The position numbers and the translations under genes are program-made. Source: Candidatus Melainabacteria bacterium (lineage in GTDB: Bacteria > Cyanobacteriota > Vampirovibrionia > LMEP-6097). From it: 64,000 nucleotides of DNA. The first letter of the stretch is position 1, and each line of letters begins with the position of its first letter. The stretch spans positions 12,133 through 76,132 of the forward strand of contig JABHOV010000059.1 in assembly GCA_018695135.1 (NCBI GenBank), in the 5' to 3' direction. Under the pieces are notes generated by a model. That model was not told where the DNA came from. It ran no database searches and saw nothing but the letters and a program-made list of their open reading frames with translations. Below are positions 1 through 64,000 of this stretch, one piece after another.

Positions 1-466
1 TGCCCTTGCCGCTACCGATATCAATTTGATAATCCTCAAGCGCTGGATATAACAGCTCTTCGGTGATTTTATTCAAGCGATGAATCTCATCAATAAAAAT
101 CACATCACCATCATTGGCTGACATCAATATCCCCAGAATATCTTTGGGACGTTCAAGCGCTGGTGCCGAAAAAATCTTGGCTTCTGTGCCAAGTTCACTA
201 GCAAGTAAATAAGCAAGTGAGGTTTTGCCAAGTCCTGGAGGTCCGTAAAGCAGTAGATGTCCAAGACTAGAGATGTCTTTGCGTTTTTTGGCAGCACTTA
301 TTGAGATTTTGAGGCTTTTGATTAGTTCTTTTTGACCAATATACTCATCAAAATTGTGTGGTCTAAGATTGTTACCACTCTTATTTTCAATACTCAGGTC
401 GACTTTAGTTGGCTCAGCCTTAAGTAAACTGCTGCTGGATTCTTGATGTGATGAGTTGATAGCCAC
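1..466 (-). CDS. ruvB: Holliday junction helicase RuvB, N-terminal part (gene continues beyond window edge); GTG start at 466 preceded by in-frame TAA
   Basis: Reverse translation gives ...[84 protein letters not shown]: Walker A, sensor and arginine-finger region typical of RuvB. Confidence 0.85.
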
Positions 467-508
467 TTATGTATGTAAGTATAGCATGGATTTGCCCAAA
501 ATGAGGTA

Positions 509-538
509 TTGACAGGTTGGAGAGAGTCGTATTATTAT
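509..538 (+). promoter_or_regulatory. Near-consensus sigma70-type promoter: TTGACA (509-514), 17-18 bp spacer, TATTAT (533-538)
   Basis: Read directly in sequence; lies between divergent ruvB start and downstream ORF. Confidence 0.45.
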
Positions 539-544
539 GTAAAT

Positions 545-1189
545 ATGCCTTATATTTCTCCAAGAATATTAAATCATTTAAAGAGTCAGAGGGGTTTGAC
601 CCCAGGGCTCTATCTCGGTAGGGATGCTTCGGATGGCGCACCGGGTCTATCACAGCCTAATAGGCGTGAAGTACTTGCTTTGGCTGGAGCAGGAGCACTT
701 GGAATTGGCTCATTGACATGGAACGATAATCTGGCAGAAGATGCTTTATTAGAACCAATTAAAACTGATATAGAAGCTGCTAGTCCAGTACAAAATCAAA
801 AAGCGTTGAGTAGAATTTTGGGCTTGATTGCAGACCGTGGAGATGACAAAAGCTTTATGGTTAAGCTTGCAGCTATGAGTTCTGACTTGAATTTAAGTCC
901 ATTTCTAAGAAAAGATGAGACTAGAGCTGGAGCAATTGATCCAAGATTGACTGACGCTAGTTTGAGGTCATTAATTATGAATGGAGATTTTGCAGCAACG
1001 GCAAGAACGATCCAAGCTATTGGTGCTAATGACTCTACAGAGTCAATGGCGATGAAAGCTCAAGTTATGTATGCGCTCAAGTCAATAATTGCTCCTGTAC
1101 AAATTAAGGATGCAAGGATTTCTGATGAGGGAGATCCAGCGAGAATGGCTTTGCAGAATGCTTTCAAGGCGCGCAGTGAGCAAGACTAG
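545..1189 (+). CDS. Hypothetical protein with possible twin-arginine (Tat) signal (..NRREVLALAGAGALGIGSL..); start uncertain (ATG 545 directly after -10 box, or TTG 596 behind GAGGGG SD)
   Basis: Long ORF; the six-frame start at 509 overlaps the promoter hexamers so was moved. Confidence 0.4.
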   Translation: MPYISPRILNHLKSQRGLTPGLYLGRDASDGAPGLSQPNRREVLALAGAGALGIGSLTWNDNLAEDALLEPIKTDIEAASPVQNQKALSRILGLIADRGDDKSFMVKLAAMSSDLNLSPFLRKDETRAGAIDPRLTDASLRSLIMNGDFAATARTIQAIGANDSTESMAMKAQVMYALKSIIAPVQIKDARISDEGDPARMALQNAFKARSEQD

Positions 1190-1195
1190 GGTTAC

Positions 1196-1849
1196 TTAAG
1201 CTGTTTGTGTAGCTGAGTGGTGACCTAATTGTCTAAGTAAATATGGCTTAGCTTTCATCGTATCTTGTAATTGTCCATCACTTTGCATGCTTTGTTTGAT
1301 AGTTTTTTGATGTCGTTCTGGGTTGATAGCGAGTAGTGGCTGTACTATTGCTTGGAATTTACTTTGAAGTTTTTGAGCTGTTTCTATAACGAAGTTGTGA
1401 TTAATTTGTTCAACTGGATAGTGATTAATAAGGTTGTCAAACCAGCTGAGGGTAATAAAGGCTGCATTAGCAAGTTGATTTAGGCTGTGGGCTGTTTGCA
1501 TTTTTGCTGAGTTTGAGTCTTGGGCTGCTATTGGAAACTTGATGTAGTTTGGAAAAGCTACTTGTGAGCGAGATTGGTTTTCTACGATCTGCTCTAGTCC
1601 TGAACTTATTCCTTCAGTAAAAGTATTTATATCAGCAGGATCGAATGATTCACCATGCCTGTCTTGATGTAGTCCTTCAATCAGCTGTGTCATTTGTATT
1701 AAGTCCGCTTCTACTGTCTCTGGGTTTTGGTCTTCAGGATGATAATGATATCCAAGCCCAGATCTAGTTGCTAGTTCTTCAATTGCTCCAAGTTTGGGCA
1801 AGAGATCAATAACTCTCTGGAAGGCTTGCGGGAAAGTTGTTGTTTGCAT
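1196..1849 (-). CDS. Hypothetical protein, 217 aa, no recognisable motif
   Basis: Long ORF tightly packed between neighbours. Confidence 0.4.
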   Translation of the reverse strand: MQTTTFPQAFQRVIDLLPKLGAIEELATRSGLGYHYHPEDQNPETVEADLIQMTQLIEGLHQDRHGESFDPADINTFTEGISSGLEQIVENQSRSQVAFPNYIKFPIAAQDSNSAKMQTAHSLNQLANAAFITLSWFDNLINHYPVEQINHNFVIETAQKLQSKFQAIVQPLLAINPERHQKTIKQSMQSDGQLQDTMKAKPYLLRQLGHHSATQTA

Positions 1850-1871
1850 ATTTCAATTATAACGTAAAGCG

Positions 1872-2927
1872 TTACTGTGTAGGGTATTGAATTGATTCTA
1901 GAAGTTTGTCAGTACGAGTAGTTTCATTAAACTCTTGATAGAGAACGGATTTAAGCCTTGATTTAGTCTTGGGATTTTTGAAGAAAAATATTCTCATCAA
2001 CTGAGAGTCTTTAGCCAGCAAGGCTTCCATGCCTTGAGCTTCCATTGCTCTAATAATCAATAGTTCATTAGTTTCATGCGCGCAGCAATTGCCATATAGA
2101 TCAAAACAAAGATCTGCAGATCTGGCTTCGAGCATCTCTGCTACAAAAATAAATCCTTGATCATCAAGTAGCTTACTGAGATTCTTAGTCATGTCTATTG
2201 CTTCATAGTTAAAAAGTTGTTCTTCTGTGCCATCTAGATACTTGAAGTATTTTTGTTCCAGATCCGAGGCTGCTTTAATATCATAGTTTTGCCAGCGTCT
2301 TTCCATGATCATTTGCTGTAGTGGGTAAGGACTTGGAACTTGGTCAAGGGCTTCTTGAAGTCTGACTTGCATTTTTTCAAAACTAGCATCTGCATTGCGT
2401 TTGAGTGGTAGCATCGCGAGTGCATCATAAACATAGTTCATGCTGATCATTGAGAATTGTCCTAATGACGTTGGTAAATTAAGCGCATCAAGTTCCAGAA
2501 AATCATAATGCCCGTCAAATTCTTTCAAGACTTTGTTGTTTTGGATATCTTCAAGGGCTTGTTTGCTTAGGTCACTGACTGTGATATGGATACGGTCAAG
2601 AATCTCAAGCTCGCGAGCTGCAACTAATATATTTTTGGCAAATAGTCCCTGCCCGGAACCAATATCTAAAATAGTAATTTTGTGATCAGCTGGATAGTTT
2701 GCCAGATTTGCTTTGAGGATTTCCATCAGGCTCGCTGCGTGAGCAAGACTATTGGTCAATGCGTTTGGGATTGGATAAGGGTGTTCTTGTTGGTAGATTT
2801 GGCTGCCATTCTCTATGTAGTATTGATTGCTACATAGTATGGATTTGTTGTAATCAGTCCAATCTTGGACTAGTTTGAGCTCCATAGCAGCCATGATATC
2901 ATTGCAATAGATGGCAGTGAAAACCAA
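1872..2927 (-). CDS. Class I SAM-dependent methyltransferase
   Basis: Motif I ILDIGSGQGLF followed by acidic residue pattern of Rossmann MTases. Confidence 0.6.
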   Translation of the reverse strand: MVFTAIYCNDIMAAMELKLVQDWTDYNKSILCSNQYYIENGSQIYQQEHPYPIPNALTNSLAHAASLMEILKANLANYPADHKITILDIGSGQGLFAKNILVAARELEILDRIHITVSDLSKQALEDIQNNKVLKEFDGHYDFLELDALNLPTSLGQFSMISMNYVYDALAMLPLKRNADASFEKMQVRLQEALDQVPSPYPLQQMIMERRWQNYDIKAASDLEQKYFKYLDGTEEQLFNYEAIDMTKNLSKLLDDQGFIFVAEMLEARSADLCFDLYGNCCAHETNELLIIRAMEAQGMEALLAKDSQLMRIFFFKNPKTKSRLKSVLYQEFNETTRTDKLLESIQYPTQ

Positions 2928-4188
2928 TCAAGATATACAAACTAGTTCTGGCTTCTTTATAAATGAGCTTGCCAATTCAAGCCATGTTTTTGCACCGATT
3001 GCAACGAAGATCTTGAACCAAGAGCGAGTGAGTTATGACGAGGGTGTCCAATTAATTCAATCAACCGAGCTTTTTCTTCTAGGGCATATGGCCAACTTTG
3101 TTCGTGAGCGTAAGGCTTATCAAACGGCAATTGCTCGTGGTTTTGATGAAGCGACTGCAGTTAAACGAATGACTCAAGTTTGGTGGAATACCAACTTGCA
3201 TCTTAACCCGACCAATGTCTGTATTGGCGAATGTGATTTTTGTTCTTTTGCCCGTAAACCTAATGAAGAGGGTGCTTACACCATGACTATCCGCGAAGCG
3301 CTTGATAGAGTGGCAATAGCAAGATCAGAAGGTGCCACTGAAGTTCATATAGTTGGTGGTTTAAACCCCAAGACTTTGGTTGAATACTATAGTGATTTGA
3401 TTCGAGCAATTAAGGCAGATAGTCCTGGAATTCACGTTAAGGCTTTTACCGCTGTTGAAATAGAATTTTTTGCCAAGTTTACGAAGACCTCTTATGAAGA
3501 GATTTTTAAAACATTGATTGAAGCAGGGCTTGATAGTATGCCTGGTGGCGGGGCTGAGATATTTTCTCGTCAGGTGCGCGATGAGATGTGCCCGGATAAA
3601 ATCCCCGCCGATGAATGGATTAAGATTCACCAAGTTGCTCACCAAATGGGTTTGCGGACCAACGCTACCATGCTTGCAGGGATTGGTGAGGAAGCTCATG
3701 AGCGTGTCGAGCATTTGGATATTTTACGTAAAGCACAAGATGAGAGTCTTGCGATATTGCAAGCTCAGGGCAGTCTGGAAGCCAATCAAAAGGGCTCCTC
3801 TGGAGCCTGGCAAACATTTATTCCTTTGTCTTGTCATTATGAAGGTAATGATTTACTTGAGCGCGGTGTAAAACCTCTTACTGGCTACGATCAACTCAAA
3901 AATATTGCTGTTTCAAGAATCATGCTCGACAATTTTGACAATATCAAGGCTTATTGGATTCAACTTGGCGAGAAGATGGCACAACTTGCATTGAGTTTTG
4001 GAGCGAATGATCTTGACGGTACGGTCAAGGCTGAGAGAATTACTCGGGCTGCTGGTGCTAATAAAAGATCACTTGCTGAAGAAAATCTCGAGAATCTTAT
4101 TCAAGGAGCGGGTTTTGAAGCTATTGAAAGAGATACTACTTATAATCCAATTGAATTGAGCGAGCATAGAGTGCTTGTTAATCATTAG
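2911..4188 (+). CDS. Radical SAM enzyme of the MqnE/MqnC/CofH family (aminofutalosine synthase or cyclic dehypoxanthine-futalosine synthase; CofH not excluded)
   Basis: NPTNVCIGECDFCSF CxxxCxxC cluster, TEVHIVGG, NATML, FIPL, C-terminal GANDLDGTV motif typical of this family. Confidence 0.7.
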   Translation: MAVKTNQDIQTSSGFFINELANSSHVFAPIATKILNQERVSYDEGVQLIQSTELFLLGHMANFVRERKAYQTAIARGFDEATAVKRMTQVWWNTNLHLNPTNVCIGECDFCSFARKPNEEGAYTMTIREALDRVAIARSEGATEVHIVGGLNPKTLVEYYSDLIRAIKADSPGIHVKAFTAVEIEFFAKFTKTSYEEIFKTLIEAGLDSMPGGGAEIFSRQVRDEMCPDKIPADEWIKIHQVAHQMGLRTNATMLAGIGEEAHERVEHLDILRKAQDESLAILQAQGSLEANQKGSSGAWQTFIPLSCHYEGNDLLERGVKPLTGYDQLKNIAVSRIMLDNFDNIKAYWIQLGEKMAQLALSFGANDLDGTVKAERITRAAGANKRSLAEENLENLIQGAGFEAIERDTTYNPIELSEHRVLVNH

Positions 4189-4234
4189 ACTTTCTTGGTT
4201 TGCTAGATCCCCTCTATTGCTATAATCATTCCCT

Positions 4235-5065
4235 ATGAAAGAACTTCACGTTAATATCGATCACGTTGCGACACTGAGACAGGCTCGTCAAACTGTTGAA
4301 CCTAGCCCACTTGAAGCGGTCAAGCTTTTGGAGATGAGTAAGGCTGCTGGTATTACTACTCACTTGCGTGAGGATAGACGTCATATTAATGATCAGGATA
4401 TTAAAGAGATTGATCAATATTTGAGATCATCTCGTTTGTCTTTGACTTTTGAGATGGGCGCCACTGAAGAGATTCGCCAAATATGTTTGACTACTGAAGC
4501 GAAGCTCGCAACGATAGTCCCTGAGAAGCGCGAGGAGTTAACAACAGAAGGTGGCTTGAACGTTTCTAACCAAAAACAGTTTTTGTCTGAGTTTATAAAA
4601 CCAATTATGGACAATGGAACCAAGATTTCTTTTTTTGTAGATCCTGTTGAAGAGCAGATTGCTTCTAGTAAAGAAATAGGAGCTGCTTTTGTTGAAATTC
4701 ATACAGGTACTTATGCCAACCTGTTTATTCAATATCATGCCGATAGAGCTAATTATTTATTAGCTCGAGATTTAATGCCACTTGCTTTCAATGATTTAGT
4801 GAAGCCAGTTCAAGATGAGCTATTGAGAATCGATGCCGCTATGAAATTTGCTCAAGAGCTTGGGCTCAAAACTAATTTGGGACATGGTTTGACGATTCCT
4901 AATTTGCCACCATTGTTAGAGAAGCTAGAGTCGATTAGAGAATTGCATATTGGGCACTCACTAATTGCCAACAGTGTTTATTTCGGTTTGATAGATATTA
5001 CAGACAAGTTTAGTCGGGTTTTGCGAAGTTCTAATTGCCCATCTCTTTTAGCATTGCATCAGTAG
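4235..5065 (+). CDS. pdxJ: Pyridoxine 5'-phosphate synthase
   Basis: NIDHVATLRQAR, HLREDRRHI, IHTG motifs. Confidence 0.9.
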   Translation: MKELHVNIDHVATLRQARQTVEPSPLEAVKLLEMSKAAGITTHLREDRRHINDQDIKEIDQYLRSSRLSLTFEMGATEEIRQICLTTEAKLATIVPEKREELTTEGGLNVSNQKQFLSEFIKPIMDNGTKISFFVDPVEEQIASSKEIGAAFVEIHTGTYANLFIQYHADRANYLLARDLMPLAFNDLVKPVQDELLRIDAAMKFAQELGLKTNLGHGLTIPNLPPLLEKLESIRELHIGHSLIANSVYFGLIDITDKFSRVLRSSNCPSLLALHQ

Positions 5066-5906
5066 CAAGATGTTCTGGATAAATACTTACTCCGCCGACA
5101 CCTAGTTCTTTGGCTACGCGCATTGAGATTTTGACCTCTTCACTATTGGTTCTATCACCATCAGTGATTAAGTGGATTCTAAGGTCGTCTCTTTTGGTTA
5201 ATTTACGAAGCCCTATAATACTGTCTTTGACGAAGTTGTAGACAGTGTCATGGTCGCGGTTCTTGAGTCCATGCCAGTAAGTCATTGGCATCAATACATC
5301 CCAGTTGGCTGCCATGTATTCCCAAGGATATTTGCTTTTGATTTCTGGAGAAAAGACTATTGCAATAGTTGGATAGTCAGCTGGGATTTGCGCTTTGATT
5401 TTTTGAGTATAACTTTTGACTGCCCAGAGTGCGGTGTTTTCTTCTATGTCAGCTGCCATACCATCAAGGCTTTCACCATCCTTGCTGACATAAAGTGCTG
5501 GTTCTACAAATTTGCGAACGTCAGTTGGAATATCTCGAAGGTAGCAGTAAGTCCAGCCTATGACTTTAATATCACGCTTGTGAGCTGCTTTGAGAATTTC
5601 ATCAACACCATCTTGTAATTTAAAAATGTCAGTTGTTGACCTATTGACTTGAAGATAAATTGTATCCATATCGAACTTGTCGAGTCTGTCCATAAATGCG
5701 TTAACGTCTTGGGGATAATTCCAAACATTGACCCAAACACCTCTGCCTTCCATCACCGCTTCTTTCAGATCATGATGTGGAGCGAGTTCTTTGAGTTGGT
5801 AGCTTTTTAAAGAAATTGGTTTTTGAATTGCTAGCGCGGGGCTTGTTAGTAGCAGCGCTAAAAGTAGGTTGAGGAGGATTGGCATTATAGATATTATACC
5901 CAGCAT
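5031..5906 (-). CDS. Secreted glycoside-hydrolase-like TIM-barrel protein (GHL10/DUF4015-like); start moved to Met of signal peptide MLGIISIMPILLNLLLALLLTSPALA
   Basis: Signal peptide plus GVWVN..IYLQV pattern; six-frame start at 5996 lies inside palindromic element. Confidence 0.45.
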   Translation of the reverse strand: MLGIISIMPILLNLLLALLLTSPALAIQKPISLKSYQLKELAPHHDLKEAVMEGRGVWVNVWNYPQDVNAFMDRLDKFDMDTIYLQVNRSTTDIFKLQDGVDEILKAAHKRDIKVIGWTYCYLRDIPTDVRKFVEPALYVSKDGESLDGMAADIEENTALWAVKSYTQKIKAQIPADYPTIAIVFSPEIKSKYPWEYMAANWDVLMPMTYWHGLKNRDHDTVYNFVKDSIIGLRKLTKRDDLRIHLITDGDRTNSEEVKISMRVAKELGVGGVSIYPEHLATDAMLKEMGN

Positions 5907-5910
5907 TTCT

Positions 5911-6032
5911 CCACCCACGTTGAGCCTTGCACTTCTTAACAGATAATTGCACTTTGATATACAGACTCCACCTTGACTTTGTCTGCGGGCATGCAATTAT
6001 CTGTTAAGAAGTGCAAGGCTCAACGTGGGTGG
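5911..6032. repeat. 122-bp perfect palindromic element, 41-bp arms with termini CCACCCACGTTGAGCCTT / AAGGCTCAACGTGGGTGG (family 4, copy A)
   Basis: Arms 5911-5951 and 5992-6032 are exact reverse complements. Confidence 0.9.
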
Positions 6033-7403
6033 CTATACCAAGCTAGTAACAAACTTAGTAATCAAGCCAAGATAAACCATAAATGTAATGATATCGATGG
6101 TGGTGGTGATTAATGGACCGCTTGCGACAGCTGGATCCATATCAAGCTTCTTGAATAAGAATGGAGTGATAGTACCAAAGGCAACGGCAAGCATCATGGA
6201 AATAATCAATGATAGCCCGATGAGAAAAGAGAGAGTTGGATTGTGGTAAGAAAAGAATGACATTAGTCCAGTAATCACCGCGCAAGTAAGTCCAATACTA
6301 AAACTAATAATCAGTTCGTGAACCAGTATCTGAGAGCTTTTACCAACTTGAATTTCACCAGTGGAAATCCCACGAACGATAATGGTAGAACTTTGGTTAC
6401 CCAAATTCCCTGATAGTCCAGAGAGTAATGGCATGAAGGATATAGCAATGGGGATTGCCATGATTGTTGCATCATAACTAGCAATTAAAGAAGCTGCCAA
6501 GTATTGACCAAGCAAGGTGATGATGATCCAGGGAGTTCTTGCTTTGTAGGCACTCGCATATTCTTTAACCAAGGATGTGACTACGTTTGAGCTGTCTTCC
6601 GTTTCAACATTAATACCACTTGATTGATAAATATCTTCAGTCGTTTCATCTTCGATAACTTCAAAGGCGTCATCAATAGTGATGATACCGACTAGCTGGT
6701 CATGATCATTGATAACGGGCACGGCAAGGAATTTATATTTGGCAAATAAATCTGCAGCAAGTTCTTGGTCATCATTAGCATGAACAGCAATGACTTCTGT
6801 GTTCATGTGCATTGCTACTGTATCCGTATCTGCAGCTAAGAATAATTCTCTTAGGCTCATGATCCCTACAAGCTCACCAAATCTTTTGGTGACAAAAATA
6901 TACATGATCTCAATATCTTCTTCGCGTGCTTTGAGTCTTACGTAACGCAGTGAAGCAGCAATTTTGAGGTCTTCACGAACACTAATGAAACTAGGTTTCA
7001 TGATACCACCACAGGTATCTGGATCATGACACAGTAGTTCTTTGATTTCAAATGGTCTTTGAATATTTTCCAAGATGCGCATCATGCGATCATCGTCAAG
7101 TAAGCTGACGATATCAGCGGCATCATCCAGTTCCATGTTGTTGGTGAATTTAGTTATTTGTTCATCGGATAAAGTTTGCATCACTTCTTCAATATCGTGA
7201 TTCTCTAGTTCAACCAGAACTTCAGCTCCCTGTTTGTAAGAAAGAATATCGAAGAGATGGGCTTTTTTGTTTTGCTCAAGATTGTGATATTCTTCTGCAA
7301 TATCTTGTGGGAAGAATTCATCTAAAACCGCGCGCAACTCTTTAAGATCGCAATCATCGATCTCGCTGAGTATATTGTTTAAATTGAGGGGGTTTTGGGG
7401 CAT
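6033..7403 (-). CDS. mgtE: Magnesium transporter MgtE
   Basis: N-terminal MgtE_N, tandem CBS and C-terminal TM MgtE domain residues (GNLGNQSSTIIVRG, PLITTTIDI). Confidence 0.9.
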   Translation of the reverse strand: MPQNPLNLNNILSEIDDCDLKELRAVLDEFFPQDIAEEYHNLEQNKKAHLFDILSYKQGAEVLVELENHDIEEVMQTLSDEQITKFTNNMELDDAADIVSLLDDDRMMRILENIQRPFEIKELLCHDPDTCGGIMKPSFISVREDLKIAASLRYVRLKAREEDIEIMYIFVTKRFGELVGIMSLRELFLAADTDTVAMHMNTEVIAVHANDDQELAADLFAKYKFLAVPVINDHDQLVGIITIDDAFEVIEDETTEDIYQSSGINVETEDSSNVVTSLVKEYASAYKARTPWIIITLLGQYLAASLIASYDATIMAIPIAISFMPLLSGLSGNLGNQSSTIIVRGISTGEIQVGKSSQILVHELIISFSIGLTCAVITGLMSFFSYHNPTLSFLIGLSLIISMMLAVAFGTITPFLFKKLDMDPAVASGPLITTTIDIITFMVYLGLITKFVTSLV

Positions 7404-7619
7404 CCAATAATCCTATATACATTAAGCCACGAGCACCATCCTAGCAAAACGCTTAGAGAGAGATGGGTGATCTTATCCTGATAGGGAACCATTTCCAGTA
7501 AAAAGCACGAGACTAATATAAAATACTGATTGAGACTTGGTAAAGTTGTTAAGAATGGGACTAGATAAAAGGAGTCATAACTGGGTAATCTGGTAAATAG
7601 AATTTTAATTGGCTTAGCT

Positions 7620-8468
7620 TTGATTGCTTTTGCTTTTTGTGCAGTTTATTTTGGTCCGGTTTTTTGGGCTCTGGTAATTTTGCTTTTTAGTATTCTTGCT
7701 TACCAAGAGTTTAAAGCGCTTTGTAATAATCTTGGAGTTTTTCCACAAGACTCTTGGATTTATTTTTTTGTTACGGTTTTTATTCTTGCACCACTTTTGA
7801 TTGGTAACGCTCATGACACTGGAATTGTTTATACTTTCTTGCTGACAACTGTTATTGCAGCTTATGTAATTATTTTTCCGCGTATCTTGCTGAAAAAAGA
7901 TTACACGAGGTTTGAAGATCTCACAGCTTCACTTTGGGCAATATTTCAGTTTGGTTTATTACCTTCTTTTTTTACTTGGATTCGTTTGATGGACCACGGT
8001 TTTGAGTATACGCTTTTGATGGTTTTAGTAATCTCAGCAAATGATGTTGGCTCTTTATTGTTCGGTCGTCTTTTTGGCAAAACACCACTTGCCCCTCGCA
8101 TCAGCCCGAATAAAACTGTCACTGGAAGTCTTGGTGGTTTATTTTCTGCCGTGTTGGCTTTTTACGGATTGATCATTTATTGGGGTTTTGATTTAAGTTC
8201 TGTTTTTGCAGATTCTTGTATTGCACCTTTTTATCAGGCATTAGATTCTTTTACTAATGCCAAGCTAGTTGTTTTAATCGTGCTTGGTTTGTTGTTTGCA
8301 ATTGTTGCCCAGATTGGTGACTTGATGGTAAGTGCTTTGAAGCGAGCAGCCGGAGTTAAGGATTCTGGGACATTGCTACTTTCACATGGCGGCATTTTAG
8401 ATAGAATAGATAGCCATTTCTTTGCAGTTTGGTTTGCTTATTTTATATTTGCATATCTACTGTCCTAA
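7620..8468 (+). CDS. cdsA: Phosphatidate cytidylyltransferase (TTG start)
   Basis: ISPNKTVTGSLGG and GDLMVSALKRAAGVKDSGTLLLSHGGILDRIDS signature. Confidence 0.85.
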   Translation: MIAFAFCAVYFGPVFWALVILLFSILAYQEFKALCNNLGVFPQDSWIYFFVTVFILAPLLIGNAHDTGIVYTFLLTTVIAAYVIIFPRILLKKDYTRFEDLTASLWAIFQFGLLPSFFTWIRLMDHGFEYTLLMVLVISANDVGSLLFGRLFGKTPLAPRISPNKTVTGSLGGLFSAVLAFYGLIIYWGFDLSSVFADSCIAPFYQALDSFTNAKLVVLIVLGLLFAIVAQIGDLMVSALKRAAGVKDSGTLLLSHGGILDRIDSHFFAVWFAYFIFAYLLS

Positions 8469-8519
8469 TCTGTTAATATATATAACGGATTTCTTCTGAG
8501 ATCTAAATAAACAAAGAAG

Positions 8520-9623
8520 ATGGACCAAACTACCATCGATGTGCAAACTATGCCTGCATTGCTCAAGCGGCCGAGTGCAGAATTTGTTGTGCCAGAAAAT
8601 AAGGCTGAGCTTGCTGATGAGAATTTTCAAATAGTACTTAAACCAGAAACATCAAACCCAAAGGCATTTCATCAAATAGAACAGCCAATCAATCTCAAGC
8701 CAAAAGCCAAAGTTGATGACCGTGCTTTATTACACAAGCTTTTGGTCGAACCTAATCATAGGAATATTTTTATCAGTTCGATTAATGCACTCTTGCATGT
8801 TATTGCCACCATCACATCATTTGATAAATCAACTGCTGGTTCATTAATGACAAGTGTACACAAAGTTTCTAATGATGCTGCATTTTTATTTAGTCAATGG
8901 ATTGCTCCAATTGTCTCTTATGGTTCTGCTGCTCTTGAAGCGTTCAAAAATAAAAAACCAATTGAGGCTTTTTTGAAATTGGTACCACCTGCATTTTTGC
9001 CTTTTGTTGCTAAAGCCAATATTGATACTGTCTATGGTAGTAGTACAGGCTTTAACCAGCCCTATGACATGGTTGTACAACGCATTGAAGAAAAATCAGA
9101 AAGTTCTGCTAACTACGCTAAGTATGCCAAGCAAGCCAATAGTACTTATACTGGCAATATCAAACTGACTTGGGAAGTATTTAAAGAACTTGTCAACGAG
9201 TTTGTACAAGGCAAGATGGATCCAAAGAAAGGAATATTTTTTATTAATTGCCCTATGATTCTTGCTGGTGCTTTACCAATTATGCTTTTTGCTAGGCAAG
9301 CTCGCGATACTTTATTAGCTAGATCTTTAGGTCTATTGAGAAATGCTGGTGGAATTCTTGGTGACATTGGTTGGATTTGGGGTGAGCCGGATAATCCATA
9401 TAAATTGACTGGTGGTATTTTATGTATGATTGGCGCTTGTGCTGATGTCGTTAAGCGTTGGGTTAGTGATGATACTTCAAGGGTCTTAATACATCTTGGC
9501 TCAGCTTTGAATGTATCAGCCTACGCCCTTTGGAATACTTTTAATGGTAAGAAAAATACAGAAAACCCTGTAAATGCTGCGGTTTTGCAAGCTGCAGAAG
9601 CACACGCTGAAAACTGGGTATAA
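8520..9623 (+). CDS. Hypothetical protein 367 aa
   Basis: Long ORF, no motif recognised. Confidence 0.4.
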   Translation: MDQTTIDVQTMPALLKRPSAEFVVPENKAELADENFQIVLKPETSNPKAFHQIEQPINLKPKAKVDDRALLHKLLVEPNHRNIFISSINALLHVIATITSFDKSTAGSLMTSVHKVSNDAAFLFSQWIAPIVSYGSAALEAFKNKKPIEAFLKLVPPAFLPFVAKANIDTVYGSSTGFNQPYDMVVQRIEEKSESSANYAKYAKQANSTYTGNIKLTWEVFKELVNEFVQGKMDPKKGIFFINCPMILAGALPIMLFARQARDTLLARSLGLLRNAGGILGDIGWIWGEPDNPYKLTGGILCMIGACADVVKRWVSDDTSRVLIHLGSALNVSAYALWNTFNGKKNTENPVNAAVLQAAEAHAENWV

Positions 9624-9649
9624 GATAAGAGTGCCTGTAGGGAGGGTGA

Positions 9650-9912
9650 CTTTGCGAATTATTATTGTTTTATTGTTGATTTTACTGGCCCAGGGCCCAG
9701 CACTTGCCTTTAACCCTGTTAAGTTAGTGTTCAAAGTTCCGTTTACTGTTGTCAAACTTGCAACGAAGGTCGCTTACAAAGTTGTTTCAGTGCCAGTTAA
9801 AGTAGCAATGACTACAGTCAAGACTGGAGTGAAAGCTACAGCTGCTGACAAGGTCGCTGTTTTTGCAATCAAGCATGCTCCTTATAAAGATCTTGCTTTT
9901 TTAGCTTTATAA
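9650..9912 (+). CDS. Small secreted Val/Lys-repeat protein (start guessed at TTG 9650 behind GGGAGG SD)
   Basis: Signal-like IIIVLLLILLAQGPALA then repetitive VK-rich segment. Confidence 0.3.
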
Positions 9913-9920
9913 TTACTTCT

Positions 9921-10808
9921 ATGCAGCTTCAGGATCTCAATTTATCAGAGCTTACGAAAGTAGCGATTCACAAAAGTGTGTCAGAAGAACTTATTTTTGA
10001 TGCCAATGTTTCTGTAGCTTTGTTTCAATTAGGCGAGCCGCCAATGACCTATTATCATCTGCATGGCGCAGAGAATTATCATCCTGCTAGTTTAATTAAA
10101 TTATTTCAAGCTTACTTGGCTAAATACAAAATCCAAAGCAATGTTGTAGATTTTGCCAGAGAAAAAATAGCCGAAACAGATTCTTTTGCATCATCTAATC
10201 ATATGGAGGATGTTTACCAGGCAATCGAGGCAAGTCTCAAAGACTCTGATAATGATGCTTTGAGTTATTTAGTGGACTACAATAGTGGTGTTTGTTCAGG
10301 TCCCCGGCTTGACGAAGAGGATTTTGCTATTTTTAAAGAAGCGCGCGGCGAGCTTAGTGAGTTTTTTCACGGACGAGGTTATAGCAAGAGCCTCAATATT
10401 CCAGGCAAGTGTTTTAGTTTTGCACCTTACGGTAGAGAGACTCAATTGAGCTTGGAGACAGGCGGGCTTGGAACTAATAGCATCAGTGTTCAAGATGTTG
10501 TACAAATTATGTACGCAATCAAAGTTGATTTCCCTGAATTATTAGAATCATTGAGGCGAGATATTGATGACACGGAAGATGAGCAAGTGCAGTTTATTGC
10601 AACTGGTTTGCGCTGCTACAGTGATCAAATTGAGGCTTACTATTCCAAGGCAGGTTGGACTTCGAGGGTTAGGCATGACGTGGCTTATATCAAGGTTAGA
10701 ACAGGCGAAGAATATATTTTGGCAATCATGACTAAGAATTTAAGTGAGTGTACTGATTTGATTCCCGAGATTGCAGAGTGGGTTATAGGATCTTTGTTTA
10801 AAGATTAA
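9921..10808 (+). CDS. Serine hydrolase, class A beta-lactamase-like
   Basis: SLIK (SxxK), SDN and KAGW(KTG-like) elements in expected order. Confidence 0.5.
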   Translation: MQLQDLNLSELTKVAIHKSVSEELIFDANVSVALFQLGEPPMTYYHLHGAENYHPASLIKLFQAYLAKYKIQSNVVDFAREKIAETDSFASSNHMEDVYQAIEASLKDSDNDALSYLVDYNSGVCSGPRLDEEDFAIFKEARGELSEFFHGRGYSKSLNIPGKCFSFAPYGRETQLSLETGGLGTNSISVQDVVQIMYAIKVDFPELLESLRRDIDDTEDEQVQFIATGLRCYSDQIEAYYSKAGWTSRVRHDVAYIKVRTGEEYILAIMTKNLSECTDLIPEIAEWVIGSLFKD

Positions 10809-10811
10809 CTG

Positions 10812-10860
10812 CCTTAAGTGAGTGCAAAGCTCTCTCGTGAGCTTTGCGCTCACTTAAGAC
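10812..10860. terminator. Bidirectional hairpin between convergent genes (CTTAAGTGAGTGCAAAGCTC..GAGCTTTGCGCTCACTTAAG)
   Basis: 20-bp inverted repeat read in sequence; no strong U-run. Confidence 0.5.
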
Positions 10861-10862
10861 GG

Positions 10863-11285
10863 TTAATCTTTGCCATCAATACTAAATTTGCCAGCACCAT
10901 GAGTTAGCAAGACGGAGAGCATTATAAAGTAGTAAAAAGGAATTTCAAAACCGTTAGCACTTGCAGCAAAACCGTTTTTAAAATGCACAACAAAGATTGC
11001 AACGAGCATTGTTACCATTAGTGGTAGCGCAAAGAATCTGGTTTTGAGGCCAAGCACTAAGGCAATTACACCAAGAGATTCTGCTCCTGTTGCCATAACC
11101 GCATTGAGATATGGAAATGGTAAGTGAAGACTATGTTCAAACCACATAACGATGTCGTTGAAATGAGTTAGTTTCTTGAGTGCAGGTTCATAAAAGCCAT
11201 AAGCTAGTGTGAAACGCAAAATCAATAAAGAGAGATCAGCAAAAGAGCTAGTAATTCTATTATATAAGGCTATTAAACTGTTCAT
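10863..11285 (-). CDS. DoxX family membrane protein
   Basis: Four TM helices, DoxX-like length and motif layout. Confidence 0.65.
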   Translation of the reverse strand: MNSLIALYNRITSSFADLSLLILRFTLAYGFYEPALKKLTHFNDIVMWFEHSLHLPFPYLNAVMATGAESLGVIALVLGLKTRFFALPLMVTMLVAIFVVHFKNGFAASANGFEIPFYYFIMLSVLLTHGAGKFSIDGKD

Positions 11286-11439
11286 GGCTTAAGCATAAAC
11301 CTGTGAATGATAGCTGTCAAAAACCAATAGGTACATACGTTATATTCTCAGGGAAAGCTTTTTGAACTGATAGTCTGCAAAGGCTTATGGAGAGAGGATG
11401 AATTTAACGGAGCTATTGTTTAATTGCTTAATAGGATTA

Positions 11440-11560
11440 AACCGGTTTTTATTAGAGATCCTGCAAAACTTTGTTTTGCTAGTGATGTCGACACAAAAAA
11501 GTTTGGAACGGTGCGAAGCGCTAGTTCCTGGAGTGAAGAGGATGGGCTTTTTTACAATAA
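11440..11560. repeat. Family 1 structured repeat, intergenic copy (core CCTGCAAAAC-TTT-GTTTTGCTAGTGATGTCGACA..GGAACGGTGCGAAGCGCTAGTTCC)
   Basis: Shares a ~70-nt core with copies at 14545-14665 and 58255-58370. Confidence 0.85.
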
Positions 11561-11899
11561 GTCTAATGAAATGGAGCAAGGCTTTGCCGTCTCCTCGTTT
11601 GAACCGTATTAAAATAAATAAATCCAGTCAAAAACAATATCAATATGTTTTAGGAGAATTTATTTTGCTGAAGACAAAGTATCAGGTTTGGACAAAAGCG
11701 TTAGACAAAAAGATTGAAAAGCCCAAAGAGATTTTTGAAGTTAAGATCTTAGATTAGCTTTATTTAATTTAAATGAGGTAGATGTTTTGCTTTAGTACAA
11801 GGCGCAAGTCGCCTGAAGAACCGGAGTTATGTGAGCCCATAATGAGGATTCTGAAGACGGCGAAGTAACGCAGTAATAAAGTGAAACGGCACCGGAATT

Positions 11900-12943
11900 T
11901 TACCAGTCGTCAATAATGGCACCCTTGGCATACTCAGTTGCTCTTGTCTCAAAGAAATTAGCATGCTCTTTACCATTCACCATAAGGTTGAGCCAAGGTA
12001 GAGGGTTTTCTGCAACGTCATAAATCGGTTCAAGATTTAAATCGCCGAGGCGTTTATTGGCAACATATCTAATATAGAGCTTGACGTCATTTGGACAGAG
12101 TCCCTCTACCGCTCCTAGTGCAAAACAAGTATCAATAAAGTTGTCTTCAAGTAAAACCATTTCATCGCAGGCTTTATAAAGCTCTTGCCTAAATTTTTCA
12201 GTCCAAAGTTCTGGTTTCTCTTTAATAAATTCTCTAAAGAGACTGCATACACCTTCGGAGTGAAGAGACTCATCACGAATTGACCAAGTAATGATTTGCC
12301 CCACGTTTTTGAGTAAGCCGCGACGCGGGAAGTTCATTAGGATTGCAAAACTTGCAAAGAGACTAACTCCTTCCATAAAGCCACCAAAGACAGCAAGGTT
12401 GCGTGCGATGTCTTGATCGTTTTTGATTGAAAAGTTTTGTAGGTATTCGTACTTGTTTTTCATTGCCTCGTATTCACGGAAGGCTTTGTATTCGACTTCT
12501 GGCAAGCCAAGAGTATCATTCAAGTGAGAGTAAGCCCAAACATGAATGGTTTCCATCGCTGCAAAGCTAGTAAGCATCATAGTGATTTCTGGTTTAGGAA
12601 AAACGTGAACTAGTTGTTGGTTGTAATTGTTTTGTACTTCTAGGTCACCTTGAGTGAAGAAGCGCAGTACTTGAATAATCAAGTTGGATTCCTGAGCCGT
12701 TAGTTTAGTTTTGAAGTCAACGATATCATCAGCCATTGGCACCTCAGTTGGTAGCCAGTGCGCTTGTTGTTGTAGTTTGAAGTACTCAAAGCATTGCGGA
12801 TATTCAAAAGGCTTGTAGTAATCTCGGACGGTTAATAGACCAGTGGTTTCACTGCTTTCGTATACGCGGTTTTCTTCAGCTTCAACAGCTTCTGTTGTGT
12901 CTGTTTCAAAATCATCTATTAGTACTTGTGTTTGTGGGCTCAT
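11900..12943 (-). CDS. nrdB: Class I ribonucleotide reductase beta (R2) subunit
   Basis: Di-iron ligand helices (EAIHVWAYSHL, EGV.LFASFAIL..), C-terminal tail. Confidence 0.9.
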   Translation of the reverse strand: MSPQTQVLIDDFETDTTEAVEAEENRVYESSETTGLLTVRDYYKPFEYPQCFEYFKLQQQAHWLPTEVPMADDIVDFKTKLTAQESNLIIQVLRFFTQGDLEVQNNYNQQLVHVFPKPEITMMLTSFAAMETIHVWAYSHLNDTLGLPEVEYKAFREYEAMKNKYEYLQNFSIKNDQDIARNLAVFGGFMEGVSLFASFAILMNFPRRGLLKNVGQIITWSIRDESLHSEGVCSLFREFIKEKPELWTEKFRQELYKACDEMVLLEDNFIDTCFALGAVEGLCPNDVKLYIRYVANKRLGDLNLEPIYDVAENPLPWLNLMVNGKEHANFFETRATEYAKGAIIDDW

Positions 12944-13221
12944 ATTTATTCTTTAGTTTTTAAGACGCTTAAGGTTTTCTTTAGATCCCGGATATAGTGT
13001 CTTGATACTTAAATTTCTTTAATTGAACACTGGATCTAGGGTTTCTCTAGCAGCCTCTTTCTTTCCTTGGCTAGAGCGTCTACTAAATATAGGTCCTTTT
13101 GACCTTGAATTCAAGTGGCAAGTCAGTAATAAAAATCTAATATTGGAGCAGATTCTGCTCTATGCCAGTTGGGCTCTAGGCTTTGTTCCCGAGATCGCAG
13201 TAATTAAAAGAGTTTAATGCA

Positions 13222-13668
13222 TTAATGCTCTTGACTGTGGAGAGGATTGCTGCAGCTAGTTTCACAGTCATAATGATGACAAAGTCTTAGGTTAATAAAA
13301 TGTGAAATGGCAATTGAAAGGCCACCAAGGCCCATGGAGATTGGATGAGGCATGATGCTTTGAATACTTTGATTTCCTTCGAAATGATGTGAGAGAAAGA
13401 AAAGCGCAGCACCGAGCAGTAATAAATAAAACGGTTCAAAACTACGATGCTTTTTGAGAAAGCCCCAGGCGGTGCTCAGGAAGGCAAGTCCAACTGTAAC
13501 CATCAAGAAGATCGCTTCAAACTTTTCTTCAAACAAAAAGCCAAGTCCAATCAGTGGCGCTATTGTAATCAACAAAGGAGTGAGTGCACAATGGATTGCA
13601 CAGAGCGTACTTGCGCCCATTCCGATTCTATCTACTATTTTTTGTTTTGACATTTGCTTGGTCGTCAT
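13222..13668 (-). CDS. Small membrane protein, MerC-like
   Basis: TM helices with CAIHCALTPLL-type cysteine pair. Confidence 0.35.
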   Translation of the reverse strand: MTTKQMSKQKIVDRIGMGASTLCAIHCALTPLLITIAPLIGLGFLFEEKFEAIFLMVTVGLAFLSTAWGFLKKHRSFEPFYLLLLGAALFFLSHHFEGNQSIQSIMPHPISMGLGGLSIAISHFINLRLCHHYDCETSCSNPLHSQEH

Positions 13669-13728
13669 CCTGTTTCGTCAGGACCTCGTGGCTAATATTC
13701 TAGCTTTCTTGGCTATTTAAGTGAATTA

Positions 13729-13758
13729 TTGGCAGATTTGTGGATGAATATGTATAAT
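13729..13758 (+). promoter_or_regulatory. Candidate promoter TTGGCA-18bp-TATAAT upstream of the Fic gene
   Basis: Hexamers read in sequence. Confidence 0.35.
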
Positions 13759-13769
13759 TATGGATAGAA

Positions 13770-14987
13770 ATGGATAGAAATGGACAAAGATTGGACAATG
13801 TCATCAGCCTTGATCTAAAGCTACAAGGTTTGATTAGTTCTAAATTAAAAAACATTGATCAGTTTAATCTAACTTGGTCAGAATTCGAGTTGAAGGAATC
13901 ACAAGAGTTTTTGCGTGAACTTAAAGAGCTTTCTACTATTCAGAGTATTGGTTCTTCTACGAGAATTGAGGGTTCTAAATTACAAGATGATGAAATTAAA
14001 ACCTTGATCGATAATTTAGATATTAATAAGCTTAAGTCGCGTGATGAAGAGGAAGTGAGCGGCTATTATGAAGCTCTTGATTTGATCTACGAAAATCATG
14101 AGAATTTATTTTTGAGTGAATCATATATAAAGCAATTGCATGCAATTTCGCTTAAGTATAGTTCAAAGGATACTCGCCACCGAGGAGATTATAAATCATT
14201 GTCTAATAAAGTGGTTGCTCAGTATCCTGATGGAAGTTCCAGGGTCGTTTTTGATACTACTGAGCCATACCTAGTGGCAAAAGAGATGACTGATTTGATT
14301 GATTGGTCTAATGAAAGACTTTCATATTCTGGGATTCATTCCTTGATGGTGATAGCTGTTTTTGTTTATGAGTTTCTTTCTATTCACCCTTTTCAAGATG
14401 GCAATGGCCGTTTGTCTCGCTTACTGACCAACTTGTTAATGATGAAGTCAGGTTATAAGTTTGTTCAATATATTTCTTTTGAGCATGTGATTGAACAAAG
14501 AAAAAAAGAATACTATCAAAATCTAATGGAGGCTCAGTCTCAGCGGTTTACGAGACACCCTGCAAAACATGGTTTTGCTAGTGATGTCGACATAAATAAG
14601 GTCGGAACTGTGCGAAGCGCCAGTTCCGCTAATGAAGAGGCGGAGGGCTTTCATGTGAACTGTGCCGCAAGGGAAGATCTTGGCATGTGGATGGTATATT
14701 TCTTAGATTGTGTTGAAAACCTAATCTCAAAACTTAAAACTAAGTTGCACACAAATGATGATCATTGTTTAGATGATTCTGGAGTAAATTTAAGTTCAAC
14801 TCAGAAACAAATCTACACTTTGATCAGCACGAATAAGTCTAGTAAAGTTGAGGATCTGATGAAAGTTTTTCCTGAGATAACGAGACCGACTATTAAATAT
14901 AGTTTGTCGAGGCTTGTTGAGCTTGGTTTAATCAGTCGCCATGGAAGAGGGCGAGGGACTTGGTACCAGACCGCTAAAGCTTACTAA
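13770..14987 (+). CDS. Fic family protein (AMPylase/Doc-like) with N-terminal inhibitory motif STRIEG and C-terminal winged HTH; carries in-frame family-1 repeat
   Basis: HPFQDGNGRLSRLL Fic motif; (S/T)xxxE(G/N) motif near the N-terminus. Confidence 0.85.
   Translation: MDRNGQRLDNVISLDLKLQGLISSKLKNIDQFNLTWSEFELKESQEFLRELKELSTIQSIGSSTRIEGSKLQDDEIKTLIDNLDINKLKSRDEEEVSGYYEALDLIYENHENLFLSESYIKQLHAISLKYSSKDTRHRGDYKSLSNKVVAQYPDGSSRVVFDTTEPYLVAKEMTDLIDWSNERLSYSGIHSLMVIAVFVYEFLSIHPFQDGNGRLSRLLTNLLMMKSGYKFVQYISFEHVIEQRKKEYYQNLMEAQSQRFTRHPAKHGFASDVDINKVGTVRSASSANEEAEGFHVNCAAREDLGMWMVYFLDCVENLISKLKTKLHTNDDHCLDDSGVNLSSTQKQIYTLISTNKSSKVEDLMKVFPEITRPTIKYSLSRLVELGLISRHGRGRGTWYQTAKAY
14545..14665. repeat. 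Family 1 structured repeat inserted in frame in the Fic ORF (encodes ..RHPAKHGFASDVDINKVGTVRSASSANEEAEGF..)
   Basis: Nucleotide identity to copies at 11460-11528 and 58266-58345. Confidence 0.85.
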
Positions 14988-16284
14988 TCCTAAGCTCTCT
15001 AACCCTGTTGTTAGAATGTTGCTCAATGCTTAGTATATAACCATCAACTATTACTTCATTACCAACTTTGGGTTCGGTGCCGATTTGTCCAAAGACAAAA
15101 CCACCGATGGTATCAAAACGTTTGGATGAGAATTTGGAGCCAAGTATTTCATTTATTTCATGAAGATTGGTAAGACCATTAACAAGGTAGTCGCCATTAG
15201 CAAGTTCTTGAATCTCTGGAGTCTCCTCTTCATCCTCATCTTCAATCTCACCAAAAATCTCTTCAATAATATCTTCTACTGTAACCAATCCAGTTACACC
15301 ACCAAATTCATCAATCAAAATCGCCACTGGTTTTTTATGTTCTTGCATTAATTCAATTAGATCAATGACATACATACCATCTGTGACTTTGAGCGCGTCG
15401 TTTGCAATAGACTTGATGTTGTTGTTAGTGTCCCCAGTTTCATAGGATTTGAGAATATCTTTGATGCTGATGTAGCCAACAATATTATCGACTTTTTCGT
15501 GATAGACAGGGAAGCGGGTAAAGGTTGTTTTATTGGTTTCGTGTGCAGCCTCAGCAATTGAGAGTTTGTCATTAAGGCAAATCATATCTGAGCGCGGCAC
15601 CATAACGTCACGTGCGATGGTGTCATTGAATTCAAAAACATTTTGCATTAGTTGTTCTTCTTCTGCTTCCAAGACACCTTGTGCTTGAGAAGAACTGAGT
15701 ATCATCTTGAGTTCAGCCTCAGAGTGAGCGGTGTCATTGAAGTTGAGTTCGATGCCCAAAAGTCTTAAAACGAAGTTGGCACAAGCATTGAGTACGTGTA
15801 CAGGGAACTTGAATAACCAATAAAGTGATCTTAGGAAATAGGCAAGCTTGAGGCTAGTTTCTTCTGCGTTGATAATGGCGATGTTTTTAGGAACTACTTC
15901 ACCAAGAATTACATGGAAGAAAGTCACAATGGAGATTGCAATAATGATTGATATAACGTGTTCATCAAGCGGCAAAGCAAATTGATGTATCAGTGGAGTG
16001 ATCCATTTTTCTATTCTGGCTTCAGCAACGGCACCAAGAGAAAGGCTGGCAATAGTGATACCGACTTGGCAAGCAGAAATATAGTCATTGATATTGACTA
16101 TCATTTTTTGTAAAACTCGGGCTGCTTTGATTTGGCTTGATGAATAGCTATTGTCTTCAGATTCTACAATTTGATCTATGTGAGTTTTACGAACTCTAGC
16201 AATAGCAAATTCTGCTGCTACAAAACTACCATTGAGAAGTATTAATCCAAAAATTAGCAGTATTGAGTATAGGTTTTCTAGCAT
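14974..16284 (-). CDS. HlyC/CorC (CNNM) family transporter: DUF21-CBS pair-CorC_HlyC
   Basis: Four N-terminal TM helices, tandem CBS, C-terminal transporter-associated domain. Confidence 0.85.
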   Translation of the reverse strand: MLENLYSILLIFGLILLNGSFVAAEFAIARVRKTHIDQIVESEDNSYSSSQIKAARVLQKMIVNINDYISACQVGITIASLSLGAVAEARIEKWITPLIHQFALPLDEHVISIIIAISIVTFFHVILGEVVPKNIAIINAEETSLKLAYFLRSLYWLFKFPVHVLNACANFVLRLLGIELNFNDTAHSEAELKMILSSSQAQGVLEAEEEQLMQNVFEFNDTIARDVMVPRSDMICLNDKLSIAEAAHETNKTTFTRFPVYHEKVDNIVGYISIKDILKSYETGDTNNNIKSIANDALKVTDGMYVIDLIELMQEHKKPVAILIDEFGGVTGLVTVEDIIEEIFGEIEDEDEEETPEIQELANGDYLVNGLTNLHEINEILGSKFSSKRFDTIGGFVFGQIGTEPKVGNEVIVDGYILSIEQHSNNRVRELRISKL

Positions 16285-16307
16285 TGTGCTGTTTTAATTA
16301 TACCCAT

Positions 16308-16397
16308 TGGGGTCGTATCCTGACATTGGACATTTCTACGGGTTAGGTATTATCACCTTGTTATTAGTTCAAAATGTCCAATGTCAGGATACGACCC
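16308..16397. repeat. Family 2 palindromic element: 26-bp arms GGGTCGTATCCTGACATTGGACATTT / reverse complement around a ~36-nt unique loop
   Basis: Exact inverted repeat; same arms at 47237-47325 and 54184-54276. Confidence 0.9.
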
Positions 16398-16451
16398 TGA
16401 TGGGTCATATGGACTATCTAGATATCCCAGTTAAAGCCGATTAACTATTAT

Positions 16452-17318
16452 ATGAATTTCTCTTTAATTAGAATAGTTGTGATGATCTCTATTTTGTTCT
16501 CCAGTTCAATGGCCCAGGCTGCTGAAACAGGGACCTCTGGTTTGAACCCGGAAACGCTTTCAGCCGGAATTGTTCATCAAGACGGCTACTACTTACCAAA
16601 AGGTATGCAAGTACCAATTAGTTTAAACACTCCGCTTGATACTAGGCTCACTCAAACTGGTGATCAGGTAACTGCACAAGTGACAGAAGATGTTTTGGTT
16701 GGTGACTATGTGATTATTCCAGCGAATAGTTTTGTGCATGGTTATATTTCTGAATTCAAGGGACCAGGCAATTGGGGCAGAGATCCTAAATTAGAAATTC
16801 AATTTGATACTATCTCGCTTCCTTCGGGAACGGATAGACGTTTTGTAAAGATCAAAGCAAGTGTCAAGGAGGTTGCTTTGCAAAGAAATAGCAAGCCAGT
16901 AACTGATGGCAGAATGACTTATAAATCGAAGAAAAAAATATTTGGTGCTACGGCAGGCGTTGGTGCTGCTGTCACAAGTTATGGTGTTATTGAGTTTGTA
17001 AGACCGTTTGCTAGCTACGGGATAGGAGGAATGTTAGACAATGTCTTCATTTTAGGTAGCGGGCTGACGGGGGCTTACCTAGCAACCAAAATGATTACAA
17101 AGGATGATATGCGAATTGAATCTGGCACAAGACTAGAAATGATTATGGACGCACCAGCACTCGAAACTTTTGCTGAGGCGCATGCTCTGTCACACAATTT
17201 AACTAAGGACCTTTCTGATGAAGAAGAATTGCAAACAGCCGTGAATGATGATCCAGGACTGGCTTATGACAAGATTGGTAATTTGGAATCGATTCCGCTT
17301 AATTATATAGAAAATTGA
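16452..17318 (+). CDS. Secreted hypothetical protein (signal peptide ..SSSMAQA)
   Basis: Long ORF with N-terminal signal. Confidence 0.45.
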   Translation: MNFSLIRIVVMISILFSSSMAQAAETGTSGLNPETLSAGIVHQDGYYLPKGMQVPISLNTPLDTRLTQTGDQVTAQVTEDVLVGDYVIIPANSFVHGYISEFKGPGNWGRDPKLEIQFDTISLPSGTDRRFVKIKASVKEVALQRNSKPVTDGRMTYKSKKKIFGATAGVGAAVTSYGVIEFVRPFASYGIGGMLDNVFILGSGLTGAYLATKMITKDDMRIESGTRLEMIMDAPALETFAEAHALSHNLTKDLSDEEELQTAVNDDPGLAYDKIGNLESIPLNYIEN

Positions 17319-17356
17319 AGTTCACCGATGCAGAGCATCGGTGATTAAAATCGGCA

Positions 17357-17389
17357 AAAAAAAGCTCACTCCGAAGAGTGAGCTTTTTA
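17357..17389. terminator. Bidirectional rho-independent terminator AAAAAAAAGCTCACTCCGAAGAGTGAGCTTTTT
   Basis: 8-bp GC-containing stem flanked by A-run and T-run between convergent genes. Confidence 0.8.
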
Positions 17390-17415
17390 GATAGTTTGCC
17401 ATTAAAGACTTGAAC

Positions 17416-17970
17416 TTACGCTTCGCTTTGAGTTTCTTCAGCAGCAGCTGGAGCAGCACTTTGTGGTGCAGTTACGTCAATGATTTTAACTTCAAAAGTA
17501 AGATCTTGACCAGCAAGTGGGTGGTTGTAATCCATTGTTACTTCTGTGTCAGAAACGCCAACTACTTTCATAGGTGTTTGTTTGACCTCACCTGTAGCAA
17601 GTTTGTTGTTTGCAAAAATAACCACGCCTTCTTTTAGATCAACACCTTTGAATCTTTCGTCTCTAGGAATTTTCACTACTTTGCTTGGATCAGCAACGCC
17701 ATAAGCATCTTCAGCCTTAAGTGTGAATTTGCCAGATTTGCCGGCGCTGATTTTTGCGATATGCTCTTCGAACTTAGGAAGCACTTGACCAGATCCCATA
17801 AGGAAACTAAGTGGTGCTTTACCATCTGTTGAATCAAAAACTGTACCGTCTTTGAGCGTACCTTTGTACTCTACTTTAACTACCGAACCACTTGTGATTT
17901 TTGGTGCTGTTGAACATGCAGTTATTGAGACTGCTAGTAACACTGCTACTAATAATTTTATTTGTTTCAT
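17416..17970 (-). CDS. FKBP-type peptidyl-prolyl isomerase lipoprotein (SlyD/FkpA-like)
   Basis: Lipobox LLAVSITAC, FKBP core residues, insert-in-flap layout. Confidence 0.75.
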   Translation of the reverse strand: MKQIKLLVAVLLAVSITACSTAPKITSGSVVKVEYKGTLKDGTVFDSTDGKAPLSFLMGSGQVLPKFEEHIAKISAGKSGKFTLKAEDAYGVADPSKVVKIPRDERFKGVDLKEGVVIFANNKLATGEVKQTPMKVVGVSDTEVTMDYNHPLAGQDLTFEVKIIDVTAPQSAAPAAAEETQSEA

Positions 17971-18111
17971 TTTGAAAAATACTCCTTGTATTTACTGATT
18001 GTCTTAAAAGACCACTTTAGTCTACAATACTATGAACCCATTTTCAAAGTTTTTTTGCAAAATTGAAGATTAAGATTTGCTGAGACTCGCCATGTTACAA
18101 TTCTTATCTGT

Positions 18112-18546
18112 ATGTTTAAGTTGGCATCATTACCTAATACAGATCAAATTCAGCATGTATTGCCACTAATGCAGGAAGGTCTTGAGCGTTTGCAAAAAAG
18201 CTATCTTGAACAAACAGTCCTGGCAGACCAGCTTCCCCTGAGACAACAACAAATATTGCATGCATCTAAGCCATTTTTGGATGATTCTGAAGATCTTCAG
18301 GGCTTGCATGATATTTTAAAAACTAATGTTGAAATGCAGCAAGAAACAATGAGTTTATTGGCGGCAGTTCAAAGCTTTGCAAGAAAATATATCATCGCTT
18401 TTGAGAAAGGACTCGTTTCAGCAACTGTGCCGGACAAACTATTCTCTTTGGCAGCAAACATAATGGCACATTTACGATCACCTATTAACCAGGTTATAAA
18501 AGAATCGGCGAGTGAGATTTCAAAGCACTTAGATACTGGTAATTAA
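18112..18546 (+). CDS. Hypothetical protein 144 aa
   Basis: ORF only. Confidence 0.35.
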   Translation: MFKLASLPNTDQIQHVLPLMQEGLERLQKSYLEQTVLADQLPLRQQQILHASKPFLDDSEDLQGLHDILKTNVEMQQETMSLLAAVQSFARKYIIAFEKGLVSATVPDKLFSLAANIMAHLRSPINQVIKESASEISKHLDTGN

Positions 18547-19181
18547 CCCACCATATCAACTGACTGATAATCCTCTCTTGCTAAATAATCACGCATAATG
18601 CTTTTGACATAGTTTTGAGTTTCTTTGTAAGGAGGAATGTCGCCGTGTCTTTCGACAGCTTGCGGACCGGCGTTATAGGCGGCAAGTGATTTTTGGAGAT
18701 TGCCATCAAATCGTTGCAGCATCTGCGCAAGATACTCTACTCCTCCTTTGAGGTTTTGATAAGGGTTCATTGAATTGTGTACACCAACTGACTTGGCTGT
18801 TGCTGGCATCAATTGCATCAAGCCTTCAGCGCCAGCATGACTCTTGGCATTTGGATTGAAGCCAGACTCTTGTTTGATAAGGCTTTTGACTAAGTTACTC
18901 GGTAGCTCCACACCATAGCGTAGACTAGTTTCATGAGTGACTTGATCGATATAGTTTTCAAACTTGCTTGGTAATTTAGAAAAATCATCTTGCTTAATAG
19001 TCGCTTTGACTGTTGCTCTGACTTCTTGAGTGTTGATACTGCTTTGTAGCAGATTTGCAAAACCACCAGCGATCGTTTTGCCTGGGTCATTTGCTTTAAA
19101 CTTGGCAGCAAATTTGTTGTCTATCTGATTTAGATAGTTATCAATTTGTGACAGTTTTTGTTGTATGAAATCTATTGACAT
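18543..19181 (-). CDS. Lytic transglycosylase (SLT domain)
   Basis: ESGFNPNAKSHAGAEGLMQLMPATA .. AYNAG motifs. Confidence 0.85.
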   Translation of the reverse strand: MSIDFIQQKLSQIDNYLNQIDNKFAAKFKANDPGKTIAGGFANLLQSSINTQEVRATVKATIKQDDFSKLPSKFENYIDQVTHETSLRYGVELPSNLVKSLIKQESGFNPNAKSHAGAEGLMQLMPATAKSVGVHNSMNPYQNLKGGVEYLAQMLQRFDGNLQKSLAAYNAGPQAVERHGDIPPYKETQNYVKSIMRDYLAREDYQSVDMVG

Positions 19182-19284
19182 GGTTCGCTACCTATAGAAA
19201 TTGAACCCTGTTCTAGCTTCAGTTACCTAGCCCTAAAAGCCCAAAAATATTGAGCTCTATAGGCTTTTGGGCTATTTGAGTCTT

Positions 19285-19319
19285 TAATATAACTCAATCT
19301 TAGTAATTTATGGTATAAT
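19285..19319 (+). promoter_or_regulatory. Extended -10 promoter TGgTATAAT (19311-19319) ending ~10 nt upstream of the antitoxin start
   Basis: Read in sequence; weak -35. Confidence 0.4.
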
Positions 19320-19328
19320 ATAGTAATA

Positions 19329-19625
19329 ATGGCTAAGAATGAGCGAATACAGATCCCAATATCTCTTGAAAAGAAGTTGAAATTGGAAGCTAGATCAGAG
19401 CAATTAGGTTTTGATAGTTCAACTGATGTAGTGAGATTCCTCATTAATAATTTTCTCAATGATAGAATCAACATCTCTATCGATACGGAATACGTTGAGA
19501 TAGCTAGTCCTGAGCTTGAAAAAAATATAAGAGAAGCAATGGAAGAAGTGAAGCAAGGACAAACTATTAGTTTAGATCCGAGTGATACTGATTTCCATAA
19601 TAAGCTAATCAAGTTTGCTGATTAG
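19329..19625 (+). CDS. RelB/DinJ-like ribbon-helix-helix antitoxin
   Basis: Small acidic protein immediately upstream of and overlapping a RelE/ParE toxin; N-terminal beta-strand/helix pattern. Confidence 0.5.
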   Translation: MAKNERIQIPISLEKKLKLEARSEQLGFDSSTDVVRFLINNFLNDRINISIDTEYVEIASPELEKNIREAMEEVKQGQTISLDPSDTDFHNKLIKFAD

Positions 19626-19932
19626 CAAAGGTGTGTCTGTGAAGAATTACGAATTAGAGTTTACAACTTGCTTTGCAAGAAAATATAGTAAATTAGTGAA
19701 GCATAATCTTGAATTGCAAAAGCAAATTCAGACGGTTTTGCTTTTGTTGCAGAAAAATCCTAAACTAACTAAGTTGAGAACACATAAGGTTAAAACTACA
19801 AAATATGGCTTGGTATTTAGTTCAAGAGTGAATGGTGATATTCGTATCATTTGGAATTTTAGTGAGAGCAAGATTATAATTAGCTTGCTGGATATTGGTG
19901 GGCATTCTGGTAAATACTGTGTCTATAAGTAG
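19615..19932 (+). CDS. RelE/ParE superfamily type II toxin (true start may be GTG ~19639)
   Basis: YELEFT..LRTHKVK..GDIRIIW..IIISLLDIGGH pattern. Confidence 0.65.
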   Translation: MLISKGVSVKNYELEFTTCFARKYSKLVKHNLELQKQIQTVLLLLQKNPKLTKLRTHKVKTTKYGLVFSSRVNGDIRIIWNFSESKIIISLLDIGGHSGKYCVYK

Positions 19933-19944
19933 TACAATGAATCC

Positions 19945-20127
19945 ATGCTCCCCTTTGGTATCGGTATCCCTGAACTTATAGTTATCTTAGTGATAGCACT
20001 AATTATATTTGGGCCTAAAAAGCTTCCTGAGCTTGGCAAAAACCTTGGCAAGGGCTTGAAGAGCTTCAAGTCTGGTATGGAAGAAGCAACCGACGAATTT
20101 AAATCTGAAGTCAAAGATTCTGACTGA
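19945..20127 (+). CDS. tatA: Twin-arginine translocase subunit TatA/E
   Basis: [25 protein letters not shown]. Confidence 0.85.
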
Positions 20128-20130
20128 AAA

Positions 20131-20171
20131 GTCCCATCTGCTGTGTTACATCTTTTCGTCGTATTACGGGG
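20131..20171. repeat. Family 6 short repeat (reverse orientation of CCCCGTAATACGAYGAAAAGAYGTAACRCAGCAG)
   Basis: ~36/41 identity with 29619-29659. Confidence 0.7.
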
Positions 20172-20186
20172 TATTAAACAAGGATC

Positions 20187-21404
20187 TTAATGCGTGCGCG
20201 TTGATGCTTTACTTAAAAACGCAGCCAATCTTTCCATCGCAATTTTGAGTTTATCCATTGGTTGCACTAAAGCAATACGCACATAGTCTTCACCAAACTT
20301 GCCAAAAGTAAGTCCTGGTACTAAAGAGACTCCTGTCTCGGCAAGCAAGTCTGCGGCAAAATCAAATGATGTCTTGTTTTGATCTATATATGATTTTGGA
20401 ATTGGCATCCAGAAATACATAGCTCCACCTGGTTTGGTGACTTTGATTCCCATGTCACAAAGAGCTTGGTAAACAAAGTCACGGCGGTTTTGGTATTCAA
20501 GTCTCACTTCTTCGCGGTACTCGTCACCTAGGTCAATAGCTGCTATTCCGGCTTCTTGAATTCCCATGCAAACACCATAATCGATATTGGTTTTGAGTTT
20601 ATAAAGAGTGCTAATGATATCAGTGTTGCCAACGGCATAGCCTAAGCGCATTCCAGCCATATTGTAGACCTTAGAGAAGGTGTGAAACTCAATTGCAATA
20701 TCTGAGGCGCCGCGAATTTCAAGAATTGAATGAGGTTTATTCTCATCAAACCAAATATCAGCGTAAGCTAAATCATTAATAAGTAGTATGTTGTAGTCTT
20801 TGCAAAGTGCAACTGCTTTTTCTAAGTAGGCTTTGTCAACTACTGATCCTGTCGGGTTATTTGGGTGACTCAAGATCATCATTCGCGCACGTAATAAAAT
20901 ATCTTCAGGGATTGTATCAAGATCAGCAACAAAATTGTTTTCTGGCTTAAGTTCTAGTTCATGCACATGCCCGCCGGCAAGCACGGTCCCGCGCATATGC
21001 ACTGGGTAATACGGTGACGGAATAATAGTCAACAAACCTTCTTGCATATATGCAAAAGCAATGTGGGCGATACCTTCTTTGGAACCATTGAGTGGTAGGA
21101 TGCCAGTTTCTGGATCTATATCAACTCCAAATCTTTTTTTGAAATGATCAGCGCATTTTTGTTTAAATGCCGGCAGTCCGCTAAAGATTGGATATTTTTG
21201 ATTGCGTGGTTTTGCCATACCGTCTGTCAGTGCTTGCAAAACTCTAGGATCAGTTTCTCTATCTGGCGAACCTAGCGAGAGATCGATAATTTCTTTGCCC
21301 TCTGCAAGTAGTTTTTCTTTAGTTGCGTCCAATTGCCCAAAGGCATATGAAGGCATTTCGACAAGTCTAAGGGAGGGCAGGATTTTGTTGTAAGGGGATT
21401 TCAT
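20187..21404 (-). CDS. Class I PLP aminotransferase (aspartate / LL-diaminopimelate aminotransferase family)
   Basis: IDLSLGSPD, NNPTG, SKVYNMAGMRLGY (Lys) motifs. Confidence 0.8.
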   Translation of the reverse strand: MKSPYNKILPSLRLVEMPSYAFGQLDATKEKLLAEGKEIIDLSLGSPDRETDPRVLQALTDGMAKPRNQKYPIFSGLPAFKQKCADHFKKRFGVDIDPETGILPLNGSKEGIAHIAFAYMQEGLLTIIPSPYYPVHMRGTVLAGGHVHELELKPENNFVADLDTIPEDILLRARMMILSHPNNPTGSVVDKAYLEKAVALCKDYNILLINDLAYADIWFDENKPHSILEIRGASDIAIEFHTFSKVYNMAGMRLGYAVGNTDIISTLYKLKTNIDYGVCMGIQEAGIAAIDLGDEYREEVRLEYQNRRDFVYQALCDMGIKVTKPGGAMYFWMPIPKSYIDQNKTSFDFAADLLAETGVSLVPGLTFGKFGEDYVRIALVQPMDKLKIAMERLAAFLSKASTRTH

Positions 21405-21430
21405 TATGGGGAAAAGTATAGCGTAAATGA

Positions 21431-22636
21431 TTAGTTGTCAAGCAAAAAATCTCTGATATTTTTTCTTCCGATACCCTCATAGTCAGCTTCAAATAGTTCA
21501 TCCATTGAAACTACATATTTTGGATAGTTGTCTTGGATTTCTAAAAGAGGCTTAAATTCTCTCTCAATTGTTTTCTTTGATTCTAGTAAATAACAGACTT
21601 GAATATAGAGTTTTTTGCCGCCTGACTCTGCCATAAAGTCTATTTCTAGATTATTTAATTTACCAACGTAGACTTTGTAGCCGCGTCTTTTGAGTTCTAA
21701 ATACACAATGTTTTCTAATAAGCCAGCGATATCTCCTTCTTTGTAGCCAAGCAGGGCATGTTTAAGACCATGATCGTTACAAAAATACTTGTCGTTTATT
21801 TCAAATATTTTTTTGCCTTTGATATCGTAGATTCTTGCTTTGTCAAAAATATAAGCTGAGCAAAGATAGTAGAGATAGTTTTGGATTGTGTCATTGCCAG
21901 CACTAATTTTTTTCTCTTTCAAAAAATCAGCGATATTTTTGGCTGATAAATTTGAACCAAGGTGCTTGAATGCATAAATGGCAATATTTTCAAGCAGTGC
22001 AACATTTCTAATTTCATATTTTTTGACTACATCCTTAAGTACAATTGTATTAAAAACTGATTGAATATAGTTAAAACTATTCTCGTCTTGTAGCTCTAAT
22101 AGATGAATTCCCGGTAGTCCGCCATAGCGTAAGAAGTTGAGAAATTCTTGTTTTTGATCTTGTTTTTGATCTTTACGAAAGTCAAGAAATTCTTTGAATG
22201 ACAACGGATAAATTGGAAACTCGATATAACGACCACTTAGGTAACTTGATAATTCAGAAGAGAGCAGGTCAGAATTGGACCCAGTAATATAGATGTCGAT
22301 TTTTTCTGTGTTATAGAAGGAACGGATAGCTTTTTCCCAGCCCTCTATTTCTTGAATTTCATCTATAAACAAGAAAGTCTTTTTCTTTTTATCAATCTCG
22401 GTTTTGATATATTGATTTAAGTCTTTATAATTTTGAATCAGCTCAAAGTCAAGAGATTCTTTGTCTATGTAGATGATTTGTGATTTTGTGAATTTAGATT
22501 TGATTAGTTCTATTACTTGCCTGAGAAAGTAACTCTTGCCAGTTCTTCTCATGCCAGTTATGACCTTGATAATTTGTGGTTTATCAAGGTAGTCCTGAAT
22601 TTTATCGATATATTGACAGCGTGCTATATTTGACAT
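21431..22636 (-). CDS. AAA+ ATP-binding protein with DUF4143-type C-terminus (COG1373 family)
   Basis: Walker A GMRRTGKSY, Walker B FIDEIQ; conspicuously AT-rich. Confidence 0.75.
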   Translation of the reverse strand: MSNIARCQYIDKIQDYLDKPQIIKVITGMRRTGKSYFLRQVIELIKSKFTKSQIIYIDKESLDFELIQNYKDLNQYIKTEIDKKKKTFLFIDEIQEIEGWEKAIRSFYNTEKIDIYITGSNSDLLSSELSSYLSGRYIEFPIYPLSFKEFLDFRKDQKQDQKQEFLNFLRYGGLPGIHLLELQDENSFNYIQSVFNTIVLKDVVKKYEIRNVALLENIAIYAFKHLGSNLSAKNIADFLKEKKISAGNDTIQNYLYYLCSAYIFDKARIYDIKGKKIFEINDKYFCNDHGLKHALLGYKEGDIAGLLENIVYLELKRRGYKVYVGKLNNLEIDFMAESGGKKLYIQVCYLLESKKTIEREFKPLLEIQDNYPKYVVSMDELFEADYEGIGRKNIRDFLLDN

Positions 22637-22980
22637 GATTATGATATACCATAATGATAACATAAAATAACGATGTGGTTATGGTATGGAATGATACTTG
22701 AATGTGGTATTTCGACAAGTCGACGGGAGTGTTATGACTCTTTACTTAATCCACACGTTTTGCAGAAGACCCATTTGATTAAACACAGAGCCCCAAGAAG
22801 AGCTTTTTAAAAAAAGGGCTTTTGTTTGTTGTAAGATAATTAGCGCATGGCTGTCCCTCCTGTAAATATAAGAGACTCTTTAACGATGATGGGTCGTACT
22901 CTCAACATAGTTGATTCTGATGATTTGATGGAAAACCCGTCAAAGTCAGATCTGCAAGATTATGCTAAACAGCAAGTCCA

Positions 22981-24834
22981 TTGAATCAAGCTGAGACTTT
23001 TACTGATGATGAGAGTGTTAAGGATTTAGCTGCTAGGTTTGTTGATTTTGTAGCGAACGTAGTTTATATGAACACGGGAGATTATGATCAAAGTATCGAC
23101 TTGGATCTAGAGGGAAGAGAATTTAGTTATACAGCAGGACAAACGCCTAGTTATCATCTCACTACAGGAGCGCATGCCCAGGAAGATGGTATTGAGGAGA
23201 TGACGATTGTCACTGACAAGCAAGATCTTGATGCAAATATCAAATCTATAAGTTATAAGCCGCTTGGAGCTACCGATTCTAAGTCTATTAAATTAGATGA
23301 ACCTTATTCTATTCCCGCTTCAATGCTCAGGCTGATTTATCCGGCGAACCAAGATGGTGTCAAAAGACGGGGCAACACGCGTTATGAAAAGGCTCATCGA
23401 TTATTAGAATTAAAGCAACAGCTTCCAGCTTTGGCAAAAGTGATTCCACCAATGTTTCTTGTTCCTAATGAAATATATCCACCGGATGATTTTATTAATT
23501 ATGGTATAGACCGCTTGAAAGAGCAATTGCCTGAGTATTTCCCTAATGCTGATGGTCACAAGTTAATAGTAAGAAGTTGTCACAAAAAAGAAGGTAGTGC
23601 TAAAGTCCCGCTTTCAGGTGTTTTTGAATCTATTCCAAATGTAGAGATGAATCTTGAAGCTATTAAGCAAGCACAAGAGACTATTCAAGACAAGGATTAT
23701 GCACTGCAAGAATTTAATTCACGACAGAAAAGCCATGCTGACCCAGTATACGCTGATGTTGGACATCTGATTATGCCTCAGGTTCGGGTGAAATACTTTA
23801 TGACTGTTGAACCGGTGGTTTATGCTGAACATCAACTAGCAGGTTCTATGAGGCGTGATGTTGATGCTTATTCAAAAACTCCTTTCCCAAAAACAGAAAT
23901 TGGTGGACGCAAGCTTGAATATGAAGTGAAGATATATGGTTCTCAAAATGGTGAACCTCACAAATTACTTAAAAGAAACACTTTGGCTGGTTTGACTACT
24001 GAGAGCTTAGAGGGATCAGGCGTGAATATAAGTCAAGAACAAATTGCTGATATGAAGAGAGTACATCAACAAGTATCAGATTTTTATTCTGATGAATATC
24101 AAGAAATGGAATTTGTTGTTGGTGAAGAGGCTTATGGCAATGACGAGAATCATAATTTGCACCTTGTACAAACACGTGACCAAGGGGCTTGGGAGAAGCC
24201 AGATGAAGACGAGACGGTGAAGCTGTATAAAAAAACTACGGTAGATTCAGGGGAACCGGAAGGCTTATTCACCTTGGTTGATGACCCTGATCAAGATTTG
24301 CCTTTACTGGTAATTGATGAAAGGCAATTGTTGGCTGATGGAGAGAGTATAGATGTTATGCCTCTTGAGGATATGCAAAAACGAGTAGAAAACGCTGCAG
24401 CGCTAATGAAAGATCGAATACAAAATGAACTTGGTTTTGGTCCATTTATTTTAGCAGTGCAGGATTTATCTCTTACTGCCAAAATAAATAACCCTAAAGA
24501 GGTTATTGATAATCAAGTAATTAGTAATATCGGATCTTGGTTAGATGTGATTAATACAGCAAGTCTAGTAATAGAAAATCGAAATGGTTCTCTTGCTAAT
24601 GCAACATCTTTTCATTCAGCACGCCCACGGAAGGGCTATAGTAAAGCTATGATCAAGTTGTTCTTTCCAATGTCTCATCTTGATGAAACAATAATGGATA
24701 GATTTACAGGACAATATATAAAGATTTTGGATAAAGAGGTCCTTAGTCTAAGAAGTTTCGTTAATACTTATAACAAGATTATGGATGGTTGTCGTAGCCC
24801 TGAGGGTTTTAAAGTTAGAGAAAGGGTTAGGTAA
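22981..24834 (+). CDS. Hypothetical protein 617 aa (TTG start)
   Basis: Long ORF; no motif recognised. Confidence 0.45.
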   Translation: MNQAETFTDDESVKDLAARFVDFVANVVYMNTGDYDQSIDLDLEGREFSYTAGQTPSYHLTTGAHAQEDGIEEMTIVTDKQDLDANIKSISYKPLGATDSKSIKLDEPYSIPASMLRLIYPANQDGVKRRGNTRYEKAHRLLELKQQLPALAKVIPPMFLVPNEIYPPDDFINYGIDRLKEQLPEYFPNADGHKLIVRSCHKKEGSAKVPLSGVFESIPNVEMNLEAIKQAQETIQDKDYALQEFNSRQKSHADPVYADVGHLIMPQVRVKYFMTVEPVVYAEHQLAGSMRRDVDAYSKTPFPKTEIGGRKLEYEVKIYGSQNGEPHKLLKRNTLAGLTTESLEGSGVNISQEQIADMKRVHQQVSDFYSDEYQEMEFVVGEEAYGNDENHNLHLVQTRDQGAWEKPDEDETVKLYKKTTVDSGEPEGLFTLVDDPDQDLPLLVIDERQLLADGESIDVMPLEDMQKRVENAAALMKDRIQNELGFGPFILAVQDLSLTAKINNPKEVIDNQVISNIGSWLDVINTASLVIENRNGSLANATSFHSARPRKGYSKAMIKLFFPMSHLDETIMDRFTGQYIKILDKEVLSLRSFVNTYNKIMDGCRSPEGFKVRERVR

Positions 24835-24835
24835 C

Positions 24836-26791
24836 TTACCTAAAAACAAACCAAGCAAGCATTAAACCAACAGCACTAACCATAATCAAAACGTAGTTTT
24901 GTAATTTACCAGATTGTTGAGTTTTAAGTACTTCACCAACAACTTCAGTTCCTCTCCAAGCGAGTCCATTAACTAAGGCCCCTTCAATAAAGAAGCGTTC
25001 GAATATTTTGAAAGTGATTCTAAAGAAGCCCATCAAGATTGAGACAAAGAAGTTGTAGATCTCATCGATGTACCACTTGTTAAGTGAGCCTTGATAAATA
25101 ATTGAGAAGTTAGTTTTGAACCATTCGTTGATTGTTTTATCACCGATTTTAGTTTGTGCCATATAAGTAAGGTAAGCGGCGATAGTACCAAAAATAAACA
25201 TCAAGAACGGCAGGTAACCCATAGGTTGACTAAGTTCGTGAAGGAAGAATTCCCAACCACTTTGACCATGTGCCATATGAGAATGGAAATGAGCATCGAA
25301 GTAATGCTGTAGTTTGTAACCCATCAATGGTGAACCTAAAAGCCCAAGTCCAATTGAAGGGATAGCTAAAACCATTAGTGGTCCTGTTACGCAAAGAGGT
25401 TGTTCGTGTGGGTGAGCGTGACCTCGGTACTGACCTTCAAATGTTTTGAAGTAAATCCTAAACATATAAAATGCAGTCATGCCAGCAGTGATAGTTGCAA
25501 TCCAAAAAAGAGCGGGACTTACTTCAAAGGCTTTTGCAATGATCATGTCTTTAGACCAGAAACCTGACATCATCGGGAAGCCAGCAATAGAAAGGGTTCC
25601 AATCAAAAATGTAATAGCAGTATAAGGCATATCTTTGCGCAAGCCGCCCATTTCGCTCATGTTTTGTTCGTGATGGCAGCCCATGATTACAGAACCAGAA
25701 CCTAAAAATAGCATCGCTTTGAACATCGCATGGGTAATCAAATGAAACATTGCAATGATTGGTGCGCCTAGACCAACAGCTAGCACCATGTAACCGAGTT
25801 GCGAGCAAGTTGAGTAAGCTAGAGCTTTTTTGATATCGTTTTGCGAGAAAGCAATTGTCGCTGCAAAGATCGCAGTAATCCCACCAATCCAAGCAATTAC
25901 TGGAAGCGCTTCTGAGCCGGTGATTCCAAGTATCGGGAAGATACGTGCCAGTAAGTAAACACCAGCAGCAACCATTGTTGCAGCGTGGATTAGAGCAGAA
26001 ATAGGAGTAGGTCCTTCCATGGCATCAGGTAACCAAATATGAAGCGGGAACTGGGCTGACTTTGCAGCAGCTCCCATAAAAATAAGTAAGCCAATTGCGG
26101 TAACTGAAACTATGCCAGTAAGAGCAAGCTCGTTGTGAGCAATTGCCCATTGAGTAGCACCTGCTAGTTTGCCGAAACTAAGAGTTGCGATGTCTTGATT
26201 ACTAGTCCAGAAATCCTTAGTGAAGTTGTAGAGCATTAATAAGCCAAGCAAAAAGCCAGCATCACCGACTCTGTTAACGACAAATGCTTTCTTACAAGCG
26301 TGCGCTGCGGCAGGTTTGTGCCACCAGAAACCAATTAAGAGGAATGAACAAACACCAACTAACTCCCAGAAAAAATACATCTGAAATAAGTTAGTCGCGA
26401 TTACTAAACCGAGCATCGAGAAGGTAAATAATGATAGGTAAGAATAAAATCTAGTGTATCCTTCATCCTCAGCCATATAACCATGAGTGTAGATTTGCAC
26501 CAGTAAACTAACCAAGTTGACAGTAAGCAGCATGCCAATTGCCAGTGGATCGATTAGACAACCAATTTCCAGGTGAAAATCTCCAGCACTAATCCAATTG
26601 AGGTTGATTTCATAAGGATGGTGCCCGTGGAAATTAAGAAAGATAACGAAGGAGTGGATTAAACCAAGTGCAACAGCACCGACTGAAAGTCCCATTGAAA
26701 CGATACGGCTTTTATGCGTAAAAAACATAATTAGCACAGCGGCGACAAGGGGATATATAGCTATTAACCAAGCATTATCAATATTATTCAT
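24836..26791 (-). CDS. nuoL: NADH-quinone oxidoreductase subunit L / NdhF-type proton-pumping subunit, stand-alone
   Basis: ~16 TM helices; conserved antiporter-like residues and long C-terminal extension of NuoL/NdhF. Confidence 0.85.
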   Translation of the reverse strand: MNNIDNAWLIAIYPLVAAVLIMFFTHKSRIVSMGLSVGAVALGLIHSFVIFLNFHGHHPYEINLNWISAGDFHLEIGCLIDPLAIGMLLTVNLVSLLVQIYTHGYMAEDEGYTRFYSYLSLFTFSMLGLVIATNLFQMYFFWELVGVCSFLLIGFWWHKPAAAHACKKAFVVNRVGDAGFLLGLLMLYNFTKDFWTSNQDIATLSFGKLAGATQWAIAHNELALTGIVSVTAIGLLIFMGAAAKSAQFPLHIWLPDAMEGPTPISALIHAATMVAAGVYLLARIFPILGITGSEALPVIAWIGGITAIFAATIAFSQNDIKKALAYSTCSQLGYMVLAVGLGAPIIAMFHLITHAMFKAMLFLGSGSVIMGCHHEQNMSEMGGLRKDMPYTAITFLIGTLSIAGFPMMSGFWSKDMIIAKAFEVSPALFWIATITAGMTAFYMFRIYFKTFEGQYRGHAHPHEQPLCVTGPLMVLAIPSIGLGLLGSPLMGYKLQHYFDAHFHSHMAHGQSGWEFFLHELSQPMGYLPFLMFIFGTIAAYLTYMAQTKIGDKTINEWFKTNFSIIYQGSLNKWYIDEIYNFFVSILMGFFRITFKIFERFFIEGALVNGLAWRGTEVVGEVLKTQQSGKLQNYVLIMVSAVGLMLAWFVFR

Positions 26792-26870
26792 ACAGGGTTT
26801 ATTCTATACTGAAAATACAAATTTGGCGAAGGAAGGGCAGATGAACTTGTATTGATTGATTGGGCTGAGC

Positions 26871-27125
26871 TTAACGAGTAATCTTAATCAAAATCTCATT
26901 AGCTTCAATTACTTTAATTTCTTCTTTAATAGTACGTTTCATACCAAGAAATGAATGAAATTCTTTGATTTTATTATTGAGTTTTTGATTGTCTTGAAGA
27001 AGTTCTTGGCGTTTGCTTCTTAGTTCTATGTTTTTTTTTATATTGTGGCTAAGGTCCATTAAATTAACGACAAAGCTCTTAGAAAATGGTAGTAATAGCA
27101 AAATCGCTAAAATAAACCAAAACAT
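26871..27125 (-). CDS. FtsB/DivIC-like septum formation initiator (start moved to MFWFILAILLL)
   Basis: Single TM then coiled coil, ..LGMKRTIKEEI.. tail resembling FtsB. Confidence 0.5.
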   Translation of the reverse strand: MFWFILAILLLLPFSKSFVVNLMDLSHNIKKNIELRSKRQELLQDNQKLNNKIKEFHSFLGMKRTIKEEIKVIEANEILIKITR

Positions 27126-27300
27126 AGTCTTGGATCGGTTGTGAGAGAGGCTTGCTTGATTGCTTTTGTTTGGCTGCGTTAGTTCGAGGCTTGGGATAGC
27201 CTGGGTTTGAAAATCGATATTATGTGGGTAATTAAATTGCACCATAGCAAAATTAGCTACAAAGGCAGCCATTAAGAAAAGAGACGTCAAATATCCTTAA

Positions 27301-28146
27301 TTGATCCGAGGGACTATACTTAATAGTACTTTGTTTAGGTATTTTGGGTTGATTTTGTTTTTGAGTTTGGCATCTGTCCAGGCTAAGCCATATTTGCCTG
27401 CTGATACTGAAGTGCTGGCACAAATCAATTCTTCTAAGAAGCTCAAGAAACTTAATGCAAGTTTGAAACAGGATCCAAACAATATTGATTTGGCTTATTT
27501 GCTTGCAAAGCAATATATTGCATTAGGCAAGGCCCAGGGGGACCCTCGTTACTATAGTTACGCTACGGCGAGCTTGGCTCCTTGGGCTAAGCAGAAAAAA
27601 AGTCCTCCGAGTATTAAATTATTGCTTGCTGATATAAAACAATATCAACACCGATTTAATGAAGCTTTGGAATTATTGGATGCGATTTTATTAGCGGAGT
27701 CAAATTATCAAGAAGCAATTTTGATGCGTGCTGCAATTTATACTGAGCTTGGTAAGTATTCGCGTTCTGATGATGACTGCCGCCAGCTTAAAGACCGTAG
27801 TCTTGAAACAACTTGTTTGGCTTTGAATAAGTTCCACAATGGCTATCCAGCAGAGGCTTATGATGATCTGCGGGACTTGAGTTTTGGTGATGATCAAGCT
27901 AGTCTTTGGTCACTTACTATCCTAGCTGAAATCACGGCACGCTTGGCAAAAACTGTAGAGGCTGAACGATATTATCAACAAGCACTTGCGATTAATAATA
28001 GTGATATTTATTTGCTTGGATCCTATGCTGATTTTCTTTTGGATCAAGCAGAGAATCAAGCGGTGATTGATTTACTGGAAGGGATGGAAGAGGTAGAGAG
28101 TTTGGCTTTGCGTTATAGGATGGCTCAAGGGGTGAATCATGATTAG
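27301..28146 (+). CDS. Secreted TPR-repeat protein
   Basis: Signal peptide; several 34-residue A/Y/L-patterned repeats. Confidence 0.65.
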   Translation: MIRGTILNSTLFRYFGLILFLSLASVQAKPYLPADTEVLAQINSSKKLKKLNASLKQDPNNIDLAYLLAKQYIALGKAQGDPRYYSYATASLAPWAKQKKSPPSIKLLLADIKQYQHRFNEALELLDAILLAESNYQEAILMRAAIYTELGKYSRSDDDCRQLKDRSLETTCLALNKFHNGYPAEAYDDLRDLSFGDDQASLWSLTILAEITARLAKTVEAERYYQQALAINNSDIYLLGSYADFLLDQAENQAVIDLLEGMEEVESLALRYRMAQGVNHD

Positions 28147-29374
28147 TTTAGTACTGGACTTCCTGCGCAAGTTTCGTTTTGCAGGATGTCTGCTGTTCTT
28201 GGTTTTGTTTGTGCTACCGGCGCAAGCACATAAGCCAAGCGAAAGTTTTTTGAAAATCCAAGCTGCTAGTCAAGCAATAACTATTGAGTGGGATGTTGCA
28301 ATTAGAGATTTGGATTATTTGATTGATTTGGATCTGAATAATGATTCTGAGATTAGTGGATTTGAATTTAAAAATCAAGAACAGAAGATCAGAGACTATT
28401 TGTTTTCACAAATTAAACTAGAGGCTTTTTCGAAGCCTGAATCAGTAGCTGCTCATCATCATGCGCATAGTCATGTTCATTCGTCTTCAGCTCATCACCA
28501 CGCGACTGGCTTGAAGAAATGGATAGGAGCTTATTGTAAGAGATCAGAGCAAGTTGACTTGTTGGTAGAAAAACATAGTGAGCTTAGTTATGTTGTTTTA
28601 TTGTTTGATTATCAATGTAGGCTTGAGCTTGATAAATTAAGCGTCGATTATAATTTACTGTTTGATGCTGACCCCGAACATAGGGCTTTAGTGAGTTTGG
28701 ATTATGACGGCAAGGTTCAAAGCTATGCCTTGACCAAAGATCAGCGGTATTTTAAAGCGAAGCTAGGCAATGTTGATTATAAATATCAGTTCTTGAATTT
28801 CTTAGATCAGGGGAAATGGCATATTTGGACTGGTTATGATCATATATTGTTTTTGCTTGCACTTTTATTGCCAGCTGTATTCGTTACAGGTAAAGGGAAG
28901 AAGAGAGAAGTAACTTTGAAATCAGTTTTTTGGACTGTTGTAAAAATAGTTACAGCATTTACAGTTGCACATTCCATTACTCTGTCTCTGGCAGCTTTAG
29001 AGATTGTTGAAGTTAATTCTCGCTTGGTTGAAATTTTAATTGCTTTGTCTGTTGCCTTCAGCGCTTTATTGAATTTAGTCCCTCGATCCCTTTTCTCTCT
29101 TCCCGTTACCCTTCTCCCTTTTTGTTTTGGTTTAATTCATGGCTTCGGTTTTGCTGGAGCTTTGCAAGATATTGGCTTGCCCTTGAAGGCTTTATTAGTT
29201 TCTTTGTTTAGCTTTAATCTTGGAGTGGAGCTTGGGCAGCTTGCAATTGTCGCTTGCTTTGTACCCATTGCCTATTGGCTTAGAGACACCTGGTTCTATC
29301 AGGTTATTGTTTTTAGGCTTGGTTCGCTTGCTATATTTGTGATGGCGATGTGGTGGTTTTTTGAGCGGTTATAG
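28139..29374 (+). CDS. HupE/UreJ-family membrane protein with periplasmic His-rich segment (AAHHHAHSHVHSSSAHHHATG)
   Basis: C-terminal TM region with HGFGFAG motif; signal peptide; overlaps upstream TPR gene. Confidence 0.6.
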   Translation: MISLVLDFLRKFRFAGCLLFLVLFVLPAQAHKPSESFLKIQAASQAITIEWDVAIRDLDYLIDLDLNNDSEISGFEFKNQEQKIRDYLFSQIKLEAFSKPESVAAHHHAHSHVHSSSAHHHATGLKKWIGAYCKRSEQVDLLVEKHSELSYVVLLFDYQCRLELDKLSVDYNLLFDADPEHRALVSLDYDGKVQSYALTKDQRYFKAKLGNVDYKYQFLNFLDQGKWHIWTGYDHILFLLALLLPAVFVTGKGKKREVTLKSVFWTVVKIVTAFTVAHSITLSLAALEIVEVNSRLVEILIALSVAFSALLNLVPRSLFSLPVTLLPFCFGLIHGFGFAGALQDIGLPLKALLVSLFSFNLGVELGQLAIVACFVPIAYWLRDTWFYQVIVFRLGSLAIFVMAMWWFFERL

Positions 29375-29524
29375 GTAAGAAAAAGCTTTAATGAATGTTA
29401 TTGGGGCTTTAATTTTAAGTTGGTTTGTAAGTTTCAGAAGATCCCTGGAAATTACGATGTAATTTCTCAGTGATGTATCGGGGGACACAGGTTTTCATTG
29501 AATCTAGAGTTGGCTGCTACCCCT

Positions 29525-29575
29525 GAAAGGCTTGCGAGTTTTTATGAACCGGAGTTGACTGGAGCCGGAATTGTT
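29525..29575. repeat. Family 5 repeat, reverse orientation (..CCGGAGTTGACTGGAGCCGG..)
   Basis: Matches 34393-34420 and 58024-58046 core ATTGACGGCTCAGTCAACTC. Confidence 0.6.
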
Positions 29576-29618
29576 CAGGGTTGTTGAATACGCATAGTTT
29601 AGACAAGCCGAACTGATA

Positions 29619-29659
29619 CCCCGTAATACGATGAAAAGACGTAACGCAGCAGCTGGGGC
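29619..29659. repeat. Family 6 short repeat CCCCGTAATACGATGAAAAGACGTAACGCAGCAGCTGGGGC
   Basis: Near-identical to reverse complement of 20131-20171. Confidence 0.7.
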
Positions 29660-29672
29660 TTTGCAAGCAGAT

Positions 29673-31142
29673 TTAGTTTGGTGAACCAGGAAGTGGGTCT
29701 ACGAGATAAGGAAAACTAGTATCAAACTGAGTTTCATCATTAAGTGCACCATCAGTATAAGCAAGGTCCTTTGAAGGCGCGTCTGCTATATCAAGCAAGA
29801 CGCCCATTGCAGCTCTTAGGGTAATGTCAATGACATCATCACCAGGTCTGCGTCCATTAGGATAACCAGCATTGTCGCCTGCGATTACGCCGAGGTTGTT
29901 TTGTGAACCGCTTGCGGTGATAGCAGTTGAAGTATTGAGTCTGAGCATCTCAGAAGCTGTAACTCCATCTACCTCATTCAAGCCTGTTACACCAGTCAAG
30001 AAGATTGAAATTAAGTCAGTTCTAGGGAAGAGAGTCGGTGCAGTTACTCCAAACAAGGCTTCAAGAATTGCAGGTATTGTTGGATTAGTTACATAGGTTG
30101 CAAATTGCCCATCGTCTCTTGGTTGAGAACTATTGAATAGATCTTTATCAGGAAGCCCGATTACAACTTCGTTAACTAAAGGAGCGCCAAGGCGAGATAC
30201 TTGAACGAAGGCTGTTGATGAGCCAATTATGTTTTTTAAGAAGCTTGGTTTATTTTTGAGGATTTGTCTAGCTGGAAGGCTAGCAGTCGTCCACGCTCCA
30301 ATAATTGGTTGTTCATCACTTTCTGTTAAACAAATTGTTGGTATTTCAAGAGCGATTGATGTGATGTTTTTATCAGCGGTGTCGCTTGCTTCGCTATCAA
30401 CATCGCCAACTGGGTTGAGATTAACAAGGTCAAAGATTTCTCCTAGGTTAACTTGAAATCCTTCCTTGCGTTGCCCAACAAAAACTCTGCCTGCTGTATC
30501 GCAGCCAGGGATTGTGATGTCATGAATAAAGCTGGCAGCATAAGTTGCATAGTCACTTACTGATTTGTTGCCGATATTGTCTTCTGGTATTGAAAATTCG
30601 GTGATTGAGTTTGTTCCGGTGATTGCTTTAGTTTTGCGTGGTTTGTTTGAGGCAGTGCCATATTTATACGCCGCTCTGCCTTTGATTTGGCCAATTGTGT
30701 AAGTAGAAAGTCTAGAGCGATTGCTCTCGTCTGTTGATGAGAAAGAACCTATATTGGCAAGAGCAATTGAAACTTCTTTGTTATCGATAGTGAGTACTTG
30801 TCCTTTACCTTGGTTGGTTAGTTCGTTTGTAAACTCAAAACGAAAAGTGATGTCTTCTATGGCATCGCCATCGTTATCGATTTTGATGTCATAAAGAGCA
30901 TTTTCGTCGAGCGTAAAATAGTTTGGTCCACCGTAAGCATCTTGTAGTGGGTCGTAATTAGCGACAATCGTAATAAAACCATCACGACCAGTTTCATAAC
31001 TTCTAAATAAGTAGAGATCGGTGCCGTCTACTTTGGGGCTATGAGTGATTTGAGGTGCCTCCCGGTGACTTGAAGCCATCACCGAGAGGTTGGTTCCAAT
31101 CATCATTAGGAGAGCTAGTACAACAGAAAATAGTTTATTCAT
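29673..31142 (-). CDS. DUF4331 family secreted protein (start moved to MNKLFSVVLALLMMIG)
   Basis: SSHREAP motif directly after signal peptide, characteristic of DUF4331. Confidence 0.75.
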   Translation of the reverse strand: MNKLFSVVLALLMMIGTNLSVMASSHREAPQITHSPKVDGTDLYLFRSYETGRDGFITIVANYDPLQDAYGGPNYFTLDENALYDIKIDNDGDAIEDITFRFEFTNELTNQGKGQVLTIDNKEVSIALANIGSFSSTDESNRSRLSTYTIGQIKGRAAYKYGTASNKPRKTKAITGTNSITEFSIPEDNIGNKSVSDYATYAASFIHDITIPGCDTAGRVFVGQRKEGFQVNLGEIFDLVNLNPVGDVDSEASDTADKNITSIALEIPTICLTESDEQPIIGAWTTASLPARQILKNKPSFLKNIIGSSTAFVQVSRLGAPLVNEVVIGLPDKDLFNSSQPRDDGQFATYVTNPTIPAILEALFGVTAPTLFPRTDLISIFLTGVTGLNEVDGVTASEMLRLNTSTAITASGSQNNLGVIAGDNAGYPNGRRPGDDVIDITLRAAMGVLLDIADAPSKDLAYTDGALNDETQFDTSFPYLVDPLPGSPN

Positions 31143-31162
31143 TATATAAAATCCTAACACAG

Positions 31163-31352
31163 CCACCCACGTTGAGCCTTCAGATAAGATCCCACCCGCT
31201 GCGTGACATACGCCACTTTTAAGATAAATCGTCTACACAATGGTATTTCTCTGTTGAGTCAGTTTTAGATATCATTTATCTTAAAAGTGGCGTATGTCAC
31301 GCAGCGGGTGGGATCTTATCTCAAAAAGTGGTAAAGGTTGAGACGTGGGTGG
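31163..31352. repeat. Family 4 palindromic element, copy B (~190 bp): termini CCACCCACGTTGAGCCTT / AAGGTTGAGACGTGGGTGG, 49-bp inner inverted repeat
   Basis: Read in sequence; shares 18-bp termini with 5911-6032. Confidence 0.85.
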
Positions 31353-31373
31353 CTAGTGCTATTATTTATTGCT

Positions 31374-32960
31374 ATGTTTGACTCCCTCTCAGGCAATTTG
31401 CAAGATACATTACAGAAACTTCGTGGTCAGGACAAAATCACTGAAGCCAATATTGATAGTAGTCTTGAAGAAATTAGGCGCCAGCTCTTAGAAGCTGATG
31501 TTTCACTCAAGGCTGTCAAATTATTTATTTCGAGAGTTCGCAGAGAAGCCCTAAATGAAAAAGTTTTGCGTGGAGTTAAGCCAGGTGAGCAATTTATAAA
31601 AATAGTTTATGAAGCCTTGGTTGAAAGATTGGGCGGTCAAGTAGAAGTTGATTCCGATAAGCAACAAAAGGTTCCCCTTGCTGAAACTATAGGTTTATCA
31701 AGTGATTCAGGGACTCAATCAATGTTGCTTTTGGGACTTCAAGGCGCAGGTAAAACTACCGCTGCTGCCAAGCTTGCGTTTAATCTCAAAAAAGAAGGTA
31801 AGAATCCTTTGTTAGTTCCTTGTGATTTGCAAAGACCTGCTGCTGTTAGACAATTGCAGATTCTTGCTGAGCAGGCGGAAGTAGATTTTCTCAATGTTAT
31901 TGCAGCCGATGGAAAAGGTTATATCGTTAAGAGCCCACTTGAGCTTTCCAAACTAGCCAAAACCCAAGCAGCCGCAAACAATAATGATGTCTTGATTTTT
32001 GATACTGCCGGACGTTTGCAAGTTGATACTGACTTGATGGCTGAGCTTTTGCTTTTAGAAAAACAAGTTGCAGCTAGTTCTAAATTATTAGTAATTGATT
32101 CTTTGATTGGACAAGAAGCAGCCAATGTCGCTGACAGTTTTCATACACAAATTGGCATCACTGGAATCATGCTCACTAAGATGGACGCAGATACCAGAGG
32201 GGGCGCGGCGCTTTCTGTTGTTGAAGCAACTGGTCAACCAATTAAGCTCGCTTCAACTGGCGAGAAACTAGAAGACCTTGAGGTCTTTTACCCTGACAGA
32301 GTGGCTTCGCGCCTTCTTGGGATGGGTGATGTGCTGAGTTTGGTGGAACGTGCTGAGGAGCAAATAAACGAAGAAGAATCCAAAAAACTTGAAGCTGAGT
32401 TGATGAAAGGCAATTTCAATTATGAGACTTTCCTTGGTTTTCAAAACATGATGTCCAAGCTCGGAGATTTTGGGCAGATATTTCAGATGATGGGAATGGG
32501 CGGTATGCTCTCTCAGTTTGGGCTCAAGTCTGCTGATCAAGGTGCTGTTCTTAGTCAAACTCAAAACAAAATGGTCAAGTTTAAAATTGCCATCAATAGT
32601 ATGACCAAACAAGAACGCAAACAAGTTGATTTGCTTGCTACTGACACGACAGCAAAATCACGTCGTGCCAGAATCACTCGCGGTTCTGGTCTTAAAGAAG
32701 CTGATATAGATCAACTCATAAAAGAATTTGGGCAGATGTCGAAAACCTTCAAAAAAATAGGTCCAATGATGAGCATGATGCAACAGAGTGGCGGGCAGAT
32801 GGATCCAAAACAAATGATGGGGCAAATGGCTGGAGCTAGTATGTCTAAACAACAGCAAAAAGCTATGAAAGCTAAAGGAATGCTGCCTGGCAAAGCCAAG
32901 AATCCTGGTGTGAAAATGAAAAAGGGTGTGAAACCTGCAGTTAAGGGTTTTAGGGATTAA
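31374..32960 (+). CDS. ffh: Signal recognition particle protein Ffh (start moved to MFDSLSGNLQ; long Met-rich C-terminal tail)
   Basis: N domain, GLQGAGKTT G-domain, M-domain methionine bristles. Confidence 0.9.
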   Translation: MFDSLSGNLQDTLQKLRGQDKITEANIDSSLEEIRRQLLEADVSLKAVKLFISRVRREALNEKVLRGVKPGEQFIKIVYEALVERLGGQVEVDSDKQQKVPLAETIGLSSDSGTQSMLLLGLQGAGKTTAAAKLAFNLKKEGKNPLLVPCDLQRPAAVRQLQILAEQAEVDFLNVIAADGKGYIVKSPLELSKLAKTQAAANNNDVLIFDTAGRLQVDTDLMAELLLLEKQVAASSKLLVIDSLIGQEAANVADSFHTQIGITGIMLTKMDADTRGGAALSVVEATGQPIKLASTGEKLEDLEVFYPDRVASRLLGMGDVLSLVERAEEQINEEESKKLEAELMKGNFNYETFLGFQNMMSKLGDFGQIFQMMGMGGMLSQFGLKSADQGAVLSQTQNKMVKFKIAINSMTKQERKQVDLLATDTTAKSRRARITRGSGLKEADIDQLIKEFGQMSKTFKKIGPMMSMMQQSGGQMDPKQMMGQMAGASMSKQQQKAMKAKGMLPGKAKNPGVKMKKGVKPAVKGFRD

Positions 32961-33080
32961 GGAACTAAATCCCCCCTCAGCAGTCTTTAAACTAGGTCCT
33001 AAAAATGGGCTTAAAAATCTTTTAGAAAAATGTCAAGTTCTGCCTTGACGACCTAGTGTTTTACATATACGCTAGGTCTT

Positions 33081-34340
33081 ATGGAATATACACAACAAGG
33101 TTTAGTAGGGGCGGATATCAAAGTTATAGGTGCAGGCGGCGCAGGCTCAAATGCCGTAAATGGGATGATCGCAAACGGTCTAACCAATATTGAGTTTTGG
33201 GTAGCCAATACTGATAGACAAGCTCTAGAAGTTTCTCAAACTGCAAACAAAATTCAACTTGGCGAGAAATTAACTCGCGGACTTGGAGCTGGTGGAAACC
33301 CAGAAACAGGTAAATTGGCTGCTGAAGAAAGCCATGAAATTATTTCTCAAGCCATTGATGGAGCGGATATGATATTTATTACTGCTGGAATGGGCGGTGG
33401 AACTGGAACAGGTAGTGCTGCTGTTATCGCTGACGTTGCTAGAGAAAAGGGCATTCTTACTGTTGGTGTTGTAACAAAACCATTTAGTTTTGAAGGACGT
33501 CGCAGAGTTAAACTTGCGGAAGAAGGTATCAAACAACTTAGAGACAAGGTTGATGCTTTAATTGTTATTCCTAACGATAGATTATTAGAAATTACTGAAC
33601 GACAAACTAGCATGACTGAAGCTTTTGCTCTTGCTGATAATGTTTTACTACAAGGTGTCCAAGGTATTAGTGACATCATTCAAGTTCCTGGTCTTATCAA
33701 TGTTGATTTTGCTGATGTTAAGTCAATCATGTTCAACGCGGGTAATGCAATTATGGGAATGGGTAGAGCAAGTGGTGAAGGTAGAGCGGTTGCTGCTGCT
33801 AAGCAGGCTGTGAATTCTCCATTACTTGAGGATTCGATTGCCGGTGCAACTGGAATCATTTTCAATGTTACTGGTGGTAAAGACCTTACTCTTCATGAAG
33901 TGAATGAAGCTGCTGAGTCAATCTATGAAGATGTTAAAGAAGATGCCAATATTATTGTTGGTGCTGTTATCGACGAAAAACTTCAAGGGGAAATTCAGAT
34001 TACTGTTATTGCAACTGGTTTTAAAGCAGTCGAAAAAACTGATACTCTTGCTCAAGCCACTGGTGAAAAAGAAAAAACTCCTTTTTACCTCAACTTTGGT
34101 GGTAACTTCGGTTCAGCTGCTAAAGCTAAGCCACAATTGCAAAATCAAGCTAAGACAGCAACAAGTCCAAACAATATGTTTTTCTCTAATCCAACTAGGA
34201 ATGAAGAACCTGCTTTGGAAGCGCAAGTTGATACTGAAATGAAGGTTCGTTCTCAGACTAGTTCTGCTCCTGCTACTCCTGCGAGCAGCAAGTTTACAGG
34301 GAATGTTGATATTCCGGACTTCCTACGCATGAAAAAATAA
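33081..34340 (+). CDS. ftsZ: Cell division GTPase FtsZ
   Basis: GGGTGTG tubulin signature and NTDRQALE T7 loop. Confidence 0.95.
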
Positions 34341-34380
34341 CTAGCTCTGGGCTAATTTCCTCAAGGACTGCGTTTTCGTC

Positions 34381-34445
34381 GATTTTTGACATCCTTATTG
34401 ACGGCTCAGTCAACTCCGGTGTCAAAAATCTCCTCAGCCTTGTCT
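34381..34445. repeat. Family 5 repeat with nested inverted repeat GATTTTTGACA..TGTCAAAAATC
   Basis: Core ATTGACGGCTCAGTCAACTC shared with 58027-58046. Confidence 0.65.
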
Positions 34446-34472
34446 TTGAGAAAATTATCACCATCGCTTAGT

Positions 34473-35663
34473 ATGCTACTTCAATCTTCTTATTACTGTT
34501 TTCTCGCTTTCATCGCGTCAAGCTTTTTTAGTCCGACAGCTAGAACTATTTTCTTAGTTGCTGGATTGCTTTTGTGGGCTATTGCGTCGTGGCGAGAGCC
34601 AACAACATTTGCGTCAATCCAAGCTGGTCTTAGTAAGGACTTACAAGTATTAAACAGGCTGTTCATTATATATATTTGTGTCAATTCTGTTCTTGCGTAT
34701 ATGCATGACTTGAGTATTTTTGCCTGGATCAAAACATTGCTGGGTACTTATGCTCAATGGTTTTGGGCACTTGCTTTATTGGCTGGTCTCAAGTTTGATT
34801 TTCAAAACAAAATCAGGTTAACTGTAATTGGAGTATCATCATTTACTAGTGTGCTGATCGTGTTGCAGCTGATTGGTTTAGTACCGATGGTTGGAGATTA
34901 TTATGGAGTTTTGTCTCAGGCTTTTACTAGTTCTGGGATGATTTTGGTTGGTTTGTTTTTGAGCTTGGCTCAGTTTAAATCTATTCCTTCTACTAATAGA
35001 CTTACTGAGAAAGCCCCCTTTACTAATGGAACTAGTGCGCCGCACCGTTCCGACAATTACCGCTTTGCTTTTGGACTAGCCTCTTTTGTGCAACTGATCG
35101 CATTATTCGCTCTAGGACAGCGTTCTGTCTGGGCAGGTTTGATTTTGTCTCTATTGTTTTATTTGATTATGACTAAGCAATATCTCAAAAAGAGTTTTTG
35201 GCTTGCCTTGGTTCTTTTGATACTAACTGGCAGTTTTGTGATTTCAAGTTCTGAGCGTGTCGGTCGTAAAGTTGAGCGTTTTGCAAATCCTCATTATTGG
35301 ACTCAGGCTAACAGTATTAAAGTCAGACAAGAACTGTGGCAGATTAATAAAGAGGCGTGGCAAGCTAAGCCATTGACCGGAATTAATGAAATCATTAAGC
35401 ATGAGGGATTGAGGCATGCACACAATATTTATTTCCAGCAACTTTATACTGGTGGCTGGCTTAGATTTATTGCTTGGTTGAGTTTTTATTTAGTCGCGGG
35501 ATTCTTTTTGTTTCGTCGAATTACAACAGCGCCTGAGTTTTTTGCTATCTATATTGCGCTGAGTGCAGAAGGAGTTTTGGAGAATTGGTGGGGAGATAGC
35601 GAGGTTCTGAGCTTGTTTTTAGTGGCTTTGATATTGGGATTGGGGAAGAAATATAAGGAATAG
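34473..35663 (+). CDS. O-antigen ligase (WaaL/Wzy_C) family membrane protein; start moved past the repeat
   Basis: ~10 TM helices and AHNIYFQQL motif in periplasmic loop. Confidence 0.5.
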   Translation: MLLQSSYYCFLAFIASSFFSPTARTIFLVAGLLLWAIASWREPTTFASIQAGLSKDLQVLNRLFIIYICVNSVLAYMHDLSIFAWIKTLLGTYAQWFWALALLAGLKFDFQNKIRLTVIGVSSFTSVLIVLQLIGLVPMVGDYYGVLSQAFTSSGMILVGLFLSLAQFKSIPSTNRLTEKAPFTNGTSAPHRSDNYRFAFGLASFVQLIALFALGQRSVWAGLILSLLFYLIMTKQYLKKSFWLALVLLILTGSFVISSSERVGRKVERFANPHYWTQANSIKVRQELWQINKEAWQAKPLTGINEIIKHEGLRHAHNIYFQQLYTGGWLRFIAWLSFYLVAGFFLFRRITTAPEFFAIYIALSAEGVLENWWGDSEVLSLFLVALILGLGKKYKE

Positions 35664-35723
35664 CTTGAAAAACTATTTATTTAGCGCCCTGCTTGTTACA
35701 ATAACAATCAGGACTAAATAATA

Positions 35724-36665
35724 ATGTCAATCGAAGCACTTACTAGACTTAATAACTTATCAACCTTGTTTGGCCGTTATGGACAAACGCAAGGATTGCA
35801 ATTACCAGATTCCGTTAAGCAACTCTCAAGTTCAGCAGGAATTGCTTTGGCGAAAGCTGTTGAGAGTATTCAAACCGAAAGCACAGCAACTACTTCACCT
35901 GCGTCTGGTGTTCGCTTGGCTTTTGCTAATTTAGGTTCAAGATTTGTAAACTATTTAAGAGATTTGCAAGAATCAGACAAAAACAAGGGTTTAGATCAAA
36001 CGTTAAATAGTACACTTTTTAAATTTCCTACTTTGAAACATACACAAAGAGACGTATTGAATGCTAAGGCCAAAGAAATTGCAAGAAAAATTAAGGCTTA
36101 TGATTATACTGGTGCTCATCCTAAGATATTAGAGCGTATTGAAGAGATTCATCGCTTACTCGAATGGTATCAAGAAGGTCACAGTAAAAATCTTCTTGAA
36201 AAAGAATTTGGTGTTAAAGAAGGTCAATTAGCTAATTATATTTTTGAAATGCTTGGCAAGGCTGATGAAAAACAAACCCCAGCAAGGGATATTATAATTG
36301 AATTAGCGTCTCGGGATGTACAGGGTACAAGACATGATTATGCAGGTCTTGCTACAGACAAGTCTAATCTCAAGCATCATGTTAGATTTCTTGATAAATT
36401 AGAAGCAGCTTTAGAACGTACTGATTTGCCACCAAACACTCGTAATAAATTATCTGCAATGAAGGAATATGCTTTTGCTTCAGCTGAATCATGTGTTAAA
36501 GAGATAACGGTGACACATGCAACGAGTAGACCGTCAATTTATGCATGGATTCAACGTTGGAATGAAAGAACAGCTGGAGATCCAGAGAAGTTTTTTGTCA
36601 AAGATTGGACTACGGTACAAAGACCAGTTGTAGAAGAAGCTAGAGTGTCAGCAGCAACTCTTTAA
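35724..36665 (+). CDS. Hypothetical protein 313 aa
   Basis: ORF only. Confidence 0.4.
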   Translation: MSIEALTRLNNLSTLFGRYGQTQGLQLPDSVKQLSSSAGIALAKAVESIQTESTATTSPASGVRLAFANLGSRFVNYLRDLQESDKNKGLDQTLNSTLFKFPTLKHTQRDVLNAKAKEIARKIKAYDYTGAHPKILERIEEIHRLLEWYQEGHSKNLLEKEFGVKEGQLANYIFEMLGKADEKQTPARDIIIELASRDVQGTRHDYAGLATDKSNLKHHVRFLDKLEAALERTDLPPNTRNKLSAMKEYAFASAESCVKEITVTHATSRPSIYAWIQRWNERTAGDPEKFFVKDWTTVQRPVVEEARVSAATL

Positions 36666-36685
36666 ATCCAAGTTAGAATATAAGA

Positions 36686-38338
36686 ATGTCAGTCCTGGGG
36701 CTAAGATATTTCACAGCTTTATTATTAATACTTTACTTAAGTTCTTGTAGCTTATTCCAGAAACCAATTGCAGCTGTAACTGGTGATCCACTTGCCACAG
36801 AAGCTGCTACCAAGATTTTGAAACAAGGTGGTACGGCTGCTGATGCCTTTATCACAGCGGTTTTGGTGCTTACTAACGTTGAGCCGCAAGCCTCTGGTTT
36901 AGGTGGTGGATTTTTTGCGATTTATTATGATGCCAAAGCTAAAAGAACCTATGCTCTTGACGCTAGAGAAGAGCAACCACGTAATCTAAGCCAGGATATA
37001 TTTTGGGATTATTCTCGGGGCAAGCCCAAGCTGGGATGGTTTACTAGTGGCGCTAGTATTGGAGTGCCTGGAGTTGCTGATGGTATGGCTGTTTTGCATA
37101 AGCATTTTGGTAAACTTGGTCGAGACGAGATTGTTCAACCAGCACTCGCAATTGCAGAGAATGGCTTTGAAGTGACGGAGTATTTTTATATGCTCTTGCA
37201 AAAATATTCAGACTTGCATCCATGGGGAGATTATCAAATTGGTGATCAGTTTATTAATAAGGATTACGCTGGGACACTCAAGTTGCTTGCCGTTAATGGT
37301 TTTGAAGCCTTTTATAATGGGGCTTTGGCTGAAGCGATAGTCCAGCTTGGTCAGGAAGGTAAGATGCCTAGTGCCATGGATATTGATGACCTCAAGAACT
37401 ATAGAGCAGTTTTTCGCCAGCCGCAAATCTATAACTACGGGCAGTATCAAATAGTGAGTATTGGTTCACCGAGTTCAGGTTCTTCTACTTTGTATCGTAT
37501 TTTTGATTTGGTTTTTGCTGGTATTGATGAATATAAAGCGATTGATGCATCTTACAAAATACGGAACACAAGTTTTGGAGACGAGGATTTTACTGAAAGT
37601 GAATGTCGAGTGAAGGAAGATGCTTTTGAGAATTTGAGTGAGCTTGATAGTTTTACTAGTTCCGTTAGTGAAGAGCAAGGGGACTTTGCTAGTGAGTTGC
37701 ATGAGGAAAAAGGCACCACTCATATTGCTATCACTGATCGTTATGGTAATGCAATTAGCGGGACAGTAACTATTCAGAGTGCCTTTGGCAGTGGGCGTTT
37801 GCTGCCAGGCTATGGTTTTCTTTTGAATAATGAGTTGAGTGATTTTGATCCTAAGCGCGGTAAATGTAATTCAATTCAAAGCTGGCGTAGATTACGTGCC
37901 GGTGCAATTGGACTAACGAGTGATGGGCAAGAAGCTAACAAGACTTATGGTGCTAAGAGACCAAGGTCGTCTATGACACCGATGATAGTTTTTGAAGCTC
38001 AAGCAGAACGCGAGATTGATAGTTTGGAAGCTGAGCCAGATGAAACTAATGCTGGGATATCTAGTTTGTCTAAGCCGGTTATGATATTGGGTGCGTCAGG
38101 TGGTTGGACTATTATTAATTCGGTTTATCAGGTTTTTACTAACATAATTGATAGTGATATGAATCTAGAAGCTGCAATTCAAGCTCCTCGTGTTTTTATT
38201 AAGGGTGATGGCAAGCTTTATGATGAGTCTGAACTGAGCTTTCCGACAGCCGTCAACGGCATTGTGATTAACGGCAATGATTTATCTGCCTATGCCGATA
38301 AACGCAAGAACGGTTCAGCGCAAGTAGATTTGTTTTGA
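36686..38338 (+). CDS. ggt: Gamma-glutamyltranspeptidase, lipoprotein
   Basis: Autoprocessing TTH site and GSG..FLLNNE..DF motifs; lipobox LSSCS. Confidence 0.85.
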   Translation: MSVLGLRYFTALLLILYLSSCSLFQKPIAAVTGDPLATEAATKILKQGGTAADAFITAVLVLTNVEPQASGLGGGFFAIYYDAKAKRTYALDAREEQPRNLSQDIFWDYSRGKPKLGWFTSGASIGVPGVADGMAVLHKHFGKLGRDEIVQPALAIAENGFEVTEYFYMLLQKYSDLHPWGDYQIGDQFINKDYAGTLKLLAVNGFEAFYNGALAEAIVQLGQEGKMPSAMDIDDLKNYRAVFRQPQIYNYGQYQIVSIGSPSSGSSTLYRIFDLVFAGIDEYKAIDASYKIRNTSFGDEDFTESECRVKEDAFENLSELDSFTSSVSEEQGDFASELHEEKGTTHIAITDRYGNAISGTVTIQSAFGSGRLLPGYGFLLNNELSDFDPKRGKCNSIQSWRRLRAGAIGLTSDGQEANKTYGAKRPRSSMTPMIVFEAQAEREIDSLEAEPDETNAGISSLSKPVMILGASGGWTIINSVYQVFTNIIDSDMNLEAAIQAPRVFIKGDGKLYDESELSFPTAVNGIVINGNDLSAYADKRKNGSAQVDLF

Positions 38339-38376
38339 AATGTTCAAGAGCAAGGCTAATGCTAAAATAATAGTGT

Positions 38377-39414
38377 ATGCGTTACCTCTGCTTGATTCTA
38401 TTATTGTTTAGCTCTTCTGCTTGTTCTAAAAAAGCTGCCCCGGTTGCTGCCGTAAAACCATTATTTGTCAAAGCAGAAGCTGCAACTACCGGTGATATAG
38501 AGCGTGCCTTTGAAACGGCTGGTGAACTGAAAGCGGATAAAGAGATTTTGGTTGCAGCTGAGCGGCCGGGGATGGTCAAAGAGATTTATGTGCGTGAAGG
38601 ACAATGGGTTAAGGCAGGTCAGGCTTTGATTCAAATAGAGGGTAAGGATGTTGATGCTGATTTAAAAAAAGCACAAAGTGATTTTGCTTCTTACCAAAAC
38701 CTGTTTGATCAGGGAGCTATTTCTAAACAAGAACTAATTAATTATGAAGCTCAACTGCGTAGAGTCGAGTCACAGATTGATAATCTCCAGATTAATGCAA
38801 TTAGTTCTGGATTTATTGGGGTGATATATGTTGATCCTGGTGACTATGTTAAACGAGGTGATAAGATTCTGGATTTGGTTAAGATTTATCCATTGAGAGT
38901 GAGTTATTCGGTGCCAGAGAAATTGATCTCCAAAATTTTAATTGGACAAAGCGTAGAACTACGTACTGACTCAGAAGCTGGCAAGGTTTTTAATGCAAGT
39001 GTTGATTTTATTTCACCAAGAGTTGATCCTAATACTAGAGCGGTTTTAGTTCGCGGGAAAATCAATAGCCCAAGTACTAATCTCAAAGCTAATCAGTTTG
39101 TTACTGTCAAACAAGTTATTAATAGTTCTAATACGACTTTATTGGTGAGAGAAGAAGCGCTCTATCTTAATCAAGGACAGGAGTATTTGTATCTCGCGTC
39201 GTCATTGCGAGCCGAGGCGAAGCAAGCTAATGTAGAGACTCCGGAGATCGACGCGTCTGATGAACTTGTAGCCAAACGTGTAGCTGTAAAAACCGGTCAG
39301 AGACAAGAAGGCATGGTAGAAATTTTAGAAGGTATTGAAGCTGGTGACAATGTGATCTATGCTGGTTTGCATAGTATTTATCCTGGGGCTAAGTTGGTTT
39401 TGGTTAGTGACTAA
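38377..39414 (+). CDS. RND efflux periplasmic adaptor (membrane fusion protein), lipoprotein; contains family-3 repeat fragment
   Basis: Lipobox SSSAC, coiled-coil hairpin, lipoyl and beta-barrel segments. Confidence 0.8.
   Translation: MRYLCLILLLFSSSACSKKAAPVAAVKPLFVKAEAATTGDIERAFETAGELKADKEILVAAERPGMVKEIYVREGQWVKAGQALIQIEGKDVDADLKKAQSDFASYQNLFDQGAISKQELINYEAQLRRVESQIDNLQINAISSGFIGVIYVDPGDYVKRGDKILDLVKIYPLRVSYSVPEKLISKILIGQSVELRTDSEAGKVFNASVDFISPRVDPNTRAVLVRGKINSPSTNLKANQFVTVKQVINSSNTTLLVREEALYLNQGQEYLYLASSLRAEAKQANVETPEIDASDELVAKRVAVKTGQRQEGMVEILEGIEAGDNVIYAGLHSIYPGAKLVLVSD
39193..39260. repeat. Family 3 repeat fragment inside adaptor ORF (..TCGCGTCGTCATTGCGAGCCGAGGCGAAGCAAGCTAATG..CGACGCG)
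   Basis: Left arm near-identical to 51136-51167. Confidence 0.75.
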
Positions 39415-40043
39415 GATCCTTGCTGTAATTTCATATAGTTGTTAATTGCTGTTACTGGATCGTAGTAAGAGTCAGTAGTTTCTCGCTTCACCGTTAGAAG
39501 TATGTCAAAGACATCATGATAGACATCGTCTGATTTAATCTTTTGTGTATCTGCTCCTGCTACTTCGAAATTAGAATCAAATATGAGAATAGAAAGATCG
39601 CTTATTGTCGAGAAGCTGTGATCAGCAGGGAAGTCAGCGACTATTTGGTCACTCAGTTTGTAGGCGAGTTGTTGAATATATGCCTCTGGCATTTGTTCTA
39701 TCTTTTTTCTAAATGCACTTGATATTTCTGTGCGCATTTTTTCATTTGACACGAGGCTACGCGGGAAGAGACCAGCATCTAGTTGTCTATCTTCTGGCAC
39801 GCTGAACTCACCAGGAATTACATTACTTGTTGTTGGACTGCTAGTTACTGCAGCAAGTCGTCTGGCAATTTCTTCTGCTTTGCCTGTGGCCTCAGTAAGA
39901 CTTGTAGAGCTATCTATAAGTTGGTGACCGAGAGCATGCGTGAAGGCATGTGATACTTGCGCTGCGTTCACTCCCTTTTGTACATAAGAACTATTAGAAG
40001 GTGTTTTGTTTACTTCCATATTTCTTATCTTAGTACGCCCCAA
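39411..40043 (-). CDS. Hypothetical protein, antisense ORF sitting between adaptor and RND pump genes
   Basis: 210-aa ORF in AT-rich DNA; HAFTHALGH segment; no family recognised. Confidence 0.35.
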   Translation of the reverse strand: MGRTKIRNMEVNKTPSNSSYVQKGVNAAQVSHAFTHALGHQLIDSSTSLTEATGKAEEIARRLAAVTSSPTTSNVIPGEFSVPEDRQLDAGLFPRSLVSNEKMRTEISSAFRKKIEQMPEAYIQQLAYKLSDQIVADFPADHSFSTISDLSILIFDSNFEVAGADTQKIKSDDVYHDVFDILLTVKRETTDSYYDPVTAINNYMKLQQGS

Positions 40044-40067
40044 ATTGCTAAGATTGTAACAACAGCA

Positions 40068-43000
40068 ATGAAAATCAGCTCTTTACCAGATTTAGCAATT
40101 CAAAAACCAGTACTGGCAACAGTGATGTCTTTGGTTATTGTTTTTGCAGGAGTCCTTGCTTGGACTAATTTGCCGGTGCGTGAATACCCGGATATTGATC
40201 CGCCGGTAATTACTGTGACGACGGTTTATCCTGGTGCAAGTTCAACGGTTATAGAATCAGAAATTACCGACCTTATTGAAACAGAACTTTCTGGGATTGA
40301 AGGTATCAAGTCGATGGTCTCAAGTTCAAGAGATCAGGTTAGTAGTATTGTGCTGGAGTTTGTGCTTGACCGCAATATCGATATCGCTGCTCAGGATGTG
40401 CGTGACAAGGTCGCTAGAATATCAAGGCGCCTGCCTGACAATAGTGATGATCCGGTTATTGCCAAGGCTGATTCGGACGCGCAGCCCATTATGTGGATTT
40501 TAGTTCAATCTAAGAACTTGTCTGGGAAGACCCCTCTGCAGGGTGTCGCTGAGCCTTCTCAAACAGACTCTCCTGAAAGAAACCTAATGGACTTAGCTGA
40601 GTATGTTGATCAGGAGATCAAGGATTATTTTCAAAATGTGCCAGGGGTCTCCAAGGTTATTTTTGGTGGGGAGCGCCGCCGTGCTATTCAGGTTTTGCTT
40701 GATACCAAGAAACTTGCTTACTACGGTATTTCGGTAATTGATATTGAAAAAGCATTGCGCGAGAATAATATCGAATTGCCGGCTGGTAGTATTCTCTCGA
40801 AGACCAAGGAATTTAGTATCAATGTCGATGCCAAATTAACCAAGCCCGAACAGTACGCCAATATCAGTATTAAGGATTCTCGTTTTGGCAAGGTCAAACT
40901 CAAAGATGTGGCGCAAGTGATACTTGGAGCTGAAAATGATAAGAGTTTTGTACGTTTCAATGGGCATCAGGGTTTTGGATTGGGTATCGTTAGGCAAGCT
41001 AAATCTAATACCATTCAAATCTCAGATGATGTGCATAAATTAGTCAAAGAATTGCAAAAGAAAATCCCTGAGGATATTGAACTTGCTGTTGGTTATGATG
41101 CTGCTGAATTTATTCGCTTGAGCTTGCAGGAATTGTACATGACCATTTTCCAAGCAACACTATTAGTGCTTTTGGTGATTTTTGTGTTCTTGCGTAATAT
41201 CAGAAGTACTTTGATTCCTGGTTTGGCAATTCCTATTAGTCTTGTTGGTGTGATGATTGGGATTCAAGCTTTTGGTTTTACGCTCAATCAAATGACTCTC
41301 TTGGGTTTGATTATTGCAATTGGGATTGTGGTGGATGATTCGATTATTGTGCTTGAGAATATTTATAGGTATATAGAACAAGGCATGGAAGCCAAGGCTG
41401 CAGCCAAAAAGGGTGCTGAAGAAATTAGTTTTGCGGTAATTGCAACAACTCTGGTTTTGATCTCTATTTTCTTGCCAATTGGTTTTCTGTCAGGGATTAC
41501 TGGTAGACTGCTGTCTGAGTTTGCTTTTTCACTATGCTTTGCTACAAGTATTTCTAGTTTTGTTGCTTTGACAATTGCGCCGATGCTTTGTTCCAAGGTT
41601 TTTGCGGTGAGCTCTTCACCCAAAGCTGATGAAAAGACAACGGCTCTCAAGAGTTTTTATTCAGGTCTTAAAATAGTATTAGAGAACTTCTTCATTCGCT
41701 TAGAGAGGTTCTATACAGGAATTCTTGATTCTGCTTTAAAGAATAAGACAAAACTAATTAGCATTGTCTTGCTTAGCTCAGTTGTTCTATCCGTCTTTCT
41801 TTTTACTAATTTGCCTAAGGACTTTATTCCAGATGAAGACAGAGGTACTTTCTTTGTGATCTTTAAGAGTACTCGCGGTAGCAATATCGGGGTGATTGAT
41901 AAACAGATTCGTAAGGTAGAGTCTTTTTTGGCTACTATCCCTGAAGTGACGATGACCATTGCTGTTGCAGCCTTTGGGCGCGATGCTCCTGGTAAGGTGA
42001 CAGAGGGGATTATAATTACCAGGCTCAAAACTTGGAAAGAGCGAGCCAAAAAAGTCGGAGCAATTGTTGGTCCACTTTACCCAGTATTTTTTGCGATGCC
42101 AGAGGTTTTTACTTTGCCAATCATGCCCAAGTCTGGTCCAGATAGTGGTTTTGGCTCACAGCCAATACAGCTAGTGCTCAAGTCTAATAATCTTGATTTC
42201 TTAGTTAAGGCTTCAGCGCAAATTACTCAAGCATCATTTGGCTTGCCAGCTTTGATGTTTGCTAGATCCAATTTGAGTCTTGATAAACCAGAACTCACAG
42301 TTGATATCAACCGCGACAAGGCTCAGAGTCTTGGTTTGTCGATGGAAGACATCTCTAAATCGATAGAGCTTTTGTTTACTGGAATTGATGTAACAGAGTT
42401 TAATGATAATGGTGAGAACTACAAGGTAATATTGACGGTGGCTCGCAAGGAGCGGGAGAACGTGCGCAAGATTGGTGAGTTTGCTTTGAGAAATGATCAA
42501 GGAGAGATGATTCAATTGAGTAATTTGATTACGGTAAGAGAAACAATTGGAGCTGAGGATCTTAATCATCACAATCGCAAGAAATCAGTGACTATTGAAG
42601 CATCACCCAAAGAAGGAGTTACGCCTTCTGACGGGTTGAAGGCATTAGAGACTTTGGCTAAATCCCTTATTGAAGGGATGGAGGACGTGCCGGCTGATTT
42701 TGAGATGGATTATTTAGGCACTTCTAAGGAGCTTAGAGACTCTGATGCAGCTTTGTATTTTGGTTTTATGGTTGCTCTGGTTTTTGCTTATCTATTCTTG
42801 GCGGCACAGTTTGAGAGCTTTGCCTCGCCAGTGATTGTGATGCTAACAGTGCCACTTGCGTTGATTGGCGCCTTGTTGGGTTTGTATGCTTTTCAATTCT
42901 TTCCGTGGCTTACACAAACACTCGTTGGGATTTTGGGCGAGAAATTCTTTTGGCTCAAGTTTGTTATTCCACAGTTTAAAAATATGAGCTTGAATATCTA

Positions 43001-43322
43001 TTCTCAAGTAGGGATGATTATGCTTATTGGCATGGCAACCAAAAACGGAATTTTGCTTGTTGAATTTATGAATCAACTTCGCGAGCAAGGAATGTCAACG
43101 ATGGATGCAATTAAAGAAGCAGCGCGCTTGCGTTTGCGACCTGTGCTGATGACAGCGATTTCAACGGTGCTTGGTTTATTGCCAATCGCTTTAGCGCTTG
43201 GTGTTGGTACCGAATCTAGGCAAAGTCTTGGGGTGGTGATTATTACGGGGATGACTGTTGCAACTGTTTTGACTTTGGTTTTGGTGCCTGCAGTTTATGC
43301 TGTGTTTTACGGGAAGAAATAG
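40068..43322 (+). CDS. RND (HAE1/AcrB-type) efflux transporter permease; start moved to MKISSLPDLAIQKPV
   Basis: 12-TM AcrB architecture, two large periplasmic loops. Confidence 0.9.
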   Translation: MKISSLPDLAIQKPVLATVMSLVIVFAGVLAWTNLPVREYPDIDPPVITVTTVYPGASSTVIESEITDLIETELSGIEGIKSMVSSSRDQVSSIVLEFVLDRNIDIAAQDVRDKVARISRRLPDNSDDPVIAKADSDAQPIMWILVQSKNLSGKTPLQGVAEPSQTDSPERNLMDLAEYVDQEIKDYFQNVPGVSKVIFGGERRRAIQVLLDTKKLAYYGISVIDIEKALRENNIELPAGSILSKTKEFSINVDAKLTKPEQYANISIKDSRFGKVKLKDVAQVILGAENDKSFVRFNGHQGFGLGIVRQAKSNTIQISDDVHKLVKELQKKIPEDIELAVGYDAAEFIRLSLQELYMTIFQATLLVLLVIFVFLRNIRSTLIPGLAIPISLVGVMIGIQAFGFTLNQMTLLGLIIAIGIVVDDSIIVLENIYRYIEQGMEAKAAAKKGAEEISFAVIATTLVLISIFLPIGFLSGITGRLLSEFAFSLCFATSISSFVALTIAPMLCSKVFAVSSSPKADEKTTALKSFYSGLKIVLENFFIRLERFYTGILDSALKNKTKLISIVLLSSVVLSVFLFTNLPKDFIPDEDRGTFFVIFKSTRGSNIGVIDKQIRKVESFLATIPEVTMTIAVAAFGRDAPGKVTEGIIITRLKTWKERAKKVGAIVGPLYPVFFAMPEVFTLPIMPKSGPDSGFGSQPIQLVLKSNNLDFLVKASAQITQASFGLPALMFARSNLSLDKPELTVDINRDKAQSLGLSMEDISKSIELLFTGIDVTEFNDNGENYKVILTVARKERENVRKIGEFALRNDQGEMIQLSNLITVRETIGAEDLNHHNRKKSVTIEASPKEGVTPSDGLKALETLAKSLIEGMEDVPADFEMDYLGTSKELRDSDAALYFGFMVALVFAYLFLAAQFESFASPVIVMLTVPLALIGALLGLYAFQFFPWLTQTLVGILGEKFFWLKFVIPQFKNMSLNIYSQVGMIMLIGMATKNGILLVEFMNQLREQGMSTMDAIKEAARLRLRPVLMTAISTVLGLLPIALALGVGTESRQSLGVVIITGMTVATVLTLVLVPAVYAVFYGKK

Positions 43323-43344
43323 ACCTCGCCAATGAGTATATACA

Positions 43345-43389
43345 AAGCGTTACGGTGTTATCACCCGGTGTTGATAGCGTAACGTTTTA
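43345..43389. terminator. Imperfect hairpin plus TTTT after RND gene
   Basis: AGCGTTACG..CGTAACG stem then TTTT. Confidence 0.5.
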
Positions 43390-44433
43390 GATGTGGTTGC
43401 TGAGAAATGTCTTACGATGCTCTTTAGTTAAACCATGTTCTTGAATGGCTAGCATGTGTTTTTTGGTGCCGTAGCCGACATTTGTGACCCAAGCATACTC
43501 TGGTTGTGAACTGGCTAATCCTTTCATATAATCATCGCGCTTGTCTTTTGCAAGGTTGCTAGCCGCCGCAATCAAACTACTATGTGAGTCACCCTTGACT
43601 ATGCTTTTTTGTCTGATGATGATCTCGTTTTTCTCAGCTTTGAGTTGCATGTGAGTTTGTTTACAATCAAGCCCAAGCTCAAGAAAACTAAAATCCACAA
43701 TCTTGCGTTTTTTAAAGATCTCTCTACTAAGCTCTGCTAGGTTTTGGATGGTCTTATTGCCATCAACTAGTAAAAGAATTTCATCTGGGTAACGATGATA
43801 AAGATCAAGATGTTCTTGAACGATATTGATGAGATTCTCGGTCATAGAACGCCAAATTGCTTTGACTATGCCGTGCTTGTCGATATATTTAGCACTTTGC
43901 ATATTAGTTGAATGAAATAGATGTTGATCGGCACTGAAATAAGGCAGGTCGAGTAAAGCCTTGCAGAGTGCTTTGCGTTTGGATTTGAGGACTTTTTTAC
44001 TGTCATCCAGCAAAAGTAGAGAGCTAATCTCTTGGACATTTTGCAATTCTTCTTCAACATTGGTTTCGTTGATGATTGTTTCAGCGTAATAACGGTCCCT
44101 GTTATTGAGTGAAATGAAATCACCACTCATCAATTGACCTGATCTTTTGACATCATTTAAGAGGTCTTGCTTTTCAGCGTAAAAACTAGAACAAGAGTAT
44201 GCACCAGTACAAACTGGTCCAGCAACACAACCTCTGCCAACCTCATCAAAGCCAATAATGAGAGTGCCTTCAGCTAAATCCAAATAGAGATCCTCATCAA
44301 AGCTAATTAAACGAGAAAAGTTTTCAAGGTGTTTGCCTGAATAGAGTTGCTGATAGTTCTTGCGAACTTTGGGCTTGGTGGAAGTAAATAATTTTTTACG
44401 TCGTTTCTTCTTTTTGGTTTTTGCCAGACTCAT
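43387..44433 (-). CDS. rnhB: Ribonuclease HII with Lys-rich N-terminal extension and ~50-aa internal insertion
   Basis: IGFDEVGRGCVAGPV, DSHSSLIAAASNLAKDKRD, GYGT..H motifs. Confidence 0.8.
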   Translation of the reverse strand: MSLAKTKKKKRRKKLFTSTKPKVRKNYQQLYSGKHLENFSRLISFDEDLYLDLAEGTLIIGFDEVGRGCVAGPVCTGAYSCSSFYAEKQDLLNDVKRSGQLMSGDFISLNNRDRYYAETIINETNVEEELQNVQEISSLLLLDDSKKVLKSKRKALCKALLDLPYFSADQHLFHSTNMQSAKYIDKHGIVKAIWRSMTENLINIVQEHLDLYHRYPDEILLLVDGNKTIQNLAELSREIFKKRKIVDFSFLELGLDCKQTHMQLKAEKNEIIIRQKSIVKGDSHSSLIAAASNLAKDKRDDYMKGLASSQPEYAWVTNVGYGTKKHMLAIQEHGLTKEHRKTFLSNHI

Positions 44434-44782
44434 ATGATTTTGCTAATTCTAAACGGCTGCCACTAAAGAAATCAAGAAAAAGTTCTTTGAATTCTTTGGA
44501 GCAATTGTGTCCGCAAACAATTGTACAAGATCTAAGTAGTCTTACATATTTTCTAAATATCTCAAATTCTTCACCCTCTAAATCGCTGTCTTTGCAGGCA
44601 ATAATTTCACCTCTGGCAGCACGTAGGTAGCGATCACTCTTTTGAAGTCTAGTAATACATTCTTTGAGATTGGAAGCTAAAGCCTTAGATTTGAGTGAGA
44701 TTTCAGCGAGTACAGGTTCAAGCTTGGCGAAAAGCTCGTCATCATATTTTGCTAAATCTTGATTTAATATCTCAATATTCAT
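44396..44782 (-). CDS. Hypothetical protein 128 aa
   Basis: ORF only. Confidence 0.35.
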   Translation of the reverse strand: MNIEILNQDLAKYDDELFAKLEPVLAEISLKSKALASNLKECITRLQKSDRYLRAARGEIIACKDSDLEGEEFEIFRKYVRLLRSCTIVCGHNCSKEFKELFLDFFSGSRLELAKSYESGKNQKEETT

Positions 44783-44823
44783 GTTGTTACAAATCTGCCA
44801 GTTAGCTGGTATCCTTTAGGTAT

Positions 44824-45660
44824 ATGAAGATATCATATTTAGGTCCAGAAGGTTCATATACTCATATTGCAGCCAAACAAGCGTTTAATGGGGCGGACTT
44901 GGTGCCAAGCTCAACTATTACTAATATAGTTCATGATCTTGCTGTTGGTTTGGTGGATAGTGCGATTGTGCCTGTGGAGAATTCTATTGCTGGCGGTGTT
45001 GCTGAGACTATCGAGGCTTTGCAGCAGTCTGAAGATATTTATGTGGTACATGAATATATTTTGCCGATAGATCATTGTTTGCTGGCTTTGCCTGGTTTTG
45101 ATAAAAACAAACTTGCCCAGACTCAAAGAATTAGAGCCCATCATATGGCTTTAGGTCAGTGCATGGATTATATTCGGAGTAATTTACCAAATGTAGAAAT
45201 CTTGCCAAGCTCGAGTAACAGTTCAGCAGCCAAGGCACTCAAAGCCAATGAAGCAGAGAATCCTAATCAAGTTGTTATTGCAAGTGAGCTTTGTGCGGAG
45301 ATCTATGGACTTGAGGTTTTAGAAAAAGCAATTAATGATAGTAATATTAATGAAACTCGTTTTTGGATTTTGTCCAAAAAACTTGAGGACTTTAAGCCTG
45401 AAGTAAAAAACAAAACCACGATTTTATTCCAAACAAAAGATGAGCCAGGTAGTTTGCAGGTTGTACTTAGATTATTTGCCGTAAACAATGTCAATTTGAG
45501 TCGTATTGAATCAAGACCGGCAAAGAAAAATATAGGAGAGTATTTGTTCTTGGTTGATTTTGATTTGCACAAAGAAGACCCGCGCTATGACACGCTTGTG
45601 CGTCAAGTAAGGCAGCATTTTAGTTATTACAAATGGTTAGGATCGTATTCTCAAGTTTAA
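44824..45660 (+). CDS. pheA: Prephenate dehydratase (PDT plus ACT domain)
   Basis: ISYLGPEGSYTH, TRFWIL, ESRP motifs. Confidence 0.85.
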   Translation: MKISYLGPEGSYTHIAAKQAFNGADLVPSSTITNIVHDLAVGLVDSAIVPVENSIAGGVAETIEALQQSEDIYVVHEYILPIDHCLLALPGFDKNKLAQTQRIRAHHMALGQCMDYIRSNLPNVEILPSSSNSSAAKALKANEAENPNQVVIASELCAEIYGLEVLEKAINDSNINETRFWILSKKLEDFKPEVKNKTTILFQTKDEPGSLQVVLRLFAVNNVNLSRIESRPAKKNIGEYLFLVDFDLHKEDPRYDTLVRQVRQHFSYYKWLGSYSQV

Positions 45661-45661
45661 T

Positions 45662-47236
45662 ATGTCTAATTTTCGTTATCGCAGCATACAAATACTCATT
45701 GCTTTAGCATTTCTTGCTATCTTGGGACGTTTATTTCAATTTCAAATTCTTAATGGGCAAAAATATTCTGCTTACATTAAGCGCTATGGACAGACCTACA
45801 AAATTAGTCCTGCAAGAGCAGAGATTGTTGATCGTAACGACAAAGTACTTGCTTTGGATTTGATGAAATATACACTTGAATATAATCCCGTGACTACTAG
45901 TGAGGATAGAGGCATGCTTGCTTTCAAACTAGAGCAAATGATTGATTTGAAAGATCCAGAAGATCTCAATGCTAGTTATAGTAAGACTCTTGCGCATGGT
46001 TTGAGTCGCGAACAGGCAAACAAAATTAGGAAGCTTGATTCCAAATTATTATACTTGCGTCAAGTTAGGCGCAGATTTTATCCACAAGATGAGCTGGCTT
46101 CTCATGTGCTTGGCTATGTTGATCTTTATGGACAAGCAAGGCAAGGTATTGAAGCTGACTATCAAAAGAGATTAGAAGAAGACTCAGAGAACAAGCTTAG
46201 ATTGAGCTTGGATTCTCGCTTGCAAGTTTTTGCCGAAACAGAATTAAAGAAGCGAATTGCTGAAACGAAGGCGGCAAGAGGGACTGTTTTGTTAATGGAA
46301 GTTGCTACTGGACAAATGATGGCAATGGCTACTAGCCCAGGATTCAATCCTAATAACTATTTTGATTTTAGTTTGTCACAAATTAAAAACTGGCCTTTGG
46401 TTGATGTCTATCAACCGGGTTCTATTTTTAAGATAGTGACAGTGGCATCTGCCCTAGAGTCTGGGACTATAGATTTGAGTCATCGTTTTGTAGATGAAGG
46501 CTTTTTGGAGATTGATAAATGGAAAATCAAAAATCATGAATACAAACTAGGTAAGACTGAGGCTGAGGAATTGAATCTGCAAAACTTGTTTGAACGATCA
46601 AGTAATACTTTTGCTGCACATCTGGCACTAGCAATGGGTCCTAAGGTTTTTCATGATCAGATTAGCAAGTTTGGCTTTGGGCAAAAAACGGGGATCGAAT
46701 TAAGTGGGGAGTCCAAGGGTATTTTGCTTAAGCACAAAAAATGGCGTAAGTCCGATACTGCAACTACAGGCATGGGTCATGGTGCCATTTCTGTTACTCC
46801 GTTACAGTTGCTGGCAGCAGCTAATGTCATTGCCAATGACGGTCATTGGGCTAGACCGACTTTGTTTCTTGATTCTAAACAGCCGTTGGCTGAAGAGCTT
46901 GAACCAATTATCAGTGCTGAGCATGCTTATAGTATTAGAAATCTTTTGGCAAGAGCCATTGATCACAATTTGAAATTCAAATCTAGCGTGGCTGGACGTG
47001 TTGATAATTTGACGATAGCTGGTAAAACTGGCACAGCAGAGAAAATCAAAGCAGGTGGAGGCTACTCCAAAAAAGAAACAGTCGCTTCTTTCTTAGGTTT
47101 CTTCCCGGCTTATAATCCAAAATATATCGCCTTAGTTGTAATTGATGATCCCAAGACTGATGGTCGTTGGGGTGATACTGTGGCTGGACCTTTGTTTAAC
47201 AAGATTGCTGCTTACACTAGAGACTTGTATTTATAA
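45662..47236 (+). CDS. Penicillin-binding protein, FtsI/PBP2-type transpeptidase
   Basis: N-terminal TM anchor, SIFK (SxxK), KTGTAE. Confidence 0.85.
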   Translation: MSNFRYRSIQILIALAFLAILGRLFQFQILNGQKYSAYIKRYGQTYKISPARAEIVDRNDKVLALDLMKYTLEYNPVTTSEDRGMLAFKLEQMIDLKDPEDLNASYSKTLAHGLSREQANKIRKLDSKLLYLRQVRRRFYPQDELASHVLGYVDLYGQARQGIEADYQKRLEEDSENKLRLSLDSRLQVFAETELKKRIAETKAARGTVLLMEVATGQMMAMATSPGFNPNNYFDFSLSQIKNWPLVDVYQPGSIFKIVTVASALESGTIDLSHRFVDEGFLEIDKWKIKNHEYKLGKTEAEELNLQNLFERSSNTFAAHLALAMGPKVFHDQISKFGFGQKTGIELSGESKGILLKHKKWRKSDTATTGMGHGAISVTPLQLLAAANVIANDGHWARPTLFLDSKQPLAEELEPIISAEHAYSIRNLLARAIDHNLKFKSSVAGRVDNLTIAGKTGTAEKIKAGGGYSKKETVASFLGFFPAYNPKYIALVVIDDPKTDGRWGDTVAGPLFNKIAAYTRDLYL

Positions 47237-47325
47237 GGGTCGTATCCTGTCATCTGACATTTCAATGTATTACAAACGATCTTAATTAGTGATACACTGA
47301 AATGTCAGATGACAGGATACGACCC
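47237..47325. repeat. Family 2 palindromic element, variant arms GGGTCGTATCCTGTCATCTGACATTT with three compensatory changes in the partner arm
   Basis: Both arms read in sequence. Confidence 0.9.
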
Positions 47326-47871
47326 TGTTTGGCGCAGGAAATCTTCATGTGCATTTTTATTGGTGTAGTTGGTAACGCGCAAATAAGCTGACCAAGGTAT
47401 TTGATTTTCGCTTGCAACTTTGGCTATACCGTAGAGCTCCATGTTTTCTATAATTGCGTCTGTTTGATAATGTTTAATAATTTGTTTGGAGATAGTCTCG
47501 TCTTGAGTGATTTCAAGACTTGAGAGGCATAAAATATTCTTTGAATCTGGATGACTGGCGTGAAGAATAGGATAAATATCTTTGATAGTGTAGCTAAGTC
47601 CTTGAACTGATCCGAGATTTAAAAGAGCTGCAGCACTAACTATGATTTGCTCGCCAATCTTGATATTTTGGCTATAGGCACCGGCTGTGCCAGTAAAGAT
47701 GATTTCGGAGATATCGTTTCTTGATTGAAGTAGTTTAGAGAGATTGACAGCTGCTTCAAGATAGCCAATGCCAAGTACCTCTAAAATATGGGTTTTACTG
47801 GTTAAATAGGGCAAATCCGCTGGATTCTCTGCTAGTTCGTTTTTGCAGGCTGCGCAAATAAGGCTTGTCAT
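47305..47871 (-). CDS. PNP/MTAN-family nucleosidase, possible futalosine hydrolase MqnB
   Basis: Short 188-aa MTAN-like layout (..IIFTGTAGAY..). Confidence 0.55.
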   Translation of the reverse strand: MTSLICAACKNELAENPADLPYLTSKTHILEVLGIGYLEAAVNLSKLLQSRNDISEIIFTGTAGAYSQNIKIGEQIIVSAAALLNLGSVQGLSYTIKDIYPILHASHPDSKNILCLSSLEITQDETISKQIIKHYQTDAIIENMELYGIAKVASENQIPWSAYLRVTNYTNKNAHEDFLRQTGSYPVI

Positions 47872-48047
47872 CAGATTAATTCTAGCTTATTTCTCTATTA
47901 GATTAAAGCTTCTAGGGCAGATGACCGATATAAAAATTAGAGCTTGTTTACGGCGGGTTCTAGAGGGTCAATAAGACAACAAGTCCTGATGGTGTGCAAC
48001 AGAGCACTAGCTTGGCTCATAGGCTAGGGATTTTACAGGAAGTTTAG

Positions 48048-48371
48048 ATGGAAGTTTCTCAAGTAAGCAAGATGCTCGCATACAGTTTTGTATCAGAGTT
48101 GATTAATAAAAAGAAAGTCAAGAGCAATGGTCGTCTTGTTGCTTCTGATGAGGTAAGTGAAGAAGCGTTTGATATTTCCGAGATGAGTTTTGGTGATCTT
48201 GAAACATATTACAAAAATGTTCTAACTATCATTGAAGATACTCCTGAAATACGAAGTTCCTTAGTTGATTCAATTAAGCGTGCTCAAGAAGATGGTGAGG
48301 ATCTAAACCTACGTTATCCAGCTAAATTAATTGCACAGGAAGAATCTTTGCAAAAACAGTTATTTATGTGA
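48048..48371 (+). CDS. Hypothetical protein 107 aa
   Basis: ORF only. Confidence 0.35.
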   Translation: MEVSQVSKMLAYSFVSELINKKKVKSNGRLVASDEVSEEAFDISEMSFGDLETYYKNVLTIIEDTPEIRSSLVDSIKRAQEDGEDLNLRYPAKLIAQEESLQKQLFM

Positions 48372-48372
48372 G

Positions 48373-48405
48373 TATTTCTGAAGCTGTAAGCTTCAGAAAT
48401 ACTCA
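48373..48405. terminator. Perfect 15-bp-stem hairpin AGTATTTCTGAAGCT-GTA-AGCTTCAGAAATACT directly after stop codon
   Basis: Read in sequence; no U-run. Confidence 0.45.
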
Positions 48406-48444
48406 TCGCGTCGTAGCGTAGTGAAGACGGATAACGTCTCTCTG
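48403..48444. repeat. Family 3-related repeat fragment TCATCGCGTCGTAGCGTAGTGAAGACGG..
   Basis: Aligns with reverse complement of 51425-51464. Confidence 0.55.
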
Positions 48445-48460
48445 GTGCTAGAATAGAAAT

Positions 48461-49189
48461 GTGCTCAAAATAGCCCACCTCTATCCCAAACAACTCAATC
48501 TCTATGGTGATGGGGGTAATATCATGGCTTTATCCAAGCGCCTTGAGTGGCGTGGCATTGATTTTCTCGTTGATCAAATTGATCTTGATGACGAAAAGAA
48601 GATAGCTGACTACCATTTATTTTTTATTGGTGGCGGGCAAGATAGTGGTCAAGAGCTTGTCGCCTTTGATTTACTCAAGCGTAAGAAAGAGCTAAGTGAT
48701 TTTATTGAAGCTGGCGGGGCTGCTTTGGCTATTTGTGGTGGCTATCAATTGCTTGGTAAGAGCTATGAAACTAGTGATGGTTCTATTATGCAAGGACTGG
48801 GGATTTTGGATTGTGAGACTAGGGCGCCAAGTTCTACTGCCAAGTTTCAAGATAGATTGATTGGTAATGTAGTTGCTGAGCTTTTACTGGATATTGAGCC
48901 TAAGACTCTTGTTGGTTTTGAGAATCATTCTGGCAGAACTTATTTGGGTGAAGGCGCAAAGCCCTTGGCTAAAGTCATAAAGGGATACGGCAACAACGGT
49001 GAGGATGGCTACGAAGGTCTAATTTATAAGAATTTAATTGGGACTTATTTACATGGCAGTGTCTTGCCAAAGAATCCACATTTGACAGATGAATTATTAA
49101 GAAGAGCAATTGCTTTTGCCGGACTGGAGCTTGAACTCAAGCTATTGGATGATCAAATCGAAACCAGAGCGCATGAGGCTTTGCTATGA
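48461..49189 (+). CDS. GatD-like type 1 glutamine amidotransferase (CobB/CobQ-like GATase; lipid II isoglutaminyl synthase glutaminase subunit family)
   Basis: LNLYGDGGNI, FFIGGGQD, ICGGYQLLGK, GFENHSGRTY, GYGNNGEDG, LHGSVLPKNP motifs. Confidence 0.7.
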   Translation: MLKIAHLYPKQLNLYGDGGNIMALSKRLEWRGIDFLVDQIDLDDEKKIADYHLFFIGGGQDSGQELVAFDLLKRKKELSDFIEAGGAALAICGGYQLLGKSYETSDGSIMQGLGILDCETRAPSSTAKFQDRLIGNVVAELLLDIEPKTLVGFENHSGRTYLGEGAKPLAKVIKGYGNNGEDGYEGLIYKNLIGTYLHGSVLPKNPHLTDELLRRAIAFAGLELELKLLDDQIETRAHEALL

Positions 49190-50052
49190 CCTACTTGATT
49201 GAAGCTGATGACTTGGTTGCAACAGTGCCTGGGACTTTGACATTGAAAGATTTGGATAGTGATTTAATTCAACAGTGTTTAATTTCTACTTTGCTTGCTC
49301 CAGCTCATTATACAATTGCACAAATCTTGGCAGAGGATTGGGGACATGACGCTAGGCAGGTTCTGGGACTTGGTTTGAAACATGCCAGTGGCTTGCATAC
49401 CAAAACCGGCGGCAAGGTAATCAAAAATGTATCTGGTTATGATTTGAGTAAAATATATTTAGGTAGTTGCGAATCCTTGGCAAAGATTGAAACAGCAAGT
49501 TTGCGTTTGGAGAAACTACCATTATTGATTTGTGAATTGAGCTTGAAGCTTGAACGAGAACTTGATCTTGACTTGATTGTTTTTTTGCACAAAATAGCGA
49601 CGATGGATTTTGATGAGAGTTTTGATGTGGAATTAAATATGCTCGGTGAGATCAAGTTGAGTTTTACTGCCACAAGTAAAGAACTCATGGCTTTGAAACA
49701 AGCTCGCTTGGCTAGAAGGCTAGAAGGTTTTTGGGATCATGAACTTAGTTTGGATTTTGTGGTACAGCCTTATAAAAAACAATACCCCAGTACTGATTTA
49801 AGGATTGAAATTCATGGAGTTTTGACGACTTTGCTCAATACCGCAAAGTCATTAGGGCAGCCTTGTCAGATCTACCCCAAGAGAGGCTATCTACTGTTAG
49901 AGTCTTCTGTCCAGAATTTAAAAAAGCTAGATGATTGTTACTACTATGTTTATCCCAAGACCGATGAAAACAAAAAACTAGAAACCCAGTTGAACGATAC
50001 TGATAACGCAGAGTTGGATTTATTCAAACAACTCCAAAAGGATTTTGCTTAA
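49186..50052 (+). CDS. GlcE-like FAD-binding subunit lacking the N-terminal part of the FAD_binding_4 domain
   Basis: KTGGKVIKNVSGYDLSKIYLGS motif of glycolate oxidase GlcE; starts where GlcE homologs are ~90 aa in. Confidence 0.55.
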   Translation: MTYLIEADDLVATVPGTLTLKDLDSDLIQQCLISTLLAPAHYTIAQILAEDWGHDARQVLGLGLKHASGLHTKTGGKVIKNVSGYDLSKIYLGSCESLAKIETASLRLEKLPLLICELSLKLERELDLDLIVFLHKIATMDFDESFDVELNMLGEIKLSFTATSKELMALKQARLARRLEGFWDHELSLDFVVQPYKKQYPSTDLRIEIHGVLTTLLNTAKSLGQPCQIYPKRGYLLLESSVQNLKKLDDCYYYVYPKTDENKKLETQLNDTDNAELDLFKQLQKDFA

Positions 50053-51344
50053 TGGACGCAGCGACGATTAATGAAACGATTAAGGCTTGTATTCATTGCG
50101 GTATCTGCCTGCCAGCCTGCCCGACTTATCAGGTAACAGGTAATGAAGGACATTCGCCGCGTGGAAGATTGTACTTAATTAATGATCTCTTGACTAATGA
50201 GACTGGAGCCAGGGAAGATGTCGTTGAGTATTTGGATGGCTGCCTTGAATGCTCCGCCTGTGAAACGGTCTGTCCATCAGGTGTTGACTATGTCAATATT
50301 CTTGAATATGCTCGCCATGAATTGGGTCTGAGCAATTACACTAAGGGCTTTATGGCTGCTGTTAGACGCCTGGTGTTCCAGTATTTATTGCCGAATAGAG
50401 TCTTGTTGAATCTGGCAAGAGTGATGGGGCGTTTTTTGCCTTTGCGGTTATTCAATAAGCTAGCGCCGGGTTTTGATTTTGAATACAAAAAAATCAAGAC
50501 GGATTATATTTATAAATCTCAAAGTCGGACTTCGCGGACAGTCTCCATGCCACTGGGTTGTGTAATGGATACGATTTATAATGATGTGCATTGGGATAGT
50601 ATTCAAGTACTCAACGCTTTTGGTTATGATGTCTATATACCTGAAACTCAGTGCTGCGGTGCTCTTGCTTATCATAGTGGTGAAAACAAACTTGGTGAAA
50701 AACAGCTTGAGGAAACCACGTCGATACTAGCTAAGCATCAGTATCCAGTAGTAATGAACTCAGCGGGTTGTGGGGCTTTTATTAAAAATCATTCTGATTT
50801 AGAATCGATGGATTTAATTGAGGCTTTGAAACAAGCACCGTCATTGCGAGGAGCAGACGCGGCGCGGCAATCTAACGCAGGGGACTGGATTGCCACGCAC
50901 TCTTTGAGTGCTCGCAATGATGAAATAATTTATGCCGTTTACCACCCTGCCTGTCATCTCAATCATAAGCAAGGAGTCTCGCAAGACTATGTTGAATTGT
51001 TGAAAAGAATCCCAAGTTTGGAATTAATACCACTACATGAAGCAGACCTTTGTTGCGGCTCGGCTGGATTTTATAATTTAATTCAAAGCAAGCTTGCTGG
51101 TGAGATTGGTAAACGTAAGGCAGAGAATATTACATCGTCATTGCGAGCGTTAGCGAAGCAATCTAATGCAAGATCCAAGGGCGCGGCAATTAAATTCTCT
51201 GTATTAGATTGCTTCGCTAACGCTCGCAATGACGTGATTGTACTTACTGCAAATCCCGGTTGCATGTCTCAAATCCAAGCTCACTTGGGTGATGAATATC
51301 AAGTTATGCATCCTATTAGTTTGATTAAGCAATACTTGAATTAG
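50052..51344 (+). CDS. glcF: Glycolate oxidase iron-sulfur subunit GlcF-like with two in-frame family-3 repeat insertions
   Basis: Two CxxCxxCxxxCP ferredoxin motifs, two CCG domains. Confidence 0.8.
   Translation: MDAATINETIKACIHCGICLPACPTYQVTGNEGHSPRGRLYLINDLLTNETGAREDVVEYLDGCLECSACETVCPSGVDYVNILEYARHELGLSNYTKGFMAAVRRLVFQYLLPNRVLLNLARVMGRFLPLRLFNKLAPGFDFEYKKIKTDYIYKSQSRTSRTVSMPLGCVMDTIYNDVHWDSIQVLNAFGYDVYIPETQCCGALAYHSGENKLGEKQLEETTSILAKHQYPVVMNSAGCGAFIKNHSDLESMDLIEALKQAPSLRGADAARQSNAGDWIATHSLSARNDEIIYAVYHPACHLNHKQGVSQDYVELLKRIPSLELIPLHEADLCCGSAGFYNLIQSKLAGEIGKRKAENITSSLRALAKQSNARSKGAAIKFSVLDCFANARNDVIVLTANPGCMSQIQAHLGDEYQVMHPISLIKQYLN
50839..50922. repeat. Family 3 palindromic repeat, copy inside GlcF (CGTCATTGCGAG..CTCGCAATGATG)
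   Basis: Arms CATTGCGAG/CTCGCAATG with nested GGCAATC/GATTGCC. Confidence 0.8.
51136..51234. repeat. Family 3 palindromic repeat, full copy: 32-bp perfect arms CGTCATTGCGAGCGTTAGCGAAGCAATCTAAT / ATTAGATTGCTTCGCTAACGCTCGCAATGACG
   Basis: Read in sequence; in frame in GlcF. Confidence 0.9.
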
Positions 51345-52692
51345 TCGTTTGACAAAAACTCCTAGCCACCTTAGCTATATTACCCGCTCCCACTATAAAT
51401 AAATAATCGCAGTCTTGTAAATGTCCGTCTTCTCTCTCGTTTTCGCTCCGCTTCGACGCGATGAAACTTTCAATACCAGGTCTCAGAGCAGCTACCATAT
51501 CAGCATGATTACCTTGGCTAGTAGCTCTTGTATCTATCGGTGCTAAGAACTGCACATTGGTTTTATTAATTGCAGCAACCAGTGAAGCCGAATCAACACC
51601 ATTGATATGCTGACTACGAGCTACATAAATATCAGCAATCAAACAAAGATGCGGTTCAGGAAATTCTTTGAAGACTTCTATAAAATCATTCCAAAATTGT
51701 TGAGTACGTTCTGGGTGATGTGGTTGATATACAAAAACTAGTCGTTTGGGATTGAGGCTTAGAACTCCTTCTAACAGTGCTCGCAGTTCGGTGGGGTGGT
51801 GGGCGTAGTCATCATATACACGAATGCCGTTATAGTCTGAATTGATCAGTTCAAAACGGCGCTTGATGCCATTAAAAGATTGAAGAGCTTTAATTGCAGC
51901 TTCTGTGTTAAGCCCTAGTGCCTCTGCTGCTTTGATGCAACCCAATGCATTGAGCTTATTGTATTCACCTGGCATTGTTAATTGAATGTCGTAGTCATTT
52001 AATTCAGAACTTGAATATCTAATCAAAGTCTTTCCACTCGATTGCTTCGCTTCGCTCGCAATGACGTATTCCTTGAGTAACGCATCATCCATATTAACAA
52101 CAGCAATTTCTGCACTATCAAGAAATTTATAAAAACAATCACGAATCTCATTCAGTCCACCAGGATAGTTCTCAAGATGGTCTTCTTCAATACAAGTAAC
52201 CAAGGCTAGATATGGATTGGTAATGGTAAAGCTCTTGTCGCTTTCGTCACCCTCGAGCACAAAATACTCTCCAGAACCTGCTTTGGCATTACTCTGATAA
52301 TTCGATAGAATTCCACCTACTGCAAAACTAGGATCAAAACCAGTCTCAACTAAAATATGTGCAAGCATCGCTGAGCAAGTGGTTTTGCCATGAGTGCCCG
52401 AGATGACAATTTGTTTGTGTCCTTGAGATAAATAATTCAGCATATCTCTGCGGTGCCAAACAGGCAAGCTGCGAGATTTGAGTTCGAGGTAATCAGCATC
52501 ACCGATACCAATTGCAGTACTGCGCACTACTAAGTCAATATCATTATCGAGTGGATCATTCTCTGTGTAACTTAAATCACTTTTAGAAATTTTGACCTCT
52601 GGTTTTTGCTGAGCAAGGATTTTAACCAGTGCAGACATACCGATGCCTTCGGCACCTAAAAATCTTGCATGTTTAAATCTCTCTTGAGACAT
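51325..52692 (-). CDS. murC: UDP-N-acetylmuramate--L-alanine ligase with two family-3 repeat fragments in frame
   Basis: ISGTHGKTTCSAML, DDYAHHPTE, C-terminal VGAGNIAK. Confidence 0.85.
   Translation of the reverse strand: MSQERFKHARFLGAEGIGMSALVKILAQQKPEVKISKSDLSYTENDPLDNDIDLVVRSTAIGIGDADYLELKSRSLPVWHRRDMLNYLSQGHKQIVISGTHGKTTCSAMLAHILVETGFDPSFAVGGILSNYQSNAKAGSGEYFVLEGDESDKSFTITNPYLALVTCIEEDHLENYPGGLNEIRDCFYKFLDSAEIAVVNMDDALLKEYVIASEAKQSSGKTLIRYSSSELNDYDIQLTMPGEYNKLNALGCIKAAEALGLNTEAAIKALQSFNGIKRRFELINSDYNGIRVYDDYAHHPTELRALLEGVLSLNPKRLVFVYQPHHPERTQQFWNDFIEVFKEFPEPHLCLIADIYVARSQHINGVDSASLVAAINKTNVQFLAPIDTRATSQGNHADMVAALRPGIESFIASKRSENEREDGHLQDCDYLFIVGAGNIAKVARSFCQTTNSSIA
51425..51464. repeat. 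Family 3-related fragment inside murC 3' region
   Basis: Reverse complement TCATCGCGTCGAAGCGGAGCGAAAACGAG. Confidence 0.55.
52039..52066. repeat. Family 3 right-arm fragment inside murC (CGATTGCTTCGCTTCGCTCGCAATGACG)
   Basis: Near-identical to 51207-51234. Confidence 0.75.
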
Positions 52693-52764
52693 AAGCTAGA
52701 GTTTACACCATATTTGGATGAGATTATCTTGTCAAGATCATTAAAATAGTTACTTTGTATAAGG

Positions 52765-53886
52765 ATGGAGACATCTTCTACAAGAAATCTTGCTGGACAT
52801 TTAGATAATTTGAGAAAATTAACTCAGGGAATACAGTCTCTGCCTATAAGCTTAGAGCAAACACTTGATCAAGTTGAAACGGAACTAGATATTGCAGATC
52901 CAGTGGATCGAGCTTCAGCCAAGGCCATAAGAGAAGCGTATTTTTCCTTGCTAGAAGCATGTGGTATTCGGTTAGACGGGGAAGTTACCGAGGATCAATT
53001 AGTTGATGCAGAAGCTAATCTTGCTGATCAGTTAAATGAGCAACATGGACAAGTATTAGAACAGTTGCAGCGTATGTTTCAGTTTGCTCCAAAATTGCAA
53101 GAACTAAGTAGTGCGGCCCTTGGAACTATTATAAGTGAAGATGCAAACATGCTTACTCCTCCAGAGACCAACTCTAGTGCTCAGTTTACTTTGGATATTA
53201 GTTCTGAACTTGAATTGACAACTGCTTATATGGGCAAGGGAAACATCACCCAGTGGATGACTAGAGCCAAACCATCTAACAAAGCTCTTGCTAATTATCA
53301 TTTTGTAGAAGTTCAAAACTCTAATGATGCATCTAGCAAATCTGCTTTGGTTAATTTACTTTCAACGATGACTGGCACTGAGAAGAAAAGTTTTGTGAGT
53401 GATCAAGTGCGTTTGGCAGAAGCCAAGGCTGATAAATTAATTCAGCAGTTCTTTTATGCAAGGATCGGTGCGTTACGATCAAGGTCTGTTACTGATGATC
53501 AGATCAATCGTTGTGACGTTGAGTTTGATATGAAGATAGATCAGAATATTTATAATACTTTGAATCACCGTGTCGTGATAAAGCATGAAGACAAGCATAA
53601 GACCTTGCGTCGTTTGTGCTTCAATCAAATGATTATTCCTCAATATCGGGACTGCCAAGCTGATTTAGAAACAGCGATCGTGGATCTGCGTTTAGTTCAG
53701 TATATGGATAAAGCACTGGTAACAACTAGTTCTGTCGATGAACTAACTGTAATGTTAAATTCATTTGATGATCAGAAATCACAGCTTAAACAGCAGTTGT
53801 TTCGACCAGTAGCTGCTGATCCTGTTATTAATTTGAACGAAATTAATCTCAATGATTTACGAGATTTCTTGTTTCTGGATGAATGA
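52765..53886 (+). CDS. Hypothetical protein 373 aa
   Basis: ORF only. Confidence 0.4.
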   Translation: METSSTRNLAGHLDNLRKLTQGIQSLPISLEQTLDQVETELDIADPVDRASAKAIREAYFSLLEACGIRLDGEVTEDQLVDAEANLADQLNEQHGQVLEQLQRMFQFAPKLQELSSAALGTIISEDANMLTPPETNSSAQFTLDISSELELTTAYMGKGNITQWMTRAKPSNKALANYHFVEVQNSNDASSKSALVNLLSTMTGTEKKSFVSDQVRLAEAKADKLIQQFFYARIGALRSRSVTDDQINRCDVEFDMKIDQNIYNTLNHRVVIKHEDKHKTLRRLCFNQMIIPQYRDCQADLETAIVDLRLVQYMDKALVTTSSVDELTVMLNSFDDQKSQLKQQLFRPVAADPVINLNEINLNDLRDFLFLDE

Positions 53887-53893
53887 AATTATA

Positions 53894-54160
53894 CTAAGCA
53901 GTAAGAGCTTTAATCTTGGCGGCTAATCTAGATTTGTATCTAGCAGCGGCATTGAGATGAATAACTTTGCGTTTAACGGCTCTATCAATTCTTGAAAACG
54001 CTTCTGGCAATTTTGCAAGAGCTTCTTCACCATTAGCAGCTTCTATTGCTTGACGAACAGCTCTAATGGCCGTACGCATACTTGATCTAACAGTGGCGTT
54101 ATTGATTCTGTTGCGTTCTGCTGTTTTTACTCTTTTCTTTGCTGATTTTATGTTTGGCAT
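53894..54160 (-). CDS. rpsT: 30S ribosomal protein S20
   Basis: MPNIKSAKKRVKTAERNR..AAARYKSRLA. Confidence 0.9.
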   Translation of the reverse strand: MPNIKSAKKRVKTAERNRINNATVRSSMRTAIRAVRQAIEAANGEEALAKLPEAFSRIDRAVKRKVIHLNAAARYKSRLAAKIKALTA

Positions 54161-54183
54161 AGTGAAAAAGATTGTATCACATA

Positions 54184-54276
54184 GGGTCGTATCCTGACAT
54201 TGGACATTTGCTACACTATATATTATCCGCTGGGCAAAGTTATTTAACTAAAATGTCCAATGTCAGGATACGACCC
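54184..54276. repeat. Family 2 palindromic element, third copy
   Basis: Same 26-bp arms as 16308-16397. Confidence 0.9.
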
Positions 54277-54280
54277 TACT

Positions 54281-55096
54281 ATGGCACAACCAATCTGCAT
54301 TTTTGAACCTGAACAATACGACCTTATTCGTGAGGCTGGCAGGCTAGCTGGCGAGGCTTTGCATCGGTCTGGAGCGATGGTCAAGCCTGGTGTAACGCCA
54401 CTAGAGCTTGATGAATTTGCCGAGACTTGGATTCGCGAGCAGGGGCATATACCTACCTTTAAGGGATATATGGGTTTCCCTAATACTTTATGCATGTCTA
54501 TTAACGAAAATATCGTTCATGGTATCCCAAACACCAAACCGCTTAAAGAAGGTGACATCGTTAGTATCGATGTTGGTGTTACGGTTACAGAGAAATTTAA
54601 GGCTAAGGATTTTACCTATGTTGGTGACAATGCTTTTACTTTCCCTTGCGGGGAAGTCAGTCCTAAAATCAAACGCTTGCTAGAACATACTAATGAAGGA
54701 CTTTGGGCCGGAGTTGATGCGATTGCAGCAGGTAATCACATTAGTGATATTTCCAAAGCAGTTGAGTCTATTGCTACAAGACAGCGTTATGGCAATGTCG
54801 AGGAGTTTGGCGGCCATGGAGTTGGACCAAAGTATCATTGTGAGCCTTTTATCCCCAATTTTGCAGGATTTTTTGATGACTATCACGACACCGAGATCTT
54901 GGTTGGAATGGTCCTAGCAATTGAGCCAATGTACAATATTGGCGTTTCTGATATTTTTAAACACAAGGATGGTTGGACAATTACAACAGCAGACCGCAAG
55001 CCATCAGCTCATTTTGAGCATGAAGTCTTGGTTACCAAGGATGGTATTGAAGTAATTACTGATGTGCGCAATACAAGAAACTGGAAGCCTGAGTAG
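54281..55096 (+). CDS. map: Methionine aminopeptidase type I (start moved to MAQPICIF, outside the palindrome)
   Basis: Metal ligands D..D..H..E..E pattern, GHGVGPKYHCEP. Confidence 0.9.
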   Translation: MAQPICIFEPEQYDLIREAGRLAGEALHRSGAMVKPGVTPLELDEFAETWIREQGHIPTFKGYMGFPNTLCMSINENIVHGIPNTKPLKEGDIVSIDVGVTVTEKFKAKDFTYVGDNAFTFPCGEVSPKIKRLLEHTNEGLWAGVDAIAAGNHISDISKAVESIATRQRYGNVEEFGGHGVGPKYHCEPFIPNFAGFFDDYHDTEILVGMVLAIEPMYNIGVSDIFKHKDGWTITTADRKPSAHFEHEVLVTKDGIEVITDVRNTRNWKPE

Positions 55097-55137
55097 GCTT
55101 CCAGTTTCGGTTGCGTTTACTACGTAAACTGGTTGTG

Positions 55138-55260
55138 GCACTTCGTGCCTGGTTGCGCTTCGCTGTTTCTTATAGTTTTGTCCTTAGAGGCAGGAGCTTT
55201 AGCTCCGCAAGCAACGAACGATAGTGAGCGCAACCAGGGAGCGAAGCGACCATATGCTAT
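55138..55260. repeat. Palindromic region upstream of infA: CCTGGTTGCGC..GCGCAACCAGG plus internal GGAGCTTTAGCTCC hairpin
   Basis: Read in sequence. Confidence 0.5.
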
Positions 55261-55272
55261 TATGTCAAAGAA

Positions 55273-55512
55273 GTGGCTAAACAAATCATAGAAATGGAAG
55301 GCGTAGTAATTGAAACTGTTCAAGGCGCTAAGTTCGTGGTTGAATTAGAGAATGGTCACAAGGTTTTAGCTAATATTTCAGGTAAGATTCGTAAGCACTA
55401 TATAAAGATTCTCCCAGGAGACAAGGTTAAGGTGGAGCTTACTCCTTATGACCTCAGTGTTGGAAGAATTACCTTTAGAGCTGGTAATAGACGTCCGCCA
55501 CCGACAGCGTAA
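55273..55512 (+). CDS. infA: Translation initiation factor IF-1
   Basis: S1-like OB fold sequence [16 protein letters not shown]. Confidence 0.9.
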
Positions 55513-55663
55513 ATATAGTTTTTGCTGATAGAACAACGATTTTTCTGAGAGTGTCGGAGCTTTAATATTGTTTTAATGCCAGAATACCCGTAAAAATAAT
55601 TAAAAATTAATAGTAGCAAGGTTCGGCGTGATAAGATCTTGGACTTCGCCAGGAGGCAATACC

Positions 55664-55777
55664 ATGAAAGTCAGATCTTCAGTAAAGAAAATATGTAACA
55701 GTTGCAAAGTCATTAAACGACATGGCAGGGTCATGGTGATTTGCGAGAACCCAAAACACAAACAGAGACAAGGATAA
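55664..55777 (+). CDS. rpmJ: 50S ribosomal protein L36 (37 aa; missed by ORF track)
   Basis: [37 protein letters not shown] with AGGAGG SD 7 nt upstream. Confidence 0.85.
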
Positions 55778-55788
55778 TTTAGAATATA

Positions 55789-56166
55789 ATGGCCAGATTA
55801 GCAGGAATAGATTTACCAAACAAACGTATCGTCATAGCATTGACGTATATATACGGTATTGGATTGGGCACCTCCAAGAAACTCATCGCAGATGCAGGCT
55901 TGGACGAGAGTAGTAGAGCTCATGCTTTAAGTGAGGAGGACCTTAATAAATTAAGAGACCAAATCAAAAAAATTCAAGTAGAAGGTGATTTACGTAGAGA
56001 AGTTGGACTTAGTCTTAAACGTCTTATCGAAATCAACTGTTTTAGAGGTCAAAGACATAGACGCGGGCTACCATGTCGTGGTCAAAGAACTAAAACCAAT
56101 GCTCGTACCCGTAGAGGCAAGAAACGTATTGCTGTAGCAGGTAAAAAAGTAGCAGGTAAGAAATAA
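55789..56166 (+). CDS. rpsM: 30S ribosomal protein S13
   Basis: [22 protein letters not shown]. Confidence 0.95.
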
Positions 56167-56178
56167 TAGGATAATTTT

Positions 56179-56580
56179 ATGGCACAACCAACAAAGACAA
56201 AAGTTAAAGGCAAGAAAAAAGCAAAGAAAAATATCGTTAACGGTATTGCTCATATTAGCTCTACCTTCAATAACACCATTATTACAATCACTGACGCGGC
56301 GGGTAATGCTTTATCTGCAGGATCAGCTGGTAATGTTGGTTTCAAAGGATCTAAAAAAAGCACTCCGTTTGCAGCTCAGTTAGCAGCAGAAGGTGCAGCA
56401 CGCAAGGCCATTGAGCGTTGTGGTTTGCAAAAAGTAGAAGTAAGAGTGAGTGGTCCTGGAGCTGGTCGCGAGACTGCTACAAGAGCATTACAACTATCAG
56501 GTTTGCAAATTACTGCAATCGCTGATGTAACTCCATTGCCACACAATGGGTGCAGATCACCTAAGCAACGTAGAGTCTAA
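56179..56580 (+). CDS. rpsK: 30S ribosomal protein S11
   Basis: [18 protein letters not shown]. Confidence 0.95.
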
Positions 56581-56604
56581 ATTTAACCGAAGGGAGCAAC
56601 CAAT

Positions 56605-57603
56605 ATGAACATTGAATTAAAAATCGCAGTCGAAGAACAAGCACAAGAAGATGGAACCATCAAAGGTAAGTTAGTCTTACATCCACTTTATAGAGGCTTT
56701 GGCCACACAATGGGTAACTCAATCAGAAGATTGTTACTAGGTAGACTTAAGGGCTACGCTGTAACTCACATCAGAATCGAAGGAGTTAACCACGAATTCA
56801 CTTCTCTAGATGGAATTTCTGAAGATACACTTAACATCATTCTTAACCTTAAGCAGTTAGTTCTTAAGATGCATACAGACGAAACTCGTACTTTGAGTCT
56901 TAGCACTACTACTGGTGGTATTGTAACTGCAGCACAAATTCAATGTCCTAGTGACGTTGAGATTATCAACAAAGATCTTGAGATTGCTACTTTAACTGAA
57001 GGCAGCAAGCTCAATTTAGAAATCCTTGTTGGAAGTGGTTATGGTTATGTACCTTCTGAGGATCATGACAAAGGTCAATCAGTTGATATGATTCCTGTTG
57101 ATTCTTTATACATGCCAATCAAAAACGTTTCATACGCTGTTGAACCTATCAGTACAACTGGTGAGACATCTAGATTCGACAAATTGATTATGGACCTTTG
57201 GTCTGATGGATCAATTTCTATCAATGAAGCTATTGGACAAGCTGCAGCTCAATTGGTTGAGTTGATGAACCCATTGATCAACTACACTGGTCAAAAAGTC
57301 GGAGTTATCAAAACAGTTGATGAGACAGTTGAAGAAGAAACTAAAGCTGAAGACAATGCTACTAATGTAAGTGTTGAAGAGCTTGAGCTTTCAGTTAGAT
57401 CTTATAACTGTTTGAAGAGAGCGAATATCAATAGTCTTTCTGATTTACTACAACTTAGTGATATTGATTTAATGAATATCAAAAACTTCGGTAAGAAATC
57501 AGCAGAAGAAGTTTTAGACAAATTAGAAGCTCTAGGCTACACACTTCGTGGTAAGCCAAGAGGCGAAGCTGCTCTTGCTGCTGGATTTGCACTTAGAAGT
57601 TAA
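56605..57603 (+). CDS. rpoA: DNA-directed RNA polymerase alpha subunit
   Basis: NTD dimerisation and CTD (SVRSYNCLKRANI) motifs. Confidence 0.95.
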   Translation: MNIELKIAVEEQAQEDGTIKGKLVLHPLYRGFGHTMGNSIRRLLLGRLKGYAVTHIRIEGVNHEFTSLDGISEDTLNIILNLKQLVLKMHTDETRTLSLSTTTGGIVTAAQIQCPSDVEIINKDLEIATLTEGSKLNLEILVGSGYGYVPSEDHDKGQSVDMIPVDSLYMPIKNVSYAVEPISTTGETSRFDKLIMDLWSDGSISINEAIGQAAAQLVELMNPLINYTGQKVGVIKTVDETVEEETKAEDNATNVSVEELELSVRSYNCLKRANINSLSDLLQLSDIDLMNIKNFGKKSAEEVLDKLEALGYTLRGKPRGEAALAAGFALRS

Positions 57604-57620
57604 TTTCATAGGAAAATATA

Positions 57621-57974
57621 ATGAGACACCAAATAAAGAAAAATAGAATGAATAGACCTGCCGATCAGCGTAAAGCTGCTCTAAGGGCTCTTGCAACATG
57701 TTTACTTCGTGAAAAACAAATCAACACTACTATGGCTAACGCCAAAGCAGTTGCTCCTGAAATCGATAGATTGATTGGACTTGCTGTTCGTGGTGATCTT
57801 CACGCTCGTCGCCAAGTTGCTTCTTTTATTTATGATAAAGATGTAGTCAAAGATTTATTTGCCAATATTGCTGAAAGATATAAAGAACGTAAGTCTGGTG
57901 GATTTACACGTATTGTCAAAGATGGTTTCCGTCGTGGTGATAATGCGCCTAAAGCAATCATTCAACTAGTCTAA
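57621..57974 (+). CDS. rplQ: 50S ribosomal protein L17
   Basis: MRHQIKKNRMNRPADQRKAALRAL. Confidence 0.95.
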   Translation: MRHQIKKNRMNRPADQRKAALRALATCLLREKQINTTMANAKAVAPEIDRLIGLAVRGDLHARRQVASFIYDKDVVKDLFANIAERYKERKSGGFTRIVKDGFRRGDNAPKAIIQLV

Positions 57975-58102
57975 AACTTGCTCTGAGAACTCGATAACTT
58001 CGTTACGCTCGCCCTAATAAGTCATCATTGACGGCTCAGTCAACTCAGCCTTATTAGAACTTCGCAAGCCTCGTTCTCGAGACCTCATAGCAAGTTTGGT
58101 AT
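57975..58102. repeat. Family 5 repeat embedded in a nested palindrome (outer AAACTTGCT..AGCAAGTTT, inner CTAATAAG..CTTATTAG) filling the rplQ-GNAT intergenic region
   Basis: Core ATTGACGGCTCAGTCAACTC at 58027-58046. Confidence 0.65.
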
Positions 58103-58109
58103 TCGGGTA

Positions 58110-58682
58110 ATGAAAGTACGAAAACTAACAACAGATTACTTCAACCAAGTACATGATCTGATCAAGTTTTATTCTGAGCGTCGTTTGATGTTGCCACTTA
58201 GTCTTGATGAGCTTTATCATAGAGCGCAGGCTTATCGAATTATTGTAGGGGACAGCGATAGACATCCTGCAAAACAAGGTTTTGCTAGTGATGTCGCCAC
58301 AAAAGAGGTCGGAATCATGCGGAGCATGTGTTCCGCTAAGGGAAATGAGTTAGACCTTGGCAAGAAGCCTATGGGGACAGTCCTTGCTTGCGCTCATCTC
58401 GATATTTTTACACCACAACTCGCTGAAATCAAAAGCCTTGCTGTTATTGAAACGGAGCATGGTAAAGGCTATGGTAAGACTTTAGTCATGGATTGTGAGC
58501 AAGATGCCAAGGCTATTGGTATCAAGAAGCTTTTTGTCTTAACTTACCAACAGGATTTTTTTACTAAGCTCGGTTACCAGGTTGTTGATCGTAATACTTT
58601 GCCTGAGAAGGTCTATAAAGAATGCATCAAATGTAGCTATTTCGATGATTGTAATGAAATTGCGATGGTTAAGAGCCTCTAG
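58110..58682 (+). CDS. GNAT family N-acetyltransferase with in-frame family-1 repeat
   Basis: Acetyl-CoA binding ..EHGKGYGKTLV.. motif A. Confidence 0.75.
   Translation: MKVRKLTTDYFNQVHDLIKFYSERRLMLPLSLDELYHRAQAYRIIVGDSDRHPAKQGFASDVATKEVGIMRSMCSAKGNELDLGKKPMGTVLACAHLDIFTPQLAEIKSLAVIETEHGKGYGKTLVMDCEQDAKAIGIKKLFVLTYQQDFFTKLGYQVVDRNTLPEKVYKECIKCSYFDDCNEIAMVKSL
58255..58370. repeat. Family 1 structured repeat inserted in frame in GNAT ORF (encodes ..DRHPAKQGFASDVATKEVGIMRSMCSAKGNELDLGKKPMG..)
   Basis: Core CCTGCAAAAC-AAG-GTTTTGCTAGTGATGTCGCCACAAAAGAGGTCGGAATCATGCGGAGCATGTGTTCC. Confidence 0.85.
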
Positions 58683-58736
58683 ATAAGAGTGTGATATAAT
58701 GTGTATTAATAGTTCCAGGGACTATTTGGGTGCAGA

Positions 58737-60995
58737 ATGGTTATCAAATTTGACGGTGAATATGCTGATTATGGTGAAGGTTTTGAAAAAACCGGTAATA
58801 GTCGTCGCAAATTTAAAGGAAGTGAAAAGTCTACAGGCAGTCAAAAAAATCGAGAGGGAGATAGAGCATCCAAAAGAGTGTCTCATCGATCTAGTGGAGC
58901 CGCAAAGCAAAGAACTGAACGAGAAATAGAAAGCCATTTTATACAACTAACAAAAACAGCCCAAAAGATATGGAAGCCATTATTGTCCAAAGTTGACAGA
59001 CAGGCAGAGTTTTGGAAGGAGATAGAGGAAGGTCATAGACCTACTAAATTTGAGGCTACTAAAGCATCAGAAAGAGCATTTATTACAGCAGCCAAATATT
59101 CAAAATTCTTTTTGCAAAATCATTCAGGTTTAAATATCAAGAATTTGGGTGCATTGATGAAAGGCTTTGGTGCTTGTTCTTACGATTATGACGCTAGTGA
59201 TCCTAGGCAGTCAACTGAAGTCAGAGCTTTCTTGCATGAGTTAGAGCGGGTTTTGCCAGGTATTAATGAAGTAGATTCGCACAGTTTATCTCATATCATT
59301 TATAGCTTAAGTAATTTGGATAATAGTGATATTCCTAAATCTCTTGTTACAGAGTTGGCGAAGAAAGTTGAAGAATCTCCGGATAACTGGTCTTTGTTAG
59401 ATGTTTCAATGGCGCTTTTTGGTATTAAGACGATAGCAGATGATGAGGTTCAAGATATTTTTAATATGATTGTCTCCAAATTGACTCACCAGTCCAAGCT
59501 AGATATTGATGCAGCAGGTTTGATCAAGGCTATAAAGGATAGACCACCGGCACTTATAAAAGACTTGTCGGATAAATTACAACAGCTCTTGACACAGAGC
59601 GTGTTTAATCAAATGTCTGAAAAGGATTTAGCCAATACTGCTGATGCTATAGCTGGTTTACCTGAATCTGCTTGCCCTGAGTTGTTCCAGCGTGTGTGGT
59701 CACAATGGCAGCGCGTTGAGTCTCCAGCCATATTAGCTTCAATGCTGCATTCATTTACTAAATACAATGACAATACTAGCTGCCAGTATGTCAAAGAGAT
59801 AGCTAACAAGATCAGCGAGGCAGAAAAGAATTTTACGACTATCGATATAGCGAGATGTTTTATAGGCTTGAAAGCAAAAACGTTTTCAGGCATGGATGCT
59901 TTTATTATTGATTTGACACAAGCTTTAAAGAAAGTTGCCCATCAATTAGATCCTAAGAGATTTGGGCAGATTCTTAATGCTTGTCTTTCTTTTTGTCCAA
60001 AGAGTTATGCAGAGTTGTATCAAGTTCTTGCTGATGCCTTAAGCAGCGGCTTGAAGATAAGCATTCCTAGTATTGTATCTTCAGCAATGTTGGGACTTTT
60101 AAAAAAAGATCCAGCAATGGTTGAACCATTATTACAAGAGCTAGAGAAACAACTTGATCAGAATATTAATTCAATGGGATTAGTTGAGATCTCAGATATT
60201 TTTTATGCTTTGACTTATAATACCAGTGCTACTGCAACAAGCATTAGAAGCAAACTTAAGACAAGATTGGAGACTGTAGTTAATGCGAATTTGGGAATGT
60301 CACCGGCAGAGGTTTATAAAGCTCTCTCTAAGATTTGTTATGGCGCACGTTTTGATGATCGACATCTAGCAGTAGCTACTAGTGTATTGTCTACAATGTT
60401 GCAATCAGACCAGGAATTACCTACTGAAGCTATTACATATGCTGCTATTGTAAGTGGTTTGCGCTTGAATCCCTCAAAGCACTCTGCTTTGCTTGATATC
60501 TTAGAGCAAAATCCATTGAATAACAAAGATGATCAAGCCTTGTTATTAAGAGAATTAGTGCTCTTGCAGTTTGCTGGCAAGGGCAAGATTGCTTGTGAGG
60601 AGAAGTTATCAAGCTTGATTTGCAAGCTTCAAGAAGGTTTGGACAATGAGATAGATACTCCAAATATATCAGGATCATCATTTGAAGCTATGGTTTTTGC
60701 TGATTTAACTCGCTTGCAACCTAATCTCAACTTTAGTGCAACTAAGTATGTGGATGGCTTTGAAATGGATATTTATCTACCAGACTTGAAAATAAATCTG
60801 GAAGTTGATGGACCTTATCATAAGCTTGAGCTAGTAAAAAAAGACAATCAAATGCGAGATGATTATTTACAAGAGACTTATGGAATTGAGACTTATAGAG
60901 TAGCTTTAGATTCGGAGGGCAAGATGACAGCGAAGGAAGTAGCTTTGCAGATGGAAAAACATCTACAGACTCGTCTTCGCCGTAGTCAAGCTTAA
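58737..60995 (+). CDS. Large helical-repeat protein with C-terminal RAP-like domain (FASTK-like, eukaryote-type)
   Basis: C-terminal ..FEMDIYLPDLKINLEVDGPYH.. resembles RAP domain core (IEVDGPSHF); basic N-terminus. Confidence 0.45.
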   Translation: MVIKFDGEYADYGEGFEKTGNSRRKFKGSEKSTGSQKNREGDRASKRVSHRSSGAAKQRTEREIESHFIQLTKTAQKIWKPLLSKVDRQAEFWKEIEEGHRPTKFEATKASERAFITAAKYSKFFLQNHSGLNIKNLGALMKGFGACSYDYDASDPRQSTEVRAFLHELERVLPGINEVDSHSLSHIIYSLSNLDNSDIPKSLVTELAKKVEESPDNWSLLDVSMALFGIKTIADDEVQDIFNMIVSKLTHQSKLDIDAAGLIKAIKDRPPALIKDLSDKLQQLLTQSVFNQMSEKDLANTADAIAGLPESACPELFQRVWSQWQRVESPAILASMLHSFTKYNDNTSCQYVKEIANKISEAEKNFTTIDIARCFIGLKAKTFSGMDAFIIDLTQALKKVAHQLDPKRFGQILNACLSFCPKSYAELYQVLADALSSGLKISIPSIVSSAMLGLLKKDPAMVEPLLQELEKQLDQNINSMGLVEISDIFYALTYNTSATATSIRSKLKTRLETVVNANLGMSPAEVYKALSKICYGARFDDRHLAVATSVLSTMLQSDQELPTEAITYAAIVSGLRLNPSKHSALLDILEQNPLNNKDDQALLLRELVLLQFAGKGKIACEEKLSSLICKLQEGLDNEIDTPNISGSSFEAMVFADLTRLQPNLNFSATKYVDGFEMDIYLPDLKINLEVDGPYHKLELVKKDNQMRDDYLQETYGIETYRVALDSEGKMTAKEVALQMEKHLQTRLRRSQA

Positions 60996-60998
60996 TCA

Positions 60999-62216
60999 CT
61001 AGTCAAGTAGTTCATACCTAACAGCTTTCATCACAACCCTCTCTTTAGTACTAGTTTCAACTTTGATATATTGAGACTCTAATTGCCCTTGTTTTAAATC
61101 ATAGTCACCAAGTGGCAGCCAGTAATTACTATCTTTGTTTTGATCAATCATGACGCTGCTCATGCCATGAGCGTGACCTATCATAAATTTGGTTTTGGAA
61201 TTTAGCTCTTTATCAAGATGCGGCCATTTGGCATAAAGTTTGTAGTGTCCAGCTTCTTTGATATAAGGATTCCATCTTAGGCTTTGGTCTTTATTTCTGC
61301 GGAACCATGATTTTTTGCTAATGAGGTAATTTTTTTTATGTTTCCATTTCCCCGCGACTTGGGCTGAGTCAATTTTGTATTCTTGAATAGGATTAAGCTG
61401 CGCTTCACCAGTCCAAACTCTGACATAGTCAACATAGGTATGATCTGGCAGTTCACCAAAATCATCTGTTGCCCAGCCACCCATCTCAGTACTAATAATC
61501 ATATGCATCGGAATATTGGCGATACGTGGATTGCTCCATCTTTCAACTTCTATATCATCAATAAACCAAATCAATAAACCTTCTTGCCAGTATAATCCGA
61601 ATTTGCGATAGCCACCTGGGGCATCATGAGAGATAGCATACCTCGCTCCCATTGATTGGCGAGTTTTTTTGTAACCATCCCAGTGAGCGGCATAGTGGAA
61701 GCTATTTGGCCCCCATTCACTAAGGTGTTCCATGATATCAATTTCCATTCCCTTAGTGCCTTTGATATTGAAAGTAGACCAAGCTTTGGGTACAACCCGG
61801 TTTGGCATTAGCCAAAAAGCAGGCCAAAGTCCGGCACTTTGTGGGAGTTTCATTCTTGCTTCAAAGTAGCCATATTGTTGTGTGAATTTGCCGAAGCTAT
61901 TAATTTGTCCGGAGTGATAGTCTCTTTGAAATCTTTGACCTTTGATGCCAGTGAGCTCATGTTTGCCTTGATTAGAACTAATTATCAGATCGCCATTTGC
62001 TGTTGTGACATTCTCGTCCAAGAAAAAACATATTGAGCCACCAAGGCGTACTCTACCTAGTGGCAAGCTTGTATTCCATTTTTCAGTGTCTAAATGATCA
62101 AAGTCATCAGAGAAACTAAGTTGCCAGTCACCTGGGATTGGTGGTTTGTCATATGACGCTAATGCCGCGAGTGGGCTTAAACAGAGAAGATAAATTAGAA
62201 TTAAAGTATGTCTCAT
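60999..62216 (-). CDS. Secreted glycoside hydrolase family 16 (beta-glucanase/laminarinase-like) with C-terminal extra domain
   Basis: Signal peptide; catalytic GMEIDIMEH (ExDxxE). Confidence 0.8.
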   Translation of the reverse strand: MRHTLILIYLLCLSPLAALASYDKPPIPGDWQLSFSDDFDHLDTEKWNTSLPLGRVRLGGSICFFLDENVTTANGDLIISSNQGKHELTGIKGQRFQRDYHSGQINSFGKFTQQYGYFEARMKLPQSAGLWPAFWLMPNRVVPKAWSTFNIKGTKGMEIDIMEHLSEWGPNSFHYAAHWDGYKKTRQSMGARYAISHDAPGGYRKFGLYWQEGLLIWFIDDIEVERWSNPRIANIPMHMIISTEMGGWATDDFGELPDHTYVDYVRVWTGEAQLNPIQEYKIDSAQVAGKWKHKKNYLISKKSWFRRNKDQSLRWNPYIKEAGHYKLYAKWPHLDKELNSKTKFMIGHAHGMSSVMIDQNKDSNYWLPLGDYDLKQGQLESQYIKVETSTKERVVMKAVRYELLD

Positions 62217-63316
62217 TATTGCAGGGCTTCTACTACTATTCTAAGCTCATCATCAGTTAATTCAGGATAAATTGGTATACAAAGTATAGTTTGGCTTGCT
62301 TTTAATGAATGCGGGAAGTCTTCTGCTTTATGACCGAGATGCTCAAAGAGTTTTTGCATATGCAGCGGTAGTGGATAGTAAATCTCTGAAGAGATCCCTT
62401 TATCTGCCAGTTCTTGTTTGAGCTGGTCTCTATTACTATCAACTGCAATAGTATATTGGTGATAGATATGGCTTGATTGAGGAATGCATTTTGGACTTTG
62501 TGCTCGAGTGATTCCTTGATCGTAGATCTCGGCAATCTCAGCACGCCTTTGGTTCCAGGTGTCTATATGTTTGAGTTTGATTCTCAAAATAGCAGCTTGA
62601 ATTTCATCCATGCGTGAATTGACACCAAGCTCGTCGTGGTAGTAGCGTCTGTCAGAGCCGTGTACCCTGATGCGGCGCAGGCGCTTAGCTAGCTCATCAT
62701 CATTAGTTGTGCACATGCCGGCGTCACCAGCAGCAGAAAGATTTTTGGTTGGGTAGAAACTAAAAGTCCCAATGTCTCCAATTGACCCTACTCGTTTGCC
62801 GTTATACTTGGTTCCAAAAGCTTGAGCGGCATCTTCAATCACTTTGAGATTGTGTTTGCGGGCAACAGCCATGATTTCATCCATCTGCGCAGCTTGACCA
62901 TAGAGGTGCACAAGAATAATAGCTTTGGTTTTGTCCGTGATTTTCTTTTCGATTTCTGCTGGATCGATATTATAAGTCTCTGGATTGATATCGGCAAAAA
63001 CAGTTGACGCGCCAGTTTGCTCAATTGCTTCTGCTGTTGCAGCAAAAGTGAAAGGGGTAGTTATAACTTCATCACCGGCTTTGATATCAAGCGCGAGTAA
63101 TGCAATATAAAGTGCGTCTGAACCATTGGCGCAAGTGATAGCGTGTTTGACTCCAAGAAATTCAGCGGCTTCTTGTTCAAAAGCTTGAACGTTGGGTCCC
63201 ATTACAAAATGTGCAGATCTAAGTACATCTATTACAGCTTGCTCAACTTCGTTTTGAATTTGAGAATATTGCGCTTTAAGATCTAAAAGGGGTATTTTTT
63301 TGGTCGTTGTAGACAT
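62216..63316 (-). CDS. DegT/DnrJ/EryC1/StrS-family sugar aminotransferase
   Basis: PLP-Lys motif [16 protein letters not shown]; N-terminal HFVMGP. Confidence 0.85.
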
Positions 63317-63459
63317 AAGATATTTAAATCCGGATGTGAACCTGATCTTGATTCAAGATTGTCAAATGCAAGGCTTGCGAGCCCGAAGGGTTTACTCGAA
63401 GTTTATTTTCATAAACGAGGGTGAGCAAAACACAGCAGTTGGCGATATTGGATTAAGAT

Positions 63460-63555
63460 CTATGCTGCTTTAGCTTTTTTGGCCTTACGCTTAGCTACCT
63501 TGGCTGCTCTTTTTACGCCACGTTGTTGTTTGTCTGGGTTGATTTTTTTACTCAT
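63460..63555 (-). CDS. Possible 31-aa highly basic small protein MSKKINPDKQQRGVKRAAKVAKRKAKKAKAA
   Basis: ATG with AAGGA 3 nt upstream; below ORF-track cutoff. Confidence 0.2.
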   Translation of the reverse strand: MSKKINPDKQQRGVKRAAKVAKRKAKKAKAA

Positions 63556-63632
63556 TTCCTTGCTCCAAGACTGTCAATACTAGCATATAAGATATCCATT
63601 ATGTAGCACGGATCTTTGCTAGAATTGGACTA

Positions 63633-63962
63633 ATGAAAACAGACTGTAATGAGCATAGTTCTTGCCCTTCAACGGCTTTGAAGGCCGTAGAACTTGAAGA
63701 ATATAAAGTAAAAATAAACAAGAATTGGCAATTAATGGATACAGAGCCTCAGCAGCTTGTTAGGGATTTTGAGTTTGATACTTACCTGGCTGGTTTTGAT
63801 TTTGCAAACCAAGTTGCCCAAATTGCTGAAGAATTGAATCATCACCCTAATATGATTTTAGGTTTTAAAAAAGTCCGAGTAGAGTATTATACTCATAATG
63901 CTGGTGGTTTGACTGAGATGGATTTTGATTCAGCTGCTAGAATAGATTTATTACTGGACTAG
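63633..63962 (+). CDS. Pterin-4a-carbinolamine dehydratase
   Basis: HHPNMILGFKKVRVEYYTHNAGGLTEMD signature. Confidence 0.85.
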   Translation: MKTDCNEHSSCPSTALKAVELEEYKVKINKNWQLMDTEPQQLVRDFEFDTYLAGFDFANQVAQIAEELNHHPNMILGFKKVRVEYYTHNAGGLTEMDFDSAARIDLLLD

Positions 63963-64000
63963 GTGCAGTAATTTCCCCCTCCCTTTTTAGGGCCTGTAAC

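Follow-up and report, generated by a model that had tools for sequence, protein, structure and literature searches.

The stretch of DNA analyzed here, referred to below as the window, comprises 64,000 nt of Candidatus Melainabacteria bacterium (assembly GCA_018695135.1, contig JABHOV010000059.1, positions 12,133-76,132, forward strand). The feature under study lies in a plus-strand ORF of 190 codons at 58110-58682, which is located after rpoA and rplQ and encodes a GNAT N-acetyltransferase of the ArgA-like short type. The assignment is based on matches to PF00583 (Acetyltransf_1), NF005840 (4.7e-44), and PDB 5yge (9.5e-08) and on the AlphaFold model. The match to the 153-position NF005840 profile is broken at profile positions 50/51 and restarts at residue 89. 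The net in-frame insert spans 58260-58370 (111 nt, 37 codons) and corresponds to GNAT residues 51-87. Orthologs with 73-82% identity (150-152 amino acids) do not contain the insert and have 4 residues at the β2-β3 turn compared with 44 in the focal protein. Because this difference amounts to 40 residues and the element accounts for 37, the other 3 were attributed to loop-length variation. AlphaFold modeled the insert as a coil of low confidence (pLDDT 47-70) that links strands 42-47 and 90-101, and the core has pLDDT >90. A preliminary description of this DNA had placed a structured repeat in frame in the GNAT gene at 58255-58370 and proposed that it replaces a loop of 3-4 residues by ~40. Both statements held, with the repeat now delimited as a 113-nt unit, and modeling of the GNAT protein with its insert, which the description had suggested as a check, gave a low-confidence coil on an intact core.

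A search of the window for repeats returned three copies in direct orientation, each at least 94 nt long, with start positions 11448, 14547, and 58254. The focal copy, defined by nhmmer and covariance-model matches, alignments, and the insert-free orthologs, is 113 nt long including a TA at each end (58259-58371, plus strand). Copy 1 (11453-11565, plus strand) is also full length, has a good right terminal inverted repeat (TIR), and lies in intergenic DNA or within short ORFs only. Copy 2 (14552-14664, plus strand) is located in a Fic-domain ORF (13770-14987) and is read in the same frame as the focal copy. Three remnants accompany these full copies in the window. The first consists of the linker, hairpin 2, and the right TIR and lies in reverse orientation (34992-35055, minus strand), in frame in a Wzy_C membrane protein ORF (34386-35663). 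The second is a right-half remnant (37655-37698, plus strand) in frame in a γ-glutamyltranspeptidase ORF (36686-38338), where it encodes the peptide TSSVSEEQGDF. The third is a 38-nt internal-deletion derivative (28155-28192, minus strand) with the organization left TIR-GAAA-right TIR in the N-terminal region of a HupE/UreJ ORF (28139-29374).

Copies were also found outside the window. Four related copies in three MAGs were obtained in a scan of a genome collection, and three element copies lie within 20 kb (L084) of the NCBI MAG GCA_027618255.1 ("Cyanobacteria bacterium"). A metagenome scan, for which the outer flanks of hairpin 1 were fixed and nothing else, yielded 69 loci with ~45 true copies. 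Beyond the window there are ~40 distinct copies with different flanks, in metagenomes and MAGs of non-photosynthetic, Melainabacteria-like Cyanobacteriota. Many of the metagenome contigs are short, and some look chimeric at the repeat (L021/L059 and L043/L050). The plasmid collection contained no match to the element. A profile of the element peptide, searched exhaustively, retrieved only 14 representative proteins among 1.84 billion, which indicates a narrow family; a word-indexed protein search with the same peptide gave 4 matches and is uninformative on breadth. Among named homologs, those closest to the GNAT protein are encoded by Cyanobacteria and Melainabacteria MAGs. The three MAGs from the genome-collection scan carry the label "uncultured Gammaproteobacteria". 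This label was rejected, as their RecA has its nearest named relatives in Cyanobacteriota, Obscuribacterales, and Vampirovibrionales, with 71-84% identity; spread across phyla is therefore not indicated. On the present data, the element family is limited to non-photosynthetic Cyanobacteriota.

An alignment of 32 distinct full-length copies, termed A2, gave the 113-nt consensus TAGACATCCTGCAAAAC-NNN-GTTTTGCTAGTGATGTCGACACAAAAAAGGTCGGAACGGTGC-NNN-GCACTAGTTCCGTTAGTAAAGATAAAGGGAACTTTCGCAGGAAGTCTA. It opens with a TA and a left inverted repeat of 14 nt, which doubles as the 5′ arm of hairpin 1. An A-rich linker of 15 nt leads to hairpin 2, a spacer of 20 nt lies between hairpin 2 and the right inverted repeat, and a second TA closes the unit. 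The ends form imperfect 16-nt TIRs (TAGACATCCTGCAAAA / TTTCGCAGGAAGTCTA). In the focal copy the left TIR, TAGACATCCTGCAAAA (58259-58274, plus strand), matches the consensus TIR exactly, and the right TIR (58356-58371, plus strand) is decayed, reading CTTGGCAAGAAGCCTA where the A2 alignment has the consensus CTTTCGCAGGAAGTCTA. TIR complementarity extends to 79.8% of cells in the 32 copies, compared with 28-44% in slid controls, and is not accompanied by covariation, which is the look that protein-binding ends would be expected to have. Conservation is 2-3 times better in the left two-thirds of the element than in the right third, old intra-ORF copies included. With its small size of 113 nt, its TIRs, and its copies dispersed at unrelated loci, the element has the attributes of a MITE. 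The preliminary description missed this TIR-bearing, MITE-like unit, of which the hairpins are only the interior.

TA is present at both ends in 22-26 of the 32 copies, although it may simply belong to the inverted repeat, and the nearest empty GNAT sites are too diverged in DNA to tell a duplicated target from a repeat end. The empty site of the GNAT gene was reconstructed as ...GGGGACAGCGA-TA-TGGGGACAGTC.... An 8-nt direct repeat at the focal copy, GGGGACAG, was considered as a target duplication and rejected: its two occurrences are 125 nt apart, out of frame with the insert, and its absence from the orthologous copies L079, L080, and L081 indicates that it arose by chance. Inverted TIR pairs 0.4-4 kb apart around a gene were sought in 0.35 Mb, and no autonomous IS with matching ends was found. 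A composite variant of 183 nt, with 70 nt inserted into loop 2, is present at L012 and L031. The flanks of these two loci differ, and the composite has therefore moved.

Folding of the focal copy places hairpin 1 at 58261-58295 (plus strand), with 15 bp, two bulges of one base each, and AAG as its triloop (58276-58278); 99% of its cells are paired in 32-39 copies. Its sequence is GACATCCT-GCAAAAC-NNN-GTTTTGC-TAGT-GATGTC, where NNN is TTT in copy 1, ATG in copy 2, and AAG in the focal copy. Hairpin 2 of the focal copy (58310-58335, plus strand) is of the CATGC/GCATG variant, CGGAAT-CATGC-GGA-GCATG-T-GTTCCG, and the same variant is present at L055 and L061. Copies 1 and 2 have GGAAC-(G/T)GTGC-GAA-GCGC(T/C)-A-GTTCC instead. 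Compared with them, the focal hairpin 2 shows two pairs changed on both sides (G.T to C-G and G-C to A-T) and one improved pair (T.G to T-A). The chance expectation of either hairpin motif was 0.00 in 100 shuffles of the window, and the three window copies fold more stably as RNA than shuffled sequences (z -2.4 to -3.5).

The pairing is maintained throughout the larger set of copies. In A2, 98.6% of cells are in standard pairs compared with 31-46% in slid controls, and 7 of the 25 pairs change on both sides, a number reached in none of 500 shuffles. A covariance-model alignment of 39 distinct copies gave 97.9% paired cells and 21 cells changed on both sides; these values are biased toward the structure because the alignment was fitted to it. 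Nearly all of the covariation signal comes from hairpin 2, where 6 of 10 pairs covary. Most columns of hairpin 1 are invariant, columns 5-12 and 26-35 being so by design in the metagenome copies, since they were set by the search pattern. Its one covarying pair is mostly A-T; the MAG copies have G-C, and G.T occurs as an intermediate. At least four versions of the inner stem exist in hairpin 2 (GGTGC/GCACT, CATGC/GCATG, CGCAC/GTGCG, and CGCAAC/GTTGCG), the outer stem occurs as GGAAC/GTTCC, GGGAC/GTCCC, or GGCAAC/GTTGCC, and a C-G pair at the foot of the hairpin can be swapped for T-A. All stem versions share one shape, in which 6 bp are followed by a single bulged base on the 3′ side and by a further 5-6 bp closing a loop of 3-4 nt. 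Because the compensatory changes are confined to a few subfamilies, the number of independent events is small, perhaps 5-7. The two triloops have entropies of 1.82 and 1.20 bits, compared with 0.12-0.45 bits for the stems and the linker, and a constant length of 3 nt. Covarying hairpins, non-covarying TIRs, and hypervariable triloops make an unusually clean contrast within one element. The preliminary description had reported that hairpin 1 is kept with an exchanged loop (AAG instead of TTT or ATG) and that the altered stem of hairpin 2 preserves its base pairs. The three window copies bear out the first point, and the second is extended by the further copies and subfamilies; in the structure-aware alignment it had called for, which is the one with 39 copies, the substitutions were pair-preserving.

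Pair-preserving change can also arise without selection, if quasi-palindromes correct themselves: a mutation in one arm would be transferred to the other by gene conversion or when the nascent strand switches template between the arms during replication. The hairpins would then be functionless and the element would still be mobile. This is the main rival for the covariation itself, and we regard it as a serious possibility, albeit one on the unlikely side. Self-correction would account for stems that are near-perfectly complementary around two freely varying loops, for the uncompensated decay of the TIRs, which are distant from each other and less able to self-correct, and for the loss of hairpins from fixed copies. 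Reverse-complement loop pairs, as expected from template switching, are present in both hairpins (AAG/CTT, AAA/TTT, and AGA/TCT in loop 1, AGC/GCT in loop 2). However, the bulged base and the G.T pair of hairpin 2 are conserved and have not been converted to a perfect palindrome, and a fixed copy (L079) keeps an uncorrected mismatch in its stem. Each stem variant is common to several loci, which shows that the changes arose in source copies that kept spreading; this fits retention of the hairpins in active lineages equally well.

The behavior of a fixed copy can be followed in three close GNAT orthologs that retain the insert (L079, L080, and L081). In L079 the inner stem of hairpin 2 reads CATTC/GCATG, where a G-to-T change without compensation breaks a pair. 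In L080 a C-to-T change results in a T.G pair in hairpin 1. In L081 an in-frame deletion of 51 nt extends from loop 1 to the 3′ arm of hairpin 2, and both hairpins are gone. At the GNAT locus the reading frame is maintained and the hairpins are not. Since the orthologous copies decay, the hairpins are a property of the element and not of the host gene. The preliminary description had argued that the structure is under selection or drives propagation; this stands for the lineages of the element and fails for the GNAT locus, given the broken pair in L079 and the deletion in L081. Constraint in situ on the left part of the element was also considered. Among the non-loop bases of the three orthologous copies, 3 of 71 changed in the left two-thirds compared with 12 of 106 in the flanks, a difference that is not significant and is based on too few substitutions to decide the matter.

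These orthologs also bear on the idea that the hairpins form a functional RNA selected at the locus, as a site of mRNA stability or processing, a ribosome pause, or a source of small RNAs, and that the host keeps the element for this reason. The idea would agree with the z values of the three window copies, with the lower, not significantly different, rate of change in the left two-thirds, and with the small RNAs derived from MITE copies in Coxiella (PMC5896051). The orthologous copies, however, break a pair or delete both hairpins with the frame kept, and copies of the element occupy either strand, in intergenic DNA as well as in genes unrelated to one another. The full-length consensus RNA, moreover, prefers an end-to-end stem (-37.5 kcal/mol) to the two hairpins (-28.8 kcal/mol). 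Rfam 15 gave no match at the gathering score over the whole window, and none at E values up to 1 over 58150-58480. A selected RNA at this locus is accordingly considered improbable. With DNA folding parameters, the two internal hairpins of the consensus are favored over the end-to-end stem.

The level at which the sequence is conserved was assessed from the reading frames. In the used frame, the first, second, and third codon positions have entropies of 0.55, 0.56, and 0.63 bits, and this equality indicates conservation of the DNA and not of the peptide. The stem swaps also alter the peptide (GTVRS, GIMRS, and ATARS) with base pairing kept. The consensus is open in 4 of 6 frames. In ~17 copies located deep in long ORFs a single frame is used, which reads RHPAKxxFASDVDTKKVGTVxSTSSVSKDKGNFRRKS. 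The sole exception among ~18 intra-ORF copies is the reverse-oriented Wzy_C remnant, which is read in another frame; otherwise, copies in other frames are located at ORF starts or in intergenic DNA. The host genes include those for GNAT and Fic proteins, EPSP synthase, TsaE, PGI, Asp/Glu racemase (MurI), VTC, UvrC, DUF561, and GGT. According to Pfam the host enzymes from EPSP synthase to GGT in this series are genuine, with domain matches that are split or spanned by the insert. The one-frame bias suggests that insertions are filtered for a hydrophilic peptide that can be tolerated. The view that the peptide is not the conserved target is confirmed by the equal entropies and the rewritten stem peptides. 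It went too far in setting the peptide aside, since one of the four open frames is used.

Alternatively, the insert could be a protein module, in which a conserved motif, RHPAK..FASDVDTKKVGTV, was spread by domain shuffling for targeting, protease recognition, or binding. The shared frame and orientation of all intra-ORF copies but one would fit such a module, as would the residues R, P, A, K, A, S, and D, which are invariant in the peptide alignment. A module selected as protein is nevertheless difficult to reconcile with third codon positions that are no more variable than the first and second, with stem swaps that rewrite the peptide and keep the base pairs, and with the presence of TIRs and of intergenic and reverse-strand copies. 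The peptide is predicted to be unstructured, and its restriction to the 14 representative proteins also speaks against this explanation, which we hold to be very improbable. RNA function at the level of the locus and an origin as a protein module are both poorly supported.

Several known classes of bacterial palindromic repeats were compared with the element. REP/BIME sequences are extragenic palindromes of 20-40 nt headed by GTAG or CGTC and are mobilized by RAYT transposases. This class was rejected for a 113-nt unit with TIRs whose hairpins begin with GACATCC and CGGAAC, which has no GTAG/CGTC head, and of which many copies are intragenic. Palindrome-associated elements derived from IS200/IS605 have subterminal hairpins at both ends and no TIRs. 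This type was excluded as well, because the element has TIRs and its right end does not fold into a separate hairpin, whether modeled as DNA or as RNA. A palindromic mobile repeat that colonizes housekeeping genes in frame is a textbook oddity of Rickettsia. In PMC10969869 and PMC3184786, RPE-1 and its relatives (Ogata et al. 2000) are described as palindromic multicopy repeats of ~105-150 bp, a large proportion of them in unrelated housekeeping genes and then always in frame, whose copies encode one conserved peptide located in a surface loop compatible with the host fold. The same papers document that RPEs, and other MITEs as well, have become fused in frame to ORFs of their hosts. The present element resembles these Rickettsia palindromic elements in being a short palindromic multicopy repeat that is found in frame in unrelated genes and encodes one peptide. 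It differs from them by its 16-nt TIRs with TA ends, by its two internal hairpins with hypervariable triloops, and by its host, a non-photosynthetic cyanobacterial lineage and not Rickettsia. The element appears to work like an RPE and is not filed as a member, the likeness being one of behavior.

Closer to the present host, Nezha of Anabaena/Nostoc has a partner, ISNpu3, with matching ends, and both filled and empty sites have been demonstrated; Anabaena PCC 7120 also has MITEs, for which fusions to ORFs of the chromosome have been reported (PMC3184786). Compared by description, these cyanobacterial MITEs share with the element the phylum, a length of ~110-220 bp, TIRs, and stable predicted folds, whereas a dominance of in-frame insertion is not reported for them. 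The bcr1 repeat of the Bacillus cereus group is ~155 bp long, transcribed, and flanked by 5-bp direct repeats, and as a mobile repeat in which compensatory base-pair changes keep the secondary structure across copies it parallels the present case (PMC3184786). However, bcr1 is intergenic and the present element is often intragenic. QMITE1 of Coxiella burnetii, which carries promoters and is a source of small RNAs, is a MITE that often overlaps annotated ORFs, encodes short peptides, and is conserved between strains (PMC5896051). With 300-400 bp it is longer than the 113-nt element described here. The element represents a new family, and the phenomenon of the in-frame palindromic repeat is already known.

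Taken together, the focal feature is probably (at roughly 80%) a copy that has become fixed and is slowly decaying, derived from a non-autonomous mobile repeat. This repeat would be a MITE with behavior like that of the Rickettsia palindromic elements. A transposase encoded elsewhere would bind the TIRs and insert the element at a TA, which would be duplicated in the process; if TA is indeed duplicated, an enzyme of the IS630/Tc1-like type would be expected. Duplication of the TA would bring the net gain to 111 nt, or 37 codons, and a TA placed across a codon boundary (xxT|Ann) would leave the host codons unchanged. The element would then be read as a hydrophilic peptide without predicted structure, and insertions would persist only where a surface loop accepts them, in this case the β2-β3 turn of the GNAT fold. 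The hairpins would belong to the DNA of the element, or to its single strands during mobilization or replication. Spreading lineages would retain them, and copies fixed in genes would cease to maintain them. A role of the hairpins in spread is suggested by this pattern.

Classical transposases that act on TIRs do not need internal hairpins. A plain model of insertion followed by neutral decay predicts neither the conservation of the left part nor the hypervariable triloops. A more speculative and rather doubtful version of the mobile-repeat reading holds that the internal hairpins are needed in cis via a single-stranded DNA stage. The element would then belong to a hybrid class that combines TIRs with recognition of structure, and the triloops would record hairpin-targeted mutation or loop inversion. 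Hairpin 2 keeps its shape although its sequence has turned over completely, and its loop accommodates an insertion of 70 nt. If this version is true, the 37-residue loops of host proteins would differ between copies at four codons, two of them straddling each triloop.

In the annotation of these genomes, domain matches are interrupted by the 37-residue peptide, and host genes may be called incorrectly in MAG pipelines. The clear ends of the element make it suitable for addressing how such repeats spread, why a single frame survives, and how new surface loops enter proteins. In-frame colonization by a palindromic repeat also operates in an uncultivated, non-photosynthetic cyanobacterial lineage, where it affects EPSP synthase, TsaE, PGI, MurI, UvrC, and GNAT.

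Palindromic repeat families are unusually abundant in the window. A 124-nt palindromic element lies at 57974-58097, in the spacer between rplQ and the GNAT gene and immediately 5' of the latter, and is distinct from the 113-nt element inside that gene. Its ends are 25-nt terminal inverted repeats (AAACTTGCTCTGAGAACTCGATAAC / GTTCTCGAGACCTCATAGCAAGTTT), and a 19-nt inverted repeat occupies its centre. The spacer measures 135 nt in the window versus 66 nt at the ortholog locus L082, which is without the GNAT insert. A palindromic repeat of ~105 nt (GGGTCGTATCCTGACATTGGACATTT ... AAATGTCCAATGTCAGGATACGACCC) is present in three copies, at 16297-16405, 47224-47331, and 54171-54278. It was also found in L053, a duplicate of part of the window. 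REP-like palindromes with a CGTC head (CGTCATTGCGAGC...GCTCGCAATGACG) were located at 39199-39238 and 51136-51234, with partial matches near 50820 and 53928, and occur in contigs L055 and L056 as well. This family is similar to a described REP superfamily carrying a CGTC tag (PMC3733652). Additional long inverted repeats were detected at 31179-31324, 20119-20174, 29616-29671, and 5911-6032; they comprise 51-nt arms with 98% complementarity, two related 56-nt arms separated by 9.4 kb, and a 41-nt pair that matches perfectly.

The GNAT gene is followed downstream by a 752-aa ORF (58737-60995), for which Pfam and NCBIfam gave no match. Two related contigs, L001 and L002, conserve it at a length of 756 aa. 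According to precomputed Pfam hits, the DnaB helicase gene (16412-18715) of a related MAG (L084) harbours an intein that carries a LAGLIDADG endonuclease domain.

The MAGs with four related copies of the 113-nt element (L006-L009; CAZKAT01, CAYQSL01, and CAZELI01) were deposited as "uncultured Gammaproteobacteria bacterium." Judging from their RecA homologs (71-84% identity), these MAGs appear to be Melainabacteria-like Cyanobacteriota, and the public label is probably a taxonomic mislabel.

Some contigs agree over only part of the 113-nt element. L021 and L059 match along one flank and through half of the element but diverge over the remaining half and the opposite flank; the same pattern was observed among L043, L050, and L060. 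These mosaics reflect either recombination between copies or chimeric metagenome assembly at the repeat. In a composite form, the loop of hairpin 2 of the element holds, at its exact position, an extra 70-nt sequence that can form a hairpin of its own (GGGTCTCTTGAGACCC; L012, 1553-1618), and the same variant is found in L031. The flanks of the composite differ between these two loci, so the nested insertion now belongs to a unit that is mobile.
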